Shown: piece by piece, positions 1 through 64,000 of the stretch | Numbering within the stretch: the first letter of the stretch is position 1 | Layout: every line of letters begins with the position of its first letter | From: Verrucomicrobiota bacterium | Lineage (GTDB): Bacteria > Verrucomicrobiota > Verrucomicrobiia > Limisphaerales > Palsa-1400 | Length of the DNA: 64,000 bases | Assembly: GCA_049510745.1 (NCBI GenBank) | Contig: JBEKYR010000001.1 | Location: forward strand, 160,001-224,000 | Direction of reading: 5' to 3' | Notes under the pieces: generated by a model | The model's database searches: none | The model's input: the letters and a program-made list of their open reading frames with translations, nothing else | What the model was told of the DNA's origin: nothing | Position numbers and translations under genes: made by a program

Positions 1-3000
1 TCGGCGGTGTTGATGTCAATTATATCCTTGGCGTCCTGCTGGGTGTAGTTCATCTCTTTGCGGCTGCGCAGGTCGCGCAGTTTGCCGCCCAGCGCGCCGG
101 GGTCCCCGGCCGCCGCCGATTGGCGCGCGTTCAACCCGATGAGCGCCTGCTGCAGCTTGATGTTGTGCAGTTGCACGCGGGCGTCCTCGTTGAAGGCGGG
201 GTCGTGCGTCGAAAGGTCAAAGGCGTTTTCGAAGGCGCGCCGGGCCTGCTGCGGGTCGCCGTTCGCCAGGGAATTGTTGCCGATGGCCAAAAATTGCTGG
301 GCTTCCGCGATCCGCGCCTGTTGCAGGTTGTTTTCGTTTAGCAGGTAGGATTGCGCGTCCACCGCGACGGCGGGCGGAGTAACCTGCTGTTCCTGCAGTT
401 GGAGCGAGCCGGTCCAATGCTTGACTCGCCACTTGTCGCTCAGGGAAAGTTTCCAGGTGATGTCTTCCAGGGGCAGATCGAATTTCGGCGCGAGCAAGGC
501 CAGATCGAGCGAGCGCGCGTCCGCCTGGCCGGTGCGGCAACTGTGGAAAATTTCCACCGCCACCGGCTTGTCCCCGGCCGACTGCCGCTCCAGCGGGATG
601 AGGATTTTGTCGCCGTCGCGCCAGGGCCAGACGCCGCTGTCGTTGACAAACGCAAACCAGAACCGGGCCTCCGGCGGGAGCGTCACGCCGAGCAGGCGCT
701 TGTCGCCGGGGAGAATTTCCAGGCGCGTGCGCGTGAGCATGATGCCGTCGTCGGAGATGACGGATTGGAAAGTGATATTATTGACACGGGCGGGAAGCAG
801 TTTGGCGGCCTCGTGGCGTTCGAGTTTGAGCGGGAGTTGGAACGACGGCTCGACCAGGCGGTAGGTGAAATTGGCGGCGACGGCTTGCAAGTCCTTTTGC
901 AGGGCGCGCGGGATGCTCTGCCATTCGGTGGGCTGGAGGGCTGCCGGCGGGTGGTCCACGGCCACCTGGAGGCGCGGGTCGGATTGGACGGTGACAAAGC
1001 CCCGTTGCAGGTTGACATCGGCCGCTTCCACGCCGCGCAAAACGGTCTCCGTGGCCTGGCCGGGCAGGAGAATTTGATAAGCGGCCTGAAGCAAGTATGG
1101 GCCGATGAAGCGCCGGCGCAGTTTCACTTCCCATGCCCGCAACCCATTGGTGACAGCGCCCGGCGTTTGGAGAAAATCCGCCACCTGGTCGCCCTGGAAG
1201 CGCACGCCCTCGGCGTTGGTGGGGATGAGAACGCGAAAGGCTTTCAGCCCGGTGTTCTCGATCTGATACTGCAAATTGGCCGTGACCTTGATTTGCGCTT
1301 CGCTGATGACCGCATGTTGCAGGCTCGTCACCTGAATCCACGGGTCCACCTGCTCGATGTCCAGCGCGAGCGTGGCGGGAACCTGCAAGGCGCGAAAACC
1401 GAGCACTCCTTTCTGACGGACGCCCGATTTCTGCGGGTCCAACTGCGTGTAACCTTCGCGCGCCGCCACCTGCAAGCGCATGCCCTGCTCCGGCACAATG
1501 AGCAGGGCGCCCCGCTGTTTGCCCGCTTCGCGCAGCACGACTTGCGGCACCTTCCAGTCCCGCGCCGTTTTCACGCCGGGACCGGCGAGGGTCAGGGCGA
1601 AGGCGTGCGGCCCCAGCGTCTTGCCGGTCAGATGCAACGTGATGACGCGCCCCGCTTCCGTCTTCAAGTCCGTCCACTGGCTCAAGACGGGGCTGCTGAT
1701 GGATTCGACGTCGAACCCCGCCGGCATGAGAAAGCTCAACTCGAAGATGCCCGCGCGGGTGATGTCCACCGTGAAATTGTCCGCCAGCACGGTGCGGTCT
1801 TCACCGAGCGACAACGTATCGTCGGTTTCCACGCGCACATCCGGCTCGACCGCCGCGGCCCGCAAGGCCACGCTGGCGTTGGTGTCCGAATAACGGAAGG
1901 CGCGGCGCAGGGCCAGGTCCGGGATTTGCCCTTGCAGCGCCGCCACGGCGTCGCCGGGAAAATCCTCCAGGTTGATGGGCGAGAGCGCATGAGGGGTGAC
2001 AGTGTCGAGTTGCACTTCGCTGCCGGTGGCGATGCCCGTCAAACCGATCTGCCCCGCCGCGTTTTCCACCGTGACCAACCCGGCGGATTGTTCGAAGGGC
2101 AGCGGCCCGGCGGCGATTTGCGACCGGACGAGAACCACAAAGGGCCGCGACTGGGCGGGATTCAAGGTCACGCGCAATTTGCCGGTGTCCGGGTCGAAGC
2201 GCCAGAGGGAGACCAGTGAACCGGCGGAGTTTCCTTGTTTGGCCGGATCGATCACATCGGTGACCGTCGCGCCCGGCGGCACGTTGAGGATCAATTCGCC
2301 CAACTCGCCTTGGGCGGGGCGAATGGAAACGTAATGGGCTCCTTCGATGACGCCGGCCAGCGGCACATAAAGCTGCGCCACCTCGGCGTAAAAGACCGGC
2401 TTCTCGTGCGTGACATCGCGCCGGCGCGGACGCCAGGTGATCGAGGCCTCCGCCGGCGAGAGCACCAGCGCCGCCACCGTGTTGGAGCCGGGGTGGTCGC
2501 AGTGAATCGAGACGGCCTGCGCCGACAAGACATCGACATCGAGATCGACGACCGTGAGATGGAGTTGATTGATCAAGCCGTAGGGCACGGGCAGCGTGAA
2601 GCCGCTTTCGGTTTTGTCGTTCGCCACCGGCGCCTGGTATTGGACTTCGATGTCGAACACGCCGCCCGCCAGCGCGACCAATTGTTGCGAGTATCTTGAG
2701 CCGGCCGGCCCCGCCACGAGCTGGAGCGAGCGCGGCGGAAACGAGACCCGCGTCAACACCGCCGGCTCGGACAGAAGCGGAAGGGTCTGCCCTTTGACGG
2801 CCTGCCAGCGGATTTTGGCGGTGGCCAGCGCGAATTTGTCTTCGACGCGAATGGTCTGCGTCACGGAATCGGGCAGCGCCGCCGGTTCCGCCGCCCGCGT
2901 GATCGCCGCGCCGCAACCGAGCCACAAGAGACCGCCGACAATCAGGGCCGTCGCGGCGGGCGCGGCGCCAGTCGAACCGGGCGCGGGCACCGATTCCGTG

Positions 3001-6000
3001 CTGTGAGCCAGGCGCCAGAGTTGCGCCAACGCGGGCACGAGGACGTGCCACGCCAAAAACGCAAACAGAACCCAGAAAAACAGGGAAGCGCCGTTGGGGA
3101 ATCTCAGCGCCGCCCAGGCCAGCAGCGTCCAGCCGCCAAGCCAGCCGGCAACTCCCAGCCGCGGACGGTCCGCCAGCCATTCCGCCAGCCAGAGCGCCAG
3201 CGCGGCCAGCGCGGGCCAACCGCAACCAAGGAGCGTCCAGAAGGATGTTTTGTCCGCGACGTTCGAGACCGCCACGCTCAACGCCGTGCCCGCCTGTTGC
3301 ACTGGCGCCAGAAACGTCAAGCCTGCGGGCACAGTCGCGGTCACGGCTCCCGCCAGTTCTCCCAGTTGCACAACGCACACGACGATCAACGCGAACGCGA
3401 TGAGGACCGCTGCCGGGCCGCCCCGGTAAAAGCCGGCGCGCGCCGCCCAGCGCCACCCCGCCGCCGCTCCCGCCGCCAAACCCAACACCCCAAAAAGCCA
3501 CGCCAACGCGCGTTCCAATTCTTCCCCCGCGAAGAGGCGCGCCAATTGCGCAAAGCCGGAAACATCCGGCGCGCCGCCGACCGGCATGACTGAGCCGGCC
3601 TCATAAACCAGGCGCCGGCCGGTGTCCGGTTCAAGTTTCCATTCCGCCAGCATCACCGGGGCGTCGGCGGTGGGCGCGGCGATGCGGACCCGTTTTGGAT
3701 CGGGGGATTGGGAGGCCAGTTTCAAATCCAGCTCCAGCACGGCGTTTGGATCGCTGCTTTGCGGCAGGGGAATCAGGCTGGCGTTGCCGTCCTGGACGGG
3801 GACGGTGGCGGCGCCGTTAATGGAAGCGGACCACAATTGCGCGCCGTCGGGAATCGTCAGCCGGAAGTGAGGGTTGCCGCGGCTCTTGATGAAGTAGCGG
3901 ATGTCGGTGAGCACCTGTCCTTCCTTGGAAATGCGGGTGTCCAGCGAAGCGCGGTCCACGATCTGGTTGAGCGAATCCCCCTGGGCCAGCGGGCTGAGCG
4001 AGAGTTTCAAATTGAAGGGGCGCGAGGCGTAGCGATAGGCGGCCAGGACGGGAGCATCAAAGAAAAGCCGGTATTCCGGCGGCACTTCACCCGTTTCCAG
4101 CGGAAGCAGGCCGGGCGAAACGTCCGCGCGCTTTACCTCAAACTGATAGGCGCTGGTGACCAGCGTGTAGCCTTCCTCCGACTGGGCGTCCAGCGGACGG
4201 GCGCCGGTGAAGGCCAGCGTCTCGCCCTGCGGCTTGAAGGGCCGCTCGTAGGTCGCCAGCAGCGTGTAAGCGCCCGCCACCGGCGTGTGCAATTGCACCA
4301 GGTAACCGCCCTCGATCTTTTGCCAGTTGCGGAGGTCCTTGCCGGTGAACTCGACGTTGTAGTACTCGTCGGACAATTCGATCTTGAACGCCGCCACCGG
4401 CGCGCCCGACACCACGTAGTTGAGGACGCTGCTCCCGTAGGCGATGCCTTCGCCAATGGAGAACAGGTGCAGCGCGGAGGCCTGGACGGTTTGCGGCAAC
4501 CGTTCCACGCGCAAGGCGGCTTCCCACGCCGGTTCGCTCAGCCGGAACGCGGCCTGGATGCCTTCCAACTTTCCGGGGTAAAACGCCGTCGCCATTTCCG
4601 TCAGCGCCTTGGTCCGTTCCGGTGTCAAGCGAAAACCGGCATCCGCCGACACGCCGACAAACCCCCGCACGGACTTGGCCTGGGCGACCTCCAGCCGGGG
4701 CAGCGCCCAATTGGTGCCGCCGAGGCCCTGGTTGTGCTCGAGGCGAAGCTGGACCAATTGCCGCCCGGAGACCGGCTGGCCATAGACCAGGCGCAACTCC
4801 GCGCCTGGCGCTCCCGCCGGTTCGCTCAGGAAATAGTCGCTCAATCCCGCCGCATTGAGGCGGGCGACGGCGAATCCTTTGGGCACGTCAATCAACAATT
4901 CGCGCAGCGGCGCCTCGCGGATGTCCAGTTCGAGTTCCGCGTCCAGCGTCAATTCGTTTTCGCCCACGCGATACGCCAGCAATTCCGAGACGGCCAATTC
5001 GGGCAGGATTTGGTCGGCCTGGATGCGCAACGCGAAATCAGCGCCCGCAAACCGGTAGGCGAAGCGCTGGTTGCCCTCGACGCGAAACGCCGCCCGCGTC
5101 ACGTCGGATTCGGGAAATTGTTCGGGCGAGATTTGGGAGGTGCCGCCGGCCTGCACGACCTCCAGCCGCACCGCCCCTTCATTGACCAGGCGAAGGTAGC
5201 CGGCAAAGCGCGTGGCGTTCTCCGGGCGCAACTGCAAAATATCGGCCGTCTGGGGAAACGCCCCGAGCGGCGTTTGCGCCTGCACCTGGAAGGCGAATTG
5301 GTCCTTCTGCGGCTGGTTCAATTGAATGACCAGGCGGCGCTCGGAGGAATTGGACGCCGGCTCGACGCTCCAGGCCAGCACCTGGTCGCCTTGCACGCGC
5401 GTCACTTCGCCCGCCCCGCGCAGCCGCAGCGTAACCCGGTTCAACTCGCCTTGCATGACTTTGAAATTGAGCAGCGCCACCTGCCGCATCAGGCCCGGAC
5501 TGACGCTGATTTGCGAGAGCATCCCGGCTGAAAAGAATAATTTCCCTTCCGTTTCAGGCCGGACTTCCTTCCACGAGAACTTCACCGCGCCGTCCGCCGG
5601 CAGGTAGCTCAGGAAGTCGCCGCCCTGGCGATCGGGCCGCGCCGCGCCCGCGAACTGGAACTGCGTGTCGGCCGCCAGCCCGCGCAAAACGATGGGTTGC
5701 AGGACGCTCGGGGCGACGCGGAACTCGACGCTGTTCCAACCCTCGGTCTGGCGCACGGTGGCGCTGAATTTGACCTGGATGGGGAAGTCGCCGCCGTGAT
5801 CGAATGTCAGGAAGAATTTGTTCTGGCCGGCGCGGATATGTTCCCTGGGATGCGGCTCGAACGCGGTGAGCGCCACCGGGCCGGAAAGCAAGTCGAGCGA
5901 GCCGCCGCGCGGATTCCCGACGCGCGCCGTGGCGGAAAGAACAAACGCCGCGCCATCGCCGCTCAGATCGCCGGTGAGTTTAAAGTCTGTCAAAGTAACG

Positions 6001-6068
6001 GTGCTTTCCGCAGCCTGGACGGCGGCGGCCAGGAGCGAAACCCCGAGGAGAACGAGGGAACTTTTCAT
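1..6068 (-). CDS. Very large (>2020 aa) secreted/membrane protein, 3' end outside the window
   Basis: Absent from the ORF track (no stop in window). ATG at 6068 gives MKSSLVLLGVSLLAAAVQA (signal peptide); the frame stays open to position 3 (...KDIIDINTA); central hydrophobic multi-TM block near 2900-3550; starts 14 nt after the vWA gene stop. Confidence 0.85.
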   Translation of the reverse strand, partial: MKSSLVLLGVSLLAAAVQAAESTVTLTDFKLTGDLSGDGAAFVLSATARVGNPRGGSLDLLSGPVALTAFEPHPREHIRAGQNKFFLTFDHGGDFPIQVKFSATVRQTEGWNSVEFRVAPSVLQPIVLRGLAADTQFQFAGAARPDRQGGDFLSYLPADGAVKFSWKEVRPETEGKLFFSAGMLSQISVSPGLMRQVALLNFKVMQGELNRVTLRLRGAGEVTRVQGDQVLAWSVEPASNSSERRLVIQLNQPQKDQFAFQVQAQTPLGAFPQTADILQLRPENATRFAGYLRLVNEGAVRLEVVQAGGTSQISPEQFPESDVTRAAFRVEGNQRFAYRFAGADFALRIQADQILPELAVSELLAYRVGENELTLDAELELDIREAPLRELLIDVPKGFAVARLNAAGLSDYFLSEPAGAPGAELRLVYGQPVSGRQLVQLRLEHNQGLGGTNWALPRLEVAQAKSVRGFVGVSADAGFRLTPERTKALTEMATAFYPGKLEGIQAAFRLSEPAWEAALRVERLPQTVQASALHLFSIGEGIAYGSSVLNYVVSGAPVAAFKIELSDEYYNVEFTGKDLRNWQKIEGGYLVQLHTPVAGAYTLLATYERPFKPQGETLAFTGARPLDAQSEEGYTLVTSAYQFEVKRADVSPGLLPLETGEVPPEYRLFFDAPVLAAYRYASRPFNLKLSLSPLAQGDSLNQIVDRASLDTRISKEGQVLTDIRYFIKSRGNPHFRLTIPDGAQLWSASINGAATVPVQDGNASLIPLPQSSDPNAVLELDLKLASQSPDPKRVRIAAPTADAPVMLAEWKLEPDTGRRLVYEAGSVMPVGGAPDVSGFAQLARLFAGEELERALAWLFGVLGLAAGAAAGWRWAARAGFYRGGPAAVLIAFALIVVCVVQLGELAGAVTATVPAGLTFLAPVQQAGTALSVAVSNVADKTSFWTLLGCGWPALAALALWLAEWLADRPRLGVAGWLGGWTLLAWAALRFPNGASLFFWVLFAFLAWHVLVPALAQLWRLAHSTESVPAPGSTGAAPAATALIVGGLLWLGCGAAITRAAEPAALPDSVTQTIRVEDKFALATAKIRWQAVKGQTLPLLSEPAVLTRVSFPPRSLQLVAGPAGSRYSQQLVALAGGVFDIEVQYQAPVANDKTESGFTLPVPYGLINQLHLTVVDLDVDVLSAQAVSIHCDHPGSNTVAALVLSPAEASITWRPRRRDVTHEKPVFYAEVAQLYVPLAGVIEGAHYVSIRPAQGELGELILNVPPGATVTDVIDPAKQGNSAGSLVSLWRFDPDTGKLRVTLNPAQSRPFVVLVRSQIAAGPLPFEQSAGLVTVENAAGQIGLTGIATGSEVQLDTVTPHALSPINLEDFPGDAVAALQGQIPDLALRRAFRYSDTNASVALRAAAVEPDVRVETDDTLSLGEDRTVLADNFTVDITRAGIFELSFLMPAGFDVESISSPVLSQWTDLKTEAGRVITLHLTGKTLGPHAFALTLAGPGVKTARDWKVPQVVLREAGKQRGALLIVPEQGMRLQVAAREGYTQLDPQKSGVRQKGVLGFRALQVPATLALDIEQVDPWIQVTSLQHAVISEAQIKVTANLQYQIENTGLKAFRVLIPTNAEGVRFQGDQVADFLQTPGAVTNGLRAWEVKLRRRFIGPYLLQAAYQILLPGQATETVLRGVEAADVNLQRGFVTVQSDPRLQVAVDHPPAALQPTEWQSIPRALQKDLQAVAANFTYRLVEPSFQLPLKLERHEAAKLLPARVNNITFQSVISDDGIMLTRTRLEILPGDKRLLGVTLPPEARFWFAFVNDSGVWPWRDGDKILIPLERQSAGDKPVAVEIFHSCRTGQADARSLDLALLAPKFDLPLEDITWKLSLSDKWRVKHWTGSLQLQEQQVTPPAVAVDAQSYLLNENNLQQARIAEAQQFLAIGNNSLANGDPQQARRAFENAFDLSTHDPAFNEDARVQLHNIKLQQALIGLNARQSAAAGDPGALGGKLRDLRSRKEMNYTQQDAKDIIDINTA

Positions 6069-6082
6069 AAATGGTTCGTGAT

Positions 6083-8911
6083 TTACTTGCCCGAAATGCT
6101 CTTGGCCTGGCGGATCATCCATTCCAGCTTCGCCGGGCGGGCGTCGGCGCCGGAGACCTGCGGCACGCCGCTCAAATAAACCAGCAACCGGTCGGGCGTG
6201 ACCTCGCCGGCGTAGGGACTGGCCGCCAGCCATTCGGAAAACGCGGCGGCGGTGGCCGCCAGCCGCATGGCGGGACTGGCTTTTTCGAGCGAAACGGCGC
6301 TGCCGGTGTAGGGCACGGTCCACTCGTGCTCCTGGTAATCGGACGTGCCGGGAACGCGGAAGCGCACATGCACCGTGCAAAGCGGGCCGTCGCCCGACGG
6401 ATTGATTTCCACCGTGTAAAGCGCGTTGCCGGATTCCGCCGCGCCGATCTGCGCCGCGCTGACGCTGTTGTCGCGGAATTGTTCCTTGGTCAGTTGATCC
6501 TTGGCGTAGCCGATCTGCCGATACGAAGTGACGCGATTGGAGTTGAACTCGACCTGCACCTTCACGTCGGCGGCCGCGACGCGGAGCGCGCCGGCCAGAT
6601 TTCCGGCGAACTCCGTGGCGGCCTCCTCCGGCGTGTTGATGAATCCATAGCGGCCATTGCCGGCCCGCGAGAGCGTTTCGAGCAAAGTATCGTTGTAACC
6701 GTCCCAACCGACGCCAAAGCAATCGAAGGCGATGCCTTGTTTGTGGTTGGTTTCAACCCTCTGCTTGAGCGCGTCCGGCTCGACGTTGCCGAGATTGGCC
6801 GCGCCGTCGGTCAGGAGCACGACGCGGTTTTCGCCATTGGCCAGGTAATGGCGCAAGGCGGTGGCGTAAGCGAGCTTCATCGCCTCTTCGAGATTGGTGC
6901 CGCCTTCGGGCGTGAGACCGCGCAAATCCCGGGCCACCGCGCCCGCCTGGCTGCCGGGCACGCCGTCCACCCACAAACGGGCGGTGCGCGCAAACACCAC
7001 CACACTGATCGTGTCCTGCGGCTGCAATTGCGAAGCGAGCACGCCCAAGGCCTGGGCGATGATTTCGACGCGGTCGGCGCGTTCCATCGAGCCGGACTTG
7101 TCAAGAAGCAGAACCAGGTTGAGCGGGCGGCCGGCCTGGCGGCCTTGGGCGGCGGTCTTGATCGAGAACCGGAGCAGGTCGCGGTTGTGGGCGAACGGGT
7201 AGCCGGCGCGTTCCCAGGCAAAACCGATGGGCGCGCCGGGGGCCGGCTCCGGATCGCGATAATCGAATGCGTTGATGAATTCTTCGCTTCTCATGCTGGC
7301 GGCTTCCGGCATCGCGCCGTTTTGCAGGCTGGCCGCCGCCAGCTTGAAGGCGACATCGCTGACGTTGAGCGAGAAGGTGGTGAAAGCGTCGTCGCGCGTC
7401 TGGACTTCGGCTTGCGGAACCGGAGCGGGACGAGCGGGATGGGGCAGGGCCGCGTCGCTCTGATCGAGTTGTTTTCCGGCGGAAGGAATCGGCTGCAATG
7501 ATTCCCGGGCGGCTTCGATGCGGGCCATGTCGGCCTTAAAACTTTTGGGCGCCTCGGCAGGCGGAGAAGCCGGGGCCGTTAGATCGCCACTCACGACGGA
7601 CAACTGGCGGGAATCTTTATCGAAATACATTCCCGAAGTATCCGCCTTCGCGCGCTTATCTTTCTCCGCGCTGCCGAACTTCAGCGAATCAACTGTGGGA
7701 GCCGCCTCCTTGGCCAACAAACGGGAAAGTGTGACCATGTTTGACGCGGGGATAGGACTGATGGCAGCGGTGATTTCGCTCCCTCCAGTTCCAGTTTGCA
7801 CGCCGAACCCCCTCGTCTCCGTTGGTGGCCTGTAACGGAAAGCTGGAGCCGCGCCCATGGTGGGAGCCACGCCCATTCTGCCTTGGGCCATGGGCTGCGC
7901 GCTCTTTTCCTCCTCCGCCATCCGGCGTTGGATGAAATCCGTGGCGCGGGCGCGGGCGCCGCCAGCCTCCATCGTGGAGGCAACGGTCCCGGCGATTCCG
8001 CCCGGAGCGGGTGCTGCAACCGGAGCGGGCGTTACGGATGGCGGCGCTGGTTCGTTCCTGTTTACGTTCTGAATAGATTGAAAGGCGAAACGGCCACCGC
8101 CACCGCCACCGCCAACAGGGTTGTCGCCTAACTGGACGGAGCCGTTATTGACAAAACTGTTCGCTTGCGCGAACTGCTGGCCGTTGTTCTGAAGAACAGA
8201 ATTCTGTGCTGAATTCTGGTTTTGCAGAGCCTCCGTCTGCGCGGGGGCGATAAACTGACCGTTCGCATCCGCAAGCTGCTGTTCACCAGTCTGAGGAAGA
8301 AAAATCTGATTTGCCGAAGGGGCGGAAGCCGGCGGCGGTGGCGCTATGTTCACAGCGTAGGCGCCCGATGGTTGTGGTGGCGCGACCGATGCCGGGGCGG
8401 GCTGGTTCAGCCCAGCGTGGTCGTTGCCCACGGTTTCCATCAGGTGGAGCGACTTCGTTTTTGCCCTGGCGAGACTTTGGTGGAGGCTCAAATGCGAGCC
8501 CCACGTCGGCTCATGTACGCCTGCCAGTTCGGGCGTCAAGAGGGAATAAAGCATCAACGCCACGGCCGCAGCGGCGCCCAGCAGAACCACCCATGACGTC
8601 TTGCGGCGCGGCGGCGGGGCAAACTCTTTCGGCCTGATCGTCTTGAAATAGGCCAGCAACTTTTCGCGCCGCGCCGGGCTGAGCTTGAGGGGCGCGGGCT
8701 GGGCGGGCGTCTCGCCGACGGGCGTGGCGGCCGTTTCGCGCAGCAGGTCCAGGGTCAGGCTGAGCCGGTCCCGCAACCGGGCCAGTTCGGCGTCCTTTGC
8801 GATGATTTCCCGCACGCTGGCGGCTTCCTCGGCGGACAATTCGCCCAGCAACAGGGCCGTCACCTTGGCTTCGAGTTCTTCCCGGGGATTGGGCGGTAAA
8901 TCGGGGTTCAT
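6083..8911 (-). CDS. Anti-sigma-like N-terminus + TM + low-complexity linker + YfbK-like von Willebrand factor A domain protein
   Basis: ALLLGELSAEEAASVREII anti-sigma-like start; TM segment; TFSLNVSD, EEFINAFDY, LLLDKSGSM (MIDAS DxSxS), GGTNL, LLTDGAAN, YRQIGY motifs. Confidence 0.85.
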   Translation of the reverse strand: MNPDLPPNPREELEAKVTALLLGELSAEEAASVREIIAKDAELARLRDRLSLTLDLLRETAATPVGETPAQPAPLKLSPARREKLLAYFKTIRPKEFAPPPRRKTSWVVLLGAAAAVALMLYSLLTPELAGVHEPTWGSHLSLHQSLARAKTKSLHLMETVGNDHAGLNQPAPASVAPPQPSGAYAVNIAPPPPASAPSANQIFLPQTGEQQLADANGQFIAPAQTEALQNQNSAQNSVLQNNGQQFAQANSFVNNGSVQLGDNPVGGGGGGGRFAFQSIQNVNRNEPAPPSVTPAPVAAPAPGGIAGTVASTMEAGGARARATDFIQRRMAEEEKSAQPMAQGRMGVAPTMGAAPAFRYRPPTETRGFGVQTGTGGSEITAAISPIPASNMVTLSRLLAKEAAPTVDSLKFGSAEKDKRAKADTSGMYFDKDSRQLSVVSGDLTAPASPPAEAPKSFKADMARIEAARESLQPIPSAGKQLDQSDAALPHPARPAPVPQAEVQTRDDAFTTFSLNVSDVAFKLAAASLQNGAMPEAASMRSEEFINAFDYRDPEPAPGAPIGFAWERAGYPFAHNRDLLRFSIKTAAQGRQAGRPLNLVLLLDKSGSMERADRVEIIAQALGVLASQLQPQDTISVVVFARTARLWVDGVPGSQAGAVARDLRGLTPEGGTNLEEAMKLAYATALRHYLANGENRVVLLTDGAANLGNVEPDALKQRVETNHKQGIAFDCFGVGWDGYNDTLLETLSRAGNGRYGFINTPEEAATEFAGNLAGALRVAAADVKVQVEFNSNRVTSYRQIGYAKDQLTKEQFRDNSVSAAQIGAAESGNALYTVEINPSGDGPLCTVHVRFRVPGTSDYQEHEWTVPYTGSAVSLEKASPAMRLAATAAAFSEWLAASPYAGEVTPDRLLVYLSGVPQVSGADARPAKLEWMIRQAKSISGK

Positions 8912-9495
8912 GGGACAACTCCGTTTCTGGCCAGTTCCTCGGCCATGGTTTTGAGCGCGTGATGCAGCAGATAGCCGACGTGGCCGGTCTTCAGGCCGGT
9001 GCGCTCGCCGATTTGCTTGTAGGAAAGGTTCTCGTTGAACTTGAGGCGGATCAGTTCGCGGCTGCGCGCGTCCAGCGTTTCCAGGCTCAACCGCACCAGG
9101 CCGATGCCCTCGGAGCGGACAATTTGCTCATCGGGCAAGGGCTGGGGATCGGGGGGATCGCCGGCCGGCAGCGAGGTGTCGCGGGCGTTGACTTCGAGCG
9201 CGACAATTTTTCCGGCCTGACGCCGGTGGTTCAAGGCGAGGTTATGCACGGTTCGGTAGAGCCAGCGCCTGGGTTCGCGCACCTCTTTGAACTGGGCCTG
9301 CAATTTCATAAACGCTTCCTGAACCGAGTCCTCCGCCGCGCCCAATTCGCCGGCCAGGCGCAAGGCGTAATTCAAAAGGGGCGACTCCAGAGCCGCGAAC
9401 AGCTCTTCCATCGTTTCGCCTCCGGGCACTGCTCTGGCCTGGTCTGGTTGCATTGCAGCCGCGCTGGGCGGAATCCGCTGATCCGGCGGGATCAT
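8908..9495 (-). CDS. ECF RNA polymerase sigma factor
   Basis: AEDSVQEAF, WLYRTVHNLALNHRR (region 2); LSYKQIGERTG (region 4); ATGA overlap with the downstream gene. Confidence 0.92.
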   Translation of the reverse strand: MIPPDQRIPPSAAAMQPDQARAVPGGETMEELFAALESPLLNYALRLAGELGAAEDSVQEAFMKLQAQFKEVREPRRWLYRTVHNLALNHRRQAGKIVALEVNARDTSLPAGDPPDPQPLPDEQIVRSEGIGLVRLSLETLDARSRELIRLKFNENLSYKQIGERTGLKTGHVGYLLHHALKTMAEELARNGVVP

Positions 9496-9746
9496 GCGGC
9501 AAGCCCGGCGTCCTTTTGGTCGTGAGCGGACACCATGTTCACCCTGTTTGACACCGGAGGGCGGACTTTCTTAGAGAAAAAAATGGGAATTCCTGCTCCG
9601 CGTCTTCCGCCCTCCCCATCCGCCGACTTGTCCGGGATGGTTTTAACGAAGGCGGATGCTTTATTTTTCTCCCGCTCCCCCGTTCAGCCCGCGGTTGCAG
9701 CCGGGAGCCGGGCCGTCGCGGAATCTGTCCGGCCGGGAAATCCGCC

Positions 9747-10241
9747 TCAGGGCGCGCGCCGCCGGATTTTGTCTTCGAGGAATAGGCGGTCTTCCGCGTC
9801 CCTTGGCCGAACGGTGCGTTTGGTGCGCAACAAGAGCTCGGGAGAAGCGAAGGGAATGGAGACTCCGTCAATTATAAATGTCTGAATGTCAGGGGCCGCC
9901 TCGGCATAGGTGATTCCGCAGGCGGACAGCATCAAATCCACCACGACTTCGTCACAAACGCGGACGACAAGATAATTGCGGAGGTCGTCCTCTCCCAATT
10001 CGCGCACGGCTTTGTCGGGCAGAACCTCCAACGCTTTCTTGACTCTGGCCTGGTTTTCCGGGGAGCCGTCCACGAGGAGGTCGATGTCCATTGTGGCGCG
10101 GCCCATGCCGTGCTGGTTGACGGCGAAGCCGCCCACGACAAGATAACGGGCGTCCGCCTGGTTCAAACTCCGGCACAGCAGCAGCAAATCCGTCAGAGTG
10201 GGCGGCCGGCTTTCGGCCGGTTGAGCATTTTCAGGGTCCAT
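9747..10241 (-). CDS. Minimal nucleotidyltransferase-fold protein (TA-associated type)
   Basis: YLVVGGFAV..HG..RATMDIDLL (GG + DxD) and C-terminal K..RPRD..D motifs. Confidence 0.75.
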   Translation of the reverse strand: MDPENAQPAESRPPTLTDLLLLCRSLNQADARYLVVGGFAVNQHGMGRATMDIDLLVDGSPENQARVKKALEVLPDKAVRELGEDDLRNYLVVRVCDEVVVDLMLSACGITYAEAAPDIQTFIIDGVSIPFASPELLLRTKRTVRPRDAEDRLFLEDKIRRRAP

Positions 10242-10405
10242 TTGGCTGCCTCTTCGTGAGACTTGAAGCGATAAACACCGCGCGGCATAAACGGTTGGTT
10301 TCCCCGCAAACGGATCATCATTTCAAAAAAACCTTGCATCGCCTCCAAACCACCGGAATAAGGCTTTCGCTTTCCCAAAATCTTCATGCGCGGCTTCTCT
10401 TCCAT
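10193..10405 (-). CDS. Small protein, probable partner of the nucleotidyltransferase
   Basis: 70 aa MEEKPRMK...PRGVYRFKSHEEAAKW; overlaps the start of the nucleotidyltransferase gene. Confidence 0.6.
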   Translation of the reverse strand: MEEKPRMKILGKRKPYSGGLEAMQGFFEMMIRLRGNQPFMPRGVYRFKSHEEAAKWTLKMLNRPKAGRPL

Positions 10406-10465
10406 GAACACACCATAACAGCACGGCCCGGTTTCCGCGAGTCCAATTCCGCCCGGTCGCAATGG

Positions 10466-12472
10466 TCAGAATTGCTCCGACACTTCCATCCCGACCAGGC
10501 AGACATCGTCGGAAAACTCGTGGCTGGCGGAGAAGAGCTGGATTTCTCCCAGCATGGCGGCGAACATTTCCGCGCCGTGCAGCGCGGCGTGCTTGCGCAC
10601 CGCTTCCAACAAAAGGTCCTGGCTGAATTGCGCCCCGTCCTTCCCCTCCACCTCGTAAAGGCCGTCGGTGAACAACATCACCAGGTCGCCCGCCGCCAAT
10701 TCGCAGGAGGCCGTCGGATAGATCGATTCGGCGAACAATCCCAGGGCGGGGCGGGCCTTGCCGTCGGCGTTTCTGAGCACTTCCACCGTGCCCTTGAGCC
10801 GATGGATCAAAAAAGGCTTGGGATGCCCGGCGTTGGAAAAGAGAATCTGCCGCCGCTCCAGGTCTGCCACCAGGTAAAGGGCGGTGGTGAACAACGGGGT
10901 GCCGGTCTGCTGCAGGATGGCGCGCAGATCGGAATTGATGCGTGTCAATAATTGCCCCGGGTCCAGGGCGATGGGGCGCAACTCCTCCACCAGGCCCCGC
11001 ACCATGGCCGTGACCAGCGCCGAGCGCACCCCGTGCCCCATGACGTCGCAGATAAAGAGGCCGGCCTTGGTGTCGGACAAGGCCAGCACATTGAAGAAAT
11101 CGCCCCCCACCTGGCCGGTGGGATGATAGCGGTGCGAGAAGCGCAGCAGGCTCGACTCCTCGGCCACCCCCGGGGGGAAGGTGGGATATTGCTGCGGCAG
11201 GATGGCTTGCTGGATGTCGCGCGCCATTTTGAGATCGTCCTCGAGAATCTCGTTTTTCTTGCGCAACTCGGCCTGGCTGCGGGCCAGTTCGGCGTTGACC
11301 TTGCGCTCGCGCTCCTCCGCCTGTCGGCGCACGGTGATGTCCCGCACCACGCTGAGGAGCAACGTGCGCCCCTCCTCCGCCTCGATAAACGAATTGGACA
11401 GCTCGACATCGACCGTCTTGCCGGAGCGGAAAGAGAGGTGGCGCTCAAGCTGGCTGTCAATTTTCCTTTCCGCAAACCGCTGCTGGTACTTCTGCATCAT
11501 TTCGGCCAAATCCTCCCTCTCGGAATAGATGGCGGTGTAGGGGCGTCCCACCAACTCCTCCGCCGGCAGGCCCACGATCTGGCAGAAGGCCGGGTTGACG
11601 GCGATCATGGTCCCCTGTTCGTCGGTCAGGCGCATGCCGTCGAAGGACTTTTGCCAGATCGAACGGAAGCGCACTTCCGAGAAGCGCAGTTTCTCCTCCG
11701 CCTCCTTGCGGGCGGTGATGTCCTCGACCATGCCCTCGAAGTACTGGATGCGCCCCTGGCTGTCGCGCACCGCGCGGGCATTTTCCGAAATCCAGATGAT
11801 GGACCCGTCCTTGCGGAAGACTTGCGACTCAAAATCCTGCACCACCCCGCGCTCCTGCATCAATTTGACGAATTCCCCCCGGCGGTTCGGGTCCACGTAG
11901 ATCAATTTGGCAATGTCGCTGATCCTGGACATCATCTCCTCCGGGCTGCTGTAGCCGTAAATCCGGCTCAGGGCCGGATTGACATCCAGGTAGGTCCCCG
12001 CCGGCGAGGTCTGGAAGATGCCGGAGACGGAATTCTCAAAAATGCTCCGGTACTTCTCCTGCGCCGTCACCACCTCGCCCTTGAATTCCGTCCGCTCCAG
12101 CGCGTAAATGATTGCGCGCGTGATCAGTTGGCTGTCCACCCGGCCCTTGACCAGGTAATCCTCGGCCCCGGCGTGAACGGCACTGACGGCGACGGTTTCG
12201 TCGTCCACGCCGCTGAGCACAATGATCGGGCGGCCGTTGGCGCGCGCTTTGACGGCGTGAAACGTGTCCAACCCCGTGCTGTCCGGCAGGGTCAAGTCGA
12301 GCAAGATCACGTCGATGTTTCCCGCCTCCAGTCGGGTCAGGCCGGCCGCCAGGCTGTCAGCCGACTCGAGTTGGAAATGCGTGCTCGTGACCTTCTGCAG
12401 CGCCATCCGCAAAAACAGCACGTCGTCGGGGTTGTCCTCGATGAGCAGAATTTTAATGGTCTTGATTTCCAT
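10466..12472 (-). CDS. Receiver-PAS-PAS-PP2C (SpoIIE/RsbU-like) phosphatase
   Basis: ILLIEDNPDD / LLDLTLPDSTG receiver; two PAS domains; GGDFF, DVMGHG, NAGHP, FTDGL, DDVC PP2C motifs. Confidence 0.92.
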   Translation of the reverse strand: MEIKTIKILLIEDNPDDVLFLRMALQKVTSTHFQLESADSLAAGLTRLEAGNIDVILLDLTLPDSTGLDTFHAVKARANGRPIIVLSGVDDETVAVSAVHAGAEDYLVKGRVDSQLITRAIIYALERTEFKGEVVTAQEKYRSIFENSVSGIFQTSPAGTYLDVNPALSRIYGYSSPEEMMSRISDIAKLIYVDPNRRGEFVKLMQERGVVQDFESQVFRKDGSIIWISENARAVRDSQGRIQYFEGMVEDITARKEAEEKLRFSEVRFRSIWQKSFDGMRLTDEQGTMIAVNPAFCQIVGLPAEELVGRPYTAIYSEREDLAEMMQKYQQRFAERKIDSQLERHLSFRSGKTVDVELSNSFIEAEEGRTLLLSVVRDITVRRQAEERERKVNAELARSQAELRKKNEILEDDLKMARDIQQAILPQQYPTFPPGVAEESSLLRFSHRYHPTGQVGGDFFNVLALSDTKAGLFICDVMGHGVRSALVTAMVRGLVEELRPIALDPGQLLTRINSDLRAILQQTGTPLFTTALYLVADLERRQILFSNAGHPKPFLIHRLKGTVEVLRNADGKARPALGLFAESIYPTASCELAAGDLVMLFTDGLYEVEGKDGAQFSQDLLLEAVRKHAALHGAEMFAAMLGEIQLFSASHEFSDDVCLVGMEVSEQF

Positions 12473-12520
12473 GTGGTCGCAGTGCCCAGGCACTTGGCGC
12501 GGCGGCCTGGCAGGGCAAAG

Positions 12521-12871
12521 CTACCGCCACCCGCCCTGCACGAAGACATGGCGCCCGTTGCGATAGACGTACTGGTGGGCCACCCAACGCGCTCCCGGAT
12601 GCGGCGGCCGCGCCCAGCGTCCCGTTTCCCATCGCCAATGGCTTCCGCCCCAGACCCAACACCCGTTAATCCAAACAAAGGCCGGCCCGGGCATCGCGGG
12701 GACCACCTCGACAATCGGCGCCGGCGGCGGACCGCCGACGTACACCTCGCTCGGCGCCGCCGCCACGACAGTTGCCGTGGGCGGCCCGGCCACCTCCACC
12801 GTGCATCCGGCCCCCAAGAGCGCGCCCGTGGAAAGCAGCAAACCCAATTTTATCATCCTGGATTTCATCAT
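12521..12871 (-). CDS. YXWGXW-repeat lipoprotein
   Basis: Lipobox LGAGC; Pro-rich; FVWINGCWVWGGSHWRWETGRW and WVAHQY...FVQGGWR repeats. Confidence 0.75.
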   Translation of the reverse strand: MMKSRMIKLGLLLSTGALLGAGCTVEVAGPPTATVVAAAPSEVYVGGPPPAPIVEVVPAMPGPAFVWINGCWVWGGSHWRWETGRWARPPHPGARWVAHQYVYRNGRHVFVQGGWR

Positions 12872-12982
12872 AATTAAGTTTGTTCCGAAAAAGCATCCGT
12901 CCCCCGCCGGCAATTGTCAAGGAATCGGACTGGCTGAGGCGCTTTGCTGCTGACGAAACGGGCCGATGGTCTTAGCATCCAG

Positions 12983-14113
12983 ATGGAACCTTTGAACGCA
13001 GCACAGTCATCTATCCCGAATTTGAAAAAATTCGCTCTCGATCTTCGGGCGCTCCTGCGCCAAAGCATCGGGGCGAACCTCCTGGCCGACGACGGGCAAT
13101 TCAATCGGCTGGCGCTGGCGCTTTTCGCCTGGCAACGCGAGGCGGTGCCCATTTACGGACAATTCTGCGAGCAGCGAAAGGTGCGCCCGGATGCGATCGG
13201 TCATTGGAGCCAGATTCCCGCGTTGCCCACCGGCGCGTTCAGGGAATTCGAGGTTTCGAGCCTCCCGCCGGGCGAACGCACGCGCGTGTTTGAATCCAGC
13301 GGCACGACCAGCCAGGCGCCGAGCCGCCATTTTCACCACGCCCAATCGCTGGCGGTTTATGAGGCGTCTCTCCTGCCGTGGTTTGAACGCCATTTTTTTG
13401 GCGCCCAATCCCCACCCATGAAACTGGTCTTCCTGACGCCGGAAGAGGCGCCGCATTCTTCATTGGTTCACATGTTCAAAACGGTGCGGCGCCATTGCGG
13501 CACGCCGGATTCAGTGTTTACAGGCTGGCTCCAGCCTGACGGCTCGTGGGGTCTCAACATCGAACAAACCCTGGCGATCGTGCGCGAAGCCATTGGGGCA
13601 AATCAACCCATCGGCCTGCTGGGAACGGCCTTTTCGTTCGTCCATTTGCTGGATGCTTTGCAGGCGGGGGAGAAAAGCTTCGCGCTGCCAAAAGGGTCGC
13701 GTGTCATGGAAACGGGCGGTTACAAAGGACGCTCGCGCGAGGTGCCCAAAGCCCGGTTGCGCGCCATGATCACACGCCTGTTGGGCGTCCCCGACCCGAA
13801 CATCGTCGCCGAATACGGCATGAGCGAGTTGAGTTCGCAGGCCTACGACCGGGTGGCGGCGGACGAGTTGCAGCCGTCGGGCTTTTTTGCGTTTCCGCCC
13901 TGGGCTCGCGCGCGGATCATATCCGTGGAGACGGGCGCGGAAGTCGAGAGCGGCAGAAGAGGATTGCTTCGCGTTTTCGATCTGGCGAATATCTGGTCCG
14001 TCATGGCTGTGCAAACGGAAGATTTGGCCGTGGGTTATCCTCACGGATTCGACCTGCTCGGCCGGGCCGAGCGCGCCGCGCCGCGCGGTTGCTCGCTCCT
14101 GCCCGGCCCCTAG
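12983..14113 (+). CDS. LuxE-family acyl-protein synthetase
   Basis: FESSGTT, METGGYKGR, EYGMSELSSQ, VQTEDLA, LLGR...RGCS motifs; start could be further upstream (12944). Confidence 0.85.
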   Translation: MEPLNAAQSSIPNLKKFALDLRALLRQSIGANLLADDGQFNRLALALFAWQREAVPIYGQFCEQRKVRPDAIGHWSQIPALPTGAFREFEVSSLPPGERTRVFESSGTTSQAPSRHFHHAQSLAVYEASLLPWFERHFFGAQSPPMKLVFLTPEEAPHSSLVHMFKTVRRHCGTPDSVFTGWLQPDGSWGLNIEQTLAIVREAIGANQPIGLLGTAFSFVHLLDALQAGEKSFALPKGSRVMETGGYKGRSREVPKARLRAMITRLLGVPDPNIVAEYGMSELSSQAYDRVAADELQPSGFFAFPPWARARIISVETGAEVESGRRGLLRVFDLANIWSVMAVQTEDLAVGYPHGFDLLGRAERAAPRGCSLLPGP

Positions 14114-14116
14114 CTC

Positions 14117-15514
14117 ATGAGCGATGCCACACCCATCACGGAGGCCGCCGCCCTTTCGCCTCTGCCCAACTACTTCCTGGCGGATTTGCCGCCCGAAGCC
14201 GAGTTGACCGGCGGGCTGATCACCGAGGCCTGCCAGACCCTCAAACGCAATCGCCGGCGTTTCCTGGAAGGACGTTCCACCGACAGCCTCGTCCGCCTCC
14301 TGGACGGCTTGGCGCGCGGCTGGCTGTCGGAAGATTCCTGCTTCCGCAGAATGGCTCTGGCAGCCGGCCCGGCGGCGACCGGCTTTTCCGCGCCGGTGCT
14401 CGCCAGCGGTCTGGATGCGTTTTTCAAAGAGTTGACAGCGGCGAACCTCGAATCCCTGCTCCGCCAGGAATTGGGGCACCCGCGGCGCCTGGACAATTTT
14501 TACTCCGGCGAAGACGAGCACGCCCCCCGGCGGGCGGCGCTGGCGCGGGGGCCGGAGCTGCTGGCGCAGGTTGCCCCGGGCAACGTGCCCAATCCGGTGT
14601 GGATGGAAATGATTCTGGGCCTGCTCACCCGCTCGGCGCAATTCGTCAAATGCGCCTCCGGCGCCGCCTTCCTGCCGCGTCTGTTCGCCCATTCCCTTTA
14701 TGACGCCGACCCGAAGTTGGGGGCCTGCCTGGAAATCGTCCAATGGAAAGGCGGCGACGACGCGCTTGAATCCGCCCTGTTCGCCGAAGCCGACTGTGTG
14801 GTCGCGACCGGCAGCGACGAAATGCTGGCGGCGCTGCGCCAAAAGATACCCGCCGGGGCGCGTTTTCTCTGCTACGGCACGCGGGTGAGTTTCGGCTATG
14901 TCACGCGGGAAGCGCTGGAGCGGCAGTCGCGGAACGTGGCGCAAGAGGCCGCCGCCGACGTGACCGCGTGGAACCAACTGGGCTGCCTTTCGCCGCATGT
15001 CATCTATGTTGAAGACGACGGCGGCGCGCAGGGGGAATGGTTCGCCACGCTGCTGGCGGAGGCATTGGAGGCGCGGGAAAAGACGCATCCGCGCGGAGTC
15101 GTGGGGGTGGAGGAAGCGGCCGGCATCGCCCGGCGGCGCTCCTTTTACGAAGTGCGGGCGGCCCACTCGCCGGAGACCAAGATGTGGGCCAGCCCCGCCT
15201 CGACGGCCTGGACGGTCGTTTTGGAGAACGACCCGCGTTTCCAGGCCTCGTGCCTGAATCGGTTCATTTACGTGAAACCCGTGGCGAATGTCACCGAGGC
15301 GCTGCAAGGCGCCGAGATGGCGCGCGAGAAAATTTCCACCGTGGGCCTGGCCTGCGAGGAGGCGCAAGCGCCCGATCTGGCCCGGCAGTTCGCACGCTGG
15401 GGCGCAAAAAGAGTCTGCCCGCTGGGCCGGATGCAGAACCCGCCCCTGGGCTGGCGCCACGACGGACGCCCGCCGCTGGGCGATTTAGTGACCTGGTGCG
15501 ATTGGGAAAAATAG
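14117..15514 (+). CDS. LuxC-family acyl-CoA reductase
   Basis: [29 protein letters not shown] (catalytic Cys), RVCPLGRMQ...HDG motifs. Confidence 0.88.
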
Positions 15515-15525
15515 ACGGCCGCAAC

Positions 15526-15900
15526 ATGGAACTGCGAAAGACATTTCAATTTGAAGCCGCCCACCTGCTGCCGCACCTGCCCAAGTCGCACAAGTGCCGC
15601 CGCCTGCACGGCCACAGTTTCAAGGTCGAGATCGCCGTCCAGGGCGAGTGCGACCCCAGGCTGGGCTGGGTCATGGATTACGCCGACATGGCCGAAGCCT
15701 TCAAACCGATCTGGGCCAAGCTCGATCATTTTTATCTGAACGAAATTCCCGGCCTGGAAAATCCGACGAGCGAGAACATCGCCGTCTGGATTTGGGAGCG
15801 GCTGAAACCCAGGCTGCCGCTGTTGACGGAAGTCATCGTGGCGGAAACCTGCACAGCGCGTTGCCTCTACCGGGGGCCGTCCGGCCGCGGGAAATCATAG
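15526..15900 (+). CDS. queD: 6-carboxy-5,6,7,8-tetrahydropterin synthase
   Basis: [31 protein letters not shown] motifs; ATG at 15526. Confidence 0.95.
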
Positions 15901-15902
15901 TT

Positions 15903-18764
15903 ATGCGCCGCCGCCTCGCCTTCGCTTTCCTGGCCGTCATGGCGGCCCTGGTCCTTGAAACCTCCGCGCGGGGCGCGGCCTCCCCGGCGCCTGCTGTCAA
16001 AATCATTTACTCCCTGCCCGCCGGGGACAGTCCCGCCGGCGCGCTGCTCCAGGGGCTCAACGGCAGTTTCTACGGCGCCACCGCCACGGGCGGCGCGGGC
16101 AATTTCGGAGCGATCTTCGAGGTCACGCCCGGCGGCATCCTGACCAATCTGTACTCGTTCAACGGCGCCAACGGGGCGGCGCCGCTGGCGGGGGTGATCC
16201 AGGACGGCGCCGGCAATCTCTACGGCACGGCTTCGGGGGGCGGTCCGACGAACAAAGGAACGGTTTTTAAAATCTCGCCCGGCGGCGGAATTTCCGTGCT
16301 GGCGGCGTTCTACGGGACCAACGGGGCCAATCCGCAGGCGCCGCTGGCGCGGGGCACCAACGGGTGGTTCTACGGCGCCACCTTCAATGGCGGGGCCAAT
16401 GGAAAGGGCTGCATTTTCCAGGTGAACGCTGCCGGAGTGTTGAGCAATGTCTATTCGTTCAGCGGCAGCGATGGCGCCAATCCCGGCGCGGGATTGATGG
16501 CCGGGACGGATGGCTATCTTTATGGCACGACTGTTTACGGCGGCGCCAATGGGCTGGGCACGGTTTTCCGCCTCACCTATGCCGGCGCGCTGACCAATCT
16601 GGCTTCTTTTTCCAGCAGCAGCGGCTTTTTTCCCGGCGGCTTGGCCGAAGACGCGGGCGGAAATCTTTATGGCGCGACCGTGGACGGCGGCGCGAATTCT
16701 GCCGGAACGATCTTCAAACTCACCCCGCGAAACACCATCCAGACGCTGCTGTCGTTCAACCTTGCCAACGGTTCCAATCCCAACTCCCCCCTCGTCCTGG
16801 GCAGCGACGGCAATTTGTATGGCACAGCCCTGCAAGGCGGCACGAAAGGTTTCGGAACCATTTTCACCGTCAGTCCGTCCGGCCTGTTGAGCGATCTGGT
16901 TTCATTTGCCGTCACCAACGGCGCCTATCCGCATTCACCCCTGATTTTGGGAACGGACGGAAACTTTTACGGAACAACGGCCAGCAGCGCCAACAACTCG
17001 GGAGAGATTTTCCAACTCACCGGCTTCGGCCCCCACATCATCAAGCAACCCGCCAATCAGAAATGGGTCACAAACGGGAGCGCGAGTTTCTCGGTCAAGG
17101 CGGGCGGTTCGGCGCCCTTGGCTTATCAATGGCTCTTTGACGGTTCCGCCATCGCGGGTGCGACCAACTCCAGCTATGGCATCAAGCCCGAACAACTGAC
17201 CAACGCCGGCACCTACGCGGTGATCGTCAGCAATGCCAATGGCTTCGTCACCAGTTCCGACGCAGTGCTGGCCCTTTCCGCGCCGACCATCACCATTAAA
17301 GCGCCGCCCGCCGTCGTCACCAGCAATTCGCTGACCCTCTCCGGCACGGCCGCGGACCGGTTTGGGCTGCAAATGGTCCAATGGCAGACCTACCAAACCA
17401 ACCTCGGCGGCACTTGGCTCACGGCGTCCAACAGCAATCCATGGTCCGCCCTTGTCACCTTGCAACCCGGAACCAATTTCTTTGCGGCCCGGAGCGTCGA
17501 TCTTTTCAACAACTACTCCGTCATCAAGAAGGCGACCGTGTTTTATTCCACGCTGAGTTGGCTGACGCTGCAAACCAACGGCGCCGGTTCGATCATTCCC
17601 GGTTTCAAAGGCTCCAATTTGGTCGTCGGCCGCGGCTATACAGTCCGGGCGGTTCCGGGCGCCGGCCAGTTATTTTCGAATTGGTCGGGCGCCATCTCAA
17701 GAACCAACAATCCGCTGGCTTTCACGATGCAATCCAACATGGTTTTGGCGGCCAACTTTGTGCCGAATCCGTTTCCCCCTGTCACCGGAATCTACAACGG
17801 CTTGTTCTATGACACCAACAACGGCGTGGCGGCGGAAAGCGCGGGGCTGCTGGCCGGCTTGGTCGTGGGCAAACTGGGCGGTTACAGCGGCACGCTCGTT
17901 CTGGCGGGCGTGCGCCACGGTTTGAGCGGCGGCTTTGGCGTGTCGGGCAACGCCAGCCACACCATCAATCGCTCCCGGACCCAGGGCGGACCGCTGGTGG
18001 TGGACCTGACGCTGAATTGGAGCGTCACGCCGCCCCAACTCACCGGCTCGGTTTCTCCGTCCAGCGGCGCGTGGACCGCCGCCCTGTTCGCCGAGCGCGC
18101 GAGCAACACTCTCAATTCGGCGGAATACACGATGCTCCTCCCGCCCGCCACAAACGCGCCGTCCAACTCGCCCCCCGGCTACGGTTACGCCCTCCTGACC
18201 AACCACGCCGGAACCGTCACTCTCAGCGGCAGCGTCGCCGACGGCGCCGCCTTCAGCCAGACCGTCGCCGTGGCGCCATCGGGCGACATTCCGCTCTACG
18301 CCAGTCTCTACGGCAACACCGGTCTGTTGTTTGGCTGGCTTAATCTCAGCAACGGCTTGAGCGGAACCAATCTCTGGTGGGTCCGGCCCGCCTCCTTTTT
18401 CAATTTACTTTACAGCGACGGCTTTACCAACGCGGTCTCGATCTATGGCTCGCCCTGGACCAATCCGCCCATTGCATCGACCAACGGCCAATTGACCATT
18501 GCCGGCGGGAACTTGCCGCAGACGTTGCCGTTCACCGTCGAAATCCTCAATGATCTCCTCCTGCCGCTCTCCGCCACCAACGCGCCGACCAACTCGTTGA
18601 CCGGCTCGATCAATACGAAAACCGGGTACTTGAAAGTGACCTTCGGCGACGGCAACGGCCGGGCCACGCTGGCGGGCAGAGGCGCCTTCCTGCAAAACTC
18701 CAATTTCGGCGGTGGATACTTCACCAACAAAACCAGCGCCGGAACAATCACCTTGCAGCCGTAG
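15903..18764 (+). CDS. Secreted GloVer (choice-of-anchor tandem repeat) protein with Ig-like domains
   Basis: Signal peptide; seven ~50-aa repeats (..DGNLYGTT..GG...GT[IV]F); Ig domain (LAYQWLFDG...NAGTYAVIVSN); FSNWSG repeat. Confidence 0.88.
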   Translation: MRRRLAFAFLAVMAALVLETSARGAASPAPAVKIIYSLPAGDSPAGALLQGLNGSFYGATATGGAGNFGAIFEVTPGGILTNLYSFNGANGAAPLAGVIQDGAGNLYGTASGGGPTNKGTVFKISPGGGISVLAAFYGTNGANPQAPLARGTNGWFYGATFNGGANGKGCIFQVNAAGVLSNVYSFSGSDGANPGAGLMAGTDGYLYGTTVYGGANGLGTVFRLTYAGALTNLASFSSSSGFFPGGLAEDAGGNLYGATVDGGANSAGTIFKLTPRNTIQTLLSFNLANGSNPNSPLVLGSDGNLYGTALQGGTKGFGTIFTVSPSGLLSDLVSFAVTNGAYPHSPLILGTDGNFYGTTASSANNSGEIFQLTGFGPHIIKQPANQKWVTNGSASFSVKAGGSAPLAYQWLFDGSAIAGATNSSYGIKPEQLTNAGTYAVIVSNANGFVTSSDAVLALSAPTITIKAPPAVVTSNSLTLSGTAADRFGLQMVQWQTYQTNLGGTWLTASNSNPWSALVTLQPGTNFFAARSVDLFNNYSVIKKATVFYSTLSWLTLQTNGAGSIIPGFKGSNLVVGRGYTVRAVPGAGQLFSNWSGAISRTNNPLAFTMQSNMVLAANFVPNPFPPVTGIYNGLFYDTNNGVAAESAGLLAGLVVGKLGGYSGTLVLAGVRHGLSGGFGVSGNASHTINRSRTQGGPLVVDLTLNWSVTPPQLTGSVSPSSGAWTAALFAERASNTLNSAEYTMLLPPATNAPSNSPPGYGYALLTNHAGTVTLSGSVADGAAFSQTVAVAPSGDIPLYASLYGNTGLLFGWLNLSNGLSGTNLWWVRPASFFNLLYSDGFTNAVSIYGSPWTNPPIASTNGQLTIAGGNLPQTLPFTVEILNDLLLPLSATNAPTNSLTGSINTKTGYLKVTFGDGNGRATLAGRGAFLQNSNFGGGYFTNKTSAGTITLQP

Positions 18765-18815
18765 CGGCGGCGGCGGCGCCTTGCTTTTGCGGCGGGTTCG
18801 GGGTAAGGGTTAACC

Positions 18816-19037
18816 ATGAGCGTAACCGGAAAAGTCAAGAATGGCGTGGTTGTTCTGCCGCCGGGAACAAAGTTTCCGGAAGGCGCTGAGGTGAGAATAG
18901 AAACCGGTGAACCTGCGCCGCAAGACGATCCGTTCCTCGCCGCCGCGCTCAAAGCGGCCAAACCGCGCCCGCACTGGCCCAAAGACTACGCCCTCAACCA
19001 CGGCCACTACATCAGCGGAGAACCGAAGAAATCGTGA
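18816..19037 (+). CDS. Antitoxin (VapB-like)
   Basis: 73 aa with TGKVKNGVVVL N-terminus and DYALNHGHY C-terminus; overlaps the PIN gene. Confidence 0.75.
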   Translation: MSVTGKVKNGVVVLPPGTKFPEGAEVRIETGEPAPQDDPFLAAALKAAKPRPHWPKDYALNHGHYISGEPKKS

Positions 19038-19432
19038 GCGTCGCCTTCGCCGACACATTTTTCCACCTGGCCTTGCTGCGGGAAGATGACCCGGCTCACG
19101 CGCGCGCAATGGCCAATGTGATGCTCAACCAGCCCATCGTTACCACCGAGTTTGTTCTGTTGGAGTTGGGCAACGCCTGCGCCCGCGCCGCGGACCACGC
19201 GGACTTTCTGGCGCTTGTCGCGGGAATGCGCGCCAGCCCGCGCGTCCGCATCATCCCGCTTGACTCGCGCTTGTTGAACCGTGGGCTTGAGCGCATGGCC
19301 ACCCGTCCGGACAAGGATTGGTCGCTGACCGACTGCATTTCCTTTCTGGTCATGGAAGACGAGGACATCAAGGAAGCGCTAACGGCTGACCGGCATTTCG
19401 AGCAGGCGGGCTTCACTGCTCTGCTGAAATAG
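19034..19432 (+). CDS. vapC: PIN-domain toxin
   Basis: FADT, TTEFVLLE, SLTDCISF, LTADRHF acidic PIN motifs. Confidence 0.9.
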   Translation: MSVAFADTFFHLALLREDDPAHARAMANVMLNQPIVTTEFVLLELGNACARAADHADFLALVAGMRASPRVRIIPLDSRLLNRGLERMATRPDKDWSLTDCISFLVMEDEDIKEALTADRHFEQAGFTALLK

Positions 19433-19514
19433 AGCGGCCCAGGGGCATTTATTCAGCGTCCATATCAAGTCAAACTATCCAAGTCTTTGGAGGCGATACG
19501 CCGCTCGGGCCTGC

Positions 19515-20510
19515 TTACGCCGCCGCGCTTCCCAAAATCTTCCGCGCGGCCTGCGCGACGCTCTCGGCCAGTTCGGGCGGCTGCACAACACTCGCGTTGC
19601 CCGCCCACCCCAAGACCCACCGTTCCACTTCGGCCAGGCTGGAAAGTTTCAGGCGCAATTCCACGCCGCCCTCCGGCAACTCGCGCAATTGCTGGGACTC
19701 GTGCCAGCGCTTTTCCCGGATGTAGTCGGCGGCCAGTTCGTTGAAGCGCAACACCACCTCGAAATTTCCCTGGCCTGACTGCACGCCAAAACTGTCGCGC
19801 AACCGCTTCTCGAGCGAAAATTTTTGCGGACGGGCAAAGGTCCTGCCCGTCGGCTCCACTGCCAGAATGCGCGCCGGGACAAAGGTGCGGATGTCCCGCC
19901 GCAAATGGCACCAGGCGAAAAGGAACCATTCGCCGTTGATGTTGGCCAGGTGGTAGGGATCGACCACGCGCAATTCCGTGGCCCGCTGGCCGGGTTTGCG
20001 ATATGTCAACTGCAATTGCGTGCGCTGTGCCACCGCCTTGGCCAGCGCGTCAAAGGTCTCCAGCTTCACTATCGGCTCCGCCCGCATCCGAAACGAAATG
20101 GTCTGTTCCCAGTCGGCGATGTTCAAGGAAACGGTGTCGGGCAGCGAGGCGGCCATTTTTTTGAAGGCGCTGATCAGCGGCCGCTCGAAGGCCGTGCCGC
20201 GATATTGCTGCAGGGCCTTTTCCGCCACCAGCAGCGCGAACAATTCGCCCTCGGTGATTTGCAGGGTGGGAAAAGCGCCGACCTCCTGGGTGTAATGGTA
20301 GCCCTTGTGCGCCGCCTCGTAGGCCAGCGGCAGCTCCAGACGGTCGCGCATGAACTCCAGGTCGCGGTGAATGGATTTGGTGCTCACCTCCAGGCTGGCG
20401 GCCAGGGTGACGGCGTTGGGATGACGGCCCGATTGCAGGGCCTGATGAATCCGCAGCATCCGCTCCAGCGGCGGACGGGAGTGGAGCGTCTTTTCAGGTT
20501 TCGCTTTCAC
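19515..20510 (-). CDS. HTH-WYL-WCX (YafY/PafB-like) transcriptional regulator
   Basis: LEVSTKSIHRDLEFM HTH; RVVDPYHL...WFLFAWCHLRRDIRTF WYL domain; WVLGWAG...PPEL. Confidence 0.92.
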   Translation of the reverse strand: MKAKPEKTLHSRPPLERMLRIHQALQSGRHPNAVTLAASLEVSTKSIHRDLEFMRDRLELPLAYEAAHKGYHYTQEVGAFPTLQITEGELFALLVAEKALQQYRGTAFERPLISAFKKMAASLPDTVSLNIADWEQTISFRMRAEPIVKLETFDALAKAVAQRTQLQLTYRKPGQRATELRVVDPYHLANINGEWFLFAWCHLRRDIRTFVPARILAVEPTGRTFARPQKFSLEKRLRDSFGVQSGQGNFEVVLRFNELAADYIREKRWHESQQLRELPEGGVELRLKLSSLAEVERWVLGWAGNASVVQPPELAESVAQAARKILGSAAA

Positions 20511-20541
20511 ACCCGGTGAACGCTCGGAACGAAATCCGGGC

Positions 20542-21669
20542 TTAGACGATCTTGGAGAGCAACTCCTCGTTGGTCTTGTATTTCTTCAACGCCGTCAGCA
20601 ACGTCTCCATCGCCTCGATCGGGTTGAGATCGACCATCATGCGGCGCAGCTTGCGGATCGCCTCCATGTTCTTGGGCGGAAAGAGCTTCTCTTCCTTGCG
20701 CGTGCCGCTCTTGGGGATGTCCAGCGCGGGGAAGAGCCGGCGGTCGGAGAGCTTGCGCTCCAAAATCAACTCCATGTTCCCGGTGCCTTTGAATTCCTGA
20801 AAAATCAATTCGTCCATGCGCGATCCCGTATCGACCAGCGCGGTGGCAATGATGGTCAGCGAGCCGCCTTCCTCGATCTTGCGCGCCGAGGCGAACATCT
20901 TCCGCGGAATTTCCAGCGCGCGGGCATCGACGCCGCCCGTCATGGTGCGTCCGCTGCCCCCATGCACGCTGTTGTAGGCGCGCGCCACGCGGGTGATCGA
21001 ATCGAGCAGCACGAAAACGTCCCGCCCGCTCTCCACCATGCGGCGGCAGCGTTCGATCATGAACCGGGAGAGGCGGACGTGGGTTTCAAGGTCCTGATCG
21101 TTGGACGACGCCACCACCTCGGCTTTGACCGACCGCTGGAAGTCGGTGACTTCCTCCGGCCGCTCGTCGATCAACAGCACCATGGCGTAAATATCCGGGT
21201 GATTGGCGGAGACGGCGTTGGCGATCTGCTTGAGAATGGTGGTCTTGCCCGTGCGCGGGGGGGCGACGATCAACCCGCGGGTGCCCTTGCCGATGGGCGT
21301 GACCAGGTCGATAATGCGGGTTTCCAGCAAATCGGGCGCGGTTTCGAGGTTGATTTTCTCGATGGGATCGATGGTCGTCAGGTTCTCGAAACGGACGTTC
21401 TTGGTGTAGGCGTCGAAAGGCTGTTCGTTGACCTTGTCCACGGATTTGAGCTGGGGGCTGTTGCCGCGGTGGGGCGGCTGGGTTTCCCCGGCCACCAGGC
21501 AGCCCTCGCGCAGGAAGTTGCGCTTGATCGTATCGGGCGTGACAAAGATGTCGCTCGGCTTGGGATGGTAATTGTTTTCCTTGGTGCGAAGGAAGCCGAA
21601 GCCTTTTTCTGAAATTTCAAGGAAACCTGCTCCGTAGTCGGTTGCCGTGGCGCTGGGCGCTGTAGTCAT
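20542..21669 (-). CDS. rho: Transcription termination factor Rho (short form)
   Basis: GFGFLR, PIGKGTRGLIVAPPRTGKT, LIDERPEEV, LDSITR, EFKGTGNME. Confidence 0.95.
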   Translation of the reverse strand: MTTAPSATATDYGAGFLEISEKGFGFLRTKENNYHPKPSDIFVTPDTIKRNFLREGCLVAGETQPPHRGNSPQLKSVDKVNEQPFDAYTKNVRFENLTTIDPIEKINLETAPDLLETRIIDLVTPIGKGTRGLIVAPPRTGKTTILKQIANAVSANHPDIYAMVLLIDERPEEVTDFQRSVKAEVVASSNDQDLETHVRLSRFMIERCRRMVESGRDVFVLLDSITRVARAYNSVHGGSGRTMTGGVDARALEIPRKMFASARKIEEGGSLTIIATALVDTGSRMDELIFQEFKGTGNMELILERKLSDRRLFPALDIPKSGTRKEEKLFPPKNMEAIRKLRRMMVDLNPIEAMETLLTALKKYKTNEELLSKIV

Positions 21670-21860
21670 AGATTTTAAATGTAAATATGCCGAGGCCTTG
21701 CCTGAATCTGCCCCGAAAAATCACCTATCTTTGAACTTGGAATTTTTGGAGGACCATGGCGCCGCGCTCTCGGATTCTTCCGGCGCGCGCCCGGTCAGAC
21801 CTTCAACATCCCGATCATCGGCCCAAAAGCCGATTTATGCAACTATTTTTTTAACCCTGT

Positions 21861-22844
21861 TTACCCCCCCACTTCCGCCTTGGCTTCGGCGGCCAGCGGC
21901 GTGCTCAGGTAACGTTCCCCGGTCGAGCAGGCCAGCGTCACGATCATTTTCCCCTTGTTCTCGGGCCGTCTGGCCACCTGCAATGCCGCCGTCACGTTGG
22001 CCCCCGTCGAAATGCCCACCAGCAACCCCTCCTCCTTCGCCAGCCGCCGCGCCATGGCAAACGACTCGTCGTTGCTGACCTGCACGCACTCGACGATCTG
22101 CGGATTCCCCTTGCTGTCCTTCAAATGCAAGTTCTTGGGTATGAACCCCGCGCCCGTCCCTTGGATCTTGTGCGGCCCCGGCTTGAGCGGCTGTCCGGCC
22201 AGGCATTGCGAGATCACCGGCGAATCCTTCGGTTCCACTGCAATGGCCTGAAACGACGGTTTCCGCGCCTTGATGACCTCCACGCATCCGGTAATCGTCC
22301 CCCCGGTCCCGACCGCCGACACCAAAATATCGACTTTGCCGTCCGTATCGCTCCAAATCTCTTCCGCTGTCGTTTTGCGATGGATTTCCGGGTTGGCCGG
22401 ATTCTCGAATTGCTGTGGAATCCAGGAATTGGGCGTTTCGCGGGCCACTTGTTCGGCGCGGGCGATGGCCCCTTTCATCCCTTCGCTGCCCGGCGTCAGC
22501 ACCAGTTTGGCGCCCAACAGCGCCAGCAACGTCCGCCGCTCCAGCGACATCGTGTCGGGCATGGTCAAAATCAGTTTGTACCCCTTGGCGGCGGCGACAA
22601 AGGCCAGGGCGATGCCGGTATTGCCGCTGGTCGGCTCAATGATGACCGTGTCCTTCTTGACGATGCCGCGCCGTTCGGCGTCCTCGATCATCGCCATGCC
22701 GATGCGGTCCTTGACGCTGCCGAGCGGATTGAAAAACTCGCATTTGAGCAGGACGGTGGCATCAACCCCCTCGGTGACCCGGTTAAGGCGAACCAGGGGG
22801 GTGCGTCCGACCGTTTCGACGATATTCTTATAGATGTGTGCCAT
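21861..22844 (-). CDS. cysK: Cysteine synthase A
   Basis: [11 protein letters not shown] (PLP Lys), [34 protein letters not shown]. Confidence 0.96.
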
Positions 22845-22944
22845 GAGAAAATGAACAGTTCGTGTTTTGTCACTTTACGCGGGGATATTGTCCGATTGGC
22901 CGCCAAGGGCAAGAACTTTTTACAATCGTAATCATATTATCATT

Positions 22945-25347
22945 TTAGGGGTCCGACGCATTTGCCCCCGGAATTGTCCCCCCGAATCCCCCTCTCCCTG
23001 CCAGAAACCAGCCGGCGGCCAGGACCAGCATTCCCCCCGCGCTCAGCATCACGCCAATCCGCAGACTCTCCGGACGATAGGAAAAGCCTATCGTGGATTT
23101 TCCCGCGGGAAGCGCGACCGCGCGGAAGTTGTAATCCGCCCGGAAGATCGGCGCCGGCTCGCCGTTCACGGTGGCGGACCAGCCGGGGAAGCAGGTGTCC
23201 AGCAACAGGAGATAACCGGGACGCGGGAGGGACGCGTCAATGCTGATGTCATCCGGCTCATAGGAGACGATGCGCACGGAGCCGGCGGCATTTGTCCCGG
23301 CGTAGTTGTCGGCGACCGGGTGCTTCGGCGGCGCCGGCTGATCTTCGAGGAGCAAAACCTGGCGCGGGTCAAATCCGGGCGCGGAGACGCGGGCAAGCAC
23401 GTCGGCGCGATCCGGCAACACTTGATAATCGTACACCAGCAGGGCGCGGTCGTGGCGCCGTTTGTAGCGGTAGATTGCAATCTCCTTTGAATAGACCAAC
23501 TCAAACATGTCCGGGTTGACGGTTTGGGCCGTGGGTGACAGCACGTATTTTACAGCCAGGAGCGGGAACGTCTTTGGCCAGTCCTTCACGTCCGCGTAGA
23601 AATAGTACTCGCCCGCCCGTCCGGTGATCAACTCCTCATAGCGTCGCACCGCCATGTAATCGCATCCTCGCGCGTCACTGAGGCCGAAAACTTCCGCGCA
23701 GTCCGGCTCCAACATCGTCCCGCCCCCGAAAATTCTAAAAAGCGAGTCGTCCTTTTGCAGCCATTCTATCGCCGGGGTCCGCGGATAGTAGCGGTCGCGG
23801 GTGATCGCCGGGTTGAAGCCAGTTCCGAACCAGAGCAGATCCGCCGCGGTCCAACTCAAACATACCAGCGTCGGCGCCCAGCCATTTCGAGGCGCGGACC
23901 ATAAGCCCAAAAGGACCGCGACCATCATTCCACCGGCCAGAATAAGAAACTGCCGGCGGAGAAAGGCCCAGTGGGAGGTATCCAACGTCGGAAGTTTCGC
24001 GCCCGTGGCCAGCCAAAGCCAAATCATCGCCGCTCCCACCACCGCGCAAAAACCAACCGTCACCATCAGCGTGCCTCGATCAGTCCTCCTTCGGCTCAAT
24101 TCATCCCAGCCCAACCCGGCCAGAACCGCCACGCTGAAGCCCACCATGAGAAGCAGGCGCATCTCGTCCACGTCGCGCAGAATGGGCAACTCCCTGACCA
24201 GGGCCGGAAAGGGCGGCGCGCCGCACATCACCAGGACGCAGCCCAGGGCGAGAAACGCATAGAATTTGGTCAATGCGCATCGCCGGAGCGCGATGCCGCA
24301 GGCCGCCAGAAACAGCGGCAGGATTCCCACGTATCCCGTTCTCTCATTGAAATTGCCCGGCTGTCTCCAGCCCAGCAGTTGGGGCAGGTCCTCAAATCCT
24401 TTGACCGGATTGCCCAACGCATTGGGCAGCAGAAAATGAATCAGCGACTTTGGGTTGAGGTGAAATGCCCATCGTTGCGCCAAGGCCGAGGCCTGAGCGG
24501 CCGAGCTTTCGCGGTAATACTCCAGAAAAGGCAGTATCTGGGGCGCTGCCAGGAGCAATCCAACCGCCACCGAACCGGCCAGCAATCCTGCCCGGAGAAA
24601 CCCCTGCTCGCGGCGATGCTCAATGAGCCGGAAAAGGAAATAGAGCACCACGACCATCGTGACATGGATGGCGGTCGACGGGTGGCCTCCCAGGATCATG
24701 CAGGCAAAGGCGAACGCAAAACCGCCCCAGGCGCGAAGAGCGGGCGCCGCCATCGCATTCGCCCGCCCGTCCCTGAATGATTTCTCCACGAAGTAGAGCA
24801 ACAGCGGCAGCCACATCGCCGCGTTGACGTGCGGATGCCCCAGCCAGACAATCATAAAACCCGACAGGCAAAAGACCAGCCCTGCCAGAAAGGCCGCCGC
24901 GTGCGACACCCCCAGCAGCCGGACGTAAAGCAGCGTGAACCATCCGGCCAGGCAAAGTTTTAGAAATGCGCCCGGTCCACTCGCCGAAAATGGGTCCAGC
25001 GGCGACAACAGCAGGCGAATCGGAAAGAGCAGCGCCCCTTGAATGGCGCCGAGATTGGGCGCGCCACAGCACAGGCTCGGGTTCCACAGGGGAAATCTCT
25101 TTTGCTGGTGAACGAACTCCTGGGTCGGAAGGAAAACCGAGTATTGATCGACCAGCAGAGGGTTCGACGGACGGATGCCCTCATGCCACGGCGGCCAGTT
25201 CAGGATTCCATCCGCCGGAACCAATCCTTTGCCGGAAAACAATGACTCGTGCAACAGGATGAGCACCACGCCCGCCAGCGCCGCAAACCAGCAAAGCTCG
25301 CGGGTTCTCGCGGACGCCAAAGCCTTTCGGGATAGTTCTGCAATCAT
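22945..25347 (-). CDS. YfhO-family multi-pass membrane protein (GT-C-like)
   Basis: PLWNPSLCCGAP, many TM helices, PGWSATVNG...ANYNFRAV-like and YRP C-terminal motifs. Confidence 0.82.
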   Translation of the reverse strand: MIAELSRKALASARTRELCWFAALAGVVLILLHESLFSGKGLVPADGILNWPPWHEGIRPSNPLLVDQYSVFLPTQEFVHQQKRFPLWNPSLCCGAPNLGAIQGALLFPIRLLLSPLDPFSASGPGAFLKLCLAGWFTLLYVRLLGVSHAAAFLAGLVFCLSGFMIVWLGHPHVNAAMWLPLLLYFVEKSFRDGRANAMAAPALRAWGGFAFAFACMILGGHPSTAIHVTMVVVLYFLFRLIEHRREQGFLRAGLLAGSVAVGLLLAAPQILPFLEYYRESSAAQASALAQRWAFHLNPKSLIHFLLPNALGNPVKGFEDLPQLLGWRQPGNFNERTGYVGILPLFLAACGIALRRCALTKFYAFLALGCVLVMCGAPPFPALVRELPILRDVDEMRLLLMVGFSVAVLAGLGWDELSRRRTDRGTLMVTVGFCAVVGAAMIWLWLATGAKLPTLDTSHWAFLRRQFLILAGGMMVAVLLGLWSAPRNGWAPTLVCLSWTAADLLWFGTGFNPAITRDRYYPRTPAIEWLQKDDSLFRIFGGGTMLEPDCAEVFGLSDARGCDYMAVRRYEELITGRAGEYYFYADVKDWPKTFPLLAVKYVLSPTAQTVNPDMFELVYSKEIAIYRYKRRHDRALLVYDYQVLPDRADVLARVSAPGFDPRQVLLLEDQPAPPKHPVADNYAGTNAAGSVRIVSYEPDDISIDASLPRPGYLLLLDTCFPGWSATVNGEPAPIFRADYNFRAVALPAGKSTIGFSYRPESLRIGVMLSAGGMLVLAAGWFLAGRGGFGGTIPGANASDP

Positions 25348-25430
25348 TCTGCAATCATGGTTGCCCGGCGTATTCGGCGGTCACCGCCCTGAATTTGATT
25401 CGCCCGCCTCCCCCGCCATGCCAATCGCCT
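25345..25430. repeat. Copy 1 of an ~87-bp imperfect direct repeat flanking a TA module
   Basis: cattctgcaatcatgg-ttgcccggcgta..ggcggtcaccgccctgaatttg.ttcgcccgcctcccccgcca..ccaatcgcct; second copy at 25990-26076. Confidence 0.9.
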
Positions 25431-25447
25431 TCCGCTTGTTCACAAAC

Positions 25448-25744
25448 TTAAAATAGTCTCCGGCGAATCGCCTTTGGATCCTGCCGCAGATCCAAGACCG
25501 CCGCGATGATGATTCGCGACGCTTGCACCTGGTAGAAAATACCGTACGGAAAGTCCCGGATCAGCATACGGCGATACGGACCACCATAAACTGGCGCAAT
25601 TTCAGGGTGCCGCCGCAGAAGACTCAACGCAGCATCCAATTGACCCATAAACAGTTCACCCCGGCCGGCCTGATAATCTTCGTAACGATTAAATGCCGCC
25701 TGAATGTCAAGATCGGCCTGCAGCAGCAGGAGAAGATCGATCAT
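25448..25744 (-). CDS. RelE/ParE-family toxin
   Basis: AFNRYE...GELF...HPE...YRRMLIRDFPYGIFY...IIAAVLDLRQDP. Confidence 0.85.
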   Translation of the reverse strand: MIDLLLLLQADLDIQAAFNRYEDYQAGRGELFMGQLDAALSLLRRHPEIAPVYGGPYRRMLIRDFPYGIFYQVQASRIIIAAVLDLRQDPKAIRRRLF

Positions 25745-25965
25745 GACCGTGGGCCGAGGATTCGCTCCTTGACCGCTTCCCAAGTGGTGAATTGATCTGG
25801 ATGCTGGCGAAAGTGCTCCATCCGACGGTCCAATCCCTCGATGATCTCGCGCGCGACGGGCACTTGCGAGGGATTGGCCTCGAGATCGTTCCACAGTTCC
25901 GACACAAACATCAGCTTTTCTGAAGCGGAAAGCCGCTGCACCTCCGGAAACTTCTCAAGAATCAT
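25741..25965 (-). CDS. Addiction-module antitoxin component (TIGR02574-like)
   Basis: LSASEKLMFVSELWNDL...LDRR...TWEAVKERI; ATGA overlap with the toxin. Confidence 0.85.
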   Translation of the reverse strand: MILEKFPEVQRLSASEKLMFVSELWNDLEANPSQVPVAREIIEGLDRRMEHFRQHPDQFTTWEAVKERILGPRS

Positions 25966-25989
25966 GGGCCTAATATAGCGGTTCGCGAC

Positions 25990-26076
25990 CATTCTGCAAT
26001 CATGGATTGCCCGGCGTAATTGGCGGTCACCGCCCTGAATTTGGTTCGCCCGCCTCCCCCGCCACCCCAATCGCCT
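25990..26076. repeat. Copy 2 of the ~87-bp direct repeat; includes the 3' end of the sugar dehydrogenase gene
   Basis: Near-identical to 25345-25430. Confidence 0.9.
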
Positions 26077-27292
26077 CAATATGCCCGTCGCTGGTCAGCA
26101 CGTAAAGTTCCCCGTCCAGGTCTTGCGCGAAACTGGTGATGTTTTTCGGCTGGTCCAGCAGCGTGCCGTATTGGGTCACTTTGCCGTGCTTCCACCGAAA
26201 TCCCCAAATGGTGCCCAGGGCGTAGTCGCCATAAACATAAATCCCGCGCAAGGCCGGATGCTTTGCCCCCCGATAAACATACCCGCCTATCACGCAGGCC
26301 CCGATGCTGTGATGACGAAACTTCGTCTCCGCCAGAAGATTCGTCTTGTGCGGATACTCGATCACCGGCTCAACGTAGCGCGCCCCTTCGGGACCGGGTT
26401 TGAAATGGTGCGCCCCTTCCCGCACGCTCCAGCCGTAGTTGCCCCCTTTGACAATCAAGTCTATCTCCTCCCATTTGTCCTGGCCCACGTCCCCCGCCCA
26501 CATCTCCCCCGTCGCCCGGTCCCAACTGTAACGCCACGGATTGCGCAGCCCATAAGCCCAGATTTCCTTCCGCGCGCTGTTCTCCCAAAAATCCGGCTCG
26601 CGCATGAAGGGATTGTCCGCCGGCAGACCGTAAGGCAGCGTCTCCCGCGCCCCGCGCAGGCCGATGACCGACCGGCTGTCAACGTCGATGCGCAGGATTT
26701 TGCCCTGCAACGCCGAAGTGTTTTGGCCAGTCCCGAATTCATCATTCTGCCCCCCGCCGTCGCCCACGCCGAGGTAGAGAAAACCATCGGGGCCAAAACT
26801 CGCCAGGCCCCCCTTATGCACCTCGGACGGCTGCGGAATCTCCAGCAAAATGTGCTCCGAATTGGTGTCCGCGCGGTCGGGATTGCCGGCGGAAACTTTC
26901 ATTTCACTGACCACCGTGCGCCGCGGATTTTGCTGGCAGTAGAAAATGTAAAACAGCCCGTTGCTGCTGAAACGCGGATGAAACGCCAGGCTCAACAACC
27001 CCTGTTCCAGCGAAGCGTGCGGTTTGCGGTCCTCCAAGTTGAGAAACTCCCGCGCCTCCGCCCCATCGGTCCCCTTGCGCGCCAGCATCACGCGCCCGCC
27101 CTGCTCCACGATGGCGCAGCGCCCGGAGCCATCCGGCGCCTCCTCCATCCAAACCAGGTCACTGCATTGCAACCTGGGAAAAACCGGGCGCAGCGTAATT
27201 TTGGGAAGCGGCTGGGCCACGGCGGCAATGGCTGCCAGCAGCGCGAACAGCGCCTGGCCAAAGATGATTAACCGCCGGTTCACCGCGCCCAA
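26027..27292 (-). CDS. PQQ-dependent glucose/sorbosone dehydrogenase family protein
   Basis: EQGLLSLAFHP, HKGGLASFGPDGFLY, GKILRID, YGLRNPWR, DVGQDKWEEID, GGNYGW. Confidence 0.9.
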   Translation of the reverse strand: MGAVNRRLIIFGQALFALLAAIAAVAQPLPKITLRPVFPRLQCSDLVWMEEAPDGSGRCAIVEQGGRVMLARKGTDGAEAREFLNLEDRKPHASLEQGLLSLAFHPRFSSNGLFYIFYCQQNPRRTVVSEMKVSAGNPDRADTNSEHILLEIPQPSEVHKGGLASFGPDGFLYLGVGDGGGQNDEFGTGQNTSALQGKILRIDVDSRSVIGLRGARETLPYGLPADNPFMREPDFWENSARKEIWAYGLRNPWRYSWDRATGEMWAGDVGQDKWEEIDLIVKGGNYGWSVREGAHHFKPGPEGARYVEPVIEYPHKTNLLAETKFRHHSIGACVIGGYVYRGAKHPALRGIYVYGDYALGTIWGFRWKHGKVTQYGTLLDQPKNITSFAQDLDGELYVLTSDGHIEAIGVAGEAGEPNSGR

Positions 27293-27350
27293 GGTGGACT
27301 ATTCCACCCCAAAGTTCAACCCGTCTTCGGCGCAGAGTTTCCGACTCCCA

Positions 27351-27611
27351 TTACGCGGCGACAACTTGCACGCGGGGGGCAAAACCAAGCCTGCCGAGAA
27401 GCTCCTCACAATCTTCCCAGGCGAGCCCAAACGCGCGAACATCCGCAACTCCAAGCCGGGCAATCACGTGGGAAAGCGTCTCGGCGTCGCGCTCGGCCAA
27501 CTCGCCGTCCATTAAGGCGCGCTCCGCCCAATCCACCAACTGATCCAGCGTGATCTCGTGATGAAGGTACGCGGCAATCTGTTCGGCAACGATTTGTTTC
27601 GTGATCGTCAC
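27351..27611 (-). CDS. Small hypothetical protein, probable second gene of a decayed two-gene module
   Basis: 86 aa from GTG; follows a 5'-truncated gene stump at 27621-27725. Confidence 0.6.
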   Translation of the reverse strand: MTITKQIVAEQIAAYLHHEITLDQLVDWAERALMDGELAERDAETLSHVIARLGVADVRAFGLAWEDCEELLGRLGFAPRVQVVAA

Positions 27612-27620
27612 GGCATCATC

Positions 27621-27725
27621 CTACACTTTCTGGTGGCCTTTATCCACCGGGAATTTTTCGTGCGTCTCGACCAACCGCCCCGCGTCATCATAAATCTCCT
27701 GCCAGAAGCGCAGCGTGGTTTCCTT
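27621..27725 (-). pseudogene. 3' remnant of a small gene
   Basis: KETTLRFWQEIYDDAGRLVETHEKFPVDKGHQKV*; protein-like reading with no in-frame start upstream of it before the next stop. Confidence 0.55.
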
Positions 27726-27830
27726 CCGGAGTTTGGCGGCCGGGTGTTGCGTGTGGTGGTAAACAAGACGGTTGTTCCCGAACGGGTCGTGACTGTATAT
27801 TTCGACCGCACAATGAAAGGCAAACTATGA
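27723..27830 (+). pseudogene. 3' remnant of a DUF4258-like toxin
   Basis: LPEFGGRVLRVVVNKTVVPERVVTVYFDRTMKGKL*, a typical DUF4258-like C-terminus; ATGA overlap with the DUF2283 gene. Confidence 0.65.
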
Positions 27831-28027
27831 GATTGAAAGTTGACCGTGAAGCCGACGCGCTTTATCTCCGCTTGGACGACTCGCCAATCATCGAGTCCGA
27901 AGAGGTGTCGCCGGGCGTGGTGTTGGACTTCAACGGGCAAAATCAGGTGGTCGGCGTCGAGATGCTCAACCTCTCCAAACGCGCGCCGGGGCTTAATCTC
28001 AAGGAATTCCAGTTCCAAACGGCGTGA
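27827..28027 (+). CDS. DUF2283-domain antitoxin
   Basis: DREADALYLRL...SEEVSPGVVLDF...VVGVEML. Confidence 0.88.
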   Translation: MRLKVDREADALYLRLDDSPIIESEEVSPGVVLDFNGQNQVVGVEMLNLSKRAPGLNLKEFQFQTA

Positions 28028-28089
28028 CACGTTCAGCTTCGGCGGCGGAAACCGTCCGGCCAGCTTCAAAGGGTTTTGTGCCGTAAAAT

Positions 28090-28136
28090 CACTTGCACTT
28101 AGAGCCGGACAATACTACGGTTTGACCCGGACGACG
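28090..28136 (+). repeat. Left arm of a 47-bp inverted repeat; contains TTGCAC-N17-TACGGT
   Basis: cacttgcacttagagccggacaatactacggtttgacccggacgacg; 39/47 identical to the reverse complement of 31376-31422. Confidence 0.85.
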
Positions 28137-28212
28137 CCCGCATAATTTTAGTCTTTATCCTCTTCCTGAGAGAAAGACGGGGATTAAGGGCAAAACTGTA
28201 CCGTCAGCTACC

Positions 28213-30273
28213 TCAATAGACCAGCACCAGGGCCACGGCGCTTTCCGCCTCTCGCTCCACGTCCTCGAATTTCCGGTCTTTGATCGGATTCGGCTCCGGG
28301 AGTTTCGCCGATATTTCCGGCAGGCTTTCCAACAAAACGTTCAACACAGAGCTTTTCACGGCGTAATTGACGCTTTGCGGCAAAGAGCCGGTAGTTTGGA
28401 GTGTGGCCATGTCCGCAAGTTGCGCTGCCACAATGCCCACCACGTTTCCGTACTGGTTCACGAGCGGCCCGCCGGAATTGCCCGGTTGCACCGCCACGCT
28501 GATTTGAAACTCTCGCGGGTCATCCTGCACCCCGGCCAAACTGCTGATCTCGCCTTTGGTCAATTTGGGGGCGAAACCTTGCAATTCGATGTTCGGAAAA
28601 CCGATGGTAAAGACCGATTCGCCCAGCTTCACGCCACGACTCGAAGCGACAGGCAATGCGGGAAATTTGCCGATCACTTTCAGCAAAGCCACGTCGTTTG
28701 CCTTGTCCGCTTTCACGAGCGTTGCTGCGAATGTGCCCGCCGTCGTTCTTACGGCAATCCGGCCCGCATCCTCGACAACATGGTAACAGGTCAGCAGGCA
28801 ACCGTCATCAGTAACGAAAAAGCCGCTGCCGGTGAAGCGAGGCACGCTTCCAACCACAGCCGAATTTTGGCCATCGGCTCGATTTGAAGCAACGCCTTCC
28901 TTGCGAGCAACGAATTCGCGGGAAAGTCGCTGGCCTTCTGCAATCTGCGAAGGCGTCATGGAATCGGATATTCTATCGCGGTGGTGAATGGCGTTGGTCT
29001 GATTCTGTGCGGCAGCGAGGTTATACCACTTGTAAGCCTCGATATAATCCTGTGGTACGCCCTGGCCAACGTCATACATACTTCCAACAAGCAATTGTGC
29101 GTGGGCATTGCCTTGCTCAGCGGCCTTGCGGCACCACTTCACAGCTTCGGCGTCGTCTTGCGGGACGCCCTTCCCATAAATATACGCAAGGCCCAACTTC
29201 GTCTGTGCCGCTGCTTCGCCTTGTTCAGCGGCCTTGCGATACCACTTCACCGCGTCGGCGTCATCTTGCGTCACGCCCCACCCAAGCTCATACATCAGTC
29301 CCAGCTTGCCTTGCGCCTCGGCGAAGCCTTGTTCCGCCGCTTTGCGGAACCACTTCACGGCTTCGGTGTAATCTTGCGCGACACCCTGCCCTTTTTGGAA
29401 ACACACACCAAGGTTAAACTGTGCTGTCGCATTGCCTTGCTCCGCCGCTTTGCCGAACCACTTCACGGCTTCTGCCAAGTTGGTTGCTACACCCTGGCCC
29501 GTGGAATACGCATCGCCCAAAGCCGTCTGTGCCGTCGCGCTACCTGCCTCTGCCTTCGACTTGATTTCCTGAAACGAAATCGAATTGGACGACGGCGGAG
29601 TGGATGTCTGTTGGCCGTTCGTGTCGGTGCCAGCGGCTAGGGCGTGCTTAGGCTCAAGCCGGTCAAAATTCGTTGTGGGCTGGCTTGGCGTGTTCGTGTC
29701 CTGCCCCAGCGCCGGAAAGGAAATTCCTGTCCGGTCTTGTTTGATGCCGTACTTTGCCTTGAGCGACTGCCCAAGAAATCTAGCATCGAACGTGAAAAAA
29801 CCATCGGGCTTGGTCTGAAATCCCCTAATCAAAAGCCCTGTGCGCGGCCTGTAAATATGGTGGGTTATAGGCGGCATGTAGGTGGTACTCGAATTCACGA
29901 CTCCGCTCGAATTTCCAGAATAGCTGGCCCCGTGCGGGTTAAAATAGATGTCACCGGAAGTCGAGCCTGTTCCGCTTGATCTGGTCGTCGAGTACCCCGG
30001 TGTTGTAAAGCTGCTGACGGTCGTCGAATTGTTCTCGTCCACGATGGCGAAGAATGCGAAACCATGTTGGAGGGCAAGCTCAGATGCCCTCAACAGAGCA
30101 AAATCTTGTGCCCGCTCGCTTGAAGTATAACCATTGCCGCGAAACATCACCCTCACGGTGTCAGGCGCGTACCAAGTCTCTGAATACCCGCCCATCAATC
30201 CGTTTGATTTATAGGGCGTTTGGCAGCCTGTGAGGAGCGCAACTGCCATCAAGAGAGTCAGAGGAAGCTTCAT
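28213..30273 (-). CDS. Lipoprotein with Sel1-like repeats and C-terminal trypsin-like serine protease
   Basis: Lipobox LLTGC; five Sel1 repeats (AAEQG.A.AQ..LG..Y..G.GV.QD..EAVKW); catalytic TCYHVV / NDVALL / GNSGGP. Confidence 0.9.
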   Translation of the reverse strand: MKLPLTLLMAVALLTGCQTPYKSNGLMGGYSETWYAPDTVRVMFRGNGYTSSERAQDFALLRASELALQHGFAFFAIVDENNSTTVSSFTTPGYSTTRSSGTGSTSGDIYFNPHGASYSGNSSGVVNSSTTYMPPITHHIYRPRTGLLIRGFQTKPDGFFTFDARFLGQSLKAKYGIKQDRTGISFPALGQDTNTPSQPTTNFDRLEPKHALAAGTDTNGQQTSTPPSSNSISFQEIKSKAEAGSATAQTALGDAYSTGQGVATNLAEAVKWFGKAAEQGNATAQFNLGVCFQKGQGVAQDYTEAVKWFRKAAEQGFAEAQGKLGLMYELGWGVTQDDADAVKWYRKAAEQGEAAAQTKLGLAYIYGKGVPQDDAEAVKWCRKAAEQGNAHAQLLVGSMYDVGQGVPQDYIEAYKWYNLAAAQNQTNAIHHRDRISDSMTPSQIAEGQRLSREFVARKEGVASNRADGQNSAVVGSVPRFTGSGFFVTDDGCLLTCYHVVEDAGRIAVRTTAGTFAATLVKADKANDVALLKVIGKFPALPVASSRGVKLGESVFTIGFPNIELQGFAPKLTKGEISSLAGVQDDPREFQISVAVQPGNSGGPLVNQYGNVVGIVAAQLADMATLQTTGSLPQSVNYAVKSSVLNVLLESLPEISAKLPEPNPIKDRKFEDVEREAESAVALVLVY

Positions 30274-30291
30274 ATTTTTAATTTGTTAGTT

Positions 30292-31074
30292 TTAGTCTTC
30301 CGACGGCTCAGACCCGTCTCCCCGAAGTGATTGATATTCCATCTTCGTAAGGTTGACGATTTCTGAAAGCTGCTGTAGGCGGTGTCTATTCTCCATCGCA
30401 ACCATATTTGTGATTTGCAGTTCCATTGCGTTTGCCTGCTCGGCAGATATTTTTTCTGGCCGCTTGCCTTGGCTTACAACAGCAAGCGAGGTTCCACCTC
30501 CGCAATACGCCACGGAACCCTTTGCCTCTTTCACCACGTAAGAGGCAATCAGCGTAGCTTGGTGGGAGGAAATTTGACCAAAAGGAAAGTCCTTGAGCAA
30601 GTAATGCGCGAGATCGCTGCCTATGCCGCTTGTGGAGAACTCGGCTGCGATTGGTTGCGGCCACGCGGTCATCGGTCGGAATTTAAAAAGAAATGCCTTG
30701 CCTGAAAAATAATATCCCAAAGTCAACTCGAAATCGTTTTGCTCTTGATAAAAAAAATCTTCCCAGTTTGTTGGCGACAGGCCGGGATGAAGGCTCGTCA
30801 TGTGGTTTCGGAATTCCAGAACCGCGTCTTTTGCAGCATTAGCAATCGTCCTATCGTCAGTGATTTCCCTTCCGGCGGCCTTTCGCTTAAACGAATCAAC
30901 CGCGATATTCGAGTACGTTGCTGCCCCTGCCTCCCCAACCAGCGCATATCCATTAAGGAATTCAATAATGCTAATTTTCTCTGTGCCGTGCTGCTTGGCG
31001 CTTCCCCGCGTTGTTTCGCTCTCGGCTCCAAAGACAATCGCGTCTTTGCAAATTATTCCAACAATTAAAGTCAC
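30292..31074 (-). CDS. Proteasome-beta/HslV-like Ntn hydrolase
   Basis: GTG at 31074 gives M-TLIVGIICKDAIVFGAES; after Met removal Thr1, Glu17, Lys32; later STSGIGS and YCGGG motifs. Confidence 0.7.
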   Translation of the reverse strand: MTLIVGIICKDAIVFGAESETTRGSAKQHGTEKISIIEFLNGYALVGEAGAATYSNIAVDSFKRKAAGREITDDRTIANAAKDAVLEFRNHMTSLHPGLSPTNWEDFFYQEQNDFELTLGYYFSGKAFLFKFRPMTAWPQPIAAEFSTSGIGSDLAHYLLKDFPFGQISSHQATLIASYVVKEAKGSVAYCGGGTSLAVVSQGKRPEKISAEQANAMELQITNMVAMENRHRLQQLSEIVNLTKMEYQSLRGDGSEPSED

Positions 31075-31375
31075 AGACTTTGCCTTTCGCTTAATTTTTC
31101 GGAAACTTCGCATGGTTAAGCCTCCAGACGCAAGTATATTATTGCCCTCGACAGCGGAAAAAGAAAAGGGTCAGGTCTGAAAAAGAAAAGGAAAAGGGTC
31201 AGGCCTAGGAAATTGGTATTTTCTGGATGTTTTGCCGGCATCGGTGCGTTGCGCCGGTCTGTCCCGGTTTCCTTAACCTCCCCCGATCCCCCGGCACCCG
31301 GACCAGACGAAACGCAAAGGGCATAGGGCGCGAAGTCGCAAAGCAAAGCTGGCTTCCTTGCAGTAGTCCGTCGTC

Positions 31376-31422
31376 CGTCGTCCGGGTCAAACCATACTAT
31401 TGTATGAATTTACGTGCAAGTG
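31376..31422 (-). repeat. Right arm of the 47-bp inverted repeat; contains TTGCAC-N17-TATGGT on the minus strand
   Basis: Reverse complement cacttgcacgtaaattcatacaatagtatggtttgacccggacgacg. Confidence 0.85.
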
Positions 31423-31856
31423 TTTGCACTACAATTGCTTATGATCGTCGTCGTTTCTCCAAAAGTCACCCCGCTTGGAGCTTCTGCAAGCGTCAGGCCC
31501 GTGAACTCGGTGTTTTTGGGTGGGTTCCAAGCGTCGGCCCGTTGCGCCGCCTTGTCCCTGCCTCTTTAACACCCCCGGCTTCCCCAGCACCGAACCGACA
31601 AGCCTTGGTCGCCAGACGTGCCGGGCTGGCCCTTTGACTCGCGTGTCCGTCCATGTCCGTCCATGTTCCTCCTAAAAAAACCTGCAAAAAAGTAACAAAA
31701 ATACTTGCTAAATCACCAAACTGTGTCAGATTCGCCAACAGACGAGCACCGGCTCTTTGACATAAAGTGGAGTCGCCGGGCAGCGGTCCTGTTCGCTCGC
31801 CGCAGGACGGGCTCCAGGCCGCCAGCGATGCCGTCATTCACGGCCGCCGCATGGCC

Positions 31857-31896
31857 AATCGTGCTAAATCGTGCCAAATCGTGCCAAATCGTGCCA
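31857..31896. repeat. Tandem 10-mer x4 (aatcgtgcca)
   Basis: Four copies, first with one mismatch, followed by an A-run. Confidence 0.9.
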
Positions 31897-31986
31897 AAAA
31901 AAGAAAAATCCCAACCACGATTGATGATCCATCAGATCTCACTTTAGCCTTTAGCCTTCGAGCCTTTCCCCCGTCGCTCCGAGCAG

Positions 31987-32016
31987 ATTCGACCAAATTC
32001 GACCAAATTCGACCAA
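31987..32016. repeat. Tandem 10-mer x3 (attcgaccaa)
   Basis: Three perfect copies followed by an A-run. Confidence 0.9.
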
Positions 32017-32100
32017 AAAAACATTAGTCGGAACTTCGAACTCGTGTCCGCCATCCAATTTCTTTGGTTGCGGCTTGTCGGGCGCGGCGCGCGGATGCGC

Positions 32101-32511
32101 TCACGCCGCCGGTTTGCGCCCTTTCCGCAAACAGTCGAGGCTCAACGCCCCCGCCCCGGCGGCGGAAAGATAGAGAAAGATGAGACAATAAACCACGGCC
32201 AATTCACCGCCGTTTTGCACCGGCCAGAACCCCTGTTTGGCGTGCGCCATGAAATAGGCGAACGCCATTTGCCCCGATAATATGAACGCCACCGGCCGCG
32301 TGAACAGTCCGACAAGAACGAGCGCGCCTCCGCCTAATTCCAAAATGCCCGCCACTCCGAGCAGGGATTGCAGCGGGACAGTGCCGTGTCCCGCCGGGTA
32401 GTTGAAGAGTTTCTGCCCGCCATGCTGCATAAAGAGAATCGCCACAGCAATTCGCAGGACCGCCCGCAGCCAAAAGGCGCATCTGCCGCAACCGCAATTC
32501 GAGTCAGCCAT
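32101..32511 (-). CDS. DoxX-family membrane protein
   Basis: LRIAVAILFMQHGGQKL, ELGGG...GLFTRP, NGGE, GAGALSLD. Confidence 0.92.
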   Translation of the reverse strand: MADSNCGCGRCAFWLRAVLRIAVAILFMQHGGQKLFNYPAGHGTVPLQSLLGVAGILELGGGALVLVGLFTRPVAFILSGQMAFAYFMAHAKQGFWPVQNGGELAVVYCLIFLYLSAAGAGALSLDCLRKGRKPAA

Positions 32512-32559
32512 AGGACTGAAACTTGGGCCGCGACAGGCATTCTGTCAACTCAGCCTTGT

Positions 32560-33480
32560 TCACCGGTCGCGTTTCAGCAGGTATTCCGCCAGCGCCGCCA
32601 GGGCGGGCGCCTTTCCCTCGAAGCTCTCCAGCGCGCGAAAGGCCCGCCCCGTCAGTTGCGCCGCGATCTCCCGCGATCTTTCCAGGCCGACAATCGACGG
32701 ATAGGTGGCCTTCCGGGCCGCTTGGTCTTTCCCGGCGGTCTTGCCCAATTGCTCGCTGCTTTGCGTCACGTCCAGAATGTCATCAATAATTTGGAAGGCC
32801 AGCCCGACGTGGTGGCCGAAATCGCTCAATGCCTCCAACTGGGCGGCGGTGCAGTTGGCGCTCATCCCGCCCAAACGCACCGCGCAGCGCAGCAGGGCGG
32901 ACGTTTTCCGCTCGTGAATGTATCTGAGCTGGCCGGCGGAAATCTTTTTCCCCTCGCCTTCCAAGTCGGCCACCTGCCCGGCGATGAGTTGTCTGGAGCC
33001 GGCCGCCTGTGCCAGTTCCAGCACGATCTCGCGGTGCGAATAACGCGGCCAGCCCCGGCACCGGCACGCCAGGGCAAAAGCCTCTGTCAACAACGCGTCC
33101 CCCGCCAGGATCGCCATCCCTTCGCCAAAGACCTTGTGGCTGGTCGGCTTCCCCCGGCGCAAATCGTCGTCGTCCATCGCCGGCAAATCGTCGTGGATGA
33201 GCGAATAGGTATGGATGCACTCGACGGCGCAGGCCAGGGGCAGGGCGTCGTCCGGGCGTCCGCCGCAGGCCTCCGCCGCCGCCAGGCAAAGGGCCGGGCG
33301 CATCCGTTTTCCTCCGGCGAAGAGGGAGTAGCGCATCGCCTTGTGGATGGTCGCGGGTTTGGCCGTGGGCGGCGGCAAAAGGCGGTTCAAGGCGCGGTCC
33401 ACCGCGGCCGTGCGCCGCGCCAGATAACCCCGCAAATCGAAGGCCCGATCGGACCGGTTTTTCCCGCTAATAAATGACAT
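32560..33480 (-). CDS. ispA: Farnesyl/geranylgeranyl diphosphate synthase
   Basis: GGKRMRP, HDDLPAMDDDDLRRG, FQIIDDILD, GKTAGKD. Confidence 0.93.
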   Translation of the reverse strand: MSFISGKNRSDRAFDLRGYLARRTAAVDRALNRLLPPPTAKPATIHKAMRYSLFAGGKRMRPALCLAAAEACGGRPDDALPLACAVECIHTYSLIHDDLPAMDDDDLRRGKPTSHKVFGEGMAILAGDALLTEAFALACRCRGWPRYSHREIVLELAQAAGSRQLIAGQVADLEGEGKKISAGQLRYIHERKTSALLRCAVRLGGMSANCTAAQLEALSDFGHHVGLAFQIIDDILDVTQSSEQLGKTAGKDQAARKATYPSIVGLERSREIAAQLTGRAFRALESFEGKAPALAALAEYLLKRDR

Positions 33481-33601
33481 CAGCGGTTTAGGTGCAAAAA
33501 CCGCGGCCGAAAATCAAGACTTTTCGGGCTGGACACATCGCTTCGCCCCGATGATTTTTTTTGAAACCTGGCCGGGCCGGGAAGCGTCTGCCCTGTTAAC
33601 T

Positions 33602-33970
33602 ATGAAAAATTTATCGTTCCGCTCGCTCCTCCTTCCATTGGTGGTGGGATGCTTCTTGGCCTTCACCGGCAGCCTCGATGCCGCCCCGGTCGATCTGTTG
33701 CGCCAGGCCTATGTCACCCTGGCCCAGGCCGACCACGACTACAAGGGCCACCGGATTGCGGCCATGAAACAGATCGAAGCCGCCGGGAAGGTGCTGGGGG
33801 TGAGCCTGCGTGGCGACGGCAAAAACCGCGAAAAGCAGGGTATATCCGATGAAAACCTCCGCGCCGCCCGCAGCCTTCTACAGGACGCCGCCAGCGGCCT
33901 GAGCGGCAAGGCATTGAAGCACGTTCGCGCGGCGGAGAAACAGATCAACACCGCGCTCGCCATCAAGTAA
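33602..33970 (+). CDS. Small secreted helical protein
   Basis: Signal peptide; ADHDYKGHR motif. Confidence 0.7.
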   Translation: MKNLSFRSLLLPLVVGCFLAFTGSLDAAPVDLLRQAYVTLAQADHDYKGHRIAAMKQIEAAGKVLGVSLRGDGKNREKQGISDENLRAARSLLQDAASGLSGKALKHVRAAEKQINTALAIK

Positions 33971-34043
33971 CGCCGCCTCCGGCAGCACGGTCTTGGTGGG
34001 ATGCCAAGACCCTTGGCAGGGCCGAGGCCACCGGCCTGATCGC

Positions 34044-35021
34044 TTAATCCGGATATGGCCCAAGAAATCTTTCGCCGTTAAAATGAATGAGATGTGACGG
34101 GCTTTCAGCCACCCAGACCTCCGTCTCCCACGAAATCTGCGAAAGAAAGCTCTGCATGGATCGACGCGTTTCAAAAGCCGTCACGAATACCAGGCTCGAG
34201 CGGCATCCTTTGAACAACTCCTTCAATTCGTTCCGCCGTTTCCAATCCACCGCTCCCGCGCTGGTCACGGCTTCCACCAACAGCAGCCAGTTGCGCCGGG
34301 TGTCATGCACCACAACGTCGGGCATCTTTGCCGCCGGAGCGATCACGACGCCAAGACCTTCCAGGTAGGCCGCTTCCAAATGCAGGAACTTGCTCTCCGC
34401 ATCGCCGATGTAAACGACCGTCCCTCCCGGCGCGAAGCGCGGAAAGAATTCCTCGATGATTTGTTTGATGAGCGGATTCTGCCCGCCCGGCGAAAGCATC
34501 ACCGTTTGGCCTGAAGGCAATTTAACCGGAATACGTGCCAGGTTGCGCTCGCGCCGCGCCATTTGGCGAATCTCTTCCCGGCCCGCCAAATACTCTTTCA
34601 ACTGCCCCAGCCATGAGTTTGTTCCATACTTGCGCAATAGTGCCAGCGCTGTCGGTTCGACTTGATAAACGGTCTTTCCACTGTTGGTCGGGCGATTGGG
34701 ATCGTCCGGGTTTCGCAGCACCAAGCCTGCTTCAACGAAGTACTTGACTGCCTCGTCACGGATCGTCTCCCGCGTGTTTGGGGCGTATCTGACGCCGTAG
34801 GATTCCGCGATAAACCGGATGATGGGCGTGATGCCCCGGAGCGGATTTGAGGCCGCTTTCCACGGCGCACTGGCTCTCAATTCGAGCAGCGCAAGAAGGG
34901 TGTAAGCCGCGACTTCATTGCTCTGCCTCGGGCCAAAGCCAAAGCACTTCAGGATTTCCATCGCCTCCGCCATCTTTCGGCTTCGGGCGGCGGTTGCGGC
35001 GCGCGTGCTCGGGGCAGCCAT
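34044..35021 (-). CDS. Type II restriction endonuclease, BsuBI/PstI family
   Basis: YAPNTRETIR, PTNS, LSPGGQNPLIK.IIEEF.PRF, KMPDVV...LLLVEAVTS, WETEVW, HLIHFNGERFLGPY. Confidence 0.92.
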   Translation of the reverse strand: MAAPSTRAATAARSRKMAEAMEILKCFGFGPRQSNEVAAYTLLALLELRASAPWKAASNPLRGITPIIRFIAESYGVRYAPNTRETIRDEAVKYFVEAGLVLRNPDDPNRPTNSGKTVYQVEPTALALLRKYGTNSWLGQLKEYLAGREEIRQMARRERNLARIPVKLPSGQTVMLSPGGQNPLIKQIIEEFFPRFAPGGTVVYIGDAESKFLHLEAAYLEGLGVVIAPAAKMPDVVVHDTRRNWLLLVEAVTSAGAVDWKRRNELKELFKGCRSSLVFVTAFETRRSMQSFLSQISWETEVWVAESPSHLIHFNGERFLGPYPD

Positions 35022-36550
35022 CAGACCAGCTCCTTTTCAACCATCGCTTCCAATTCGATGCCATCGGGAAACGTCTCGCCAATTTTCCGACCGATCGCTT
35101 CGAGTTGCGCGCGAGTTGGGTAGTGCAACTTCCGCAGGTCGGTCGCGTTGACCTGAGTGTGGCCGTTGAATTGGCGGAAATAGACATCGACCAGGGCCGA
35201 GTTCAAGAAGGCGGTCAAACCCTTGGCCAGGTCCATTGGCAGACCACGCCCGCGAGCGTGGAAGTAGTTCAAATGATTCTCGAAGCCAACCCGCGCGGCG
35301 CGGATGCGATGCGGGTCATAGACGCAGGCGACCAGCCGTCGCCGCTCTTCCTTGGATGTAAAGCGTTTCACCAACACGTAAATCGCTCCCCGCACCAGGA
35401 GTTCTTGGGTCTGCTCGGTGTCGGCGATGGCATTCGGTTTTCGTCCAACCGGTTTGGGCCAATGCACGAAGCCGGCGTTGAAATGGCACGGATAGATCAG
35501 CGGCACAGTGTCGTCTCGCGCTTCGCCCACAAGAAACCGCCTCGCGCGAAAATCCACCACGCGCCCCGTCGAGACTTCCAATCCAAGCTGCGCCAGTAAA
35601 GTGGTAAAGCGCGCCATTTTCAACCGGGCGGCTTCATCCGCCTGGCCTGTGACGAGGTGAATAAACCGGTCCGGATCGCAAGGACAAACTACTTCGGAGT
35701 AGGGAGACGCGCGAGATCGAACGTCGCCGCCCCGTTCTCCGCTACTGGCGGAGATGATGACGAACCGGGGTTTCTCGCGTGACTTCACCGCATGAATAAT
35801 AATGTTCTCCTGCAGAACCTCCTCCTGACGGAACGCGGCAGACCGCGAGTCGAAAACATGCACTCGCCGCAGCGACATCATGTCGAGAAACTGTTCCCGG
35901 AATGGTTTGAAATAAGGGCCATTGCAAAAACTCCGCGGACAGATGGCAACCATTTCGCCTTCTTCGCGGAGAAGTTTGGCGGCGAGGGCGAGAAATCCCG
36001 TGTAGAGATTTGTCGTTTCAATGCCCGCTTCGCGCAGCAGGCGCCGCGTTTTCGAATCACTCTTAATTTTGCGGTAGGGTGGATTGAGAATAGCGGCGTT
36101 GTAAGGCGTTGTGGAGGCGCCGAACAAATCGCGGCGCGCGTTCGAAACCGCGACTTCAATGAAATCCTCGCCGTGAAGCTCGGCGGAAAACTGAATCCCG
36201 CTTCGACCGCACTCGGCCGCGCACCACCGCAAAGTCCGCTCTAGGGCCGGATGGATTCCCCGGTCAATCTCGTAGGCCGCAACGAAAATCCGTTTTGGCG
36301 GGCTGCCGCTGGCGCACCACCTTCTTACGAACGCAGCGGTCAGCGCCCCGCTTCCGGCCCCCGCGTCCAAGAGTCGTATCTCCGCCGGGTGGGCTTCGAA
36401 CAGAGATGCCATGAACGAGCCGATATCATCAGGGGTCAAGAATTGCCCCAACTCCTGTTTCCTCCCGGCGTCGGGATCGGCGGCCAGCCTGGAACGCCCA
36501 CTTTCACCGACGGCACTTCGAACTGAATCCAGCGCCTGCATCGCAGCCAA
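35021..36550 (-). CDS. N6-adenine DNA methyltransferase, BsuBI/PstI type
   Basis: LGQFLTP, LLDAGAGSG (motif I), NPPY (motif IV), VLQEN, TGRVVDFR, FENHLN, GHTQVNATDL; 1-nt overlap with the endonuclease. Confidence 0.92.
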   Translation of the reverse strand: MAAMQALDSVRSAVGESGRSRLAADPDAGRKQELGQFLTPDDIGSFMASLFEAHPAEIRLLDAGAGSGALTAAFVRRWCASGSPPKRIFVAAYEIDRGIHPALERTLRWCAAECGRSGIQFSAELHGEDFIEVAVSNARRDLFGASTTPYNAAILNPPYRKIKSDSKTRRLLREAGIETTNLYTGFLALAAKLLREEGEMVAICPRSFCNGPYFKPFREQFLDMMSLRRVHVFDSRSAAFRQEEVLQENIIIHAVKSREKPRFVIISASSGERGGDVRSRASPYSEVVCPCDPDRFIHLVTGQADEAARLKMARFTTLLAQLGLEVSTGRVVDFRARRFLVGEARDDTVPLIYPCHFNAGFVHWPKPVGRKPNAIADTEQTQELLVRGAIYVLVKRFTSKEERRRLVACVYDPHRIRAARVGFENHLNYFHARGRGLPMDLAKGLTAFLNSALVDVYFRQFNGHTQVNATDLRKLHYPTRAQLEAIGRKIGETFPDGIELEAMVEKELV

Positions 36551-36696
36551 GTTTAATCAGCCGTTCCGTTGACGCAAGGTTCGCGTTGGATGAATTTTTG
36601 TGGTTTTGACCCCGTTCCGATGGCGTGATGGCGGCGTGATTTTTTGCCGCTTTTTTAAGTTGCGTTCGATTTTCCAGCAGGTAGCTTAGACGGCTC

Positions 36697-36951
36697 GTGA
36701 ACAGCGAATACGTAAAGCAAGCTCTGGCCAAGGTGGGCAACCCCAATGTCCTGGTCAATCTTATCTCACGCCGCGTCCGGCAATTGACTTCCGGCGGCGG
36801 CAACAGCCGTCCGCTCATCGATCAGCCGGGCACCTTGGGGGCGGCGGACATCGCCTTGCTCGAACTCATCGAGGGCAAAATGGGCTTCGAAGCCAACCTG
36901 GAGGCCGAGGAGGAAGCGCAGCCGGTGGCCAAGAAACGACGCGGACGCTGA
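36697..36951 (+). CDS. rpoZ: RNA polymerase omega subunit
   Basis: LVNLISRRVRQL...DIALLELIEGK; context next to smpB. Confidence 0.85.
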   Translation: MNSEYVKQALAKVGNPNVLVNLISRRVRQLTSGGGNSRPLIDQPGTLGAADIALLELIEGKMGFEANLEAEEEAQPVAKKRRGR

Positions 36952-37001
36952 GGCCCGCTCCGCGCCGCGCGCCGCCGAGGGCTGCCATGCGCCTGCAGCT
37001 T

Positions 37002-37457
37002 ATGGCCGAAATCCTGCACAATTCCAAAGCCCGGCGCGATTACCTCATTCTGGATACCTTCGAGGCCGGCATTGTCCTGCACGGGTCGGAGGTCAAAACG
37101 CTCCGCGCCGGCAAAGCGCAGATCAACGATGCCTTCGGCCGCGTGGAGAAAAACGAAGTCTGGCTTTACAACGCGCACATTGACGAATACGCCCAGGCCA
37201 ACCGCTTCGGCCATCAGCCCAAGGCGCCGCGGAAATTGCTGCTGCACAAGTCGGAAATCCGCAAGCTTTTCTCCCTGGCCTCCGTCAAAGGCAACGCCCT
37301 GATTCCCCTCTCGGTTTATTGGAAAAACGGCAAGGTCAAAGTCGCCCTCGCCGTCGGCAAGGGAAAAGTCGAGTTCGACAAACGGCAGGACATCAAGGAA
37401 CGCGACGCGGACCGCGAATTGAAACGGGCGACGATGCGGCGGTTGAAACGAAAATAG
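37002..37457 (+). CDS. smpB: SsrA-binding protein
   Basis: NSKARRDY, EAGIVLHGSEVKTLR, RKLLLHK, GKGK..FDKR. Confidence 0.96.
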   Translation: MAEILHNSKARRDYLILDTFEAGIVLHGSEVKTLRAGKAQINDAFGRVEKNEVWLYNAHIDEYAQANRFGHQPKAPRKLLLHKSEIRKLFSLASVKGNALIPLSVYWKNGKVKVALAVGKGKVEFDKRQDIKERDADRELKRATMRRLKRK

Positions 37458-37469
37458 CCGCAAAGGGCT

Positions 37470-37742
37470 TTACGTGGCGGCGGGCGCCGGCGCCGTTTTG
37501 CTCCAACGCCGCTTGGGCGCTTTGCGCACAAGGCCTTTTTTGAGCGCCCGCGCCGAGACGCGGATGTAGCGGACTTCGCCGTCAATGAGGGCCTTGACGC
37601 GTTGCAGGTTGGGCAGGAAACGCCGCTTGGTAATGGCGGTGATGTGCGTGCCGATGCCACCCTTTTTCTTGGCCTTGCCGCTGCGCCAAATGTGACTGCC
37701 CTTGATCGGGCCTACTCCGGTAAGTTCGCAAAATCGGGACAT
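37470..37742 (-). CDS. rpmB: 50S ribosomal protein L28
   Basis: MSRFCELTG...SGKAKKKGGIG...TKRRFLPNLQ. Confidence 0.95.
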   Translation of the reverse strand: MSRFCELTGVGPIKGSHIWRSGKAKKKGGIGTHITAITKRRFLPNLQRVKALIDGEVRYIRVSARALKKGLVRKAPKRRWSKTAPAPAAT

Positions 37743-37880
37743 AATGTTATTTCAAAGCCGGACAATCTGAATCATATCGGCCTGGGGTTCAAGTATTAAT
37801 TTTTGGGTATTAATTTTTCCACGGAGGCGGATCGTCTTGCGCGCGCCCGGAACGACTCCGCGCCCGCCTCTGCGCGGCCT

Positions 37881-39065
37881 TTACGGCGACTGGAACGTCC
37901 ATTGTTGGTTGGACCCTGCGTCAAAAGACAATAGTTTGCCGCTGCCTGCGTTGACCAAACCGTAGGAGCCGTTTGCGTTGGACACCATCGTCCACTTTTG
38001 GTTGTTGCCGTTGGTATAGTCGGCGATGTTCACTGAGGCGCCGTCGGTCTTGGCGGCGCCCGCCACCTGCAAAGCGCGCCCGCTTTGGCGGCCAAAAATG
38101 GCGTATTGGCTGGAGCCTAAATGGGCCAAGGTCCATTGTTGGTTCAGCCCTGCGTTGTAAGGCGATTGATCGAGCGAGGAGTTATTGGCCGTGGCTTGAT
38201 TGCCCAAACCCAGGGCCTCTCCCGTGCTTTGCGCCACAATTTTCCACGCCCCGTTGGCGATCGGACCGGCGCCGACGCCGGACACGTTGAGCCGCCTGAC
38301 AACGATATTCGATGCATACGTATAAGTGGTGAAGGAAGGGCCTGGCGCGCCGGACGATCCCTCCATCTGGAAGTCGATGATCAGCCAGCAAGGCCGGCCC
38401 GCGAACGTCGTCGAGGTTTGCTCGGATTCCATCGCGCCGTCAATGTAGTAGTGGAAATCCACCCTGTTTGAATTCTCCAGGCAGGCGACGACTCGATAGG
38501 TGTGCCAGGCGGTGTCGGCGGTCGGAATCGTCGTCGTATGAACCTGCCACCGGCCGTTGTAGGTATTCTGCAGGCAGCTTGAGTTACCCTTGAATTCCAT
38601 CACATCGCTTTCCGGCGGCCAACCATGCGCGCCGGTCAGCCAGAAGGCCGGCCACGTGCCGGTCAGCGTCGGCGCCTTGAATTGGCCGCTGATGTCCCAG
38701 ACCGGATACTGCGGGCTGATGGTGATTTCCTGCTTGAGGTAGAAAGTCCCCGAGTTGTAACGAATCGTCAAGTGGGGATTGGCCGTGCTGACCCCTTCGT
38801 ACTTGTTGGTCAGCGACGACGTCAAAGTCACCGTTCCGCCCGAGACGGTGATATTGGTGGCGTTCATGACCGCGCTGCCGTTGTGATTGGTGCCCCAGGG
38901 ATAATTGTAATTCCACGAACTCTCAAAGGCGCTGGCGCAGTTGAAGGAGTCGCCGCTGACCAATGTGTCCCAGGTGGCGCTGGCTTGGACCGGCCCTGGC
39001 TGCATCAAAAACAGCGACGCGGCCAGACAGGCGTCTTGAATCCAACTCACGCCTTTCCGCTTCAT
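37881..39065 (-). CDS. Secreted GH16-like glycoside hydrolase with ricin-B lectin domain
   Basis: TWPAFW, WPPESDVME (ExDxxE); C-terminal NQQW / NQKW QxW repeats. Confidence 0.85.
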   Translation of the reverse strand: MKRKGVSWIQDACLAASLFLMQPGPVQASATWDTLVSGDSFNCASAFESSWNYNYPWGTNHNGSAVMNATNITVSGGTVTLTSSLTNKYEGVSTANPHLTIRYNSGTFYLKQEITISPQYPVWDISGQFKAPTLTGTWPAFWLTGAHGWPPESDVMEFKGNSSCLQNTYNGRWQVHTTTIPTADTAWHTYRVVACLENSNRVDFHYYIDGAMESEQTSTTFAGRPCWLIIDFQMEGSSGAPGPSFTTYTYASNIVVRRLNVSGVGAGPIANGAWKIVAQSTGEALGLGNQATANNSSLDQSPYNAGLNQQWTLAHLGSSQYAIFGRQSGRALQVAGAAKTDGASVNIADYTNGNNQKWTMVSNANGSYGLVNAGSGKLLSFDAGSNQQWTFQSP

Positions 39066-39162
39066 TCTGGGTGAATTCCATAAACACGGGGTCTGAGCAA
39101 GCCAATTCCATTGCGCGAACGGGTAATCATTGGAGTCCGCGATCGGGGCGCTGAACTCCTTT

Positions 39163-39207
39163 TTTTACAAAACCATGACATTTGTGCTCCTCACGATTGG
39201 CTAATCT
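39163..39207 (+). promoter_or_regulatory. Putative response-regulator box plus -10 upstream of the sensor kinase
   Basis: ttttacaaaaccatgaca-N21-taatct; 16/18 match to the box at 42040-42057, with the same spacing. Confidence 0.6.
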
Positions 39208-39234
39208 GGCTATCAATGAAGTGATCCAGCGCTC

Positions 39235-41358
39235 ATGGCAAAATTCAGTCCCAGTCAAAAACCAGGATTCTTCTGGCAGGGAGTGTTGATTCTGCTGCCG
39301 GTGGCTGCGCTGGCAGTCGTCAGCCTGGTTTCGTTGCGTCAGGATGAGCGGGCCGCCGAAGAGGAGGCCCGCCACCGCGCCGCCGAAAATGCGCAGAGCC
39401 TCGCCCGCGCCGTGCGTCCTCTTGTGGATGACGAGCTGCACCGTTTCCTCACGCTGCAAAATGATTGGATGACGGGATTGCACTCCGCCAGCCAGCCCTT
39501 GGTCAGCATGGCGTTTCCCCCCTCAACGTTATCAGCAGACATCGAAAAGTGGGAGCAGGATTATCCGGGACTCAAGCTGGCGGATTTGGCCACGCCGCAC
39601 GGTGAAATCTTGACAGATGGCCGGCAGATCGAGCCGCCGGAATATCCCCCTGTTCCCGCCCCGCCCAACTGGTTTCAGGAACTTTCGCCGCGGCAAAAAA
39701 GCCAGTGGGAAGATTTCCGTTCCGCCGCCAACCCCACAGAAATCAAAACGCGCCTGCAATCTTTTCTTGCCGGCAATCCGTCCGAGGATGCCCGGCTGGC
39801 GGCGCTTTGCCTGACCTATCCGCCGGAACAAATTCTCGGCGGCGTCCGTTTGCTGGCGGCGGAATCGGGAATTTCCTTTCAAGACATTGCTTGCTCTCGC
39901 CTGCTTTCCGCCACAAACGCGCGCCTGTCGGTCTCGCTTCTCAATTCCGTGTGGCATCAGGCGATTGAAAATCCTTCGTTCGTCGCGCCCAGATTGCTGG
40001 AGCTGGCCCAAGGATTGACCAACCGGGCGGACGCCGTCCTCCGGCAGAAGTTTTTTTGGATGCAATTGTTCTGCAACTGCCAGGCGCGCGCTGCGGAATG
40101 TCTTGGTCCCATTCGACGGCTGCCAGAATTGCAGCCTTGGAAATCGCTTTGCTGGTCGCATTGGACAGACCATCCCGAAATGCTGGCGATTTTTGAACCG
40201 ATGACATCTGTGCGTCCGGGAGTTGATGCGCAGGGCGTGTCGCCCTCCGGCCGGGGCTACCAAGTCTGGTTTGTGCCGGGCGCGGTGGTCGAAGCCATCT
40301 TTGCCAGGGCGCTGAGGGAGAATAAATTTTTGATCCCGGCATATGCTCGAGCCGCCGTCACGATTGAAGGAAAGCCGCTGCGTTCGCGCGGCGAGACCGC
40401 GGCCGGCAGTGAAGAAAATCTTCTCGGAAGCGCCGTGCAGAAGGCGGGGAATTACTTTGCGCGGGATGCCATCCGCTTCGACCTGAAACTTTTTCTCACC
40501 AGCCGGGAACAGATGCTTTCCGCCGAGCGGCGGCGGGCAAGACTTTTTGCCGGGTTGATCCTGGGAACGGTGTTCGCGGCGCTGGCGGGCTGGCTGGCGG
40601 CGTGGCGCGCTTTTCACCGGCAATTGCAGCTCAATGAAATGAAATCCAATTTCGTCTCCAGCGTCTCGCATGAGTTGCGCGCGCCCATTGCCGCCGTGCG
40701 CCTGATGGCGGAGAATCTGGAACGCGGCAAAATTCCGGACACGCCCCGGCAGAACGAATACTTCCGTTTCATCGTGCAGGAGTGCCGCCGGCTTTCCTCG
40801 CTCATCGAAAACGTGCTGGATTTCTCGCGCATCGAACAGGGCCGCAAACAGTACGAATTCGAACCAACCGATCTTGTGGCGCTGGCGCGGACCACGGTGA
40901 AACTTATGGAACCCGGCGCGGCGGAAAAAGACGTGAAGCTGGAAATAGCGCCGGCCGCGCCGGAGCAAGGCGCAGGCGGGAACATCGAATTGAACGTGGA
41001 TGGCCGCGCGCTTCAGCAGGCGCTGGTCAACCTGATTGACAACGCCATCAAACATTCGCCCAAGGGCCAAACGGTGACGGTGGGAGTGGAAATGAAAAAT
41101 GGACCCGCCGCGACGACCGTTCATATATTCGTTTCCGACCACGGCCCCGGCATCCCGGCGGCGGAGCATGAGAAGATTTTCGAGCGGTTTTACCGGCGCG
41201 GTTCCGAGTTGCGCCGTGAAACCCAAGGTGTTGGAATCGGCTTGAGCATCGTGCAACACATCGTCGCGGCGCACGGCGGGCGCGTGGTTGTGCGGAGCGA
41301 AGTTGGCAAAGGCAGCCGGTTCACCATCGAATTGCCGGTGAGGAATCAAAATGAATGA
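39235..41358 (+). CDS. Sensor histidine kinase
   Basis: Two TM segments; SHELRAP H-box, NLIDNAIK, DHGPGI, FERFYR, GVGIGL. Confidence 0.95.
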   Translation: MAKFSPSQKPGFFWQGVLILLPVAALAVVSLVSLRQDERAAEEEARHRAAENAQSLARAVRPLVDDELHRFLTLQNDWMTGLHSASQPLVSMAFPPSTLSADIEKWEQDYPGLKLADLATPHGEILTDGRQIEPPEYPPVPAPPNWFQELSPRQKSQWEDFRSAANPTEIKTRLQSFLAGNPSEDARLAALCLTYPPEQILGGVRLLAAESGISFQDIACSRLLSATNARLSVSLLNSVWHQAIENPSFVAPRLLELAQGLTNRADAVLRQKFFWMQLFCNCQARAAECLGPIRRLPELQPWKSLCWSHWTDHPEMLAIFEPMTSVRPGVDAQGVSPSGRGYQVWFVPGAVVEAIFARALRENKFLIPAYARAAVTIEGKPLRSRGETAAGSEENLLGSAVQKAGNYFARDAIRFDLKLFLTSREQMLSAERRRARLFAGLILGTVFAALAGWLAAWRAFHRQLQLNEMKSNFVSSVSHELRAPIAAVRLMAENLERGKIPDTPRQNEYFRFIVQECRRLSSLIENVLDFSRIEQGRKQYEFEPTDLVALARTTVKLMEPGAAEKDVKLEIAPAAPEQGAGGNIELNVDGRALQQALVNLIDNAIKHSPKGQTVTVGVEMKNGPAATTVHIFVSDHGPGIPAAEHEKIFERFYRRGSELRRETQGVGIGLSIVQHIVAAHGGRVVVRSEVGKGSRFTIELPVRNQNE

Positions 41359-42034
41359 ACGGATTTTGATCATCGAAGACGAAGTGGCCATGCGCACGGC
41401 GCTGGCCGACTTGCTCTCCGTCGAGGGCTACCGGGTGCTCTCGGCCGCGGACGGGGAGAGCGGCCTCCGGCGCGCCCTGGATGAAAAACCCGCCCTCATC
41501 CTGCTCGACATCATGATGCCCAAGCTGGACGGCTTCGCTTTGTGCGCCGAGTTGCGCCGCCTCGCCAACCCCGTGCCGGTCCTCATGCTCACGGCCAAAG
41601 GCCAGGTCGAGGACCGCGTCGCCGGCCTGGACGCCGGGGCGGACGATTATCTGGTCAAACCGTTCAGCACCGAGGAACTGCTCGCCCGCGTGCGCGCGCT
41701 GCTGCGGCGCGTGGAACGGAAAACCCGGCTGCCGGCGAAATTGAAATTGGGCGAGGTGGAAATTGACCTGGCCCGGCAGACCGCCGTGCGCGGCAAACGT
41801 CCCGTTCATCTCACGGCCAAGGAGTTTGCCATGCTGCGCTTGATGGCCGAGGCCGAGGGCGAACCGGTCACGCGCGAAAAGTTTCTCGACGCCGTCTGGG
41901 GTTACACCGCCTTTCCGACCACCCGCACGGTGGACAACCACATCGCCAGCCTGCGCGCCAAACTGGAGAAAAACCCCGACGCCCCGCGCCACCTCAAGAC
42001 CGTGCATGGCGTGGGCTACAAACTGGAGTTCTGA
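41351..42034 (+). CDS. OmpR-family response regulator
   Basis: IIEDE, LLDIMMP, MLTAK, DDYLVKPF; wHTH RTVDNHIASLRAK...TVHGVGY. Confidence 0.96.
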   Translation: MNERILIIEDEVAMRTALADLLSVEGYRVLSAADGESGLRRALDEKPALILLDIMMPKLDGFALCAELRRLANPVPVLMLTAKGQVEDRVAGLDAGADDYLVKPFSTEELLARVRALLRRVERKTRLPAKLKLGEVEIDLARQTAVRGKRPVHLTAKEFAMLRLMAEAEGEPVTREKFLDAVWGYTAFPTTRTVDNHIASLRAKLEKNPDAPRHLKTVHGVGYKLEF

Positions 42035-42039
42035 AACGA

Positions 42040-42084
42040 TTTTGCAAAAGCATGACAATCGGGGGCGGGCGGATTTGGCAGACT
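42040..42084 (+). promoter_or_regulatory. Putative response-regulator box plus -10 upstream of the ankyrin gene
   Basis: ttttgcaaaagcatgaca-N21-cagact; twin of 39163-39207. Confidence 0.6.
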
Positions 42085-42090
42085 GAAACC

Positions 42091-44292
42091 ATGCAAATTA
42101 TGAAAACGAAATTGTGCGCTTTGACTTTTCTTCTGGCGGCGGCGTTTGCCCCGGCGCAGACCAACAGCCTCACCGCGCTGCTGCAACAGGGGTTGCTCGA
42201 AGAACAGGCCAACCGCAATCTCGACGCGGCCATTGCGGATTACCAGTCGCTGGCCGCGCAGTTTGACAAGGACCGGCAACTGGCGGCCACGGCGGTTTTC
42301 CGGCTCGGCGAATGTTACCGCGCCCAGGGCAAAACCAACGAAGCCGCCGCGCAATACCAGCGCATCCTCCGCGAATTTCCCGACCAGCAAACGCTCGCCA
42401 CCATGAGCCGGCAGAATTTGACCGGACTGCGCGCGACTGCGCCTGAAGCGGCGCCATCGGAAAAAAATGATGTCATCACGGATGAAGACAAGGAAATCCA
42501 GCGCATCCGGCAACTGATCCAGGACAGCCCGGATTTGATCAATACAACGGCGGACGGCAGCGAAGACCCGCCTCTGATCCATGCAGCCAAGTCGGACCAA
42601 CTCCGCGTGGCGCAATATCTCCTGGACAGCAACGCAAATGTAAATGTGAAAAATGGCGCCGGCGACACACCACTGACGTGGGCGGCTTCTCAGGGACACA
42701 AGGCGATGGTTGAGTTGCTCTTGAGTCGCGGCGCGGAGGTGAATGCGAAGGGGGGCAACGGTGACACGGCGCTTCACCGCGCCGCCTTGCACGGTTTTCA
42801 AGCGGTGGTGGGAGCGCTCCTGGCTGATCACGCCGACGTCAATGCTCTCAACAGCGGAGGAGAGACACCCTTGTTTTTGGCCGCGCAGGACGGACGGACA
42901 AGAATCGTTCAAATGCTTTTGACCGCCGGCGCAAAGGTGAACGTGGAAGCGAATAATGGGCGAACGCCGTTGAGTTACGCCGCAGAGAGGGGTTCGCCGG
43001 AAACCGTGAAAATGCTGCTCGCCGCAAAGGCCGACCCCAACGGCGGCAAGCTGGACGTTCCGCTTCTGTGTGCCATTCACAAAGAAGATGCCAAGTCCGC
43101 CGAACTGCTCCTGCAAAATGGCGCGGCGCCGAATGTGAAAGAAATGGTTGATTGGCCGGTGGTCATCAATCGCACCAGTTATGGTAGCGGCCGTGGCCTT
43201 AGTCCAGCCTCGGTCACGCCACTGTGGGCCGCTGTTTTGGCGAACCAGCTTCCGATGGTGAATCTTCTTCTGAAATTCAAGGCCGACCCGAATGATTCGC
43301 AAACGGACGGGCGGCCGTTATTGTTCACTGCGCTGGCGCTGTCCAACCGCGATATTCTCGAAGCGCTGCTCGACTATCACGCCGATCCGAACGTGCGAAA
43401 CAATGACGGGCAGACGCCATTGAATTGCGTCAACACTTCAGAAGACAAAAAAACCGCCGGCGGCATTGCGGATTTGCTGCGCCAGCACGGCGCGTTGGAC
43501 AACCCGCCGAATTGGGACCTTATCACCATCAGCCGTCCCTCGGCCAATTTTTCGCACACGATTTTCACGGCGGGAACCAATGATTGGAACCGGTTCGGAC
43601 TGCTGGAAACAATTCTCAACTTCTATGAATACTCACAACAGCACTCCTATAACGCAAACGGTTTATGGACTACCCAATCCGCCGCTTCCGCCACGCCGTT
43701 TCCCGACCTGGCCCGCATCGTCATTGTGCGTCCCAGTCATGGCTCAACCAACCAAACGCGGATTGCGGTCAATTTGCTCAACAGCGCGAACGGAATTGAC
43801 TGCTCGAAAGATGTCCCCTTGGAGTTTGGCGACGTGGTGGAAATCCCGGAACGCGGCCATTCGTTGGGTGACAGCCCGGTCGGGTTGACCAGCAGCCAGT
43901 GCGACTCCCTTGTCAATTATCTGAAAGGAAACGTTCAACTCGTCGTGCGCGATCAGAAAGTGGAACTTCCGCTTAATCCCGTTGGCGATCAGTCAATCAT
44001 CGGCACCGTGCTGGGCCGGCCGGAAGCCCGAAATATCATATTGTCTTCGTCCGACCTTTCGCGCGTGAAGGTCTCGCGCCACGATCCGAAAACCGGCAAT
44101 ATGCGCGAATGGATTCTGGATTGCAGCAATCCGCAATCGCGGGCCAATGGGCTGCCTCGTCCTGGCATGCCTGGCGCGCTTCAATATCAGTGGGCTCCAT
44201 CACCTTTTGGTCCTGCGCCAAATCAGCCGCCACCGTCGCCCGATCTCCGGCTCCGTGACGGCGACGTGATCGAAGTGCCGGAGAAACTTTGA
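42091..44292 (+). CDS. Secreted TPR + ankyrin-repeat protein with SLBB-like C-terminal region
   Basis: Signal peptide; TPR-like FRLGECYRAQG; repeated G.TPL..A ankyrin motifs; LEFGDVVEIPE and LRDGDVIEVPE. Confidence 0.85.
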   Translation: MQIMKTKLCALTFLLAAAFAPAQTNSLTALLQQGLLEEQANRNLDAAIADYQSLAAQFDKDRQLAATAVFRLGECYRAQGKTNEAAAQYQRILREFPDQQTLATMSRQNLTGLRATAPEAAPSEKNDVITDEDKEIQRIRQLIQDSPDLINTTADGSEDPPLIHAAKSDQLRVAQYLLDSNANVNVKNGAGDTPLTWAASQGHKAMVELLLSRGAEVNAKGGNGDTALHRAALHGFQAVVGALLADHADVNALNSGGETPLFLAAQDGRTRIVQMLLTAGAKVNVEANNGRTPLSYAAERGSPETVKMLLAAKADPNGGKLDVPLLCAIHKEDAKSAELLLQNGAAPNVKEMVDWPVVINRTSYGSGRGLSPASVTPLWAAVLANQLPMVNLLLKFKADPNDSQTDGRPLLFTALALSNRDILEALLDYHADPNVRNNDGQTPLNCVNTSEDKKTAGGIADLLRQHGALDNPPNWDLITISRPSANFSHTIFTAGTNDWNRFGLLETILNFYEYSQQHSYNANGLWTTQSAASATPFPDLARIVIVRPSHGSTNQTRIAVNLLNSANGIDCSKDVPLEFGDVVEIPERGHSLGDSPVGLTSSQCDSLVNYLKGNVQLVVRDQKVELPLNPVGDQSIIGTVLGRPEARNIILSSSDLSRVKVSRHDPKTGNMREWILDCSNPQSRANGLPRPGMPGALQYQWAPSPFGPAPNQPPPSPDLRLRDGDVIEVPEKL

Positions 44293-44330
44293 ACTTTGCA
44301 GTTTGACCTCGTCCAGACATCCTCGGCGCC

Positions 44331-45269
44331 ATGCGTGTTGGTGTTTTGTGCCGGGCGGACGAATTGGCGTGGGTGCAGAAGCTGGGCTTGCGGTCCATGG
44401 AATGGATGCGCTTCGCCCAATCTCCCGCCGCGCCGCCTCACGCCGATTGGCAGCCTTTCGCCGACAAATTGGCGGCGGAAGCCACGGAGCGCGGCATCCG
44501 CCTCTCCGCCATCGGCGCGCTCTACAAGAATCCGCTTGACCCCAGACAAACCGAAACCGCCCGCGCCGTCTTCGAGCGCGCCATCGACGTGGCGGCGCGG
44601 ATGGGCATCCGCACCGTCTCGGGGTTTGCCGGCGCGGTGATCGAGCTGGAAACGAACGAGCGGGGCGGAAATCCTCTTTACAAGCCGTTCGAGAATTATC
44701 TCCCGCAACTGCTGGCCTTTTGGGAGCCGCTGGCGCGCCGGGCGGCGGAACGCAACGTGCGCCTCGCCTTTGAAAATTGCCCGCAAGGCCCGTGGCATCT
44801 GCCGTTGATGCACTACAACATCATGGGCCAGCCGGCCCTGTGGGAACGGCTCTTCAACGAAACCAAATGCGACAACCTCGGCCTGGAATGGGACCCCAGC
44901 CATCTCCTCTGCCAGTTCATCGACCCGGTGGCGAACATCCGGCGTTTTGGCGCGCGCATCTTTCATGTCCACGCCAAGGACGCCTTTATCAACCGCCGGC
45001 TGCTGGAAACTTACGGCCCGTGCCATCCGGGCGTGGCCGAGCACCGCTTTCCCGGCCTGGGCCAGGCCAACTGGGGGGAAATCATCCACGCCCTCTTGCG
45101 CGCCGGTTACGATTCGGATTTGAACATCGAAGGCTGGCACGACCCGGTGTACCGCGACCACGAGGGCGGCCCGAAGCTCGAAGAAGCGGGATTGCTCCTG
45201 GCCCGGAAGACCCTCGAACCTTTCACCGCCGGCACCGAACCGCCGCCGTGTCCCAATATGTCCTCATGA
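44331..45269 (+). CDS. Sugar phosphate isomerase/epimerase (xylose isomerase-like TIM barrel)
   Basis: LAFENCP, EWDPSHL, HVHAKD, RFPGLG, LNIEG. Confidence 0.9.
   Translation: MRVGVLCRADELAWVQKLGLRSMEWMRFAQSPAAPPHADWQPFADKLAAEATERGIRLSAIGALYKNPLDPRQTETARAVFERAIDVAARMGIRTVSGFAGAVIELETNERGGNPLYKPFENYLPQLLAFWEPLARRAAERNVRLAFENCPQGPWHLPLMHYNIMGQPALWERLFNETKCDNLGLEWDPSHLLCQFIDPVANIRRFGARIFHVHAKDAFINRRLLETYGPCHPGVAEHRFPGLGQANWGEIIHALLRAGYDSDLNIEGWHDPVYRDHEGGPKLEEAGLLLARKTLEPFTAGTEPPPCPNMSS
45223..45267 (-). pseudogene. 5' stump of a PIN-domain toxin
   Basis: ATGA overlap with the stop of 45264-45452 reads MRTYWDTAAV(RCRR*), a typical VapC N-terminus; now lies antisense inside the end of the isomerase gene. 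Confidence 0.5.
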
Positions 45270-45452
45270 ACGGCTTTCTCGTTCCTCGGCGACCGCCTTG
45301 CCGATGGCTTCACGGTCGAGCGTGTACCCGGTAGGAACCTGGAAAAACAGCCCTTCTCCCCGTTTGACCAGTTTCGCAACAACCCGCCTCGGTCCGGGCT
45401 TTGGGACCACGGAAACAAGTTTTATCTTTTTGGAGATCATGGCCTTGGTCAA
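45264..45452 (-). CDS. Small probable antitoxin
   Basis: ~60 aa ending AIGKAVAEERESRS; coupled to a PIN-like stump. Confidence 0.55.
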   Translation of the reverse strand: MTKAMISKKIKLVSVVPKPGPRRVVAKLVKRGEGLFFQVPTGYTLDREAIGKAVAEERESRS

Positions 45453-45480
45453 GACTTACGGTATCGCGAGGCCAACGCCT

Positions 45481-45906
45481 TCACGACAGGAACAAGTCGG
45501 CAGACACTCCAAAGTGCCGCGCCAGCGTTCGCACGTGATTGAGCGTAAGGTTGCGTTCGCCGCGCAAAATCATCGCGCCCAAGTTGCGGCTGCCGCCCAA
45601 AAGGCGCGAGAGGTCCGCCGCCGCAAGACCCTGTTCTCCAAGCAGATGTTTCAGCGCATCCACGCCCGTGACCTTCGGCCACTTGACATGCTTGGAATCG
45701 TATTCTTCGATGAGCGAGCAAAGCAGCTCAAAATAGTCCGCTTGGTCGCCGTTGAAATCATCGTGCCACAAGACCATCGCATCGGCCACTTCCACAATGT
45801 TCGCGTAGTCCACCGCGTCGCGGATGGGGCGCGGCAAAAACACACGACACAGGGCCGCGTAGTCCTTTGGCAAGTCTTGAAAGCGGAGTTTCGTCTTGGT
45901 CTTCAT
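45481..45906 (-). CDS. higA: HigA-like HTH antitoxin
   Basis: LLCSLIEEYD...LKHLLGEQGL..ADL..LLG...ILRGERNLTL.HV..LA..F. Confidence 0.88.
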   Translation of the reverse strand: MKTKTKLRFQDLPKDYAALCRVFLPRPIRDAVDYANIVEVADAMVLWHDDFNGDQADYFELLCSLIEEYDSKHVKWPKVTGVDALKHLLGEQGLAAADLSRLLGGSRNLGAMILRGERNLTLNHVRTLARHFGVSADLFLS

Positions 45907-46211
45907 AATTCGTCTTTCCAGTCGTCGCGATCGTATTCGGCGTGCGTCAGGAAGCGGAGCGTGAAGGCCATCTGGCTGTTAAAGTGCATGGCCACGATGA
46001 GCCGATACGTATTGCCGCAGACGTTGAACACAATCACCGGCCTTCCACTACGGACATGCACAACGTCCGCGCTGGCGTAACAATTGCGCACCTCAACCAT
46101 GTTTCGCCATGCCGCCGCCCGCACGCTCGCCGTCCAGGCCGCCAAATACTTCGCGGCCTTCGGATATTGTTCCGCCGCGTCGCGGAGGAACTTTTCCTTA
46201 ATAATCCGCAC
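45903..46211 (-). CDS. higB: HigB toxin
   Basis: MRII...W...ADVV...VFNVCGNTYRLIV...FLTHAEYD. Confidence 0.9.
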   Translation of the reverse strand: MRIIKEKFLRDAAEQYPKAAKYLAAWTASVRAAAWRNMVEVRNCYASADVVHVRSGRPVIVFNVCGNTYRLIVAMHFNSQMAFTLRFLTHAEYDRDDWKDEL

Positions 46212-46279
46212 GCATACAATCTGTATTCATTGGCCGGATTTGTCAAACTCGAAGCGCGACATTGTAGTGAAAAGCCCGT

Positions 46280-46513
46280 TTAAGCTGCCTGTAACTCGCG
46301 CACGTGAGCGACATCACGGCGGGAGACTGGGCGGAGTTGGCTGCTCTCAACCGTGGCCACTGTCAAGGTGCGTCCGTCGAGCGTGGTGAATTCCACTTCG
46401 TAAGCCGCCCCGCCCTTGTGAATGTGGACCACCGTGCCGACATCGCCCGCCTTGAGCTTCTCGCCGGGCAAGTCCGTCGTCAACACCACACAATCATGTT
46501 CCTTGATCTTCAT
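46280..46513 (-). CDS. DUF4926-domain protein
   Basis: MKIKEHDCVVLTTDLP..L.AGDVGTVVH...YEVEF...GRT. Confidence 0.88.
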   Translation of the reverse strand: MKIKEHDCVVLTTDLPGEKLKAGDVGTVVHIHKGGAAYEVEFTTLDGRTLTVATVESSQLRPVSRRDVAHVRELQAA

Positions 46514-46560
46514 TCGTCCTCCAAAGGATACGCGGTAATCAAGCGGGGCGCAACGTCGCC
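46510..46560 (-). pseudogene. 3' stump of a DUF6883-like toxin partner
   Basis: GDVAPRLITAYPLEDE* with ATGA overlap into the DUF4926 gene; PRLITAYP is the typical ending of proteins encoded upstream of DUF4926. Confidence 0.6.
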
Positions 46561-46566
46561 AGAATT

Positions 46567-47604
46567 TCAATCCTCCACCGGCTCGATTACCACTTTGCCC
46601 AGCACCTCGCGCCGGCGCAGCGCGGCGAACGCTTCCGGCGTCCGGCTCAACGGATAGACTTCGTGGGTGGCGGGTTTGATCTTCCCTTCCGCCGCCCATT
46701 CCAGCGTGGCCAAAATGTCCTTTCGATTTCGCCCGTAGCTGCCCACCAGCTTTTGCTCTTTGACAAACAGCGGCCACAATTGCAGCCGCACCTCACGCCC
46801 GGCCGTCGCGCCGCAAGTGACAATCGTCCCGCCGCGCGCCAAGCAGGTGAAACATTGCGCCAGTACTTCGCCGCCAATGTGTTCGACCACCAAGTCTGCG
46901 CCGCGCTTGCCCGTCAGCTTGCGCACTTCGGCGGGCCAGGCCGGATTGGAACTATCGACGACATGCTCGGCGCCCAAGGCCAGGGCGAACCGGCGCTTGG
47001 CGTCGGTCGAGCCGGTGCTGATGACGCGCGCGCCCAGTTGCCGGGCGATTTGAATCGCCGCCGACCCGACGCCGCTGGCCCCGCCCATCGCCAGCACCCA
47101 ATCGCCGGGCCGCACCTGCGCGCGGCGCGTGAGCATGTGCATGGCCGTGCTCGCGGCCAGGGTCAACGCGGCGGACGCGGCAAAATCCACCTTCTCCGGC
47201 AGGCGCACCAGGGCCGACGCGGGCACGGCCACCCGTTCGGCAAATCCGCCGTCGCGCTGCACGCCGAGGATCTGGCCGTTGAGACAGGTGGACTCGTCCC
47301 CGCGCGCGCAGAACTCGCACTTGCCGCAAAAGAGATTGGATTGCACGGCCACGCGGTCGCCTGGGCGCCAATCCACCGCGTCCCGGCCCACCGCGAGCAC
47401 TTCGCCGGAAATTTCTCCGCCCGGCACGCGCGGCAAAGCGACCGTTATGGGCAGCCCCCCTTCCTCCAACCACAGGTCCAGCCGGTTGAGGCCGCAGGCG
47501 CGGACGCGGACGACGATTTCATTGGCGGCAGGGCTGGGGTCGGGGAGGTCGGTGTAGCTGAATTTCCCCGGCGCGCCATGAGCGATGAGTTGGACGGCTT
47601 TCAT
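46567..47604 (-). CDS. Zinc-binding dehydrogenase / quinone oxidoreductase (MDR family)
   Basis: CGLNRLD, CGKCEFC..G.ESTC structural Zn site, GASGVGS, TCGATAG, GKVVI. Confidence 0.92.
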   Translation of the reverse strand: MKAVQLIAHGAPGKFSYTDLPDPSPAANEIVVRVRACGLNRLDLWLEEGGLPITVALPRVPGGEISGEVLAVGRDAVDWRPGDRVAVQSNLFCGKCEFCARGDESTCLNGQILGVQRDGGFAERVAVPASALVRLPEKVDFAASAALTLAASTAMHMLTRRAQVRPGDWVLAMGGASGVGSAAIQIARQLGARVISTGSTDAKRRFALALGAEHVVDSSNPAWPAEVRKLTGKRGADLVVEHIGGEVLAQCFTCLARGGTIVTCGATAGREVRLQLWPLFVKEQKLVGSYGRNRKDILATLEWAAEGKIKPATHEVYPLSRTPEAFAALRRREVLGKVVIEPVED

Positions 47605-47711
47605 TGGCGCAACTTGATTACAACCGACCGACGGGATTCGCCAGAGGAAACTCCGCCGGCCCGCCGTGTCATTGCGCTTTAAAGTGAACCGCCGACAGTC
47701 TAGGCTTTTGG

Positions 47712-48452
47712 ATGCTTTCGGAAAAACCCTGGGCCATCGACAGCGTGGTGCGACTCTTCTTGTGCATTGCTCTCACGTATTGCGTCGGGATGCTGCCCAT
47801 TGGCCTGCTGGACCGCGTGACGCTCTGGCCCAAAGCGGAGCGGGAATTCCTGCAAATGCTGGCCGGCGCCCTGTTTTTGCAGATCGCCGTGCTGGTTTGG
47901 GTCCGCTTTTTCCTGCGCCAATACGCCTTCGGGTGGAAGGAGGGCTTCGGGTTGAATTCGTCCGAAGCGGCGTCGGCCACGGCATACGGCATTCTGGCGG
48001 GCGCGCTCTTTTTTCCGGTGGCCCAGGGGCTGCAATGGCTCTCCGCGTGCCTGATGGAATTGGCCCACAAAACACCGGAAGCGCAAGCGGCGGTGCAGGC
48101 CCTGCAAGACCCGAATGTTTCGGTCGGGGAGAAAATTGTTTTTGGCGTGGTCGCCGTGGTGCTGGCGCCGTTGGTCGAGGAATCGCTCTTTCGCGGGATT
48201 CTTTACCCGGCCATCAAGCAACTCGGCTACCCGCGGCTGGCCTTGTGGGGAACGTCGGTTCTATTTGCGGCGTTGCACTTTAACGAGCCGACGTTTGTGC
48301 CGCTGGTGGCCTTCGGGCTGGTGCTGGTGCGGCTCTATGAAGCGTTCGGGAATCTACTGGCGCCCATCGTGGCGCACAGTTTCTTTAATGCCGCCAACTT
48401 TGTTATTCTGATCTTCCAGGACCAGCTTGAACATCTGTTCCACCTGACATGA
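47712..48452 (+). CDS. CPBP/CAAX intramembrane protease family protein
   Basis: APLVEESLFRG, FAALH, AHSFFN. Confidence 0.92.
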   Translation: MLSEKPWAIDSVVRLFLCIALTYCVGMLPIGLLDRVTLWPKAEREFLQMLAGALFLQIAVLVWVRFFLRQYAFGWKEGFGLNSSEAASATAYGILAGALFFPVAQGLQWLSACLMELAHKTPEAQAAVQALQDPNVSVGEKIVFGVVAVVLAPLVEESLFRGILYPAIKQLGYPRLALWGTSVLFAALHFNEPTFVPLVAFGLVLVRLYEAFGNLLAPIVAHSFFNAANFVILIFQDQLEHLFHLT

Positions 48453-49381
48453 ATGAATTTGAATTGATCGCGCGGCTCACGCGCGCGCTGCCCGTCAACC
48501 CCTCGGTTGTCGTCGGGGCGGGCGACGATTGCGCGGTGCTCGACGGCGGCCGGCCCGGGCATTACCTGCTGCTCAAAACCGATGCCGTGGTCCAGGGGGT
48601 TCATTTCACGGCGGCGGCCACGCCGGAGCAAATCGGGCACAAAGCCCTGGCGCGCTGTCTGAGCGACATCGCGGCGATGGCGGGACAGCCGCTGGCCGCG
48701 CTGGTCACGGTCGCGTTGCCGACAGATTTCAAACCGGACGAGGTTGAGCGGATTTACGCGGGCATCAACGGCCTGGCGCAACGATACGGGGTCGCGATCG
48801 TCGGCGGGGAGACGACGAGCAACCCGGAGCGCCTGCTGCTTTCGGTCGCGGTGCTGGGAGAGGTGGCGCGGGACAAATGCATTCTGCGCAGCGGCGCGAA
48901 GGAGGGGGACGCGCTGTTTGTGTCGGGAGAATTGGGCGGCTCGCGGGCGGGAAAACATCTGGAATTTGAGCCGCGGCTGGCGGAGGCGCAATGGCTGGCG
49001 GCGAATTTTTCCATCCACGCCATGATCGATTTGAGCGACGGGCTGGCGGGGGATTTGCCCCACATTCTGCAACGGAGCGGCGTCGGCGCGGAACTGCTGG
49101 CCCAAGCCATCCCGATCAGCCGCGCCGCCAAACTCCAGGCCCGGTCCGAATCCTCCGCCAAACCGCCGCTGCTGGCCGCGCTGGGCGACGGGGAGGATTT
49201 TGAATTGCTCTTCGCCGCGCCCAGCCGTCAGGCGGTGCCGTTGCTGGACGGCTGGAAAAAACAGTTTCCGCGAGTGCGCTTGAGTTGCATCGGGCGGATC
49301 ACCAAGGGGCATGGGGTGAAACTGCGGGACAAAACGGGCCTTCATTCCTTGAAGACGCATGGCTACGTTCATTTCGCATAG
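48449..49381 (+). CDS. thiL: Thiamine-monophosphate kinase
   Basis: EFELI, GDDCA, LSDIAAM, GGET, DLSDGL, GEDFELLF. Confidence 0.95.
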   Translation: MNEFELIARLTRALPVNPSVVVGAGDDCAVLDGGRPGHYLLLKTDAVVQGVHFTAAATPEQIGHKALARCLSDIAAMAGQPLAALVTVALPTDFKPDEVERIYAGINGLAQRYGVAIVGGETTSNPERLLLSVAVLGEVARDKCILRSGAKEGDALFVSGELGGSRAGKHLEFEPRLAEAQWLAANFSIHAMIDLSDGLAGDLPHILQRSGVGAELLAQAIPISRAAKLQARSESSAKPPLLAALGDGEDFELLFAAPSRQAVPLLDGWKKQFPRVRLSCIGRITKGHGVKLRDKTGLHSLKTHGYVHFA

Positions 49382-49805
49382 CCCCGCCGAAACGGCGCTC
49401 CTGGGCGAACAATGGGGGCGCGCCGCGCGCGCAGGCTGGCTCATCGGCTTGAGCGGCGCTCTCGGCACGGGCAAAACGCTGCTCGCCGGCGGCCTGGCCC
49501 GCGGTTTGGGCGTGACCGCGCGTGTGCCTTCGCCCACTTTCGCGCTGGTAAACGAGTACCGGGGCGGACGCCTCCCCCTGTGGCATCTGGACCTTTACCG
49601 GCTGGCGACGCGCGCGGAAATCGTCGCCGCCGGCTTGGAGCCGTATCTGTGCCGGCCGCCCGGTGTGGTCGTGGTGGAATGGATCGAACGGTGGATGGAC
49701 CAGGAGCCTGGCCCGCTGGCGCCGGGCGTGAGATTTCGCCGGGTCGAAATCAAAACCGCCGGCGAGGCGGAGCGGAGAATTGTCTATGAAGATTTTGGCG
49801 GTTGA
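49359..49805 (+). CDS. tsaE: tRNA threonylcarbamoyladenosine biosynthesis ATPase
   Basis: GALGTGKT, SPTFALVNEY, HLDLYRL, VVEW. Confidence 0.94.
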   Translation: MATFISHSPAETALLGEQWGRAARAGWLIGLSGALGTGKTLLAGGLARGLGVTARVPSPTFALVNEYRGGRLPLWHLDLYRLATRAEIVAAGLEPYLCRPPGVVVVEWIERWMDQEPGPLAPGVRFRRVEIKTAGEAERRIVYEDFGG

Positions 49806-50442
49806 GTTTTCGTCGGAACAGCGCAGCGTCGCCTTGATGGAGGACGACGCGAGCGCGGCTCCCGTGCTGGCGGGCCGGGCGGCGGAAATTTCCGGCCGCC
49901 GCGCCCTGGGCCTGGTCGAAGAGGCGCTGCAACAAGCCGGCTGGCAACGCGAGGAGATCCAGACGCTGGCCGTCGGGCTGGGGCCGGGGTCGTACACCGG
50001 CATCCGCGGGGCCATTGCGCTGGCCCAGGGTTGGCAGTTGGGCCGCGGCGTGAATTTGCTCGGCATCAGCAGCGTCGAATGCCTCGCGGCCCAGGCGGAA
50101 GCCGAAAAAATGTTCGGCCCGGTTCATATCGTGGTGGATGCGCAACGCAATGAGTTTTACCTGGCGGGATATGAAATTGCGCCGGGCCGGCGGCACGAAG
50201 CGCAGCCGCTGCGGCTGGCGGGGTTGGCCGAAATCCAGCGTCTGGCGGATGCCGGGGCCAGGATCATCGGCCCCGAGGCGGCGCAATGGTTCCCGCAAGC
50301 CGCAACGGTTTTTCCCGACGCGGCGGTTCTGGCGCGGCTGGCCTGCGGCCGGCGCGATTATGTTCCGGGCGGAAAACTGGAGCCGATTTATATGCGACAA
50401 ACAACGTTCAAGAAAGCGCCGCCTTTGCGGGTTGTAACATGA
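49786..50442 (+). CDS. tsaB: tRNA threonylcarbamoyladenosine biosynthesis protein
   Basis: GPGSYTGIR, DAQRNEFY, LEPIYMR. Confidence 0.93.
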   Translation: MKILAVEFSSEQRSVALMEDDASAAPVLAGRAAEISGRRALGLVEEALQQAGWQREEIQTLAVGLGPGSYTGIRGAIALAQGWQLGRGVNLLGISSVECLAAQAEAEKMFGPVHIVVDAQRNEFYLAGYEIAPGRRHEAQPLRLAGLAEIQRLADAGARIIGPEAAQWFPQAATVFPDAAVLARLACGRRDYVPGGKLEPIYMRQTTFKKAPPLRVVT

Positions 50443-51374
50443 AACGGTTTATTGTGATGACTCTGGCCGCGGTGATGGGCGCCGCCCTGCCGGCCCCGGC
50501 GGCCGATGACGTCGCGCCGCCCGCCATGCCGCACCGGGATATCGCGCCGCCCAAGGACCCGCCCCGCGGCGAGACGGTCAATCTGAAGGACGGCGATATC
50601 GCGTTCACCTTGTTTTTGCCGGCGGGCTGGCAGGTGCCGCCGACGGGCGAGACGCCGCTGACGGTCCATTTTCACGGGGCGGCCTGGTTTGCCATTGACG
50701 AACACTTGCGGCACGGGTTGAGCACGCCGCTGCTCGCGGCCTATTTGGGCGAAGGCTCGTCCGTCTATCAAAAACCGTTTGCGGACCGGGAGCGGTTCGA
50801 CCGCTGGCTGCAATTGGCGGTGCAGGCGCTGCGCGAGCGCGGAGCGCCGGCCAACACCCGCATCAGCGCGGTCGATGTCACCAGCTTCAGCGCCGGTTAC
50901 GGCGCGGTTCGGGAGTTGCTGAAATCTCCGAAGTATTCCGAGTTGATCCGCCGGATTGTGTTGAGCGACTCGATGTACGCCAGCCTGGCGGAAGGCTCCA
51001 ACGCGCCGGTGGAGACGCCCTATGGCATCTTCCGCCAGCCCGCCCGCGACCAGATCGACGTCTGGGTCCCGTTTGCCCGCGCGGCGGCCCGGGGCGAAAA
51101 AACATTTGTCTTGACGGTCTCGGAGGTGCCGACGGCCGGCTATGCCAGTTCCGGCGAGTGCGCGGCAGCCCTCATCCGCGAGTTGAACGCGCCAGTGACG
51201 GTGATCGCGCCGCTGTCCAGCGCGGCCGCGAGCGACCCGGACTTTCCGCTCAAATTCCGCGCCGACCTGGGCAATTTTCACATCTGGGGCTACGGCGGGA
51301 CCAACGCGCAAGCACACATGAACCAGGTGCGCCACATGGCCGACGTTTGGCTGGCGCTGGACGCCCGGAAATGA
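50439..51374 (+). CDS. Secreted alpha/beta-hydrolase-like protein
   Basis: Signal peptide; VHFHG; SFSAGYGA nucleophile elbow; LSDS; C-terminal His. Confidence 0.6.
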   Translation: MKRFIVMTLAAVMGAALPAPAADDVAPPAMPHRDIAPPKDPPRGETVNLKDGDIAFTLFLPAGWQVPPTGETPLTVHFHGAAWFAIDEHLRHGLSTPLLAAYLGEGSSVYQKPFADRERFDRWLQLAVQALRERGAPANTRISAVDVTSFSAGYGAVRELLKSPKYSELIRRIVLSDSMYASLAEGSNAPVETPYGIFRQPARDQIDVWVPFARAAARGEKTFVLTVSEVPTAGYASSGECAAALIRELNAPVTVIAPLSSAAASDPDFPLKFRADLGNFHIWGYGGTNAQAHMNQVRHMADVWLALDARK

Positions 51375-51377
51375 CGC

Positions 51378-52721
51378 ATGACCGCGGACGCTCCATTGCG
51401 CATCGTCCAGATCACGCCCGGCGCGGGCAAAATGTTCTGCGGCGCCTGCCTGCGCGACAACGCCCTGGTCACGGCCTTGCGGCGCCTGGGCCATGCGGCG
51501 GTGATGGTGCCGCTCTACCTTCCGCTGACGTTGGATGAAGAGGACCAGACTTCCGGCAGCCCGTACTTTTTCGGCGGCATCAACGTCTATCTGGACCAGC
51601 AATCGGCGCTCTTTCGCAAGGCCCCGGCCTGGTTGCACCGCCTCCTGGCCTCGCCCGCCCTGCTCCGGCTGGCCTCGGCCGCGGCGGGACGGACGCCGGC
51701 GGAGGAGTTGGGAGAACTGACCCTTTCCATGCTGCGCGGCGACGAGGGGAACCAGGCGCGGGAACTGGACGATTTGATCGGATGGCTGCGGGCGGAGAAC
51801 CCCGGCGTGGTGTGTTTGTCCAACGCCCTGCTCGCGGGCATGGCCCGCAAAATTCGCGCCCAACTGCGCGTGCCCGTGGTCTGCTCCTTGCAGGGGGAGG
51901 ACATTTTTCTTGACTCCCTGCCCGAACCCCATCGCCACCTGGCCTGGCGCCTGGCCGCCGAGCGGGCGGCGGAACTGGATTTGTTCATTGCGCCGAGCCG
52001 GTATTACGGCGCGCGGATGGCCGAACGCCTGAAGATTCCGCCGGAACGCCTCAAGATCGTCCCCAACGGCATCAACCTGGACGGCTACGCCGACGCCCCT
52101 CCGGCCGCCGCCAAAGGCGGCCCGCCGGTGCTGGGGTATTTTGCCAGGATGTGCCGGGAGAAGGGCCTGGACCAATTGGTCGAGGCGTTTATCCGGTTGA
52201 AGAGCCGGGATGGCCTGCGGGATTTGAAACTGCGCGTCGGCGGCAGTTGCGGCCCGATGGACCAGCCGGTGGTGGAGGCGGCGCGCCGCGCTTTGGCCGC
52301 CGCGGGCGTTTTGGGTGACGTCGAGTTTTGTCCCAATCTCTCGCGCCGCGACAAGCTGTCGTTTTTGCGGACCCTCTCGCTTTTCTCCGTGCCGGCAAAT
52401 TGCGGCGAGGCCTTCGGACTCTCTGTCATCGAAGCGATGGCCTCGGGCGTGCCGGTGGTGCAGCCGGAGCACGGGGCCTTTCCCGAACTGATCGCCGCCA
52501 CCGGCGGGGGCATCCTCTGCCGGGCCAACGACCCCGGCGCGCTGGCCGGCGCCCTCGAAACCCTCCTGCGGGCGCCGGAGCGGGCGCGCGCGCTGGGCCG
52601 GGCCGGACAAGCGGCCGTGCGCGAACGCTTCACCGTGGACATCATGGCGCGGGAAGTGGCGGCCCTTTGCCGGGAAGCCGCGCGGAATGCCTCAGTGACG
52701 GCGAAAAAAAGTAGCGCTTAA
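51378..52721 (+). CDS. Glycosyltransferase family 4
   Basis: PNGI, R...EKG, EAFGLSVIEAMASGVPVV. Confidence 0.92.
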   Translation: MTADAPLRIVQITPGAGKMFCGACLRDNALVTALRRLGHAAVMVPLYLPLTLDEEDQTSGSPYFFGGINVYLDQQSALFRKAPAWLHRLLASPALLRLASAAAGRTPAEELGELTLSMLRGDEGNQARELDDLIGWLRAENPGVVCLSNALLAGMARKIRAQLRVPVVCSLQGEDIFLDSLPEPHRHLAWRLAAERAAELDLFIAPSRYYGARMAERLKIPPERLKIVPNGINLDGYADAPPAAAKGGPPVLGYFARMCREKGLDQLVEAFIRLKSRDGLRDLKLRVGGSCGPMDQPVVEAARRALAAAGVLGDVEFCPNLSRRDKLSFLRTLSLFSVPANCGEAFGLSVIEAMASGVPVVQPEHGAFPELIAATGGGILCRANDPGALAGALETLLRAPERARALGRAGQAAVRERFTVDIMAREVAALCREAARNASVTAKKSSA

Positions 52722-52770
52722 AAAAATTCTCATTTTGCCGTCTGCACATCTTCCTGTCTGCGCCTTTTCC

Positions 52771-52832
52771 TTGACAAATGGAGAGAATTTAATTTAGCAT
52801 ACCCGCATTGCGGCTTTCAATGCGGGTATGCT
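52771..52832 (+). promoter_or_regulatory. Sigma70-like promoter overlapped by a perfect 15-bp inverted repeat
   Basis: TTGACA (52771)-N18-TAGCAT (52795); agcatacccgcattg-cggcttt-caatgcgggtatgct at 52796-52832. Confidence 0.55.
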
Positions 52833-52921
52833 CAATCTCACATTTTCCGCCCTCACTGAGGCATTACAGCCGCGCGGAATTTTCCCTCGTAAAATCCGGC
52901 CCCAAAATTTACATTCCGCGC

Positions 52922-53362
52922 ATGGCTTACGAATTCAAAGCAATCCGCCGGGTGGAGTTTTCCGAAACGGACATGGCCGGGCTTATGCACTTCTCCAATT
53001 ATTTCCGTTTCATGGAAACGGCCGAGCACGCCTTTTTTCGCTCGCTGGGATTGTCGGTTTTTTCCAGGCAGACGGATCCCCCGGCGGGCTGGCCGCGCGT
53101 CCATGCCGAATGCGATTACAAAACGCCGCTCCATTTCGGGGACGAAGTGGAAATCCACCTCCTGGTGCGCGAGAAAAAGCCCAAGGCCCTGAGCTATCTT
53201 TTCAAATTCCGCAAACTCAATGCCACCCCGCCGCTGGAAGTGGCCCGCGGCGTATTGACGGTCGTGTACGTCCGCCTTGAAGGCGGGATGATGAAAGCCT
53301 GCGCCATGCCCAAAAGCGCGTCGGATAAAATCCAGCTTGCGCCGCCCGAGTTGTTGCGGTGA
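52922..53362 (+). CDS. Acyl-CoA thioesterase (4HBT/YbgC hotdog fold)
   Basis: RVEFSETDMAGLMHFSNYFRFME, CDYKTPLHFGD. Confidence 0.92.
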   Translation: MAYEFKAIRRVEFSETDMAGLMHFSNYFRFMETAEHAFFRSLGLSVFSRQTDPPAGWPRVHAECDYKTPLHFGDEVEIHLLVREKKPKALSYLFKFRKLNATPPLEVARGVLTVVYVRLEGGMMKACAMPKSASDKIQLAPPELLR

Positions 53363-53376
53363 GAAGGCTTGACGGG

Positions 53377-54447
53377 TTACTCGAGGGACACGGCGCGGCC
53401 GCCGTACAGGGCGGAATCGCGGCAGGCGTCCATGACCTGCTGCGTTTTCAAGGCCCACATCGGCCAGTCGCCGTTGAGTTTTCCGCTGGCGACCTGCCGG
53501 GCGAAGTTGCGGAACATTTGCGAGTCCTGGGCCGGGGCGCGGCTCTCGCTGTGCTGGCCGGCGCAGTCGCAACACTTGACCCGCTCTTCGGCCCCGTTGA
53601 CCTCGATGGCAGGCTCATGGGCGCTGGCCGGATGAACAAAATCGGCCACGCGCAGATAGCCGTTCGCGCCGCCGACCTGCACCCAACCCTGATACTGGGC
53701 GCGGAAGGAACAGTAAAAACCCAGCGATGAGCCGTCGGCGAAAATCAATTCGCCGGAAAAATCGGTCGGCGCCGTCGAGGGGCTGAGACGGCTGCCCCGG
53801 GCGGAGAGGATTCTGCCCGTGACTTCGCGGGGCAGGCGCCAGTTCATCGCCCAGAGCGCGAAGCGCAGGCAATACCAGCCCAGGTCCCCCAGGCAGCCGG
53901 CCGGCTCCAGCCCGGCGTGGACCCGGATGTTGGCGTCAAAAAAACTTTCATCGGCTCCAAAACTGAAAACGGACATGATGCGCCGGATCGGCCCGATCGT
54001 TTTGCCGTCGTCGAGCAGCTCGCGCAGGCGGCGCTGCCGCGGGTTGTGCATGAACATGACGCCGTCCATGAACTGAACGCCGTTTTTTTGGCAGGCATCG
54101 GTCATTTCGCGGACATCCCCCAGGCTCAGGCCGCACGGCTTTTCGCACAGGACGTGTTTGCCCGCGGCGGCGGCGCGCAAGACCCACTCCTTGCGCAACC
54201 CGGTGGGCAACGGGATGTAAACGGCATCCACGTCCCTGCAGGCGATCAACGTCTCGTAACCGCCGAGGGCGGCGGGGGTCGATTCCGAGGGAGCCTCCCG
54301 TTGGCACTCGTCGATGAATTTCCGGCTGCGCGCCGCCTCGCGGCTGGCGACGGCGGTGACGACCGAATTGCCGCTGTCGCGAATGGCGCGCCAGTTTTGC
54401 CGGGCGATGCCGGCCGTGCTCAAGATGCCCCAGCGAAGTTTATTCAT
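53377..54447 (-). CDS. Gfo/Idh/MocA oxidoreductase
   Basis: LRWGILSTAGIA, DAVYIPLP, GKHVLCEKP, GCLGDLGWY. Confidence 0.93.
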   Translation of the reverse strand: MNKLRWGILSTAGIARQNWRAIRDSGNSVVTAVASREAARSRKFIDECQREAPSESTPAALGGYETLIACRDVDAVYIPLPTGLRKEWVLRAAAAGKHVLCEKPCGLSLGDVREMTDACQKNGVQFMDGVMFMHNPRQRRLRELLDDGKTIGPIRRIMSVFSFGADESFFDANIRVHAGLEPAGCLGDLGWYCLRFALWAMNWRLPREVTGRILSARGSRLSPSTAPTDFSGELIFADGSSLGFYCSFRAQYQGWVQVGGANGYLRVADFVHPASAHEPAIEVNGAEERVKCCDCAGQHSESRAPAQDSQMFRNFARQVASGKLNGDWPMWALKTQQVMDACRDSALYGGRAVSLE

Positions 54448-54587
54448 CACGTTAGACCGCCTCAAATCTTGGGGAAGGCTGGGCCGCGGTCAAGCATTTC
54501 CTGGAGCCGTTGGTGAAGGCGGCGAACATCGAATGGTTAAGCGGGTCGGACTGGCCACGGACGGTAGCCAACGAAGAGGCATCTGAG

Positions 54588-55050
54588 ATGAAACCAGGAC
54601 GAAATCGACTCCAGTTAAGCGTGTTCAAGCGGCTTGAAGCTGGTTTGCCGCCCACGCGCTGGCAGCAGCTCCGCCTGCACATGCATCCAGCCTGGAGGCG
54701 CGGGCGCCGTTTGAATGTCCAGAGGTTATGGTTTCACGTCAAAGGGGTGTTGCGCGTTTTCTGGATGCCCTGGACCCTGTTCCGCTTCCGAAGTGTTCCG
54801 GTGCAAATCCACTCCACGTTTCTGATCTATCCAGTGGGCTTCTTCACTTGGGACAGATACGTCGAAGACGCCGGTGCAGGAGTTCTTCGGGGCATCGTTT
54901 TTCTGCTCGTGTATTCCTGTTCGCTGCTGGTGCATGAGTTCGCCCACGTTTTTACCGCCCGCCGCTGGGGAATCGCCAGCCGTTGCGTCATCCTGATTCC
55001 ATTTGGAGCTGTGGCTGAATTGGTAGGACGGGCATCTCGGCCACTATATT
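54588..55050 (+). pseudogene. Truncated site-2 (M50) metalloprotease
   Basis: VPVQIHSTFL, LLVHEFAH (HExxH), LIPFGAVA present; no AGP or NLLPxxPLDG motif; the ORF then reads into non-homologous sequence overlapping the convergent gene. Confidence 0.65.
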
Positions 55051-55143
55051 GGCCGCCATCGAGACAGCGTCCAGAACATGACTCAGAATTTCCCGCTAAA
55101 GCACCTCTCATTGATACGATAGAGAGACGTTCGCAGGCTGAAA

Positions 55144-56235
55144 TCACCTGCGATTCTCGTTCGGCCAAGTTCGCGGATCGCCATCAAACTCGGCATCAAC
55201 GACTTCGCGAATATCGCCCTCCAATGGCATGGGTTTGCCGGCCCGGATATGCACCTTGACTGGCACCCAAAGCACTGGCGACGGACCCTTCGCGGACCAA
55301 GGCAGTTCGGTGACGATCTGTTTGACCACGGCAGCGGTCCCGAAAGTCGCCGGACCGGCCAGGCCGGAAACGACCAGCCAGACGTTCCCCGCCGCCCGCC
55401 GCTGCGCGGCAATGATTCCGTGCATCGTCCATGATTGGGCCTCAACGCGTGACTCGTGCGGCGTGCCTTCGAGGATGAACGCGGAGGATTCATCGCGTTC
55501 GACGCGGGAAGCCAGTTCCGGATGGTCAGCCTGCAGTTCGCGCGGGGTGAGCCCGAAGGCGCTGTGAAATCCTTCGGCGAGCATCGGACGCCACACGAAG
55601 AAAAATGGCACCGGCCGCCCCGTCTTAAAGTGCGGGGTCTCGAACGGCTGCACCCCGAACATCCGCGCCAGCATGATTTCACTGCTCAAAGCGGCCAGCG
55701 GGGAGCCAATTGAAACCACCGACGCTTGATCGTCGTCGAGAACTCGATACCAGGATTCGGAGCGAATGGCCGCCGGATCCACCGGACTGCGCCACAACAC
55801 GTCCTCGGTATCGAACTTCCGATGCATCCCCATCTGCGAAACCTGGGTCAGCAGTTCGGTGTGCGAGCGAGTGTCCCAACGGCTGAGGTCGGTGCGGCGC
55901 TCCTCCGGTCGCGGCTTGGCTCCCAACAAGAACACCAGTCGCCGCGCGTCCACCAGCACTTCCAACACCCCCCTCGTTTCGAGGATGGGCAGATGCTGGA
56001 GACTGGCCCCGTGCTTTTTGAAATACGTATGCAGCGCCACCAGGATGTTCCAGGTCAGGCCCACTTTTTCCGGATTATCCCGGATTTTCTTGAGCATTTT
56101 GCCGCTGACGCGGCAATTGGTGCCAGCTTCCTCGTTGGCGCTTCTGATAAGTTCCGCGAGCCGGTTGATGGAGATCGCCCGCGCAGTTTCCTGCGCGATG
56201 AGCCTGCTCACGCGCAGCGGGGGTTTTGTGAACAT
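55144..56235 (-). CDS. Hypothetical protein, putative HTH + alpha/beta sensor domain regulator
   Basis: Clean 363-aa ORF; N-terminal SINRLAELI...VSGKMLKKI...LVALHTYF HTH-like region; C-terminal VVSIGSP...LVVSGLAGPAT. Confidence 0.6.
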   Translation of the reverse strand: MFTKPPLRVSRLIAQETARAISINRLAELIRSANEEAGTNCRVSGKMLKKIRDNPEKVGLTWNILVALHTYFKKHGASLQHLPILETRGVLEVLVDARRLVFLLGAKPRPEERRTDLSRWDTRSHTELLTQVSQMGMHRKFDTEDVLWRSPVDPAAIRSESWYRVLDDDQASVVSIGSPLAALSSEIMLARMFGVQPFETPHFKTGRPVPFFFVWRPMLAEGFHSAFGLTPRELQADHPELASRVERDESSAFILEGTPHESRVEAQSWTMHGIIAAQRRAAGNVWLVVSGLAGPATFGTAAVVKQIVTELPWSAKGPSPVLWVPVKVHIRAGKPMPLEGDIREVVDAEFDGDPRTWPNENRR

Positions 56236-56521
56236 GTCACCATTTCGTCACATTCCGCCCGAATTTACAAGGGCATTCGCGGCCAATTCTTGGCCGTTTG
56301 TGCATAACACGGTTGGAAATAAATAGGCCTCAATCTGCCGTAGGCACGCTCCGAAAAAGCGATAAAATGGGAAGAAGTCACAAATGAACACCACCTTGTC
56401 AAACATGGAGCCAGCATCCAGCGCCGCCCACTCTCACGCCGTCCGCCGTGTCCGTGGCAAGCGAATCGGCGCAAAAAGGAAGGCTCAAAACTGATGCAGA
56501 GTTGCCTTTGCGTTGCTCCCC

Positions 56522-57115
56522 ATGCGCCCGCAAGTCAACAAACCTACTGTCGAAATCGTCGCGGCTTGGCTGGCATCGATCGGGCGAAAGATCGACCGTG
56601 CCCGGGCACTCGCCGACAAAACCGAGGAACTCCTGTATGGCATTGCTTGCGAGTTCGATGAATTGCGCCGCCAAATCTCGCCTGTTAACCCGACGATGGC
56701 GCCCAGAATCCAGAGGCGTCGTCCATTAGTCCTTGAATCTATGCCAAATGCAGGCTCCGTGACCCTGGTCGTGAGTGGCGATGGTTCTTCCGCTGTATCT
56801 ATCGACGGACGAACGGGCATTCCCCTCACTCCGCTCGTGACGGCCTTGCTCAGAGTTCTCAAGGCTGACTGTGGCTTAGTCAACGATCACTTGGTCGGCT
56901 GGAAGTCAGTCGATGTGATCCAAGCCGCGCTCAAGGAATACACCCGACAACAGCACAGCAAGGCGGCGGTCAAAGAACTTGTTTACCGCTTGCGCAACCT
57001 CCTTGACCGCCAGCCCGATAATTCCGGCCTGGTGCAGACCAACCACCGTCTGGGTTACCGTTTCGCCGTGCGGCGGCGCGCGCCTGGATCGACGACAGAA
57101 CACGACGACCAATGA
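56522..57115 (+). CDS. Winged-helix (OmpR/PhoB-type DNA-binding domain) regulator without receiver domain
   Basis: IPLTPLVTALLRVL...AVKELVYRLRNLL...LVQTNHRLGYRF. Confidence 0.75.
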   Translation: MRPQVNKPTVEIVAAWLASIGRKIDRARALADKTEELLYGIACEFDELRRQISPVNPTMAPRIQRRRPLVLESMPNAGSVTLVVSGDGSSAVSIDGRTGIPLTPLVTALLRVLKADCGLVNDHLVGWKSVDVIQAALKEYTRQQHSKAAVKELVYRLRNLLDRQPDNSGLVQTNHRLGYRFAVRRRAPGSTTEHDDQ

Positions 57116-57133
57116 GCGAATTTCGAAATACAT

Positions 57134-57264
57134 CTGACGGTCAGTATGTGACCCGTTGTGACTGCATTGAAGTTTTGCAGCATATTCTCCAGTGGATGCA
57201 GCCCTCCGTTTGTGACCAAGCCCGAAGTTTGGCCTCTGTGACTGTGCATATGTTAAAAAGTCAC
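57134..57264. promoter_or_regulatory. Clustered TGTGAC motifs upstream of the ubiquitin-like operon
   Basis: TGTGAC at 57147, 57157, 57211, 57237; GTCAC at 57260; palindrome ctgacggtcag at 57134. Confidence 0.45.
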
Positions 57265-57280
57265 CGGAAACGAAATTTTT

Positions 57281-57817
57281 ATGGCTCATTTCTGGATCAC
57301 TAATGGCGCGGGTGAATGGGGAGTCCACTCGCTGGCCGGGGAGAGTTGCCTGGCTGTATGTGCTGAACACAACGTGCGCTTAACAGCCCCTGCGGATCAG
57401 CCAGGTCTTGCCGAAATCCGCATCCTGCCGCCGGACCCAACTGGTGGGTCGCCGTCATGGACATTGCTGGGGGGCCGGGAGGCATCCCTGCGCGTCAACG
57501 GTCAGCCGTTGGTGCTTGGCATCCGTGCCCTGCGCGACCGCGATGAGATTTCCCTTGCTGGCCATCGATGCTTCTTTTCCACGGAAGAACTCGCACGCGT
57601 TGTGCCGTTCCCAGGGCTGGCTCAACCCGCCTATTGCCCGCGCTGCAAACAAAAAGTGGAGCCTGGGGATCCCGCCGTCGCCTGCCCCCACTGCCGGGCG
57701 TGGCATCATCAGTCGGAAAAATTTCCCTGCTGGACCTACGGCCCCACTTGTGCGCTGTGCCAACTGCACTCCACCGCACTCGACGCGGGCTATGCGTGGA
57801 CGCCGGCAATGCTGTGA
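57281..57817 (+). CDS. FHA-like domain + prokaryotic RING finger (E3-like)
   Basis: LRVNGQPL...LRDRDEISLAG FHA-type C-terminal strands; CPRC-x12-CPHC-x3-HH-x6-C-x6-CALC. Confidence 0.75.
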   Translation: MAHFWITNGAGEWGVHSLAGESCLAVCAEHNVRLTAPADQPGLAEIRILPPDPTGGSPSWTLLGGREASLRVNGQPLVLGIRALRDRDEISLAGHRCFFSTEELARVVPFPGLAQPAYCPRCKQKVEPGDPAVACPHCRAWHHQSEKFPCWTYGPTCALCQLHSTALDAGYAWTPAML

Positions 57818-57818
57818 C

Positions 57819-59003
57819 ATGAAACCCAATCGCCCAGCCGATTCGCGCCAAGCTTTGCAACCCCGTTGCCTGCATGGTGGGGGCAAGCACCTCGTCGTGT
57901 TGGGCGCGGGCGGAAACATCGGTTCGCATCTGGTTCCGCTGCTGGCGCGAATGCCCGGCGTCAAGCGGCTCACGCTCGTGGACTGCGATTGCTATGAGGA
58001 GAAGAATTTGCAGTCGCAGGACATCAGGCCATCGGACATAGGCCAGGCGAAAGCCCGCCTGCAGGCCCGCCGCGCCCGGCGCATCAATCCGAAGCTTGAA
58101 GTTGTGTCCATCGTTGACCGGCTTGAAAACGTCCCGCTCGGCTGCTTGCGAGGCGACATCATCCTCGCTTGTCTTGATTCCAAGGAAAGCCGGCGGTGCG
58201 CGAATGAAATCGCGTGGCGACTGGGCGTGCCCTGGATCGATGCCGGTGTGGAGCCGAGCCTGATGCTGGCGCGGGTGAACGTCTATCTGCCGGCGGCGGA
58301 TCAACCGTGTTTGGAGTGCGCGTGGAGTGAGCGCGACTACGCCGAATTGGCCACGATCCATCCATGCGACGGCGGTGGCTCTAAAAATCCGGCGACCAAC
58401 TCGCCGGCGTGCCTTGGCGCGCTGGCCGCCGCGTTGCAGGCCATTGAATGTCAGAGACTTCTCGCCGGACAATCGGCTTTGATCGGCCGGCAGGTGCTGA
58501 TCGAGGCGGCAACGCACCGGCATTTCGTCACTGCTTTTCGCCGCAACCCCAACTGCCGCTTTGACCATGCGACTTGGAAGATTTCCTCCTGGTGCCAGAC
58601 GCCGCGGAATCTCTCCATCGGCGCGATCCTCAAGCTGGCTCGCCGATCGGGTGCTTCGGCCGCGCTTGCGTTCGGCGGCCAGCCGCTCGTTAAAAGACTT
58701 GATTGTCCGGGGTGCGGCTTCACTCGGCGCGTTTTCCGTTTGCAGCGCCGTCTCAAGCACACCGATCGAGTCTGCGATCGTTGCGGCCGCGAAATGCTTT
58801 CCGCCGGTTTCCACATGAAAACCCGGTTGTCGAACGCGGATCTGGGTCCGGGTGACGCCAGTCGTTCGCTTGCGAGTCTTGGCTTGCAGACGGGCGACGT
58901 CATTTCCTTGGGCAACGGCGCGAGCGAAGAATTCTTCGAACTGCGCCCCGGACCCGGCCCGCACCCGCAAAGAGCGAAATCAATTCAACGGAGGGATTCA
59001 TGA
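57819..59003 (+). CDS. E1-like ubiquitin-activating enzyme (ThiF/MoeB family) with C-terminal Zn ribbon and possible Ub-fold domain
   Basis: VVLGAGGNIG, DCDCYEEKNL.SQ, GQAKA, ACLDS, PWIDAGV, PCLEC, HPC (candidate catalytic Cys), NPNCRFDH, CPGC...CDRC, SLASLGLQTGDVI. Confidence 0.9.
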   Translation: MKPNRPADSRQALQPRCLHGGGKHLVVLGAGGNIGSHLVPLLARMPGVKRLTLVDCDCYEEKNLQSQDIRPSDIGQAKARLQARRARRINPKLEVVSIVDRLENVPLGCLRGDIILACLDSKESRRCANEIAWRLGVPWIDAGVEPSLMLARVNVYLPAADQPCLECAWSERDYAELATIHPCDGGGSKNPATNSPACLGALAAALQAIECQRLLAGQSALIGRQVLIEAATHRHFVTAFRRNPNCRFDHATWKISSWCQTPRNLSIGAILKLARRSGASAALAFGGQPLVKRLDCPGCGFTRRVFRLQRRLKHTDRVCDRCGREMLSAGFHMKTRLSNADLGPGDASRSLASLGLQTGDVISLGNGASEEFFELRPGPGPHPQRAKSIQRRDS

Positions 59004-59536
59004 GCGACCAGATTTACGAAGCGTTCTTGCGCCGGCAGCTTGAAGAAGGCATGGCGCTGGCCAGCGGCAGCGACGTTCTGGACCTGACGCCGCTTCCAGG
59101 CGGAGAGCCGCCTTTCCGTTATATCGCGCATTTCGAGGGCCGCCGCGGCTTGGTGCGCGACGAGCGGGGCCAAATTGTTGAGTTTGAGAAGTTCATGGTT
59201 GGAATCTGGTTTCCCGAGGACTACCTGCGCCATGTGAACATCCCGCAGGTGCTTACCTACCTCGGCCCCCATCCCGAACCGTGGCATCCCAATATTCGTC
59301 CGCCGTTCTTGTGCGCGCACATTGAGCCAGGCACCGCGCTGGTTGATATACTTTACGCGTGCTACGAAATTTGGACGTGGAACCTGTTTGCGACGGGCGA
59401 CGAGGGCTTAAACCACGCGGCGTCGCAATGGTCGCGCAAACAAGATCGCTCCCGCTTTCCAATTGACCGGCGTCCGCTCCGGCGTCGCGCCGTGGAACTC
59501 GACGTGACCCCGGCTCCGGGAAAGGAAATCGCATGA
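59000..59536 (+). CDS. E2-like ubiquitin-conjugating enzyme
   Basis: IWFPEDY, PWHPNIRPPFLC (HPN + Cys), LVDIL, GLNHAA: UBC-fold signature in the expected order. Confidence 0.85.
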   Translation: MSDQIYEAFLRRQLEEGMALASGSDVLDLTPLPGGEPPFRYIAHFEGRRGLVRDERGQIVEFEKFMVGIWFPEDYLRHVNIPQVLTYLGPHPEPWHPNIRPPFLCAHIEPGTALVDILYACYEIWTWNLFATGDEGLNHAASQWSRKQDRSRFPIDRRPLRRRAVELDVTPAPGKEIA

Positions 59537-60414
59537 ATCACGTCCACGACGAGGCCATTCGCACGGCCATTGCCGCCGTGACGACGAAACTGGCGCCAGT
59601 GGGCAACTCCGGCTGGCAATTCACTTTGCTCAATGGAGCACCGCACGTTGTGACTGCGAAAACCGACGGTGACTGGGTGTTATTCGAGACGGACTGCACC
59701 GGAGCAGCGCAATGTGCGGATTCTTTCTGGGAAGCCCTTGTGCGCAACGCCTCCTTCGACGGCCTGGCGAAAATCGTGCTGACGTACGATGGCAGCCCGC
59801 GACTGCGAGCTGAAATCCCCGTAACGGAAGACGTTGTCCTCACGACGCGGGTTCGGGAGGTGTGCCGCGGATTCGAAGCCGAATGGACGCACAAAGATGA
59901 ACATTCTCTTGCGGAAGCATCGCCTGAGGGGGCAGAGCCGATGGACCTCAAAAGCCTGTGCTCCGAGGCCGGCTGGCCTTTTGTGGAGCGCGGCGACCGG
60001 AAACTCGCCGTGGAACTTGAAGTTCCGGGCGGGTTCAGCCAGGCGCTCCTGATTCCGACGGAACACGGCGTTCGCATCACTTGCGAAGTCGCGACGCTCG
60101 ACGCCATCGCGGAGGAATGCCGGCAGGCAGTCAGTGGATTCCTGCTTGCCGCTTCTGGGCTTGTTCGCATGGGACGCGCGTCGGTGAACGCGATTGGAAC
60201 GTCGCCGGCGGCCCAGTTCGAGGTTGTCTTCGGAACCGCGCCAAGTCCGCCAGAAATTTCCAGTGCATTGGAATGCCTCTCCATCGCGTGCAGCCTCTGT
60301 GGCGAGGAAATCAAAACGCTGCAAGTGCCGGCCATCGCCGAACGCTACCTTGCCCTGCGCGGTTGGGATGCGGCTCCGGCGGCCCGGCGAAACGAAAGGA
60401 CAGTAACACCATGA
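59533..60414 (+). CDS. Tandem YbjN/T3SS-chaperone-like domain protein
   Basis: Two ~140-aa alpha/beta halves (WEALVRN...AKIVL...LRAEIP; FLLAASGLVRMGRA...FEVVF); translationally coupled on both sides. Fold call is tentative. Confidence 0.5.
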   Translation: MNHVHDEAIRTAIAAVTTKLAPVGNSGWQFTLLNGAPHVVTAKTDGDWVLFETDCTGAAQCADSFWEALVRNASFDGLAKIVLTYDGSPRLRAEIPVTEDVVLTTRVREVCRGFEAEWTHKDEHSLAEASPEGAEPMDLKSLCSEAGWPFVERGDRKLAVELEVPGGFSQALLIPTEHGVRITCEVATLDAIAEECRQAVSGFLLAASGLVRMGRASVNAIGTSPAAQFEVVFGTAPSPPEISSALECLSIACSLCGEEIKTLQVPAIAERYLALRGWDAAPAARRNERTVTP

Positions 60415-60707
60415 TTGATGAACCCAAACTCGACATCCTCGCAAGCGATGTCACAGGCCAGACGGTGGTCAACGTCGGCATCGATGCCGGCGACCGGGAG
60501 ATGAGCGTGGGCGAGTTGCTCGACGGCCTGGTGCCGCGGATGAAACTGCCGCGGCTCGGGAACGGCGGGCGGCCGTTGACGTATCACGCCCGGCTGGAAC
60601 GGGAAGGAAGGCATCTGCATGCGACCGAGGTGGTGGGCGAAGCCCTGCAACCCAAGGATCGCATCATGATCCAGCCAACCATCGAAGCGGGAGGCAACCA
60701 CCGATAG
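60411..60707 (+). CDS. Ubiquitin-like beta-grasp protein with C-terminal GG + 3-aa extension
   Basis: 98 aa: MSVGELLDGL...LP...TYHARL..EGRHL....V...LQPKDRIMIQPTIEAGG-NHR*; AAGGA RBS upstream. Confidence 0.82.
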   Translation: MIDEPKLDILASDVTGQTVVNVGIDAGDREMSVGELLDGLVPRMKLPRLGNGGRPLTYHARLEREGRHLHATEVVGEALQPKDRIMIQPTIEAGGNHR

Positions 60708-60728
60708 CCCGCCAGACCGAGAGGAACC

Positions 60729-61835
60729 ATGAACACTCGACAGCCATACAAATTCGTAATGGAACTGCACAAACGAGATGGCTCTCCACTCGGCCAGGTC
60801 CCGGTGGCGGCCGATTGGGAACCGGCTTGGGAGGCGGTACGCTTCCTGGCCATGCGCCGGTTTCCGCTCGCCGCCCTCGGGGCCGATGCGGTGGCCGAAC
60901 TCCGGCCAGCCTGGCATGAGGAACTCGGTCAACCTTACATCAGCGCAGTGGACGTGGCACTCCAAGTTCCTGGGGCCGGCGAGCTCTCGTGCCGCGTGCC
61001 GAAAAACTTTTTCAAATCGCTTGCCAGTGATGCCAGCGTCCCTCTCGTAGAAAAGGGATCACTCCAGGCGGGCGAGCTTTTCAATTATCTCGTCACCGCG
61101 TTTCCCAGTCCGCAAGAAACGCGTGGTCGCACCCAACCGCGGGCGCGATTCGAGATCGAGGAAGTGCCGACCCCGCTGCCGCTCAAATCCTCGTTGCTGG
61201 CGAAATTTAACGCGCGGTCCGTCGCAGCCGGCGAGCAAAACGAGGAGGACATTCCAGTGTTCATTCCACAGAACGTTCTTGCGGAAACAGATCAATTGAC
61301 ACGCGAGGCGGCGGGGGTGGAAACCGCGTCCGTCCTTATCGGGCATATCCATCGCGACCCGTTGGGCGGAGAGTTGTTTCTCGAAGTGACGGCGCAGATT
61401 CCCGCCCGAAACTCGCAGGCCACCGCCACGAAGGTGAGCTTCGGGCCCGAGACGTGGAACGCAGTTCATGGCGCGCTCGCGTTGAGGAGCGAAAATGAAC
61501 AATGGGTGGGTTGGTTTCATTCGCACCCTGCCGCATCGTGGTGCAATTCCAAATGCTCACCCGAGAGCCGCGCGAAATGTCCGCTACAACGCTCCTTCTT
61601 TAGCGCCGATGACTGCGATGTGCATCGGACCGTTTTTTCCAAGGCGTTTCATATCGCCCTGCTGGTCACGAACACGGACGCCGGGTTACAGCATGCGCTG
61701 TTCTCGTGGCGCAACGGCGTGATTGTGCAACGTGGATTTCACATTCTTGGAAACGAAGGAGAACAAAACCCGGCCGTCGCGCCTGTCGCGGCGGCCACCA
61801 TTGGAGATGCCGAAAATGAAAAAACCTGCCCTTGA
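60729..61835 (+). CDS. JAB/MPN (JAMM) metallopeptidase with N-terminal extra domain
   Basis: VETASVLIG (Glu), VGWFHSHP, FFSADD; GAGG RBS. Confidence 0.88.
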   Translation: MNTRQPYKFVMELHKRDGSPLGQVPVAADWEPAWEAVRFLAMRRFPLAALGADAVAELRPAWHEELGQPYISAVDVALQVPGAGELSCRVPKNFFKSLASDASVPLVEKGSLQAGELFNYLVTAFPSPQETRGRTQPRARFEIEEVPTPLPLKSSLLAKFNARSVAAGEQNEEDIPVFIPQNVLAETDQLTREAAGVETASVLIGHIHRDPLGGELFLEVTAQIPARNSQATATKVSFGPETWNAVHGALALRSENEQWVGWFHSHPAASWCNSKCSPESRAKCPLQRSFFSADDCDVHRTVFSKAFHIALLVTNTDAGLQHALFSWRNGVIVQRGFHILGNEGEQNPAVAPVAAATIGDAENEKTCP

Positions 61836-63483
61836 CGAGACTGTTGAGCTAGTGCGCGCCATGCTTTCGGTCGAGGGCCCCCAAAGCCTTGACGGAACTA
61901 TCGCGAGCCTGCAACAGGTCCGCAGCCTGTCTGCGGAAACTGCCGCCGTCGTGGATCGGACGCTGGTGGAAACCGTCGCCGAGTATCGCCGCGCCCTGAA
62001 GCGTGCGCAGCGTGATATTCATCAGTGCCGCGAATTGCTCGAACAACTGTCCGCGCCTCCCCTGCATCCCGCCGTTTTCCATCGAGTGATCAACGCCACC
62101 GGCGCACTCAAGGCCCTGGTCCAGGCGGGAAACGCCCGGCGGGTCGTTTCTCCTGGAGAAGAAATCAATCTTACGAGGTTCGTTCGCGGCGACGAGGTTT
62201 TCCTCAATAACGAACAGAATCTCATCATTGCCGCCTCGCCCGATGGCCCTCCAAGCTGTGGCGAAACCGCGGCGTTCGAGCGTTGTCTGCCCGATGGACG
62301 GCTGGTGCTGCGCCATCACGACGATCATATCGTGGTGGACGTCTGCGGAAAACTGGCGAACACCAAGTTCAAAGCCGGGGACGCCGTGCGTTTCGACCGT
62401 ACTATTTGGATGGCTTATGAGAAAATCGAGCTTGAAACCTCCCGGCGCTACTTGCTGGAGGAAGTGCCGAACCTTCCGCTGGACTCGGTAGGCGGCCAAG
62501 GCGCAAATCTGGAGAGCCTTTTGTCCGTGCTCACGATGATTCTAGTCAACCCGAAACTCGCCGCCACCTACGGCCTGAATGGTCGCAGCTCCATCCTCAT
62601 GGCCGGGCCGCCGGGTTGCGGGAAAACCCTGATGGCCCGCGTCGCCGCGAGCGAAGTCTCACGGCTTACTGGGAAGAAATGCCGTCTTGCCGTGGTGAAA
62701 CCGTCCGAATGGGAATCGCCCTGGGTTGGCCAGACACAGGAAAACATCCGCCAATGCTTCCAAGCGCTTCGCGAGGTGGGCGAGGATGGTTACGCCGTGC
62801 TGTTTATGGACGAAATTGAATCCGTCGGACGGATACGCGGGGGCGCGGTTTCACATCATTCGGATAAGTTTCTCGCAGCTCTGCTGGCCGAACTGGACGG
62901 ATTTACCGACCGCAAGAACGTGGCCATCATCTGCGCCACAAATCGGAAAGATTTGCTTGACGCCGCGCTCTACGAGCGATTGAGCGATTTGGAAATCAAC
63001 GTGGGCCGGCCTGAAATGAAGGGTGCGCGCGCCATCTTCCAGATCCACCTTCCGGAGAGCGTCCCGTTCCATCCGAACGGCGAGCTGGCAATGCCCACGC
63101 GCGAGGCATTGATCGACCACGCCGTTTCCCAGTTCTACAGCCCGAACGCCGGCAACGAGCTTTGCACGCTCCGGTTTCGCGACGGCAAGCAACGGATCAT
63201 CGTCGCGCGCGAATTGGCCAGCGGACGCCTGTTTGAGAATGTGTGCCGCAGTGCGCGCCGTAGCGCATTCCTGCGCGAGGTCCGCGGCGGCGTCGCGGGG
63301 GTGCAATTGATGGACATGCAGGAAGCGGTCAGCCAGACGCTGGAACGAATGCGCACGACTTTGACCATTCGTAACGCCCAGGCGTATCTGCCCGATTTGC
63401 CTCAGGACGTGGATGTGGTCAGCGTCGAACCCATTGTCCGCAGGGTGAAGCAACCCCACAAGTATCTCAATCAACCGGCCTGA
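61816..63483 (+). CDS. ARC/Mpa-like proteasomal AAA+ ATPase
   Basis: Coiled coil ending LEQLSAPP, two OB-like regions, LLEEVP...SVGG, GPPGCGKTLMAR, WVG pore loop, FMDEIE, LLAELDG, ATNR.DLLD.AL, Mpa-like FRDGKQ...ASG..ENVC.SAR. Confidence 0.88.
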   Translation: MKKPALDETVELVRAMLSVEGPQSLDGTIASLQQVRSLSAETAAVVDRTLVETVAEYRRALKRAQRDIHQCRELLEQLSAPPLHPAVFHRVINATGALKALVQAGNARRVVSPGEEINLTRFVRGDEVFLNNEQNLIIAASPDGPPSCGETAAFERCLPDGRLVLRHHDDHIVVDVCGKLANTKFKAGDAVRFDRTIWMAYEKIELETSRRYLLEEVPNLPLDSVGGQGANLESLLSVLTMILVNPKLAATYGLNGRSSILMAGPPGCGKTLMARVAASEVSRLTGKKCRLAVVKPSEWESPWVGQTQENIRQCFQALREVGEDGYAVLFMDEIESVGRIRGGAVSHHSDKFLAALLAELDGFTDRKNVAIICATNRKDLLDAALYERLSDLEINVGRPEMKGARAIFQIHLPESVPFHPNGELAMPTREALIDHAVSQFYSPNAGNELCTLRFRDGKQRIIVARELASGRLFENVCRSARRSAFLREVRGGVAGVQLMDMQEAVSQTLERMRTTLTIRNAQAYLPDLPQDVDVVSVEPIVRRVKQPHKYLNQPA

Positions 63484-63496
63484 CCCAGTGAATCCA

Positions 63497-64000
63497 ATGC
63501 CCACATCCACCAGCCAAGCCGGTTCACACAACGGCGAGTCACCACGCCCCCGCCTGCCGAAGCTCTGCGGCGCTGATTTCGAGCTGGGCAACCTCGTTCT
63601 CGGAATCGACCTGCCAAAGGGCACGGGTGCGCTTGCTTCTCATTTGCTCTTGCGGGAATTCGACGGTCTGCCTTTGGCGCGCAAAGGCCAGTCCATCTGT
63701 TACTGTCAAGCCTGCACGGCGCGGCGGCGGGCGTTGGAGGATGGTTACACCACGGCCGAGTTCCTGGGCGAAGAGTGTTCCATGACCAAGTACGGCTCGG
63801 CCTACAATGCGCAGGACTGGGCGCGCAAATTCCTCAGCAACGGCGGCTGCGCTTACATTGATCTCGATCATCTCGAATTGTGCATCCCGGAGGTTCTGAG
63901 CGCGCGTGACCACGTTGCGGCGTCGCACGCGATGTTGCGCAAGGCGCGCGCGGCCCTGCAAATGGCCAACGCGCGATTGCCGGAAGGAAAGAAAATTGTC
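63497..64000 (+). CDS. PafA/Dop-family (Pup ligase/depupylase-like) protein, 3' end outside the window
   Basis: Absent from the ORF track. 168 open codons: KLCGADFELG (cf. GhEtEyG) and FLSNGGCAYIDLDHLELCIPE (cf. L.NGaRlYvD..HpEy.tPE). Confidence 0.82.
   Translation, partial: MPTSTSQAGSHNGESPRPRLPKLCGADFELGNLVLGIDLPKGTGALASHLLLREFDGLPLARKGQSICYCQACTARRRALEDGYTTAEFLGEECSMTKYGSAYNAQDWARKFLSNGGCAYIDLDHLELCIPEVLSARDHVAASHAMLRKARAALQMANARLPEGKKIV

Follow-up and report, generated by a model that had tools for sequence, protein, structure and literature searches.

The window, the whole 64,000-nucleotide stretch of a Verrucomicrobiota genome that was analysed, ends in eight co-oriented plus-strand genes that start at position 57281 and run past 64000, where the initial annotation had placed them (Table 1). 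Read directly from the sequence, the RING and E1 genes lie 1 nt apart; ATGA overlaps join E1 to E2, E2 to the gene for a 293-aa protein (X293), and that gene to Ubl; 21 nt separate Ubl from JAB; and 4 nt separate the AAA+ gene from the first Pup-ligase homologue (PL1). The JAB and AAA+ genes overlap by 20 or 29 nt depending on which ATG starts the ATPase, with the alternative start at 61816 giving the shorter overlap. Coordinates and junctions bear out the tight coupling described in the initial annotation, including its three ATGA overlaps, its 20-nt overlap and its gaps of 1 to 21 nt. The initial annotation had proposed looking beyond position 64000 for a Pup-like peptide, a second ligase and 20S genes: the peptide and the second ligase (PL2) are present, and a Pfam search found no 20S genes in or adjoining the cassette. 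The operon is thus a predicted full ubiquitin-style cascade together with a second, Pup-style tagging kit and an unfolding motor.

Table 1. Genes of the cassette and the adjoining candidate regulator. L002 is a locus whose coordinates extend beyond the window.
Feature	Position	Strand	Basis
Candidate dedicated regulator, 200 aa, C-terminal OmpR/PhoB-type winged helix	56513..57115	+	weak Trans_reg_C match
E3 candidate, 178 aa, FHA-like N-terminus and C4HC3 RING-type zinc finger C-terminus	57281..57817	+	Prok-RING_1
E1-like adenylating enzyme, 394 aa, C-terminal zinc ribbon and extension	57819..59003	+	ThiF
E2, 178 aa, predicted UBC fold, HPN...C active site	59000..59536	+	fold match and conserved motif
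293-aa protein, two tandem YbjN / type III secretion chaperone-like domains	59533..60414	+	predicted fold
Ubl modifier precursor, 98 aa, YukD-like beta-grasp candidate	60411..60707	+	...AG then GNHR; weak YukD matches
JAB/JAMM metalloprotease, 368 aa, with a ~180-aa N-terminal domain of unknown kind	60729..61835	+	Pfam JAB
Mpa/ARC-like AAA+ unfoldase, 558 aa from 61807	61807 (or 61816)..63483	+	AAA and proteasomal ATPase OB domain
PL1, first Pup-ligase-family enzyme, 587 aa	63488..64000, on to L002 9251 (window-equivalent 65251)	+	Pup_ligase
Pup-like gene, 67 aa, C-terminus RQEGGQ	L002 9223-9426, beyond the window		part of the unit
PL2, second Pup-ligase homologue, 805 aa	L002 9447-11864, beyond the window		Pup_ligase (E 2.2e-85) and a weak TPR match

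Protein families of the two halves

The individual identities proposed in the initial annotation (FHA-like plus RING, E1, E2, YbjN-like, Ubl, JAB, AAA+ and PafA/Dop family) hold up by profile, conservation and fold evidence. The RING protein matches Pfam Prok-RING_1 (E 4e-6) at 27.1 bits, slightly below the cut-off of 29.1, and its profile finds PHD and RING-H2 fingers in the PDB (E 0.004-0.12); across 30 sequences C119, C122, C135, C138, C150, C157 and C160 are invariant and H143 nearly so. Residues 1-112 of its Atlas model resemble FHA/YscD clusters (TM 0.62-0.65), which we take as a lead. The E1 matches ThiF (E 8.4e-28, 97.6 bits), and in 63 sequences G29, G32, G35, D120, C164, C167, C183, C246, H250, C296, C299, C319 and C322 are at least 95% conserved, with C183 the candidate catalytic cysteine. 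JAB passes its Pfam model at 23.3 bits (cut-off 22.5; Prok-JAB, 20.2), and at least 95% of 64 sequences conserve E198, H264, H266, S292 and D295, as well as C272, C276 and C284 of an insert.

The E2, Ubl and 293-aa protein of the window have no Pfam match, and none of 17 E2 family members matches a Pfam E2 family, although the E2 of a divergent cassette, L099, passes UQ_con (28.0 against a cut-off of 27). The initial annotation had staked its reading in part on a UBC fold for this protein. In an AlphaFold model (pLDDT 79.9), all 50 listed Foldseek matches in the PDB are ubiquitin-conjugating E2s (probability 0.96-1.0, TM by query 0.37-0.51), confirming the E2 assignment at the level of the predicted structure. 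P97, N98 and C105 are invariant in the 17 sequences and H96 is nearly so. Modelling likewise confirms two YbjN/T3SS-chaperone-like domains in the 293-aa protein (pLDDT 89, pTM 0.88), whose single domains match SicP 1jyo, ExsC 3kxy, SchA 4g6t, 2plg and 8q8o with Foldseek probabilities of 0.99-1.0; the protein is possibly an adaptor, or a holder of an unfolded partner. The Ubl is probably a YukD-like beta-grasp protein. Eight of 32 members match YukD weakly (best E 0.0075), one Atlas neighbour cluster is 14% YukD, and the best PDB matches of the profile, SAMP1/MoaD, are not significant (E 0.13-0.17). A93 and G94 are invariant in the 32 sequences and are followed by 0-17 variable residues, with 11 sequences stopping exactly at AG; over the wider set of loci the AG motif is present in 67 of 69, 14 of them without an extension.

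In the Pup-like half, the ATPase matches Pfam AAA (E 4e-27, 95.7 bits) and the C-terminal proteasomal-ATPase OB domain (28.8 bits, cut-off 23), and scores 246 bits against NCBIfam pup_AAA, under the 504.75 cut-off. Conservation reaches at least 95% for its Walker A K273, Walker B D335/E336 and N379, and at least 80% for W306 of the pore loop. PL1 matches Pup_ligase (E 3.8e-93, 313 bits) and falls under the NCBIfam cut-offs for both Dop (272 bits) and PafA (217 bits). It carries a conserved G28-x-D30-x-E32 instead of GxExE, while PL2 has G7-x-E9-x-E11 and H-T-S at the site of the [HQ]x[NH] of PafA-type enzymes (Iyer 2008). Alignments show the predicted catalytic motifs of E1, E2, JAB, AAA, PL1 and PL2 to be conserved. 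PL1 and PL2 do not behave as Dop and PafA orthologues: in a tree with just two canonical sequences, the Dop-like and PafA-like proteins of this genome, each forms a clade of its own (support 1.0) and neither joins a canonical protein. The Pup-like assignment of the small protein is statistically marginal. Six of the top seven PDB matches of its profile are Pup chains (E 0.05-0.63), Pfam Pup matches three of 28 members (best E 0.073), and similarity to the genome's own UBact is not detectable. Its C-terminus is GG[QE] in 50 of 52 sequences (Q in 35, E in 17). Neither the Ubl alignment (32 sequences) nor that of the Pup-like tag contains an invariant lysine, which gives no reason to expect a fixed hybrid of Ubl and Pup.

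Recurrence and relation to known systems

The order RING-E1-E2-X293-Ubl-JAB-AAA-PL1-Pup-PL2 is found again in 78 related loci, drawn from public genomes of Acidobacteriota, Verrucomicrobiota, Planctomycetota, Gemmatimonadota and a few proteobacterial MAGs. When each gene is scored only in loci that extend far enough to include it, Ubl is present in 69/69, JAB in 67/67, AAA in 64/64, PL1 in 63/63, E1 in 71/74, RING in 68/72, X293 in 65/71 (by tblastn) and the Pup-like gene in 52/61, with PL2 directly downstream in 53/61. The initial annotation had named Ubl modules that never co-occur with ARC/PafA as evidence against it; the AAA and ligase counts are the opposite. Across loci, the median gaps at JAB/AAA (-11 nt) and AAA/PL1 (1.5 nt) are as tight as junctions within each half. 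Among 400 sampled genomes of one phylum, the family-type E2 occurs in five and the PL1-type ligase in the same five, neither alone; these ligases are 51-65% identical and share a contig with the E2 in four. A far more divergent cassette, at 21-29% identity, retains all ten slots. The cassette genes are co-inherited in a fixed order with translationally coupled junctions, an arrangement far beyond chance, and the claim that one conserved unit joins the E1-E2-RING-Ubl-JAB cascade to an Mpa-like ATPase and Pup-ligase-family enzymes stands on this recurrence and reciprocal association. The cassette is patchily spread: among 401 genomes of the phylum to which the window belongs, one carries it. In three genomes RING-E1 is located elsewhere and E2-X293-Ubl-JAB remains with the Pup half.

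The candidate regulator scores under the Trans_reg_C cut-off (E 3.5e-4, 21 bits against 26.2) and is homologous (BLASTP E 9e-9) to a cluster of ~216-aa ORFs adjoining the cassette in 40 of 78 loci, of which 23 have it immediately upstream and co-oriented and 14 have it downstream in the reverse orientation. The member of this cluster in L014 passes Trans_reg_C (27.1 against 26.2).

Bacterial E1-E2-RING-Ubl-JAB operons were reportedly predicted by Burroughs, Iyer and Aravind in 2011, in work that may describe Ubl-Pup coupling as well. Such prokaryotic operons (Prok-RING_1 neighbourhoods and that of Caldiarchaeum subterraneum, which Hennell James et al. 2017, PMC5654768, reconstituted) resemble the cassette in gathering into one operon a separate E1, a UBC-fold HPN...C E2, a small RING protein, a JAMM protease and a Ubl that has a C-terminal Gly and, in many cases, a tail that can be cleaved off. 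The cassette adds the tandem YbjN-like protein, the Mpa-like ATPase, two Pup-ligase paralogues and the Pup-like peptide; its E2 is missed by the Pfam models, its RING protein has an FHA-like domain, and its Ubl appears YukD-like rather than ubiquitin-like. With the actinobacterial Pup-proteasome (Mpa/ARC, Dop, Pup, PrcBA, PafA) and Gram-negative UBact systems it shares the order ATPase, ligase-family enzyme, GG[QE] tag, second ligase-family enzyme, as well as the ATPase OB domain and the tag's Pup-like C-terminal pattern. Unlike them, it has no 20S genes, its ATPase and both ligases score far under equivalog cut-offs, the ligases form their own clades, the UBact model misses the tag (while giving the genome's own UBact 82.8 bits), and the Pup-like module is joined to a Ubl cascade. 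Bil (BilABCD), Bub and the Cap2/Cap3 of type II CBASS likewise pack an E1, an E2, a Ubl and a deconjugating peptidase into a single, sparsely distributed operon, but lack the RING, Pup module and proteasomal-type ATPase that the cassette has. These are defence systems, whereas the cassette has no known defence phenotype.

The initial annotation knew of no characterised system with this combination. The combination itself is not without precedent in print: Kaur et al. (eLife 2020, PMC7159879) mention, in a single sentence, a Ubl system coupled with a Pup system, a coupling of the same kind as here, and Planctomycetes are also among our hosts. The accessible text and two supplements of that paper give no gene list, counts or analysis; the system meant there may be this exact cassette. 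Beyond it, the range is here widened to Acidobacteriota, Verrucomicrobiota and Gemmatimonadota, and the composition, 20S independence and two-way association are worked out. As to experimental characterisation, the literature yielded no work on a coupled Ubl and Pup-like cassette.

The proteasome question and competing readings

We favour, with a probability of roughly 0.6, an explanation in which the ten genes and linked regulator form a single, conserved, horizontally spread cassette, with two chemically different tagging systems and one unfoldase working without a dedicated 20S proteasome. The initial annotation had put forward a bacterial ubiquitin-proteasome system as one candidate, next to a dual-tag system. 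A pathway of the former kind, with the ATPase docking on a 20S core from elsewhere in the genome and either tag leading to proteasomal degradation, we consider unlikely. The proteasomal OB domain of the ATPase and pup_AAA as its best family match would suit this pathway, and the window's genome does encode 20S beta (151.6 bits) and alpha (49.3 bits) on another contig. However, these genes belong to a canonical UBact-PrcB-PrcA-ligase cluster, and a canonical Mpa (423 bits) and Dop (435 bits) lie on a third contig, so the genome's 20S, having its own canonical UBact/Mpa/Dop set, is already partnered. None of ten other cassette-bearing genomes (MAGs of unstated completeness) has a 20S beta above 32 bits, and their weak 20S hits match in strength those given by control genomes, E. 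coli and B. subtilis among them. Nor did 20S genes turn up within 10 kb in the 78 loci, as judged indirectly from flank clustering and Pfam sampling. Mpa ends in GQYL, and HbYX motifs are terminal; the cassette ATPase ends in a conserved H-R-Y-[LR]-x-x-A(A), placing the Tyr 5-6 residues from the end, and its tail is predicted to have no terminal docking motif. The cassette would therefore usually be without a proteasome to feed.

Chance adjacency of an ordinary Ubl operon and an ordinary Pup/UBact cluster is refuted by the presence counts and the five-of-five reciprocal association of E2 and PL1, with no singletons in 400 genomes. Ubl operons without a Pup module do exist (L087, L088 and L100), as do canonical Pup-ligase pairs without a family-type E2 (6 of 400 sampled genomes), but the overlap of the JAB and AAA genes and the separate clades of PL1 and PL2, in a tree with two canonical sequences, make coincidence vanishingly improbable. 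That the Ubl and E1 serve as a ThiS/MoaD-type sulfur carrier or in cofactor biosynthesis, and not in protein modification, is very improbable: ThiF and MoeB are the best named matches of the E1, and SAMP1 and MoaD the weak best PDB matches of the Ubl profile, but all E1 matches lie far under equivalog cut-offs, the pair is accompanied by a JAMM protease, a RING protein and an E2 that has the UBC fold and HPN...C, and biosynthetic enzymes are not among the linked genes in the flank clustering and Pfam sampling. A more plausible alternative, though still rather unlikely, is that one tagging system governs the other, for example with the Pup-like tag and unfoldase turning over or resetting the E2/E3/Ubl machinery, or the reverse. 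This resembles the modification/de-modification selfish-element idea of Aravind and colleagues, as outlined in PMC3417536. Each half has a writer and an eraser (E1/E2/RING and JAB; the two ligase-family paralogues), the operons are mobile and patchy, and the separation of RING-E1 in three genomes would fit, but no conserved lysine or other mark on the cassette proteins suggests a fixed internal target.

Proposed mechanism and physiological role

In the two-tag reading that we prefer, JAB would cut the Ubl precursor back to its invariant ...AG end, E1 would adenylate the Ubl and then bind it as a thioester (candidate C183), E2 would carry it on C105, and the FHA-like RING protein may steer it to lysines of selected targets. 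In roughly two thirds of loci the last residue of the Pup-like tag is Q, and the tag would therefore need deamidation. One Pup-ligase paralogue could then attach the tag by the gamma-carboxylate at its end; PL2 is the likelier ligase because it has the canonical GxExE, although its H-T-S speaks against this, and PL1 may deamidate the tag and take it off. The coiled coils of the Mpa-like hexamer would hold the Pup-like helix while the tagged protein is threaded, and JAB, whose gene overlaps that of the ATPase, might remove Ubl at the pore in the manner of Rpn11. We prefer to link the halves by having the Ubl cascade choose the target and the Pup-like tag provide a handle and an unstructured start site for the unfoldase, with unfolding, extraction or hand-off to an unlinked protease as the possible outcome.

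The physiological role is tentatively placed in conflict (anti-phage) or in a stress response. A part in conflict would suit the patchy distribution and the STAND NTPase, TIR or WD40 genes that flank six of 22 loci; related Ubl systems have been placed among conflict systems (Kaur et al., eLife 2020, PMC7159879). PADLOC gave no match for the ten proteins beyond generic E1, JAB and AAA similarity, with E1 scoring at most 34 bits, weakly, to CBASS E1-E2 proteins and BilD, and JAB 19.8 bits. Because these matches are generic, the cassette was not found in the viral contigs and plasmids searched, and housekeeping genes flank the window's own copy, a defence role is unproven.

The joining of the two tagging systems

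The eight tightly packed genes that close the window open a cassette with the order RING, E1, E2, X293 (a 293-aa tandem YbjN-like protein), Ubl, JAB, AAA (an Mpa-like unfoldase), PL1, a Pup-like gene and PL2, where PL1 and PL2 are two Pup-ligase-family paralogs. Pfam names five of the eight window genes: Prok-RING_1, ThiF, JAB, AAA with the proteasomal-ATPase OB domain, and Pup_ligase. In order, the junctions run from a 1-nt gap through three ATGA overlaps and a 21-nt gap to an overlap of 20 or 29 nt between JAB and the ATPase, and end with a 4-nt gap; this read-out agrees with the packing and common orientation described in the initial annotation. That annotation had also looked ahead to a Pup-like peptide, a second ligase and 20S genes beyond nucleotide 64,000; a 67-aa Pup-like ORF and a second Pup-ligase homolog do follow there, and no 20S genes do. 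The alpha-2-macroglobulin and PBP1C-type genes further downstream look like an ordinary pair unrelated to the cassette.

Features of the cassette, its surroundings and related loci (L002, the window's contig read past the window end; G000, the genome of the window; unprefixed positions are in the window)
Feature	Location	Strand	Size	Remarks
Eight packed cassette genes	57281 to window end	+		
Winged-helix candidate	56513-57115, directly upstream of cassette		200 aa	weak winged-helix match
PL1	starts in window, runs past its end	+	587 aa	Pup_ligase E 3.8e-93
Pup-like ORF	L002, after PL1		67 aa	ends RQEGGQ
PL2	L002, after Pup-like ORF		805 aa	Pup_ligase homolog; weak TPR match
Small ORF	L002 11899-12105, between PL2 and macroglobulin gene		68 aa	no family match; no relatives in other loci
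Alpha-2-macroglobulin, then PBP1C-type transglycosylase/transpeptidase	L002 12102-19765, beyond window end		1808 aa (macroglobulin)	
Canonical UBact-PrcB-PrcA-Pup-ligase cluster	G000 contig 5, L094 6313-9461	-		UBact NF033388 82.8 bits (cut-off 35), ends RQRTGQ
Mpa-Dop pair	G000 contig 30, L095 5207-8747	+		Mpa 423 bits, Dop 435 bits
Weak proteasome-fold (Ntn) homolog	L005 (G000 contig 24) 194-2166	-		
Weak proteasome-fold (Ntn) homolog	L006 (G000 contig 12) 862-1722	-		
ATPase of the closest public relative	L009 12884-14563			in-frame stop near C-terminus
Divergent cassette	L099 (G610:C59) 1873-14196	+		
AAA_lid_9 gene	L015 18495-19676; L022 18397-19521; L034 18745-19935; L049 18517-19695; others		~390 aa	

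A scan with an E2 alignment, using one genome per species, gave 83 loci; 80 were retained, and 78 of these were of the cassette E2 family. When these 78 loci were searched by tblastn with the window's proteins, nearly all showed the same gene order. Among loci whose DNA reached far enough on the side concerned, Ubl was present in 69 of 69, JAB in 67 of 67, AAA in 64 of 64 and PL1 in 63 of 63, followed by E1 (71/74), RING (68/72), X293 (65/71), the Pup-like gene (52/61) and a directly downstream PL2 (53/61). Several Acidobacteriaceae loci carry PL2 nearby on the opposite strand or elsewhere in the locus. In three acidobacterial genomes, RING and E1 form a separate two-gene unit elsewhere, and the genes from E2 through PL2 stay together (L019, L020, L040 and L096-L098). 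The genes are packed as closely where the two halves meet as within each half, with median gaps of -11 nt for JAB/AAA and 1.5 nt for AAA/PL1. The order and counts across related loci uphold the core of the initial annotation, that a single unit couples both tagging chemistries to an unfoldase. The ORF directly upstream of the window's cassette is homologous to an ORF cluster that adjoins the cassette in 40 of the 78 loci, and the window's remaining upstream neighbors are housekeeping genes.

A Ubl operon and a Pup cluster might have come to lie side by side by chance, and some related Ubl operons lack a Pup module altogether (L087, L088 and L100). We approached this from the ligase side as well, in 400 genomes from the phylum of one acidobacterial host. 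A family-type E2 occurred in five genomes and a PL1-type ligase in the same five, on the same contig in four, while six other genomes had canonical ligase pairs and no cassette-type E2. Chance adjacency was rejected on this five-of-five, two-way association and on the unbroken presence of AAA and PL1 across the loci. The spread of the cassette is patchy, at 5 of 400 genomes in the acidobacterial sample and 1 of 401 sampled genomes of the window's own phylum.

One genome of the 400-genome sample holds a far more divergent cassette (L099) with the same ten slots at 21-29% identity, in which the Ubl ends in AAG and the small ORF in RQRGAQ. This cassette is directly followed by a gene for a 769-aa ClpA/B-like double AAA+ protein. 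Some third-party MAG records with cassettes whose E2 is 53-64% identical to that of the window (L010, L013, L025 and L012) are labeled Bifidobacteriaceae or Brocadiaceae; for a gene set like this, the Bifidobacteriaceae labels seem questionable.

Ubiquitin-type tagging through thioesters and Pup-type tagging by glutamine-synthetase-like chemistry are commonly described as convergent solutions that are independent of each other. One sentence of an eLife 2020 paper notes a Ubl system coupled with a Pup system; the coupling is detailed neither in the paper's text nor in two of its supplements, from which the terms "Pup", "PafA" and "Thermofonsia" are absent. Our literature search found no analysis of the combination beyond this sentence, and a fuller account may stand in Burroughs et al. 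2011; the search found no experimental study of the cassette. In the accessible parts of Iyer et al. 2008, an alignment legend names ligases of Chthoniobacter and Solibacter, and no link to a Ubl is described. The coupling goes unmentioned in those parts, as it does in the corresponding portions of PMC7947786, the Corbett-lab preprints, PMC11354881, PMC5654768, PMC3082918, PMC3417536 and PMC7203096.

Proteins of the ubiquitin-like half

The E1 matches Pfam ThiF (E 8.4e-28), and G29, G32, G35, D120 and C183, together with two zinc sites, are at least 95% conserved among 63 sequences; we infer that C183 is the catalytic cysteine. A large protein collection contains 227 relatives of the E2, and Pfam recognizes no domain in any of them. 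P97, N98 and C105 never vary and H96 hardly does, giving the HPN and downstream cysteine of a UBC-fold E2. The AlphaFold model (pLDDT 79.9) points the same way, as all 50 of the Foldseek matches listed are ubiquitin-conjugating E2 enzymes (probability 0.96-1.0). Pfam E2 models matched none of 17 family members, and UQ_con was passed only by the divergent E2 of L099 (28.0 against 27). Searches of PDB sequences with the E2 and Ubl alignment profiles returned nothing significant.

The RING protein conserves an eight-ligand C4HC3 pattern and scores 27.1 bits against Prok-RING_1, just below the 29.1 cut-off; its profile finds PHD and RING-H2 fingers in the PDB (E 0.004-0.12). As a lead from the Atlas's own model, its N-terminal half resembles FHA/YscD domains (TM 0.62-0.65). 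JAB passes the Pfam JAB cut-off (23.3 against 22.5 bits) and contains the JAMM motif E...HxH...SxxD, with E198, H264, H266, S292 and D295 at least 95% conserved in 64 sequences. X293 is confidently folded in its AlphaFold model (pLDDT 89) as two tandem domains, for each of which fold comparison finds type III secretion chaperones and a YbjN-like protein (probability 0.99-1.0). A complex prediction of X293 with the Pup-like protein (score 0.02, mark 0.32) gives no evidence for or against pairing.

Across 32 sequences, the 98-aa Ubl keeps an invariant C-terminal AG, after which come 0-17 variable residues. It may have a YukD-like beta-grasp fold: YukD is weakly matched by 8 of the 32 members and makes up part of the Ubl's neighbor cluster in the Atlas. 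Burroughs et al. are said to have defined the prokaryotic RING families in 2011 and to have proposed conjugation of YukD-like Ubls. The best PDB matches of the Ubl profile are SAMP1/MoaD (E 0.13-0.17, non-significant), and the Ubl and its E1 could be read as a sulfur-carrier pair. This reading was rejected because a UBC-fold E2, a RING protein and a JAMM protease are encoded alongside.

The Pup-type half and the proteasome

The ATPase shows the Mpa/ARC domain set of coiled coil, OB ring and AAA, with the AAA and proteasomal-ATPase OB domains recognized by Pfam, and falls below equivalog level, with pup_AAA as the nearest NCBIfam model (246 bits against a 504.75 cut-off). K273, D335, E336 and N379 are at least 95% conserved and a pore-loop Trp at least 80%. 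Its tail carries a conserved H-R-Y-[LR]-x-x-A(A) motif with the Tyr 5-6 residues from the end, so that the motif is not terminal; in Mpa, the docking motif is terminal, with GQYL as the canonical end. In the closest public relative, an in-frame stop interrupts the ATPase gene two codons short of where the aligned tail ends (...HRYLN*PM), and the protein therefore stops directly past the conserved Tyr motif.

Both PL1 and PL2 belong to the Pup_ligase family, with Dop and PafA as their nearest NCBIfam models at 208-272 bits against cut-offs of 492 and 551. PL1 conserves GxDxE where PL2 shows the canonical GxExE, and the acidic triads of both ligases are at least 95% conserved. In a FastTree phylogeny of 55 PL1 and 45 PL2 sequences with the window genome's two canonical enzymes as the only canonical sequences, PL1 and PL2 were each monophyletic (support 1.0), and the Dop-like and PafA-like pair grouped together (0.887) rather than one with PL1 and one with PL2. 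The sub-equivalog scores and separate clades, in a tree holding just two canonical sequences, do not place PL1 and PL2 as orthologs of Dop and PafA.

The Pup-like protein ends in GG[QE] in 50 of 52 sequences (Q in 35, E in 17). Pup chains are six of the top seven PDB matches of its profile, at E 0.05-0.63, and the alignment reaches the C-terminal GGQ. Pfam Pup weakly matches 3 of 28 members (best E 0.073), the NCBIfam UBact model does not match the protein, and hhalign found no similarity between its profile and the window genome's own UBact. Judged by sequence, the Pup half is a lineage of its own, and the catalytic residues of the cassette look intact and all of its enzymes look active.

The initial annotation also gave the operon a "ubiquitin-proteasome" flavor, which the results do not bear out, given the lack of a linked 20S, the lack of a clear 20S beta in ten other hosts, and the non-terminal tail motif. 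There are no 20S alpha or beta genes in the operon or after PL2. Among ten other cassette-bearing genomes, chosen for long contigs and with MAG completeness unreported, none had a 20S beta above 32 bits; the best match was 31.7 bits, six genomes had none, and HslV-only control genomes give such matches too. The window's genome encodes four Pup-ligase-family genes, two of them in the cassette, and two proteasomal-type ATPases. With a canonical UBact-PrcB-PrcA-ligase cluster and an Mpa-Dop pair elsewhere, its 20S already has partners of its own. The genome also has two weak Ntn homologs, one of which adjoins an IS1595 transposase.

A two-tag reading and the genomic surroundings

We read the cassette as a 20S-independent system of two tags and an unfoldase. 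JAB would mature and recycle the Ubl, which E1, E2 and the FHA-like RING protein would attach to selected targets. One ligase paralog would ligate the Pup-like tag, after deamidation where its last residue is Q, and the other would remove it, and the Mpa-like ring would engage the tagged proteins. When it comes to the interplay of the two tags, the cargo of X293 and the cellular use of the system, we infer.

A more specific and tentative version, to which we give a probability of roughly one in four, is that the cassette, in at least four phyla, makes a two-signal composite degron in which the Ubl selects and the Pup-like tag recruits the Mpa-type unfoldase, without a 20S, as an immune or stress effector. 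The E3-directed Ubl mark would pick the target, the disordered Pup-like tag would go on the marked protein or on the Ubl itself, and JAB on the unfoldase would recycle the Ubl, as Rpn11 does. If true, the composite degron would be the lid-and-base logic of the proteasome built from bacterial parts.

In these bacteria, which come from soil and water, span several phyla and mostly have no proteasome, one operon locks both chemistries together with a JAB and an unfoldase of the proteasomal type. If the halves cooperate, three matters become testable: the coupling of a Ubl signal to an AAA+ unfoldase in organisms other than eukaryotes and archaea, the role of Pup-type tags without any 20S, and a bacterial origin of the Rpn11-like placement of a JAB on an ATPase ring. 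The analysis also adds an uncharacterized UBC-fold E2 family unrecognized by Pfam E2 models and, in a tree with two canonical sequences, a third lineage of Pup-ligase enzymes.

The cassette does not fit the PADLOC-DB protein models of Bil or type II CBASS, with E1-E2 models at 34 bits or less, BilD at 14.6 and JAB at 19.8. The ATPase has generic PADLOC matches (IetA and TRIP13), and E2, Ubl, RING, X293, both ligases and the Pup-like protein have no match in PADLOC-DB. The E2 family was not found in viral contigs by pattern scan or in plasmids by tblastn with the E2. In the flanks of 22 diverse loci, genes for STAND NTPases, TIR or WD40 proteins occurred in six, sigma-54 activators in four, and a directly downstream ATPase of ~390 aa with an AAA lid in four; the remaining flanks look ordinary. 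Within 6.5 kb of the cassette, the flanks of L011, L012, L015, L029, L035 and L046 carry large STAND NTPases (with NACHT/AAA_16, DUF4062, WD40 and FGE-sulfatase domains) and a TIR_2 protein. The ~390-aa gene does not follow PL2 in the window's genome, and flank clustering places it in 18 loci. It matches AAA_lid_9, with AAA_16/nSTAND1 as well in L015, and lies on the same strand about 100 nt 3' of PL2.
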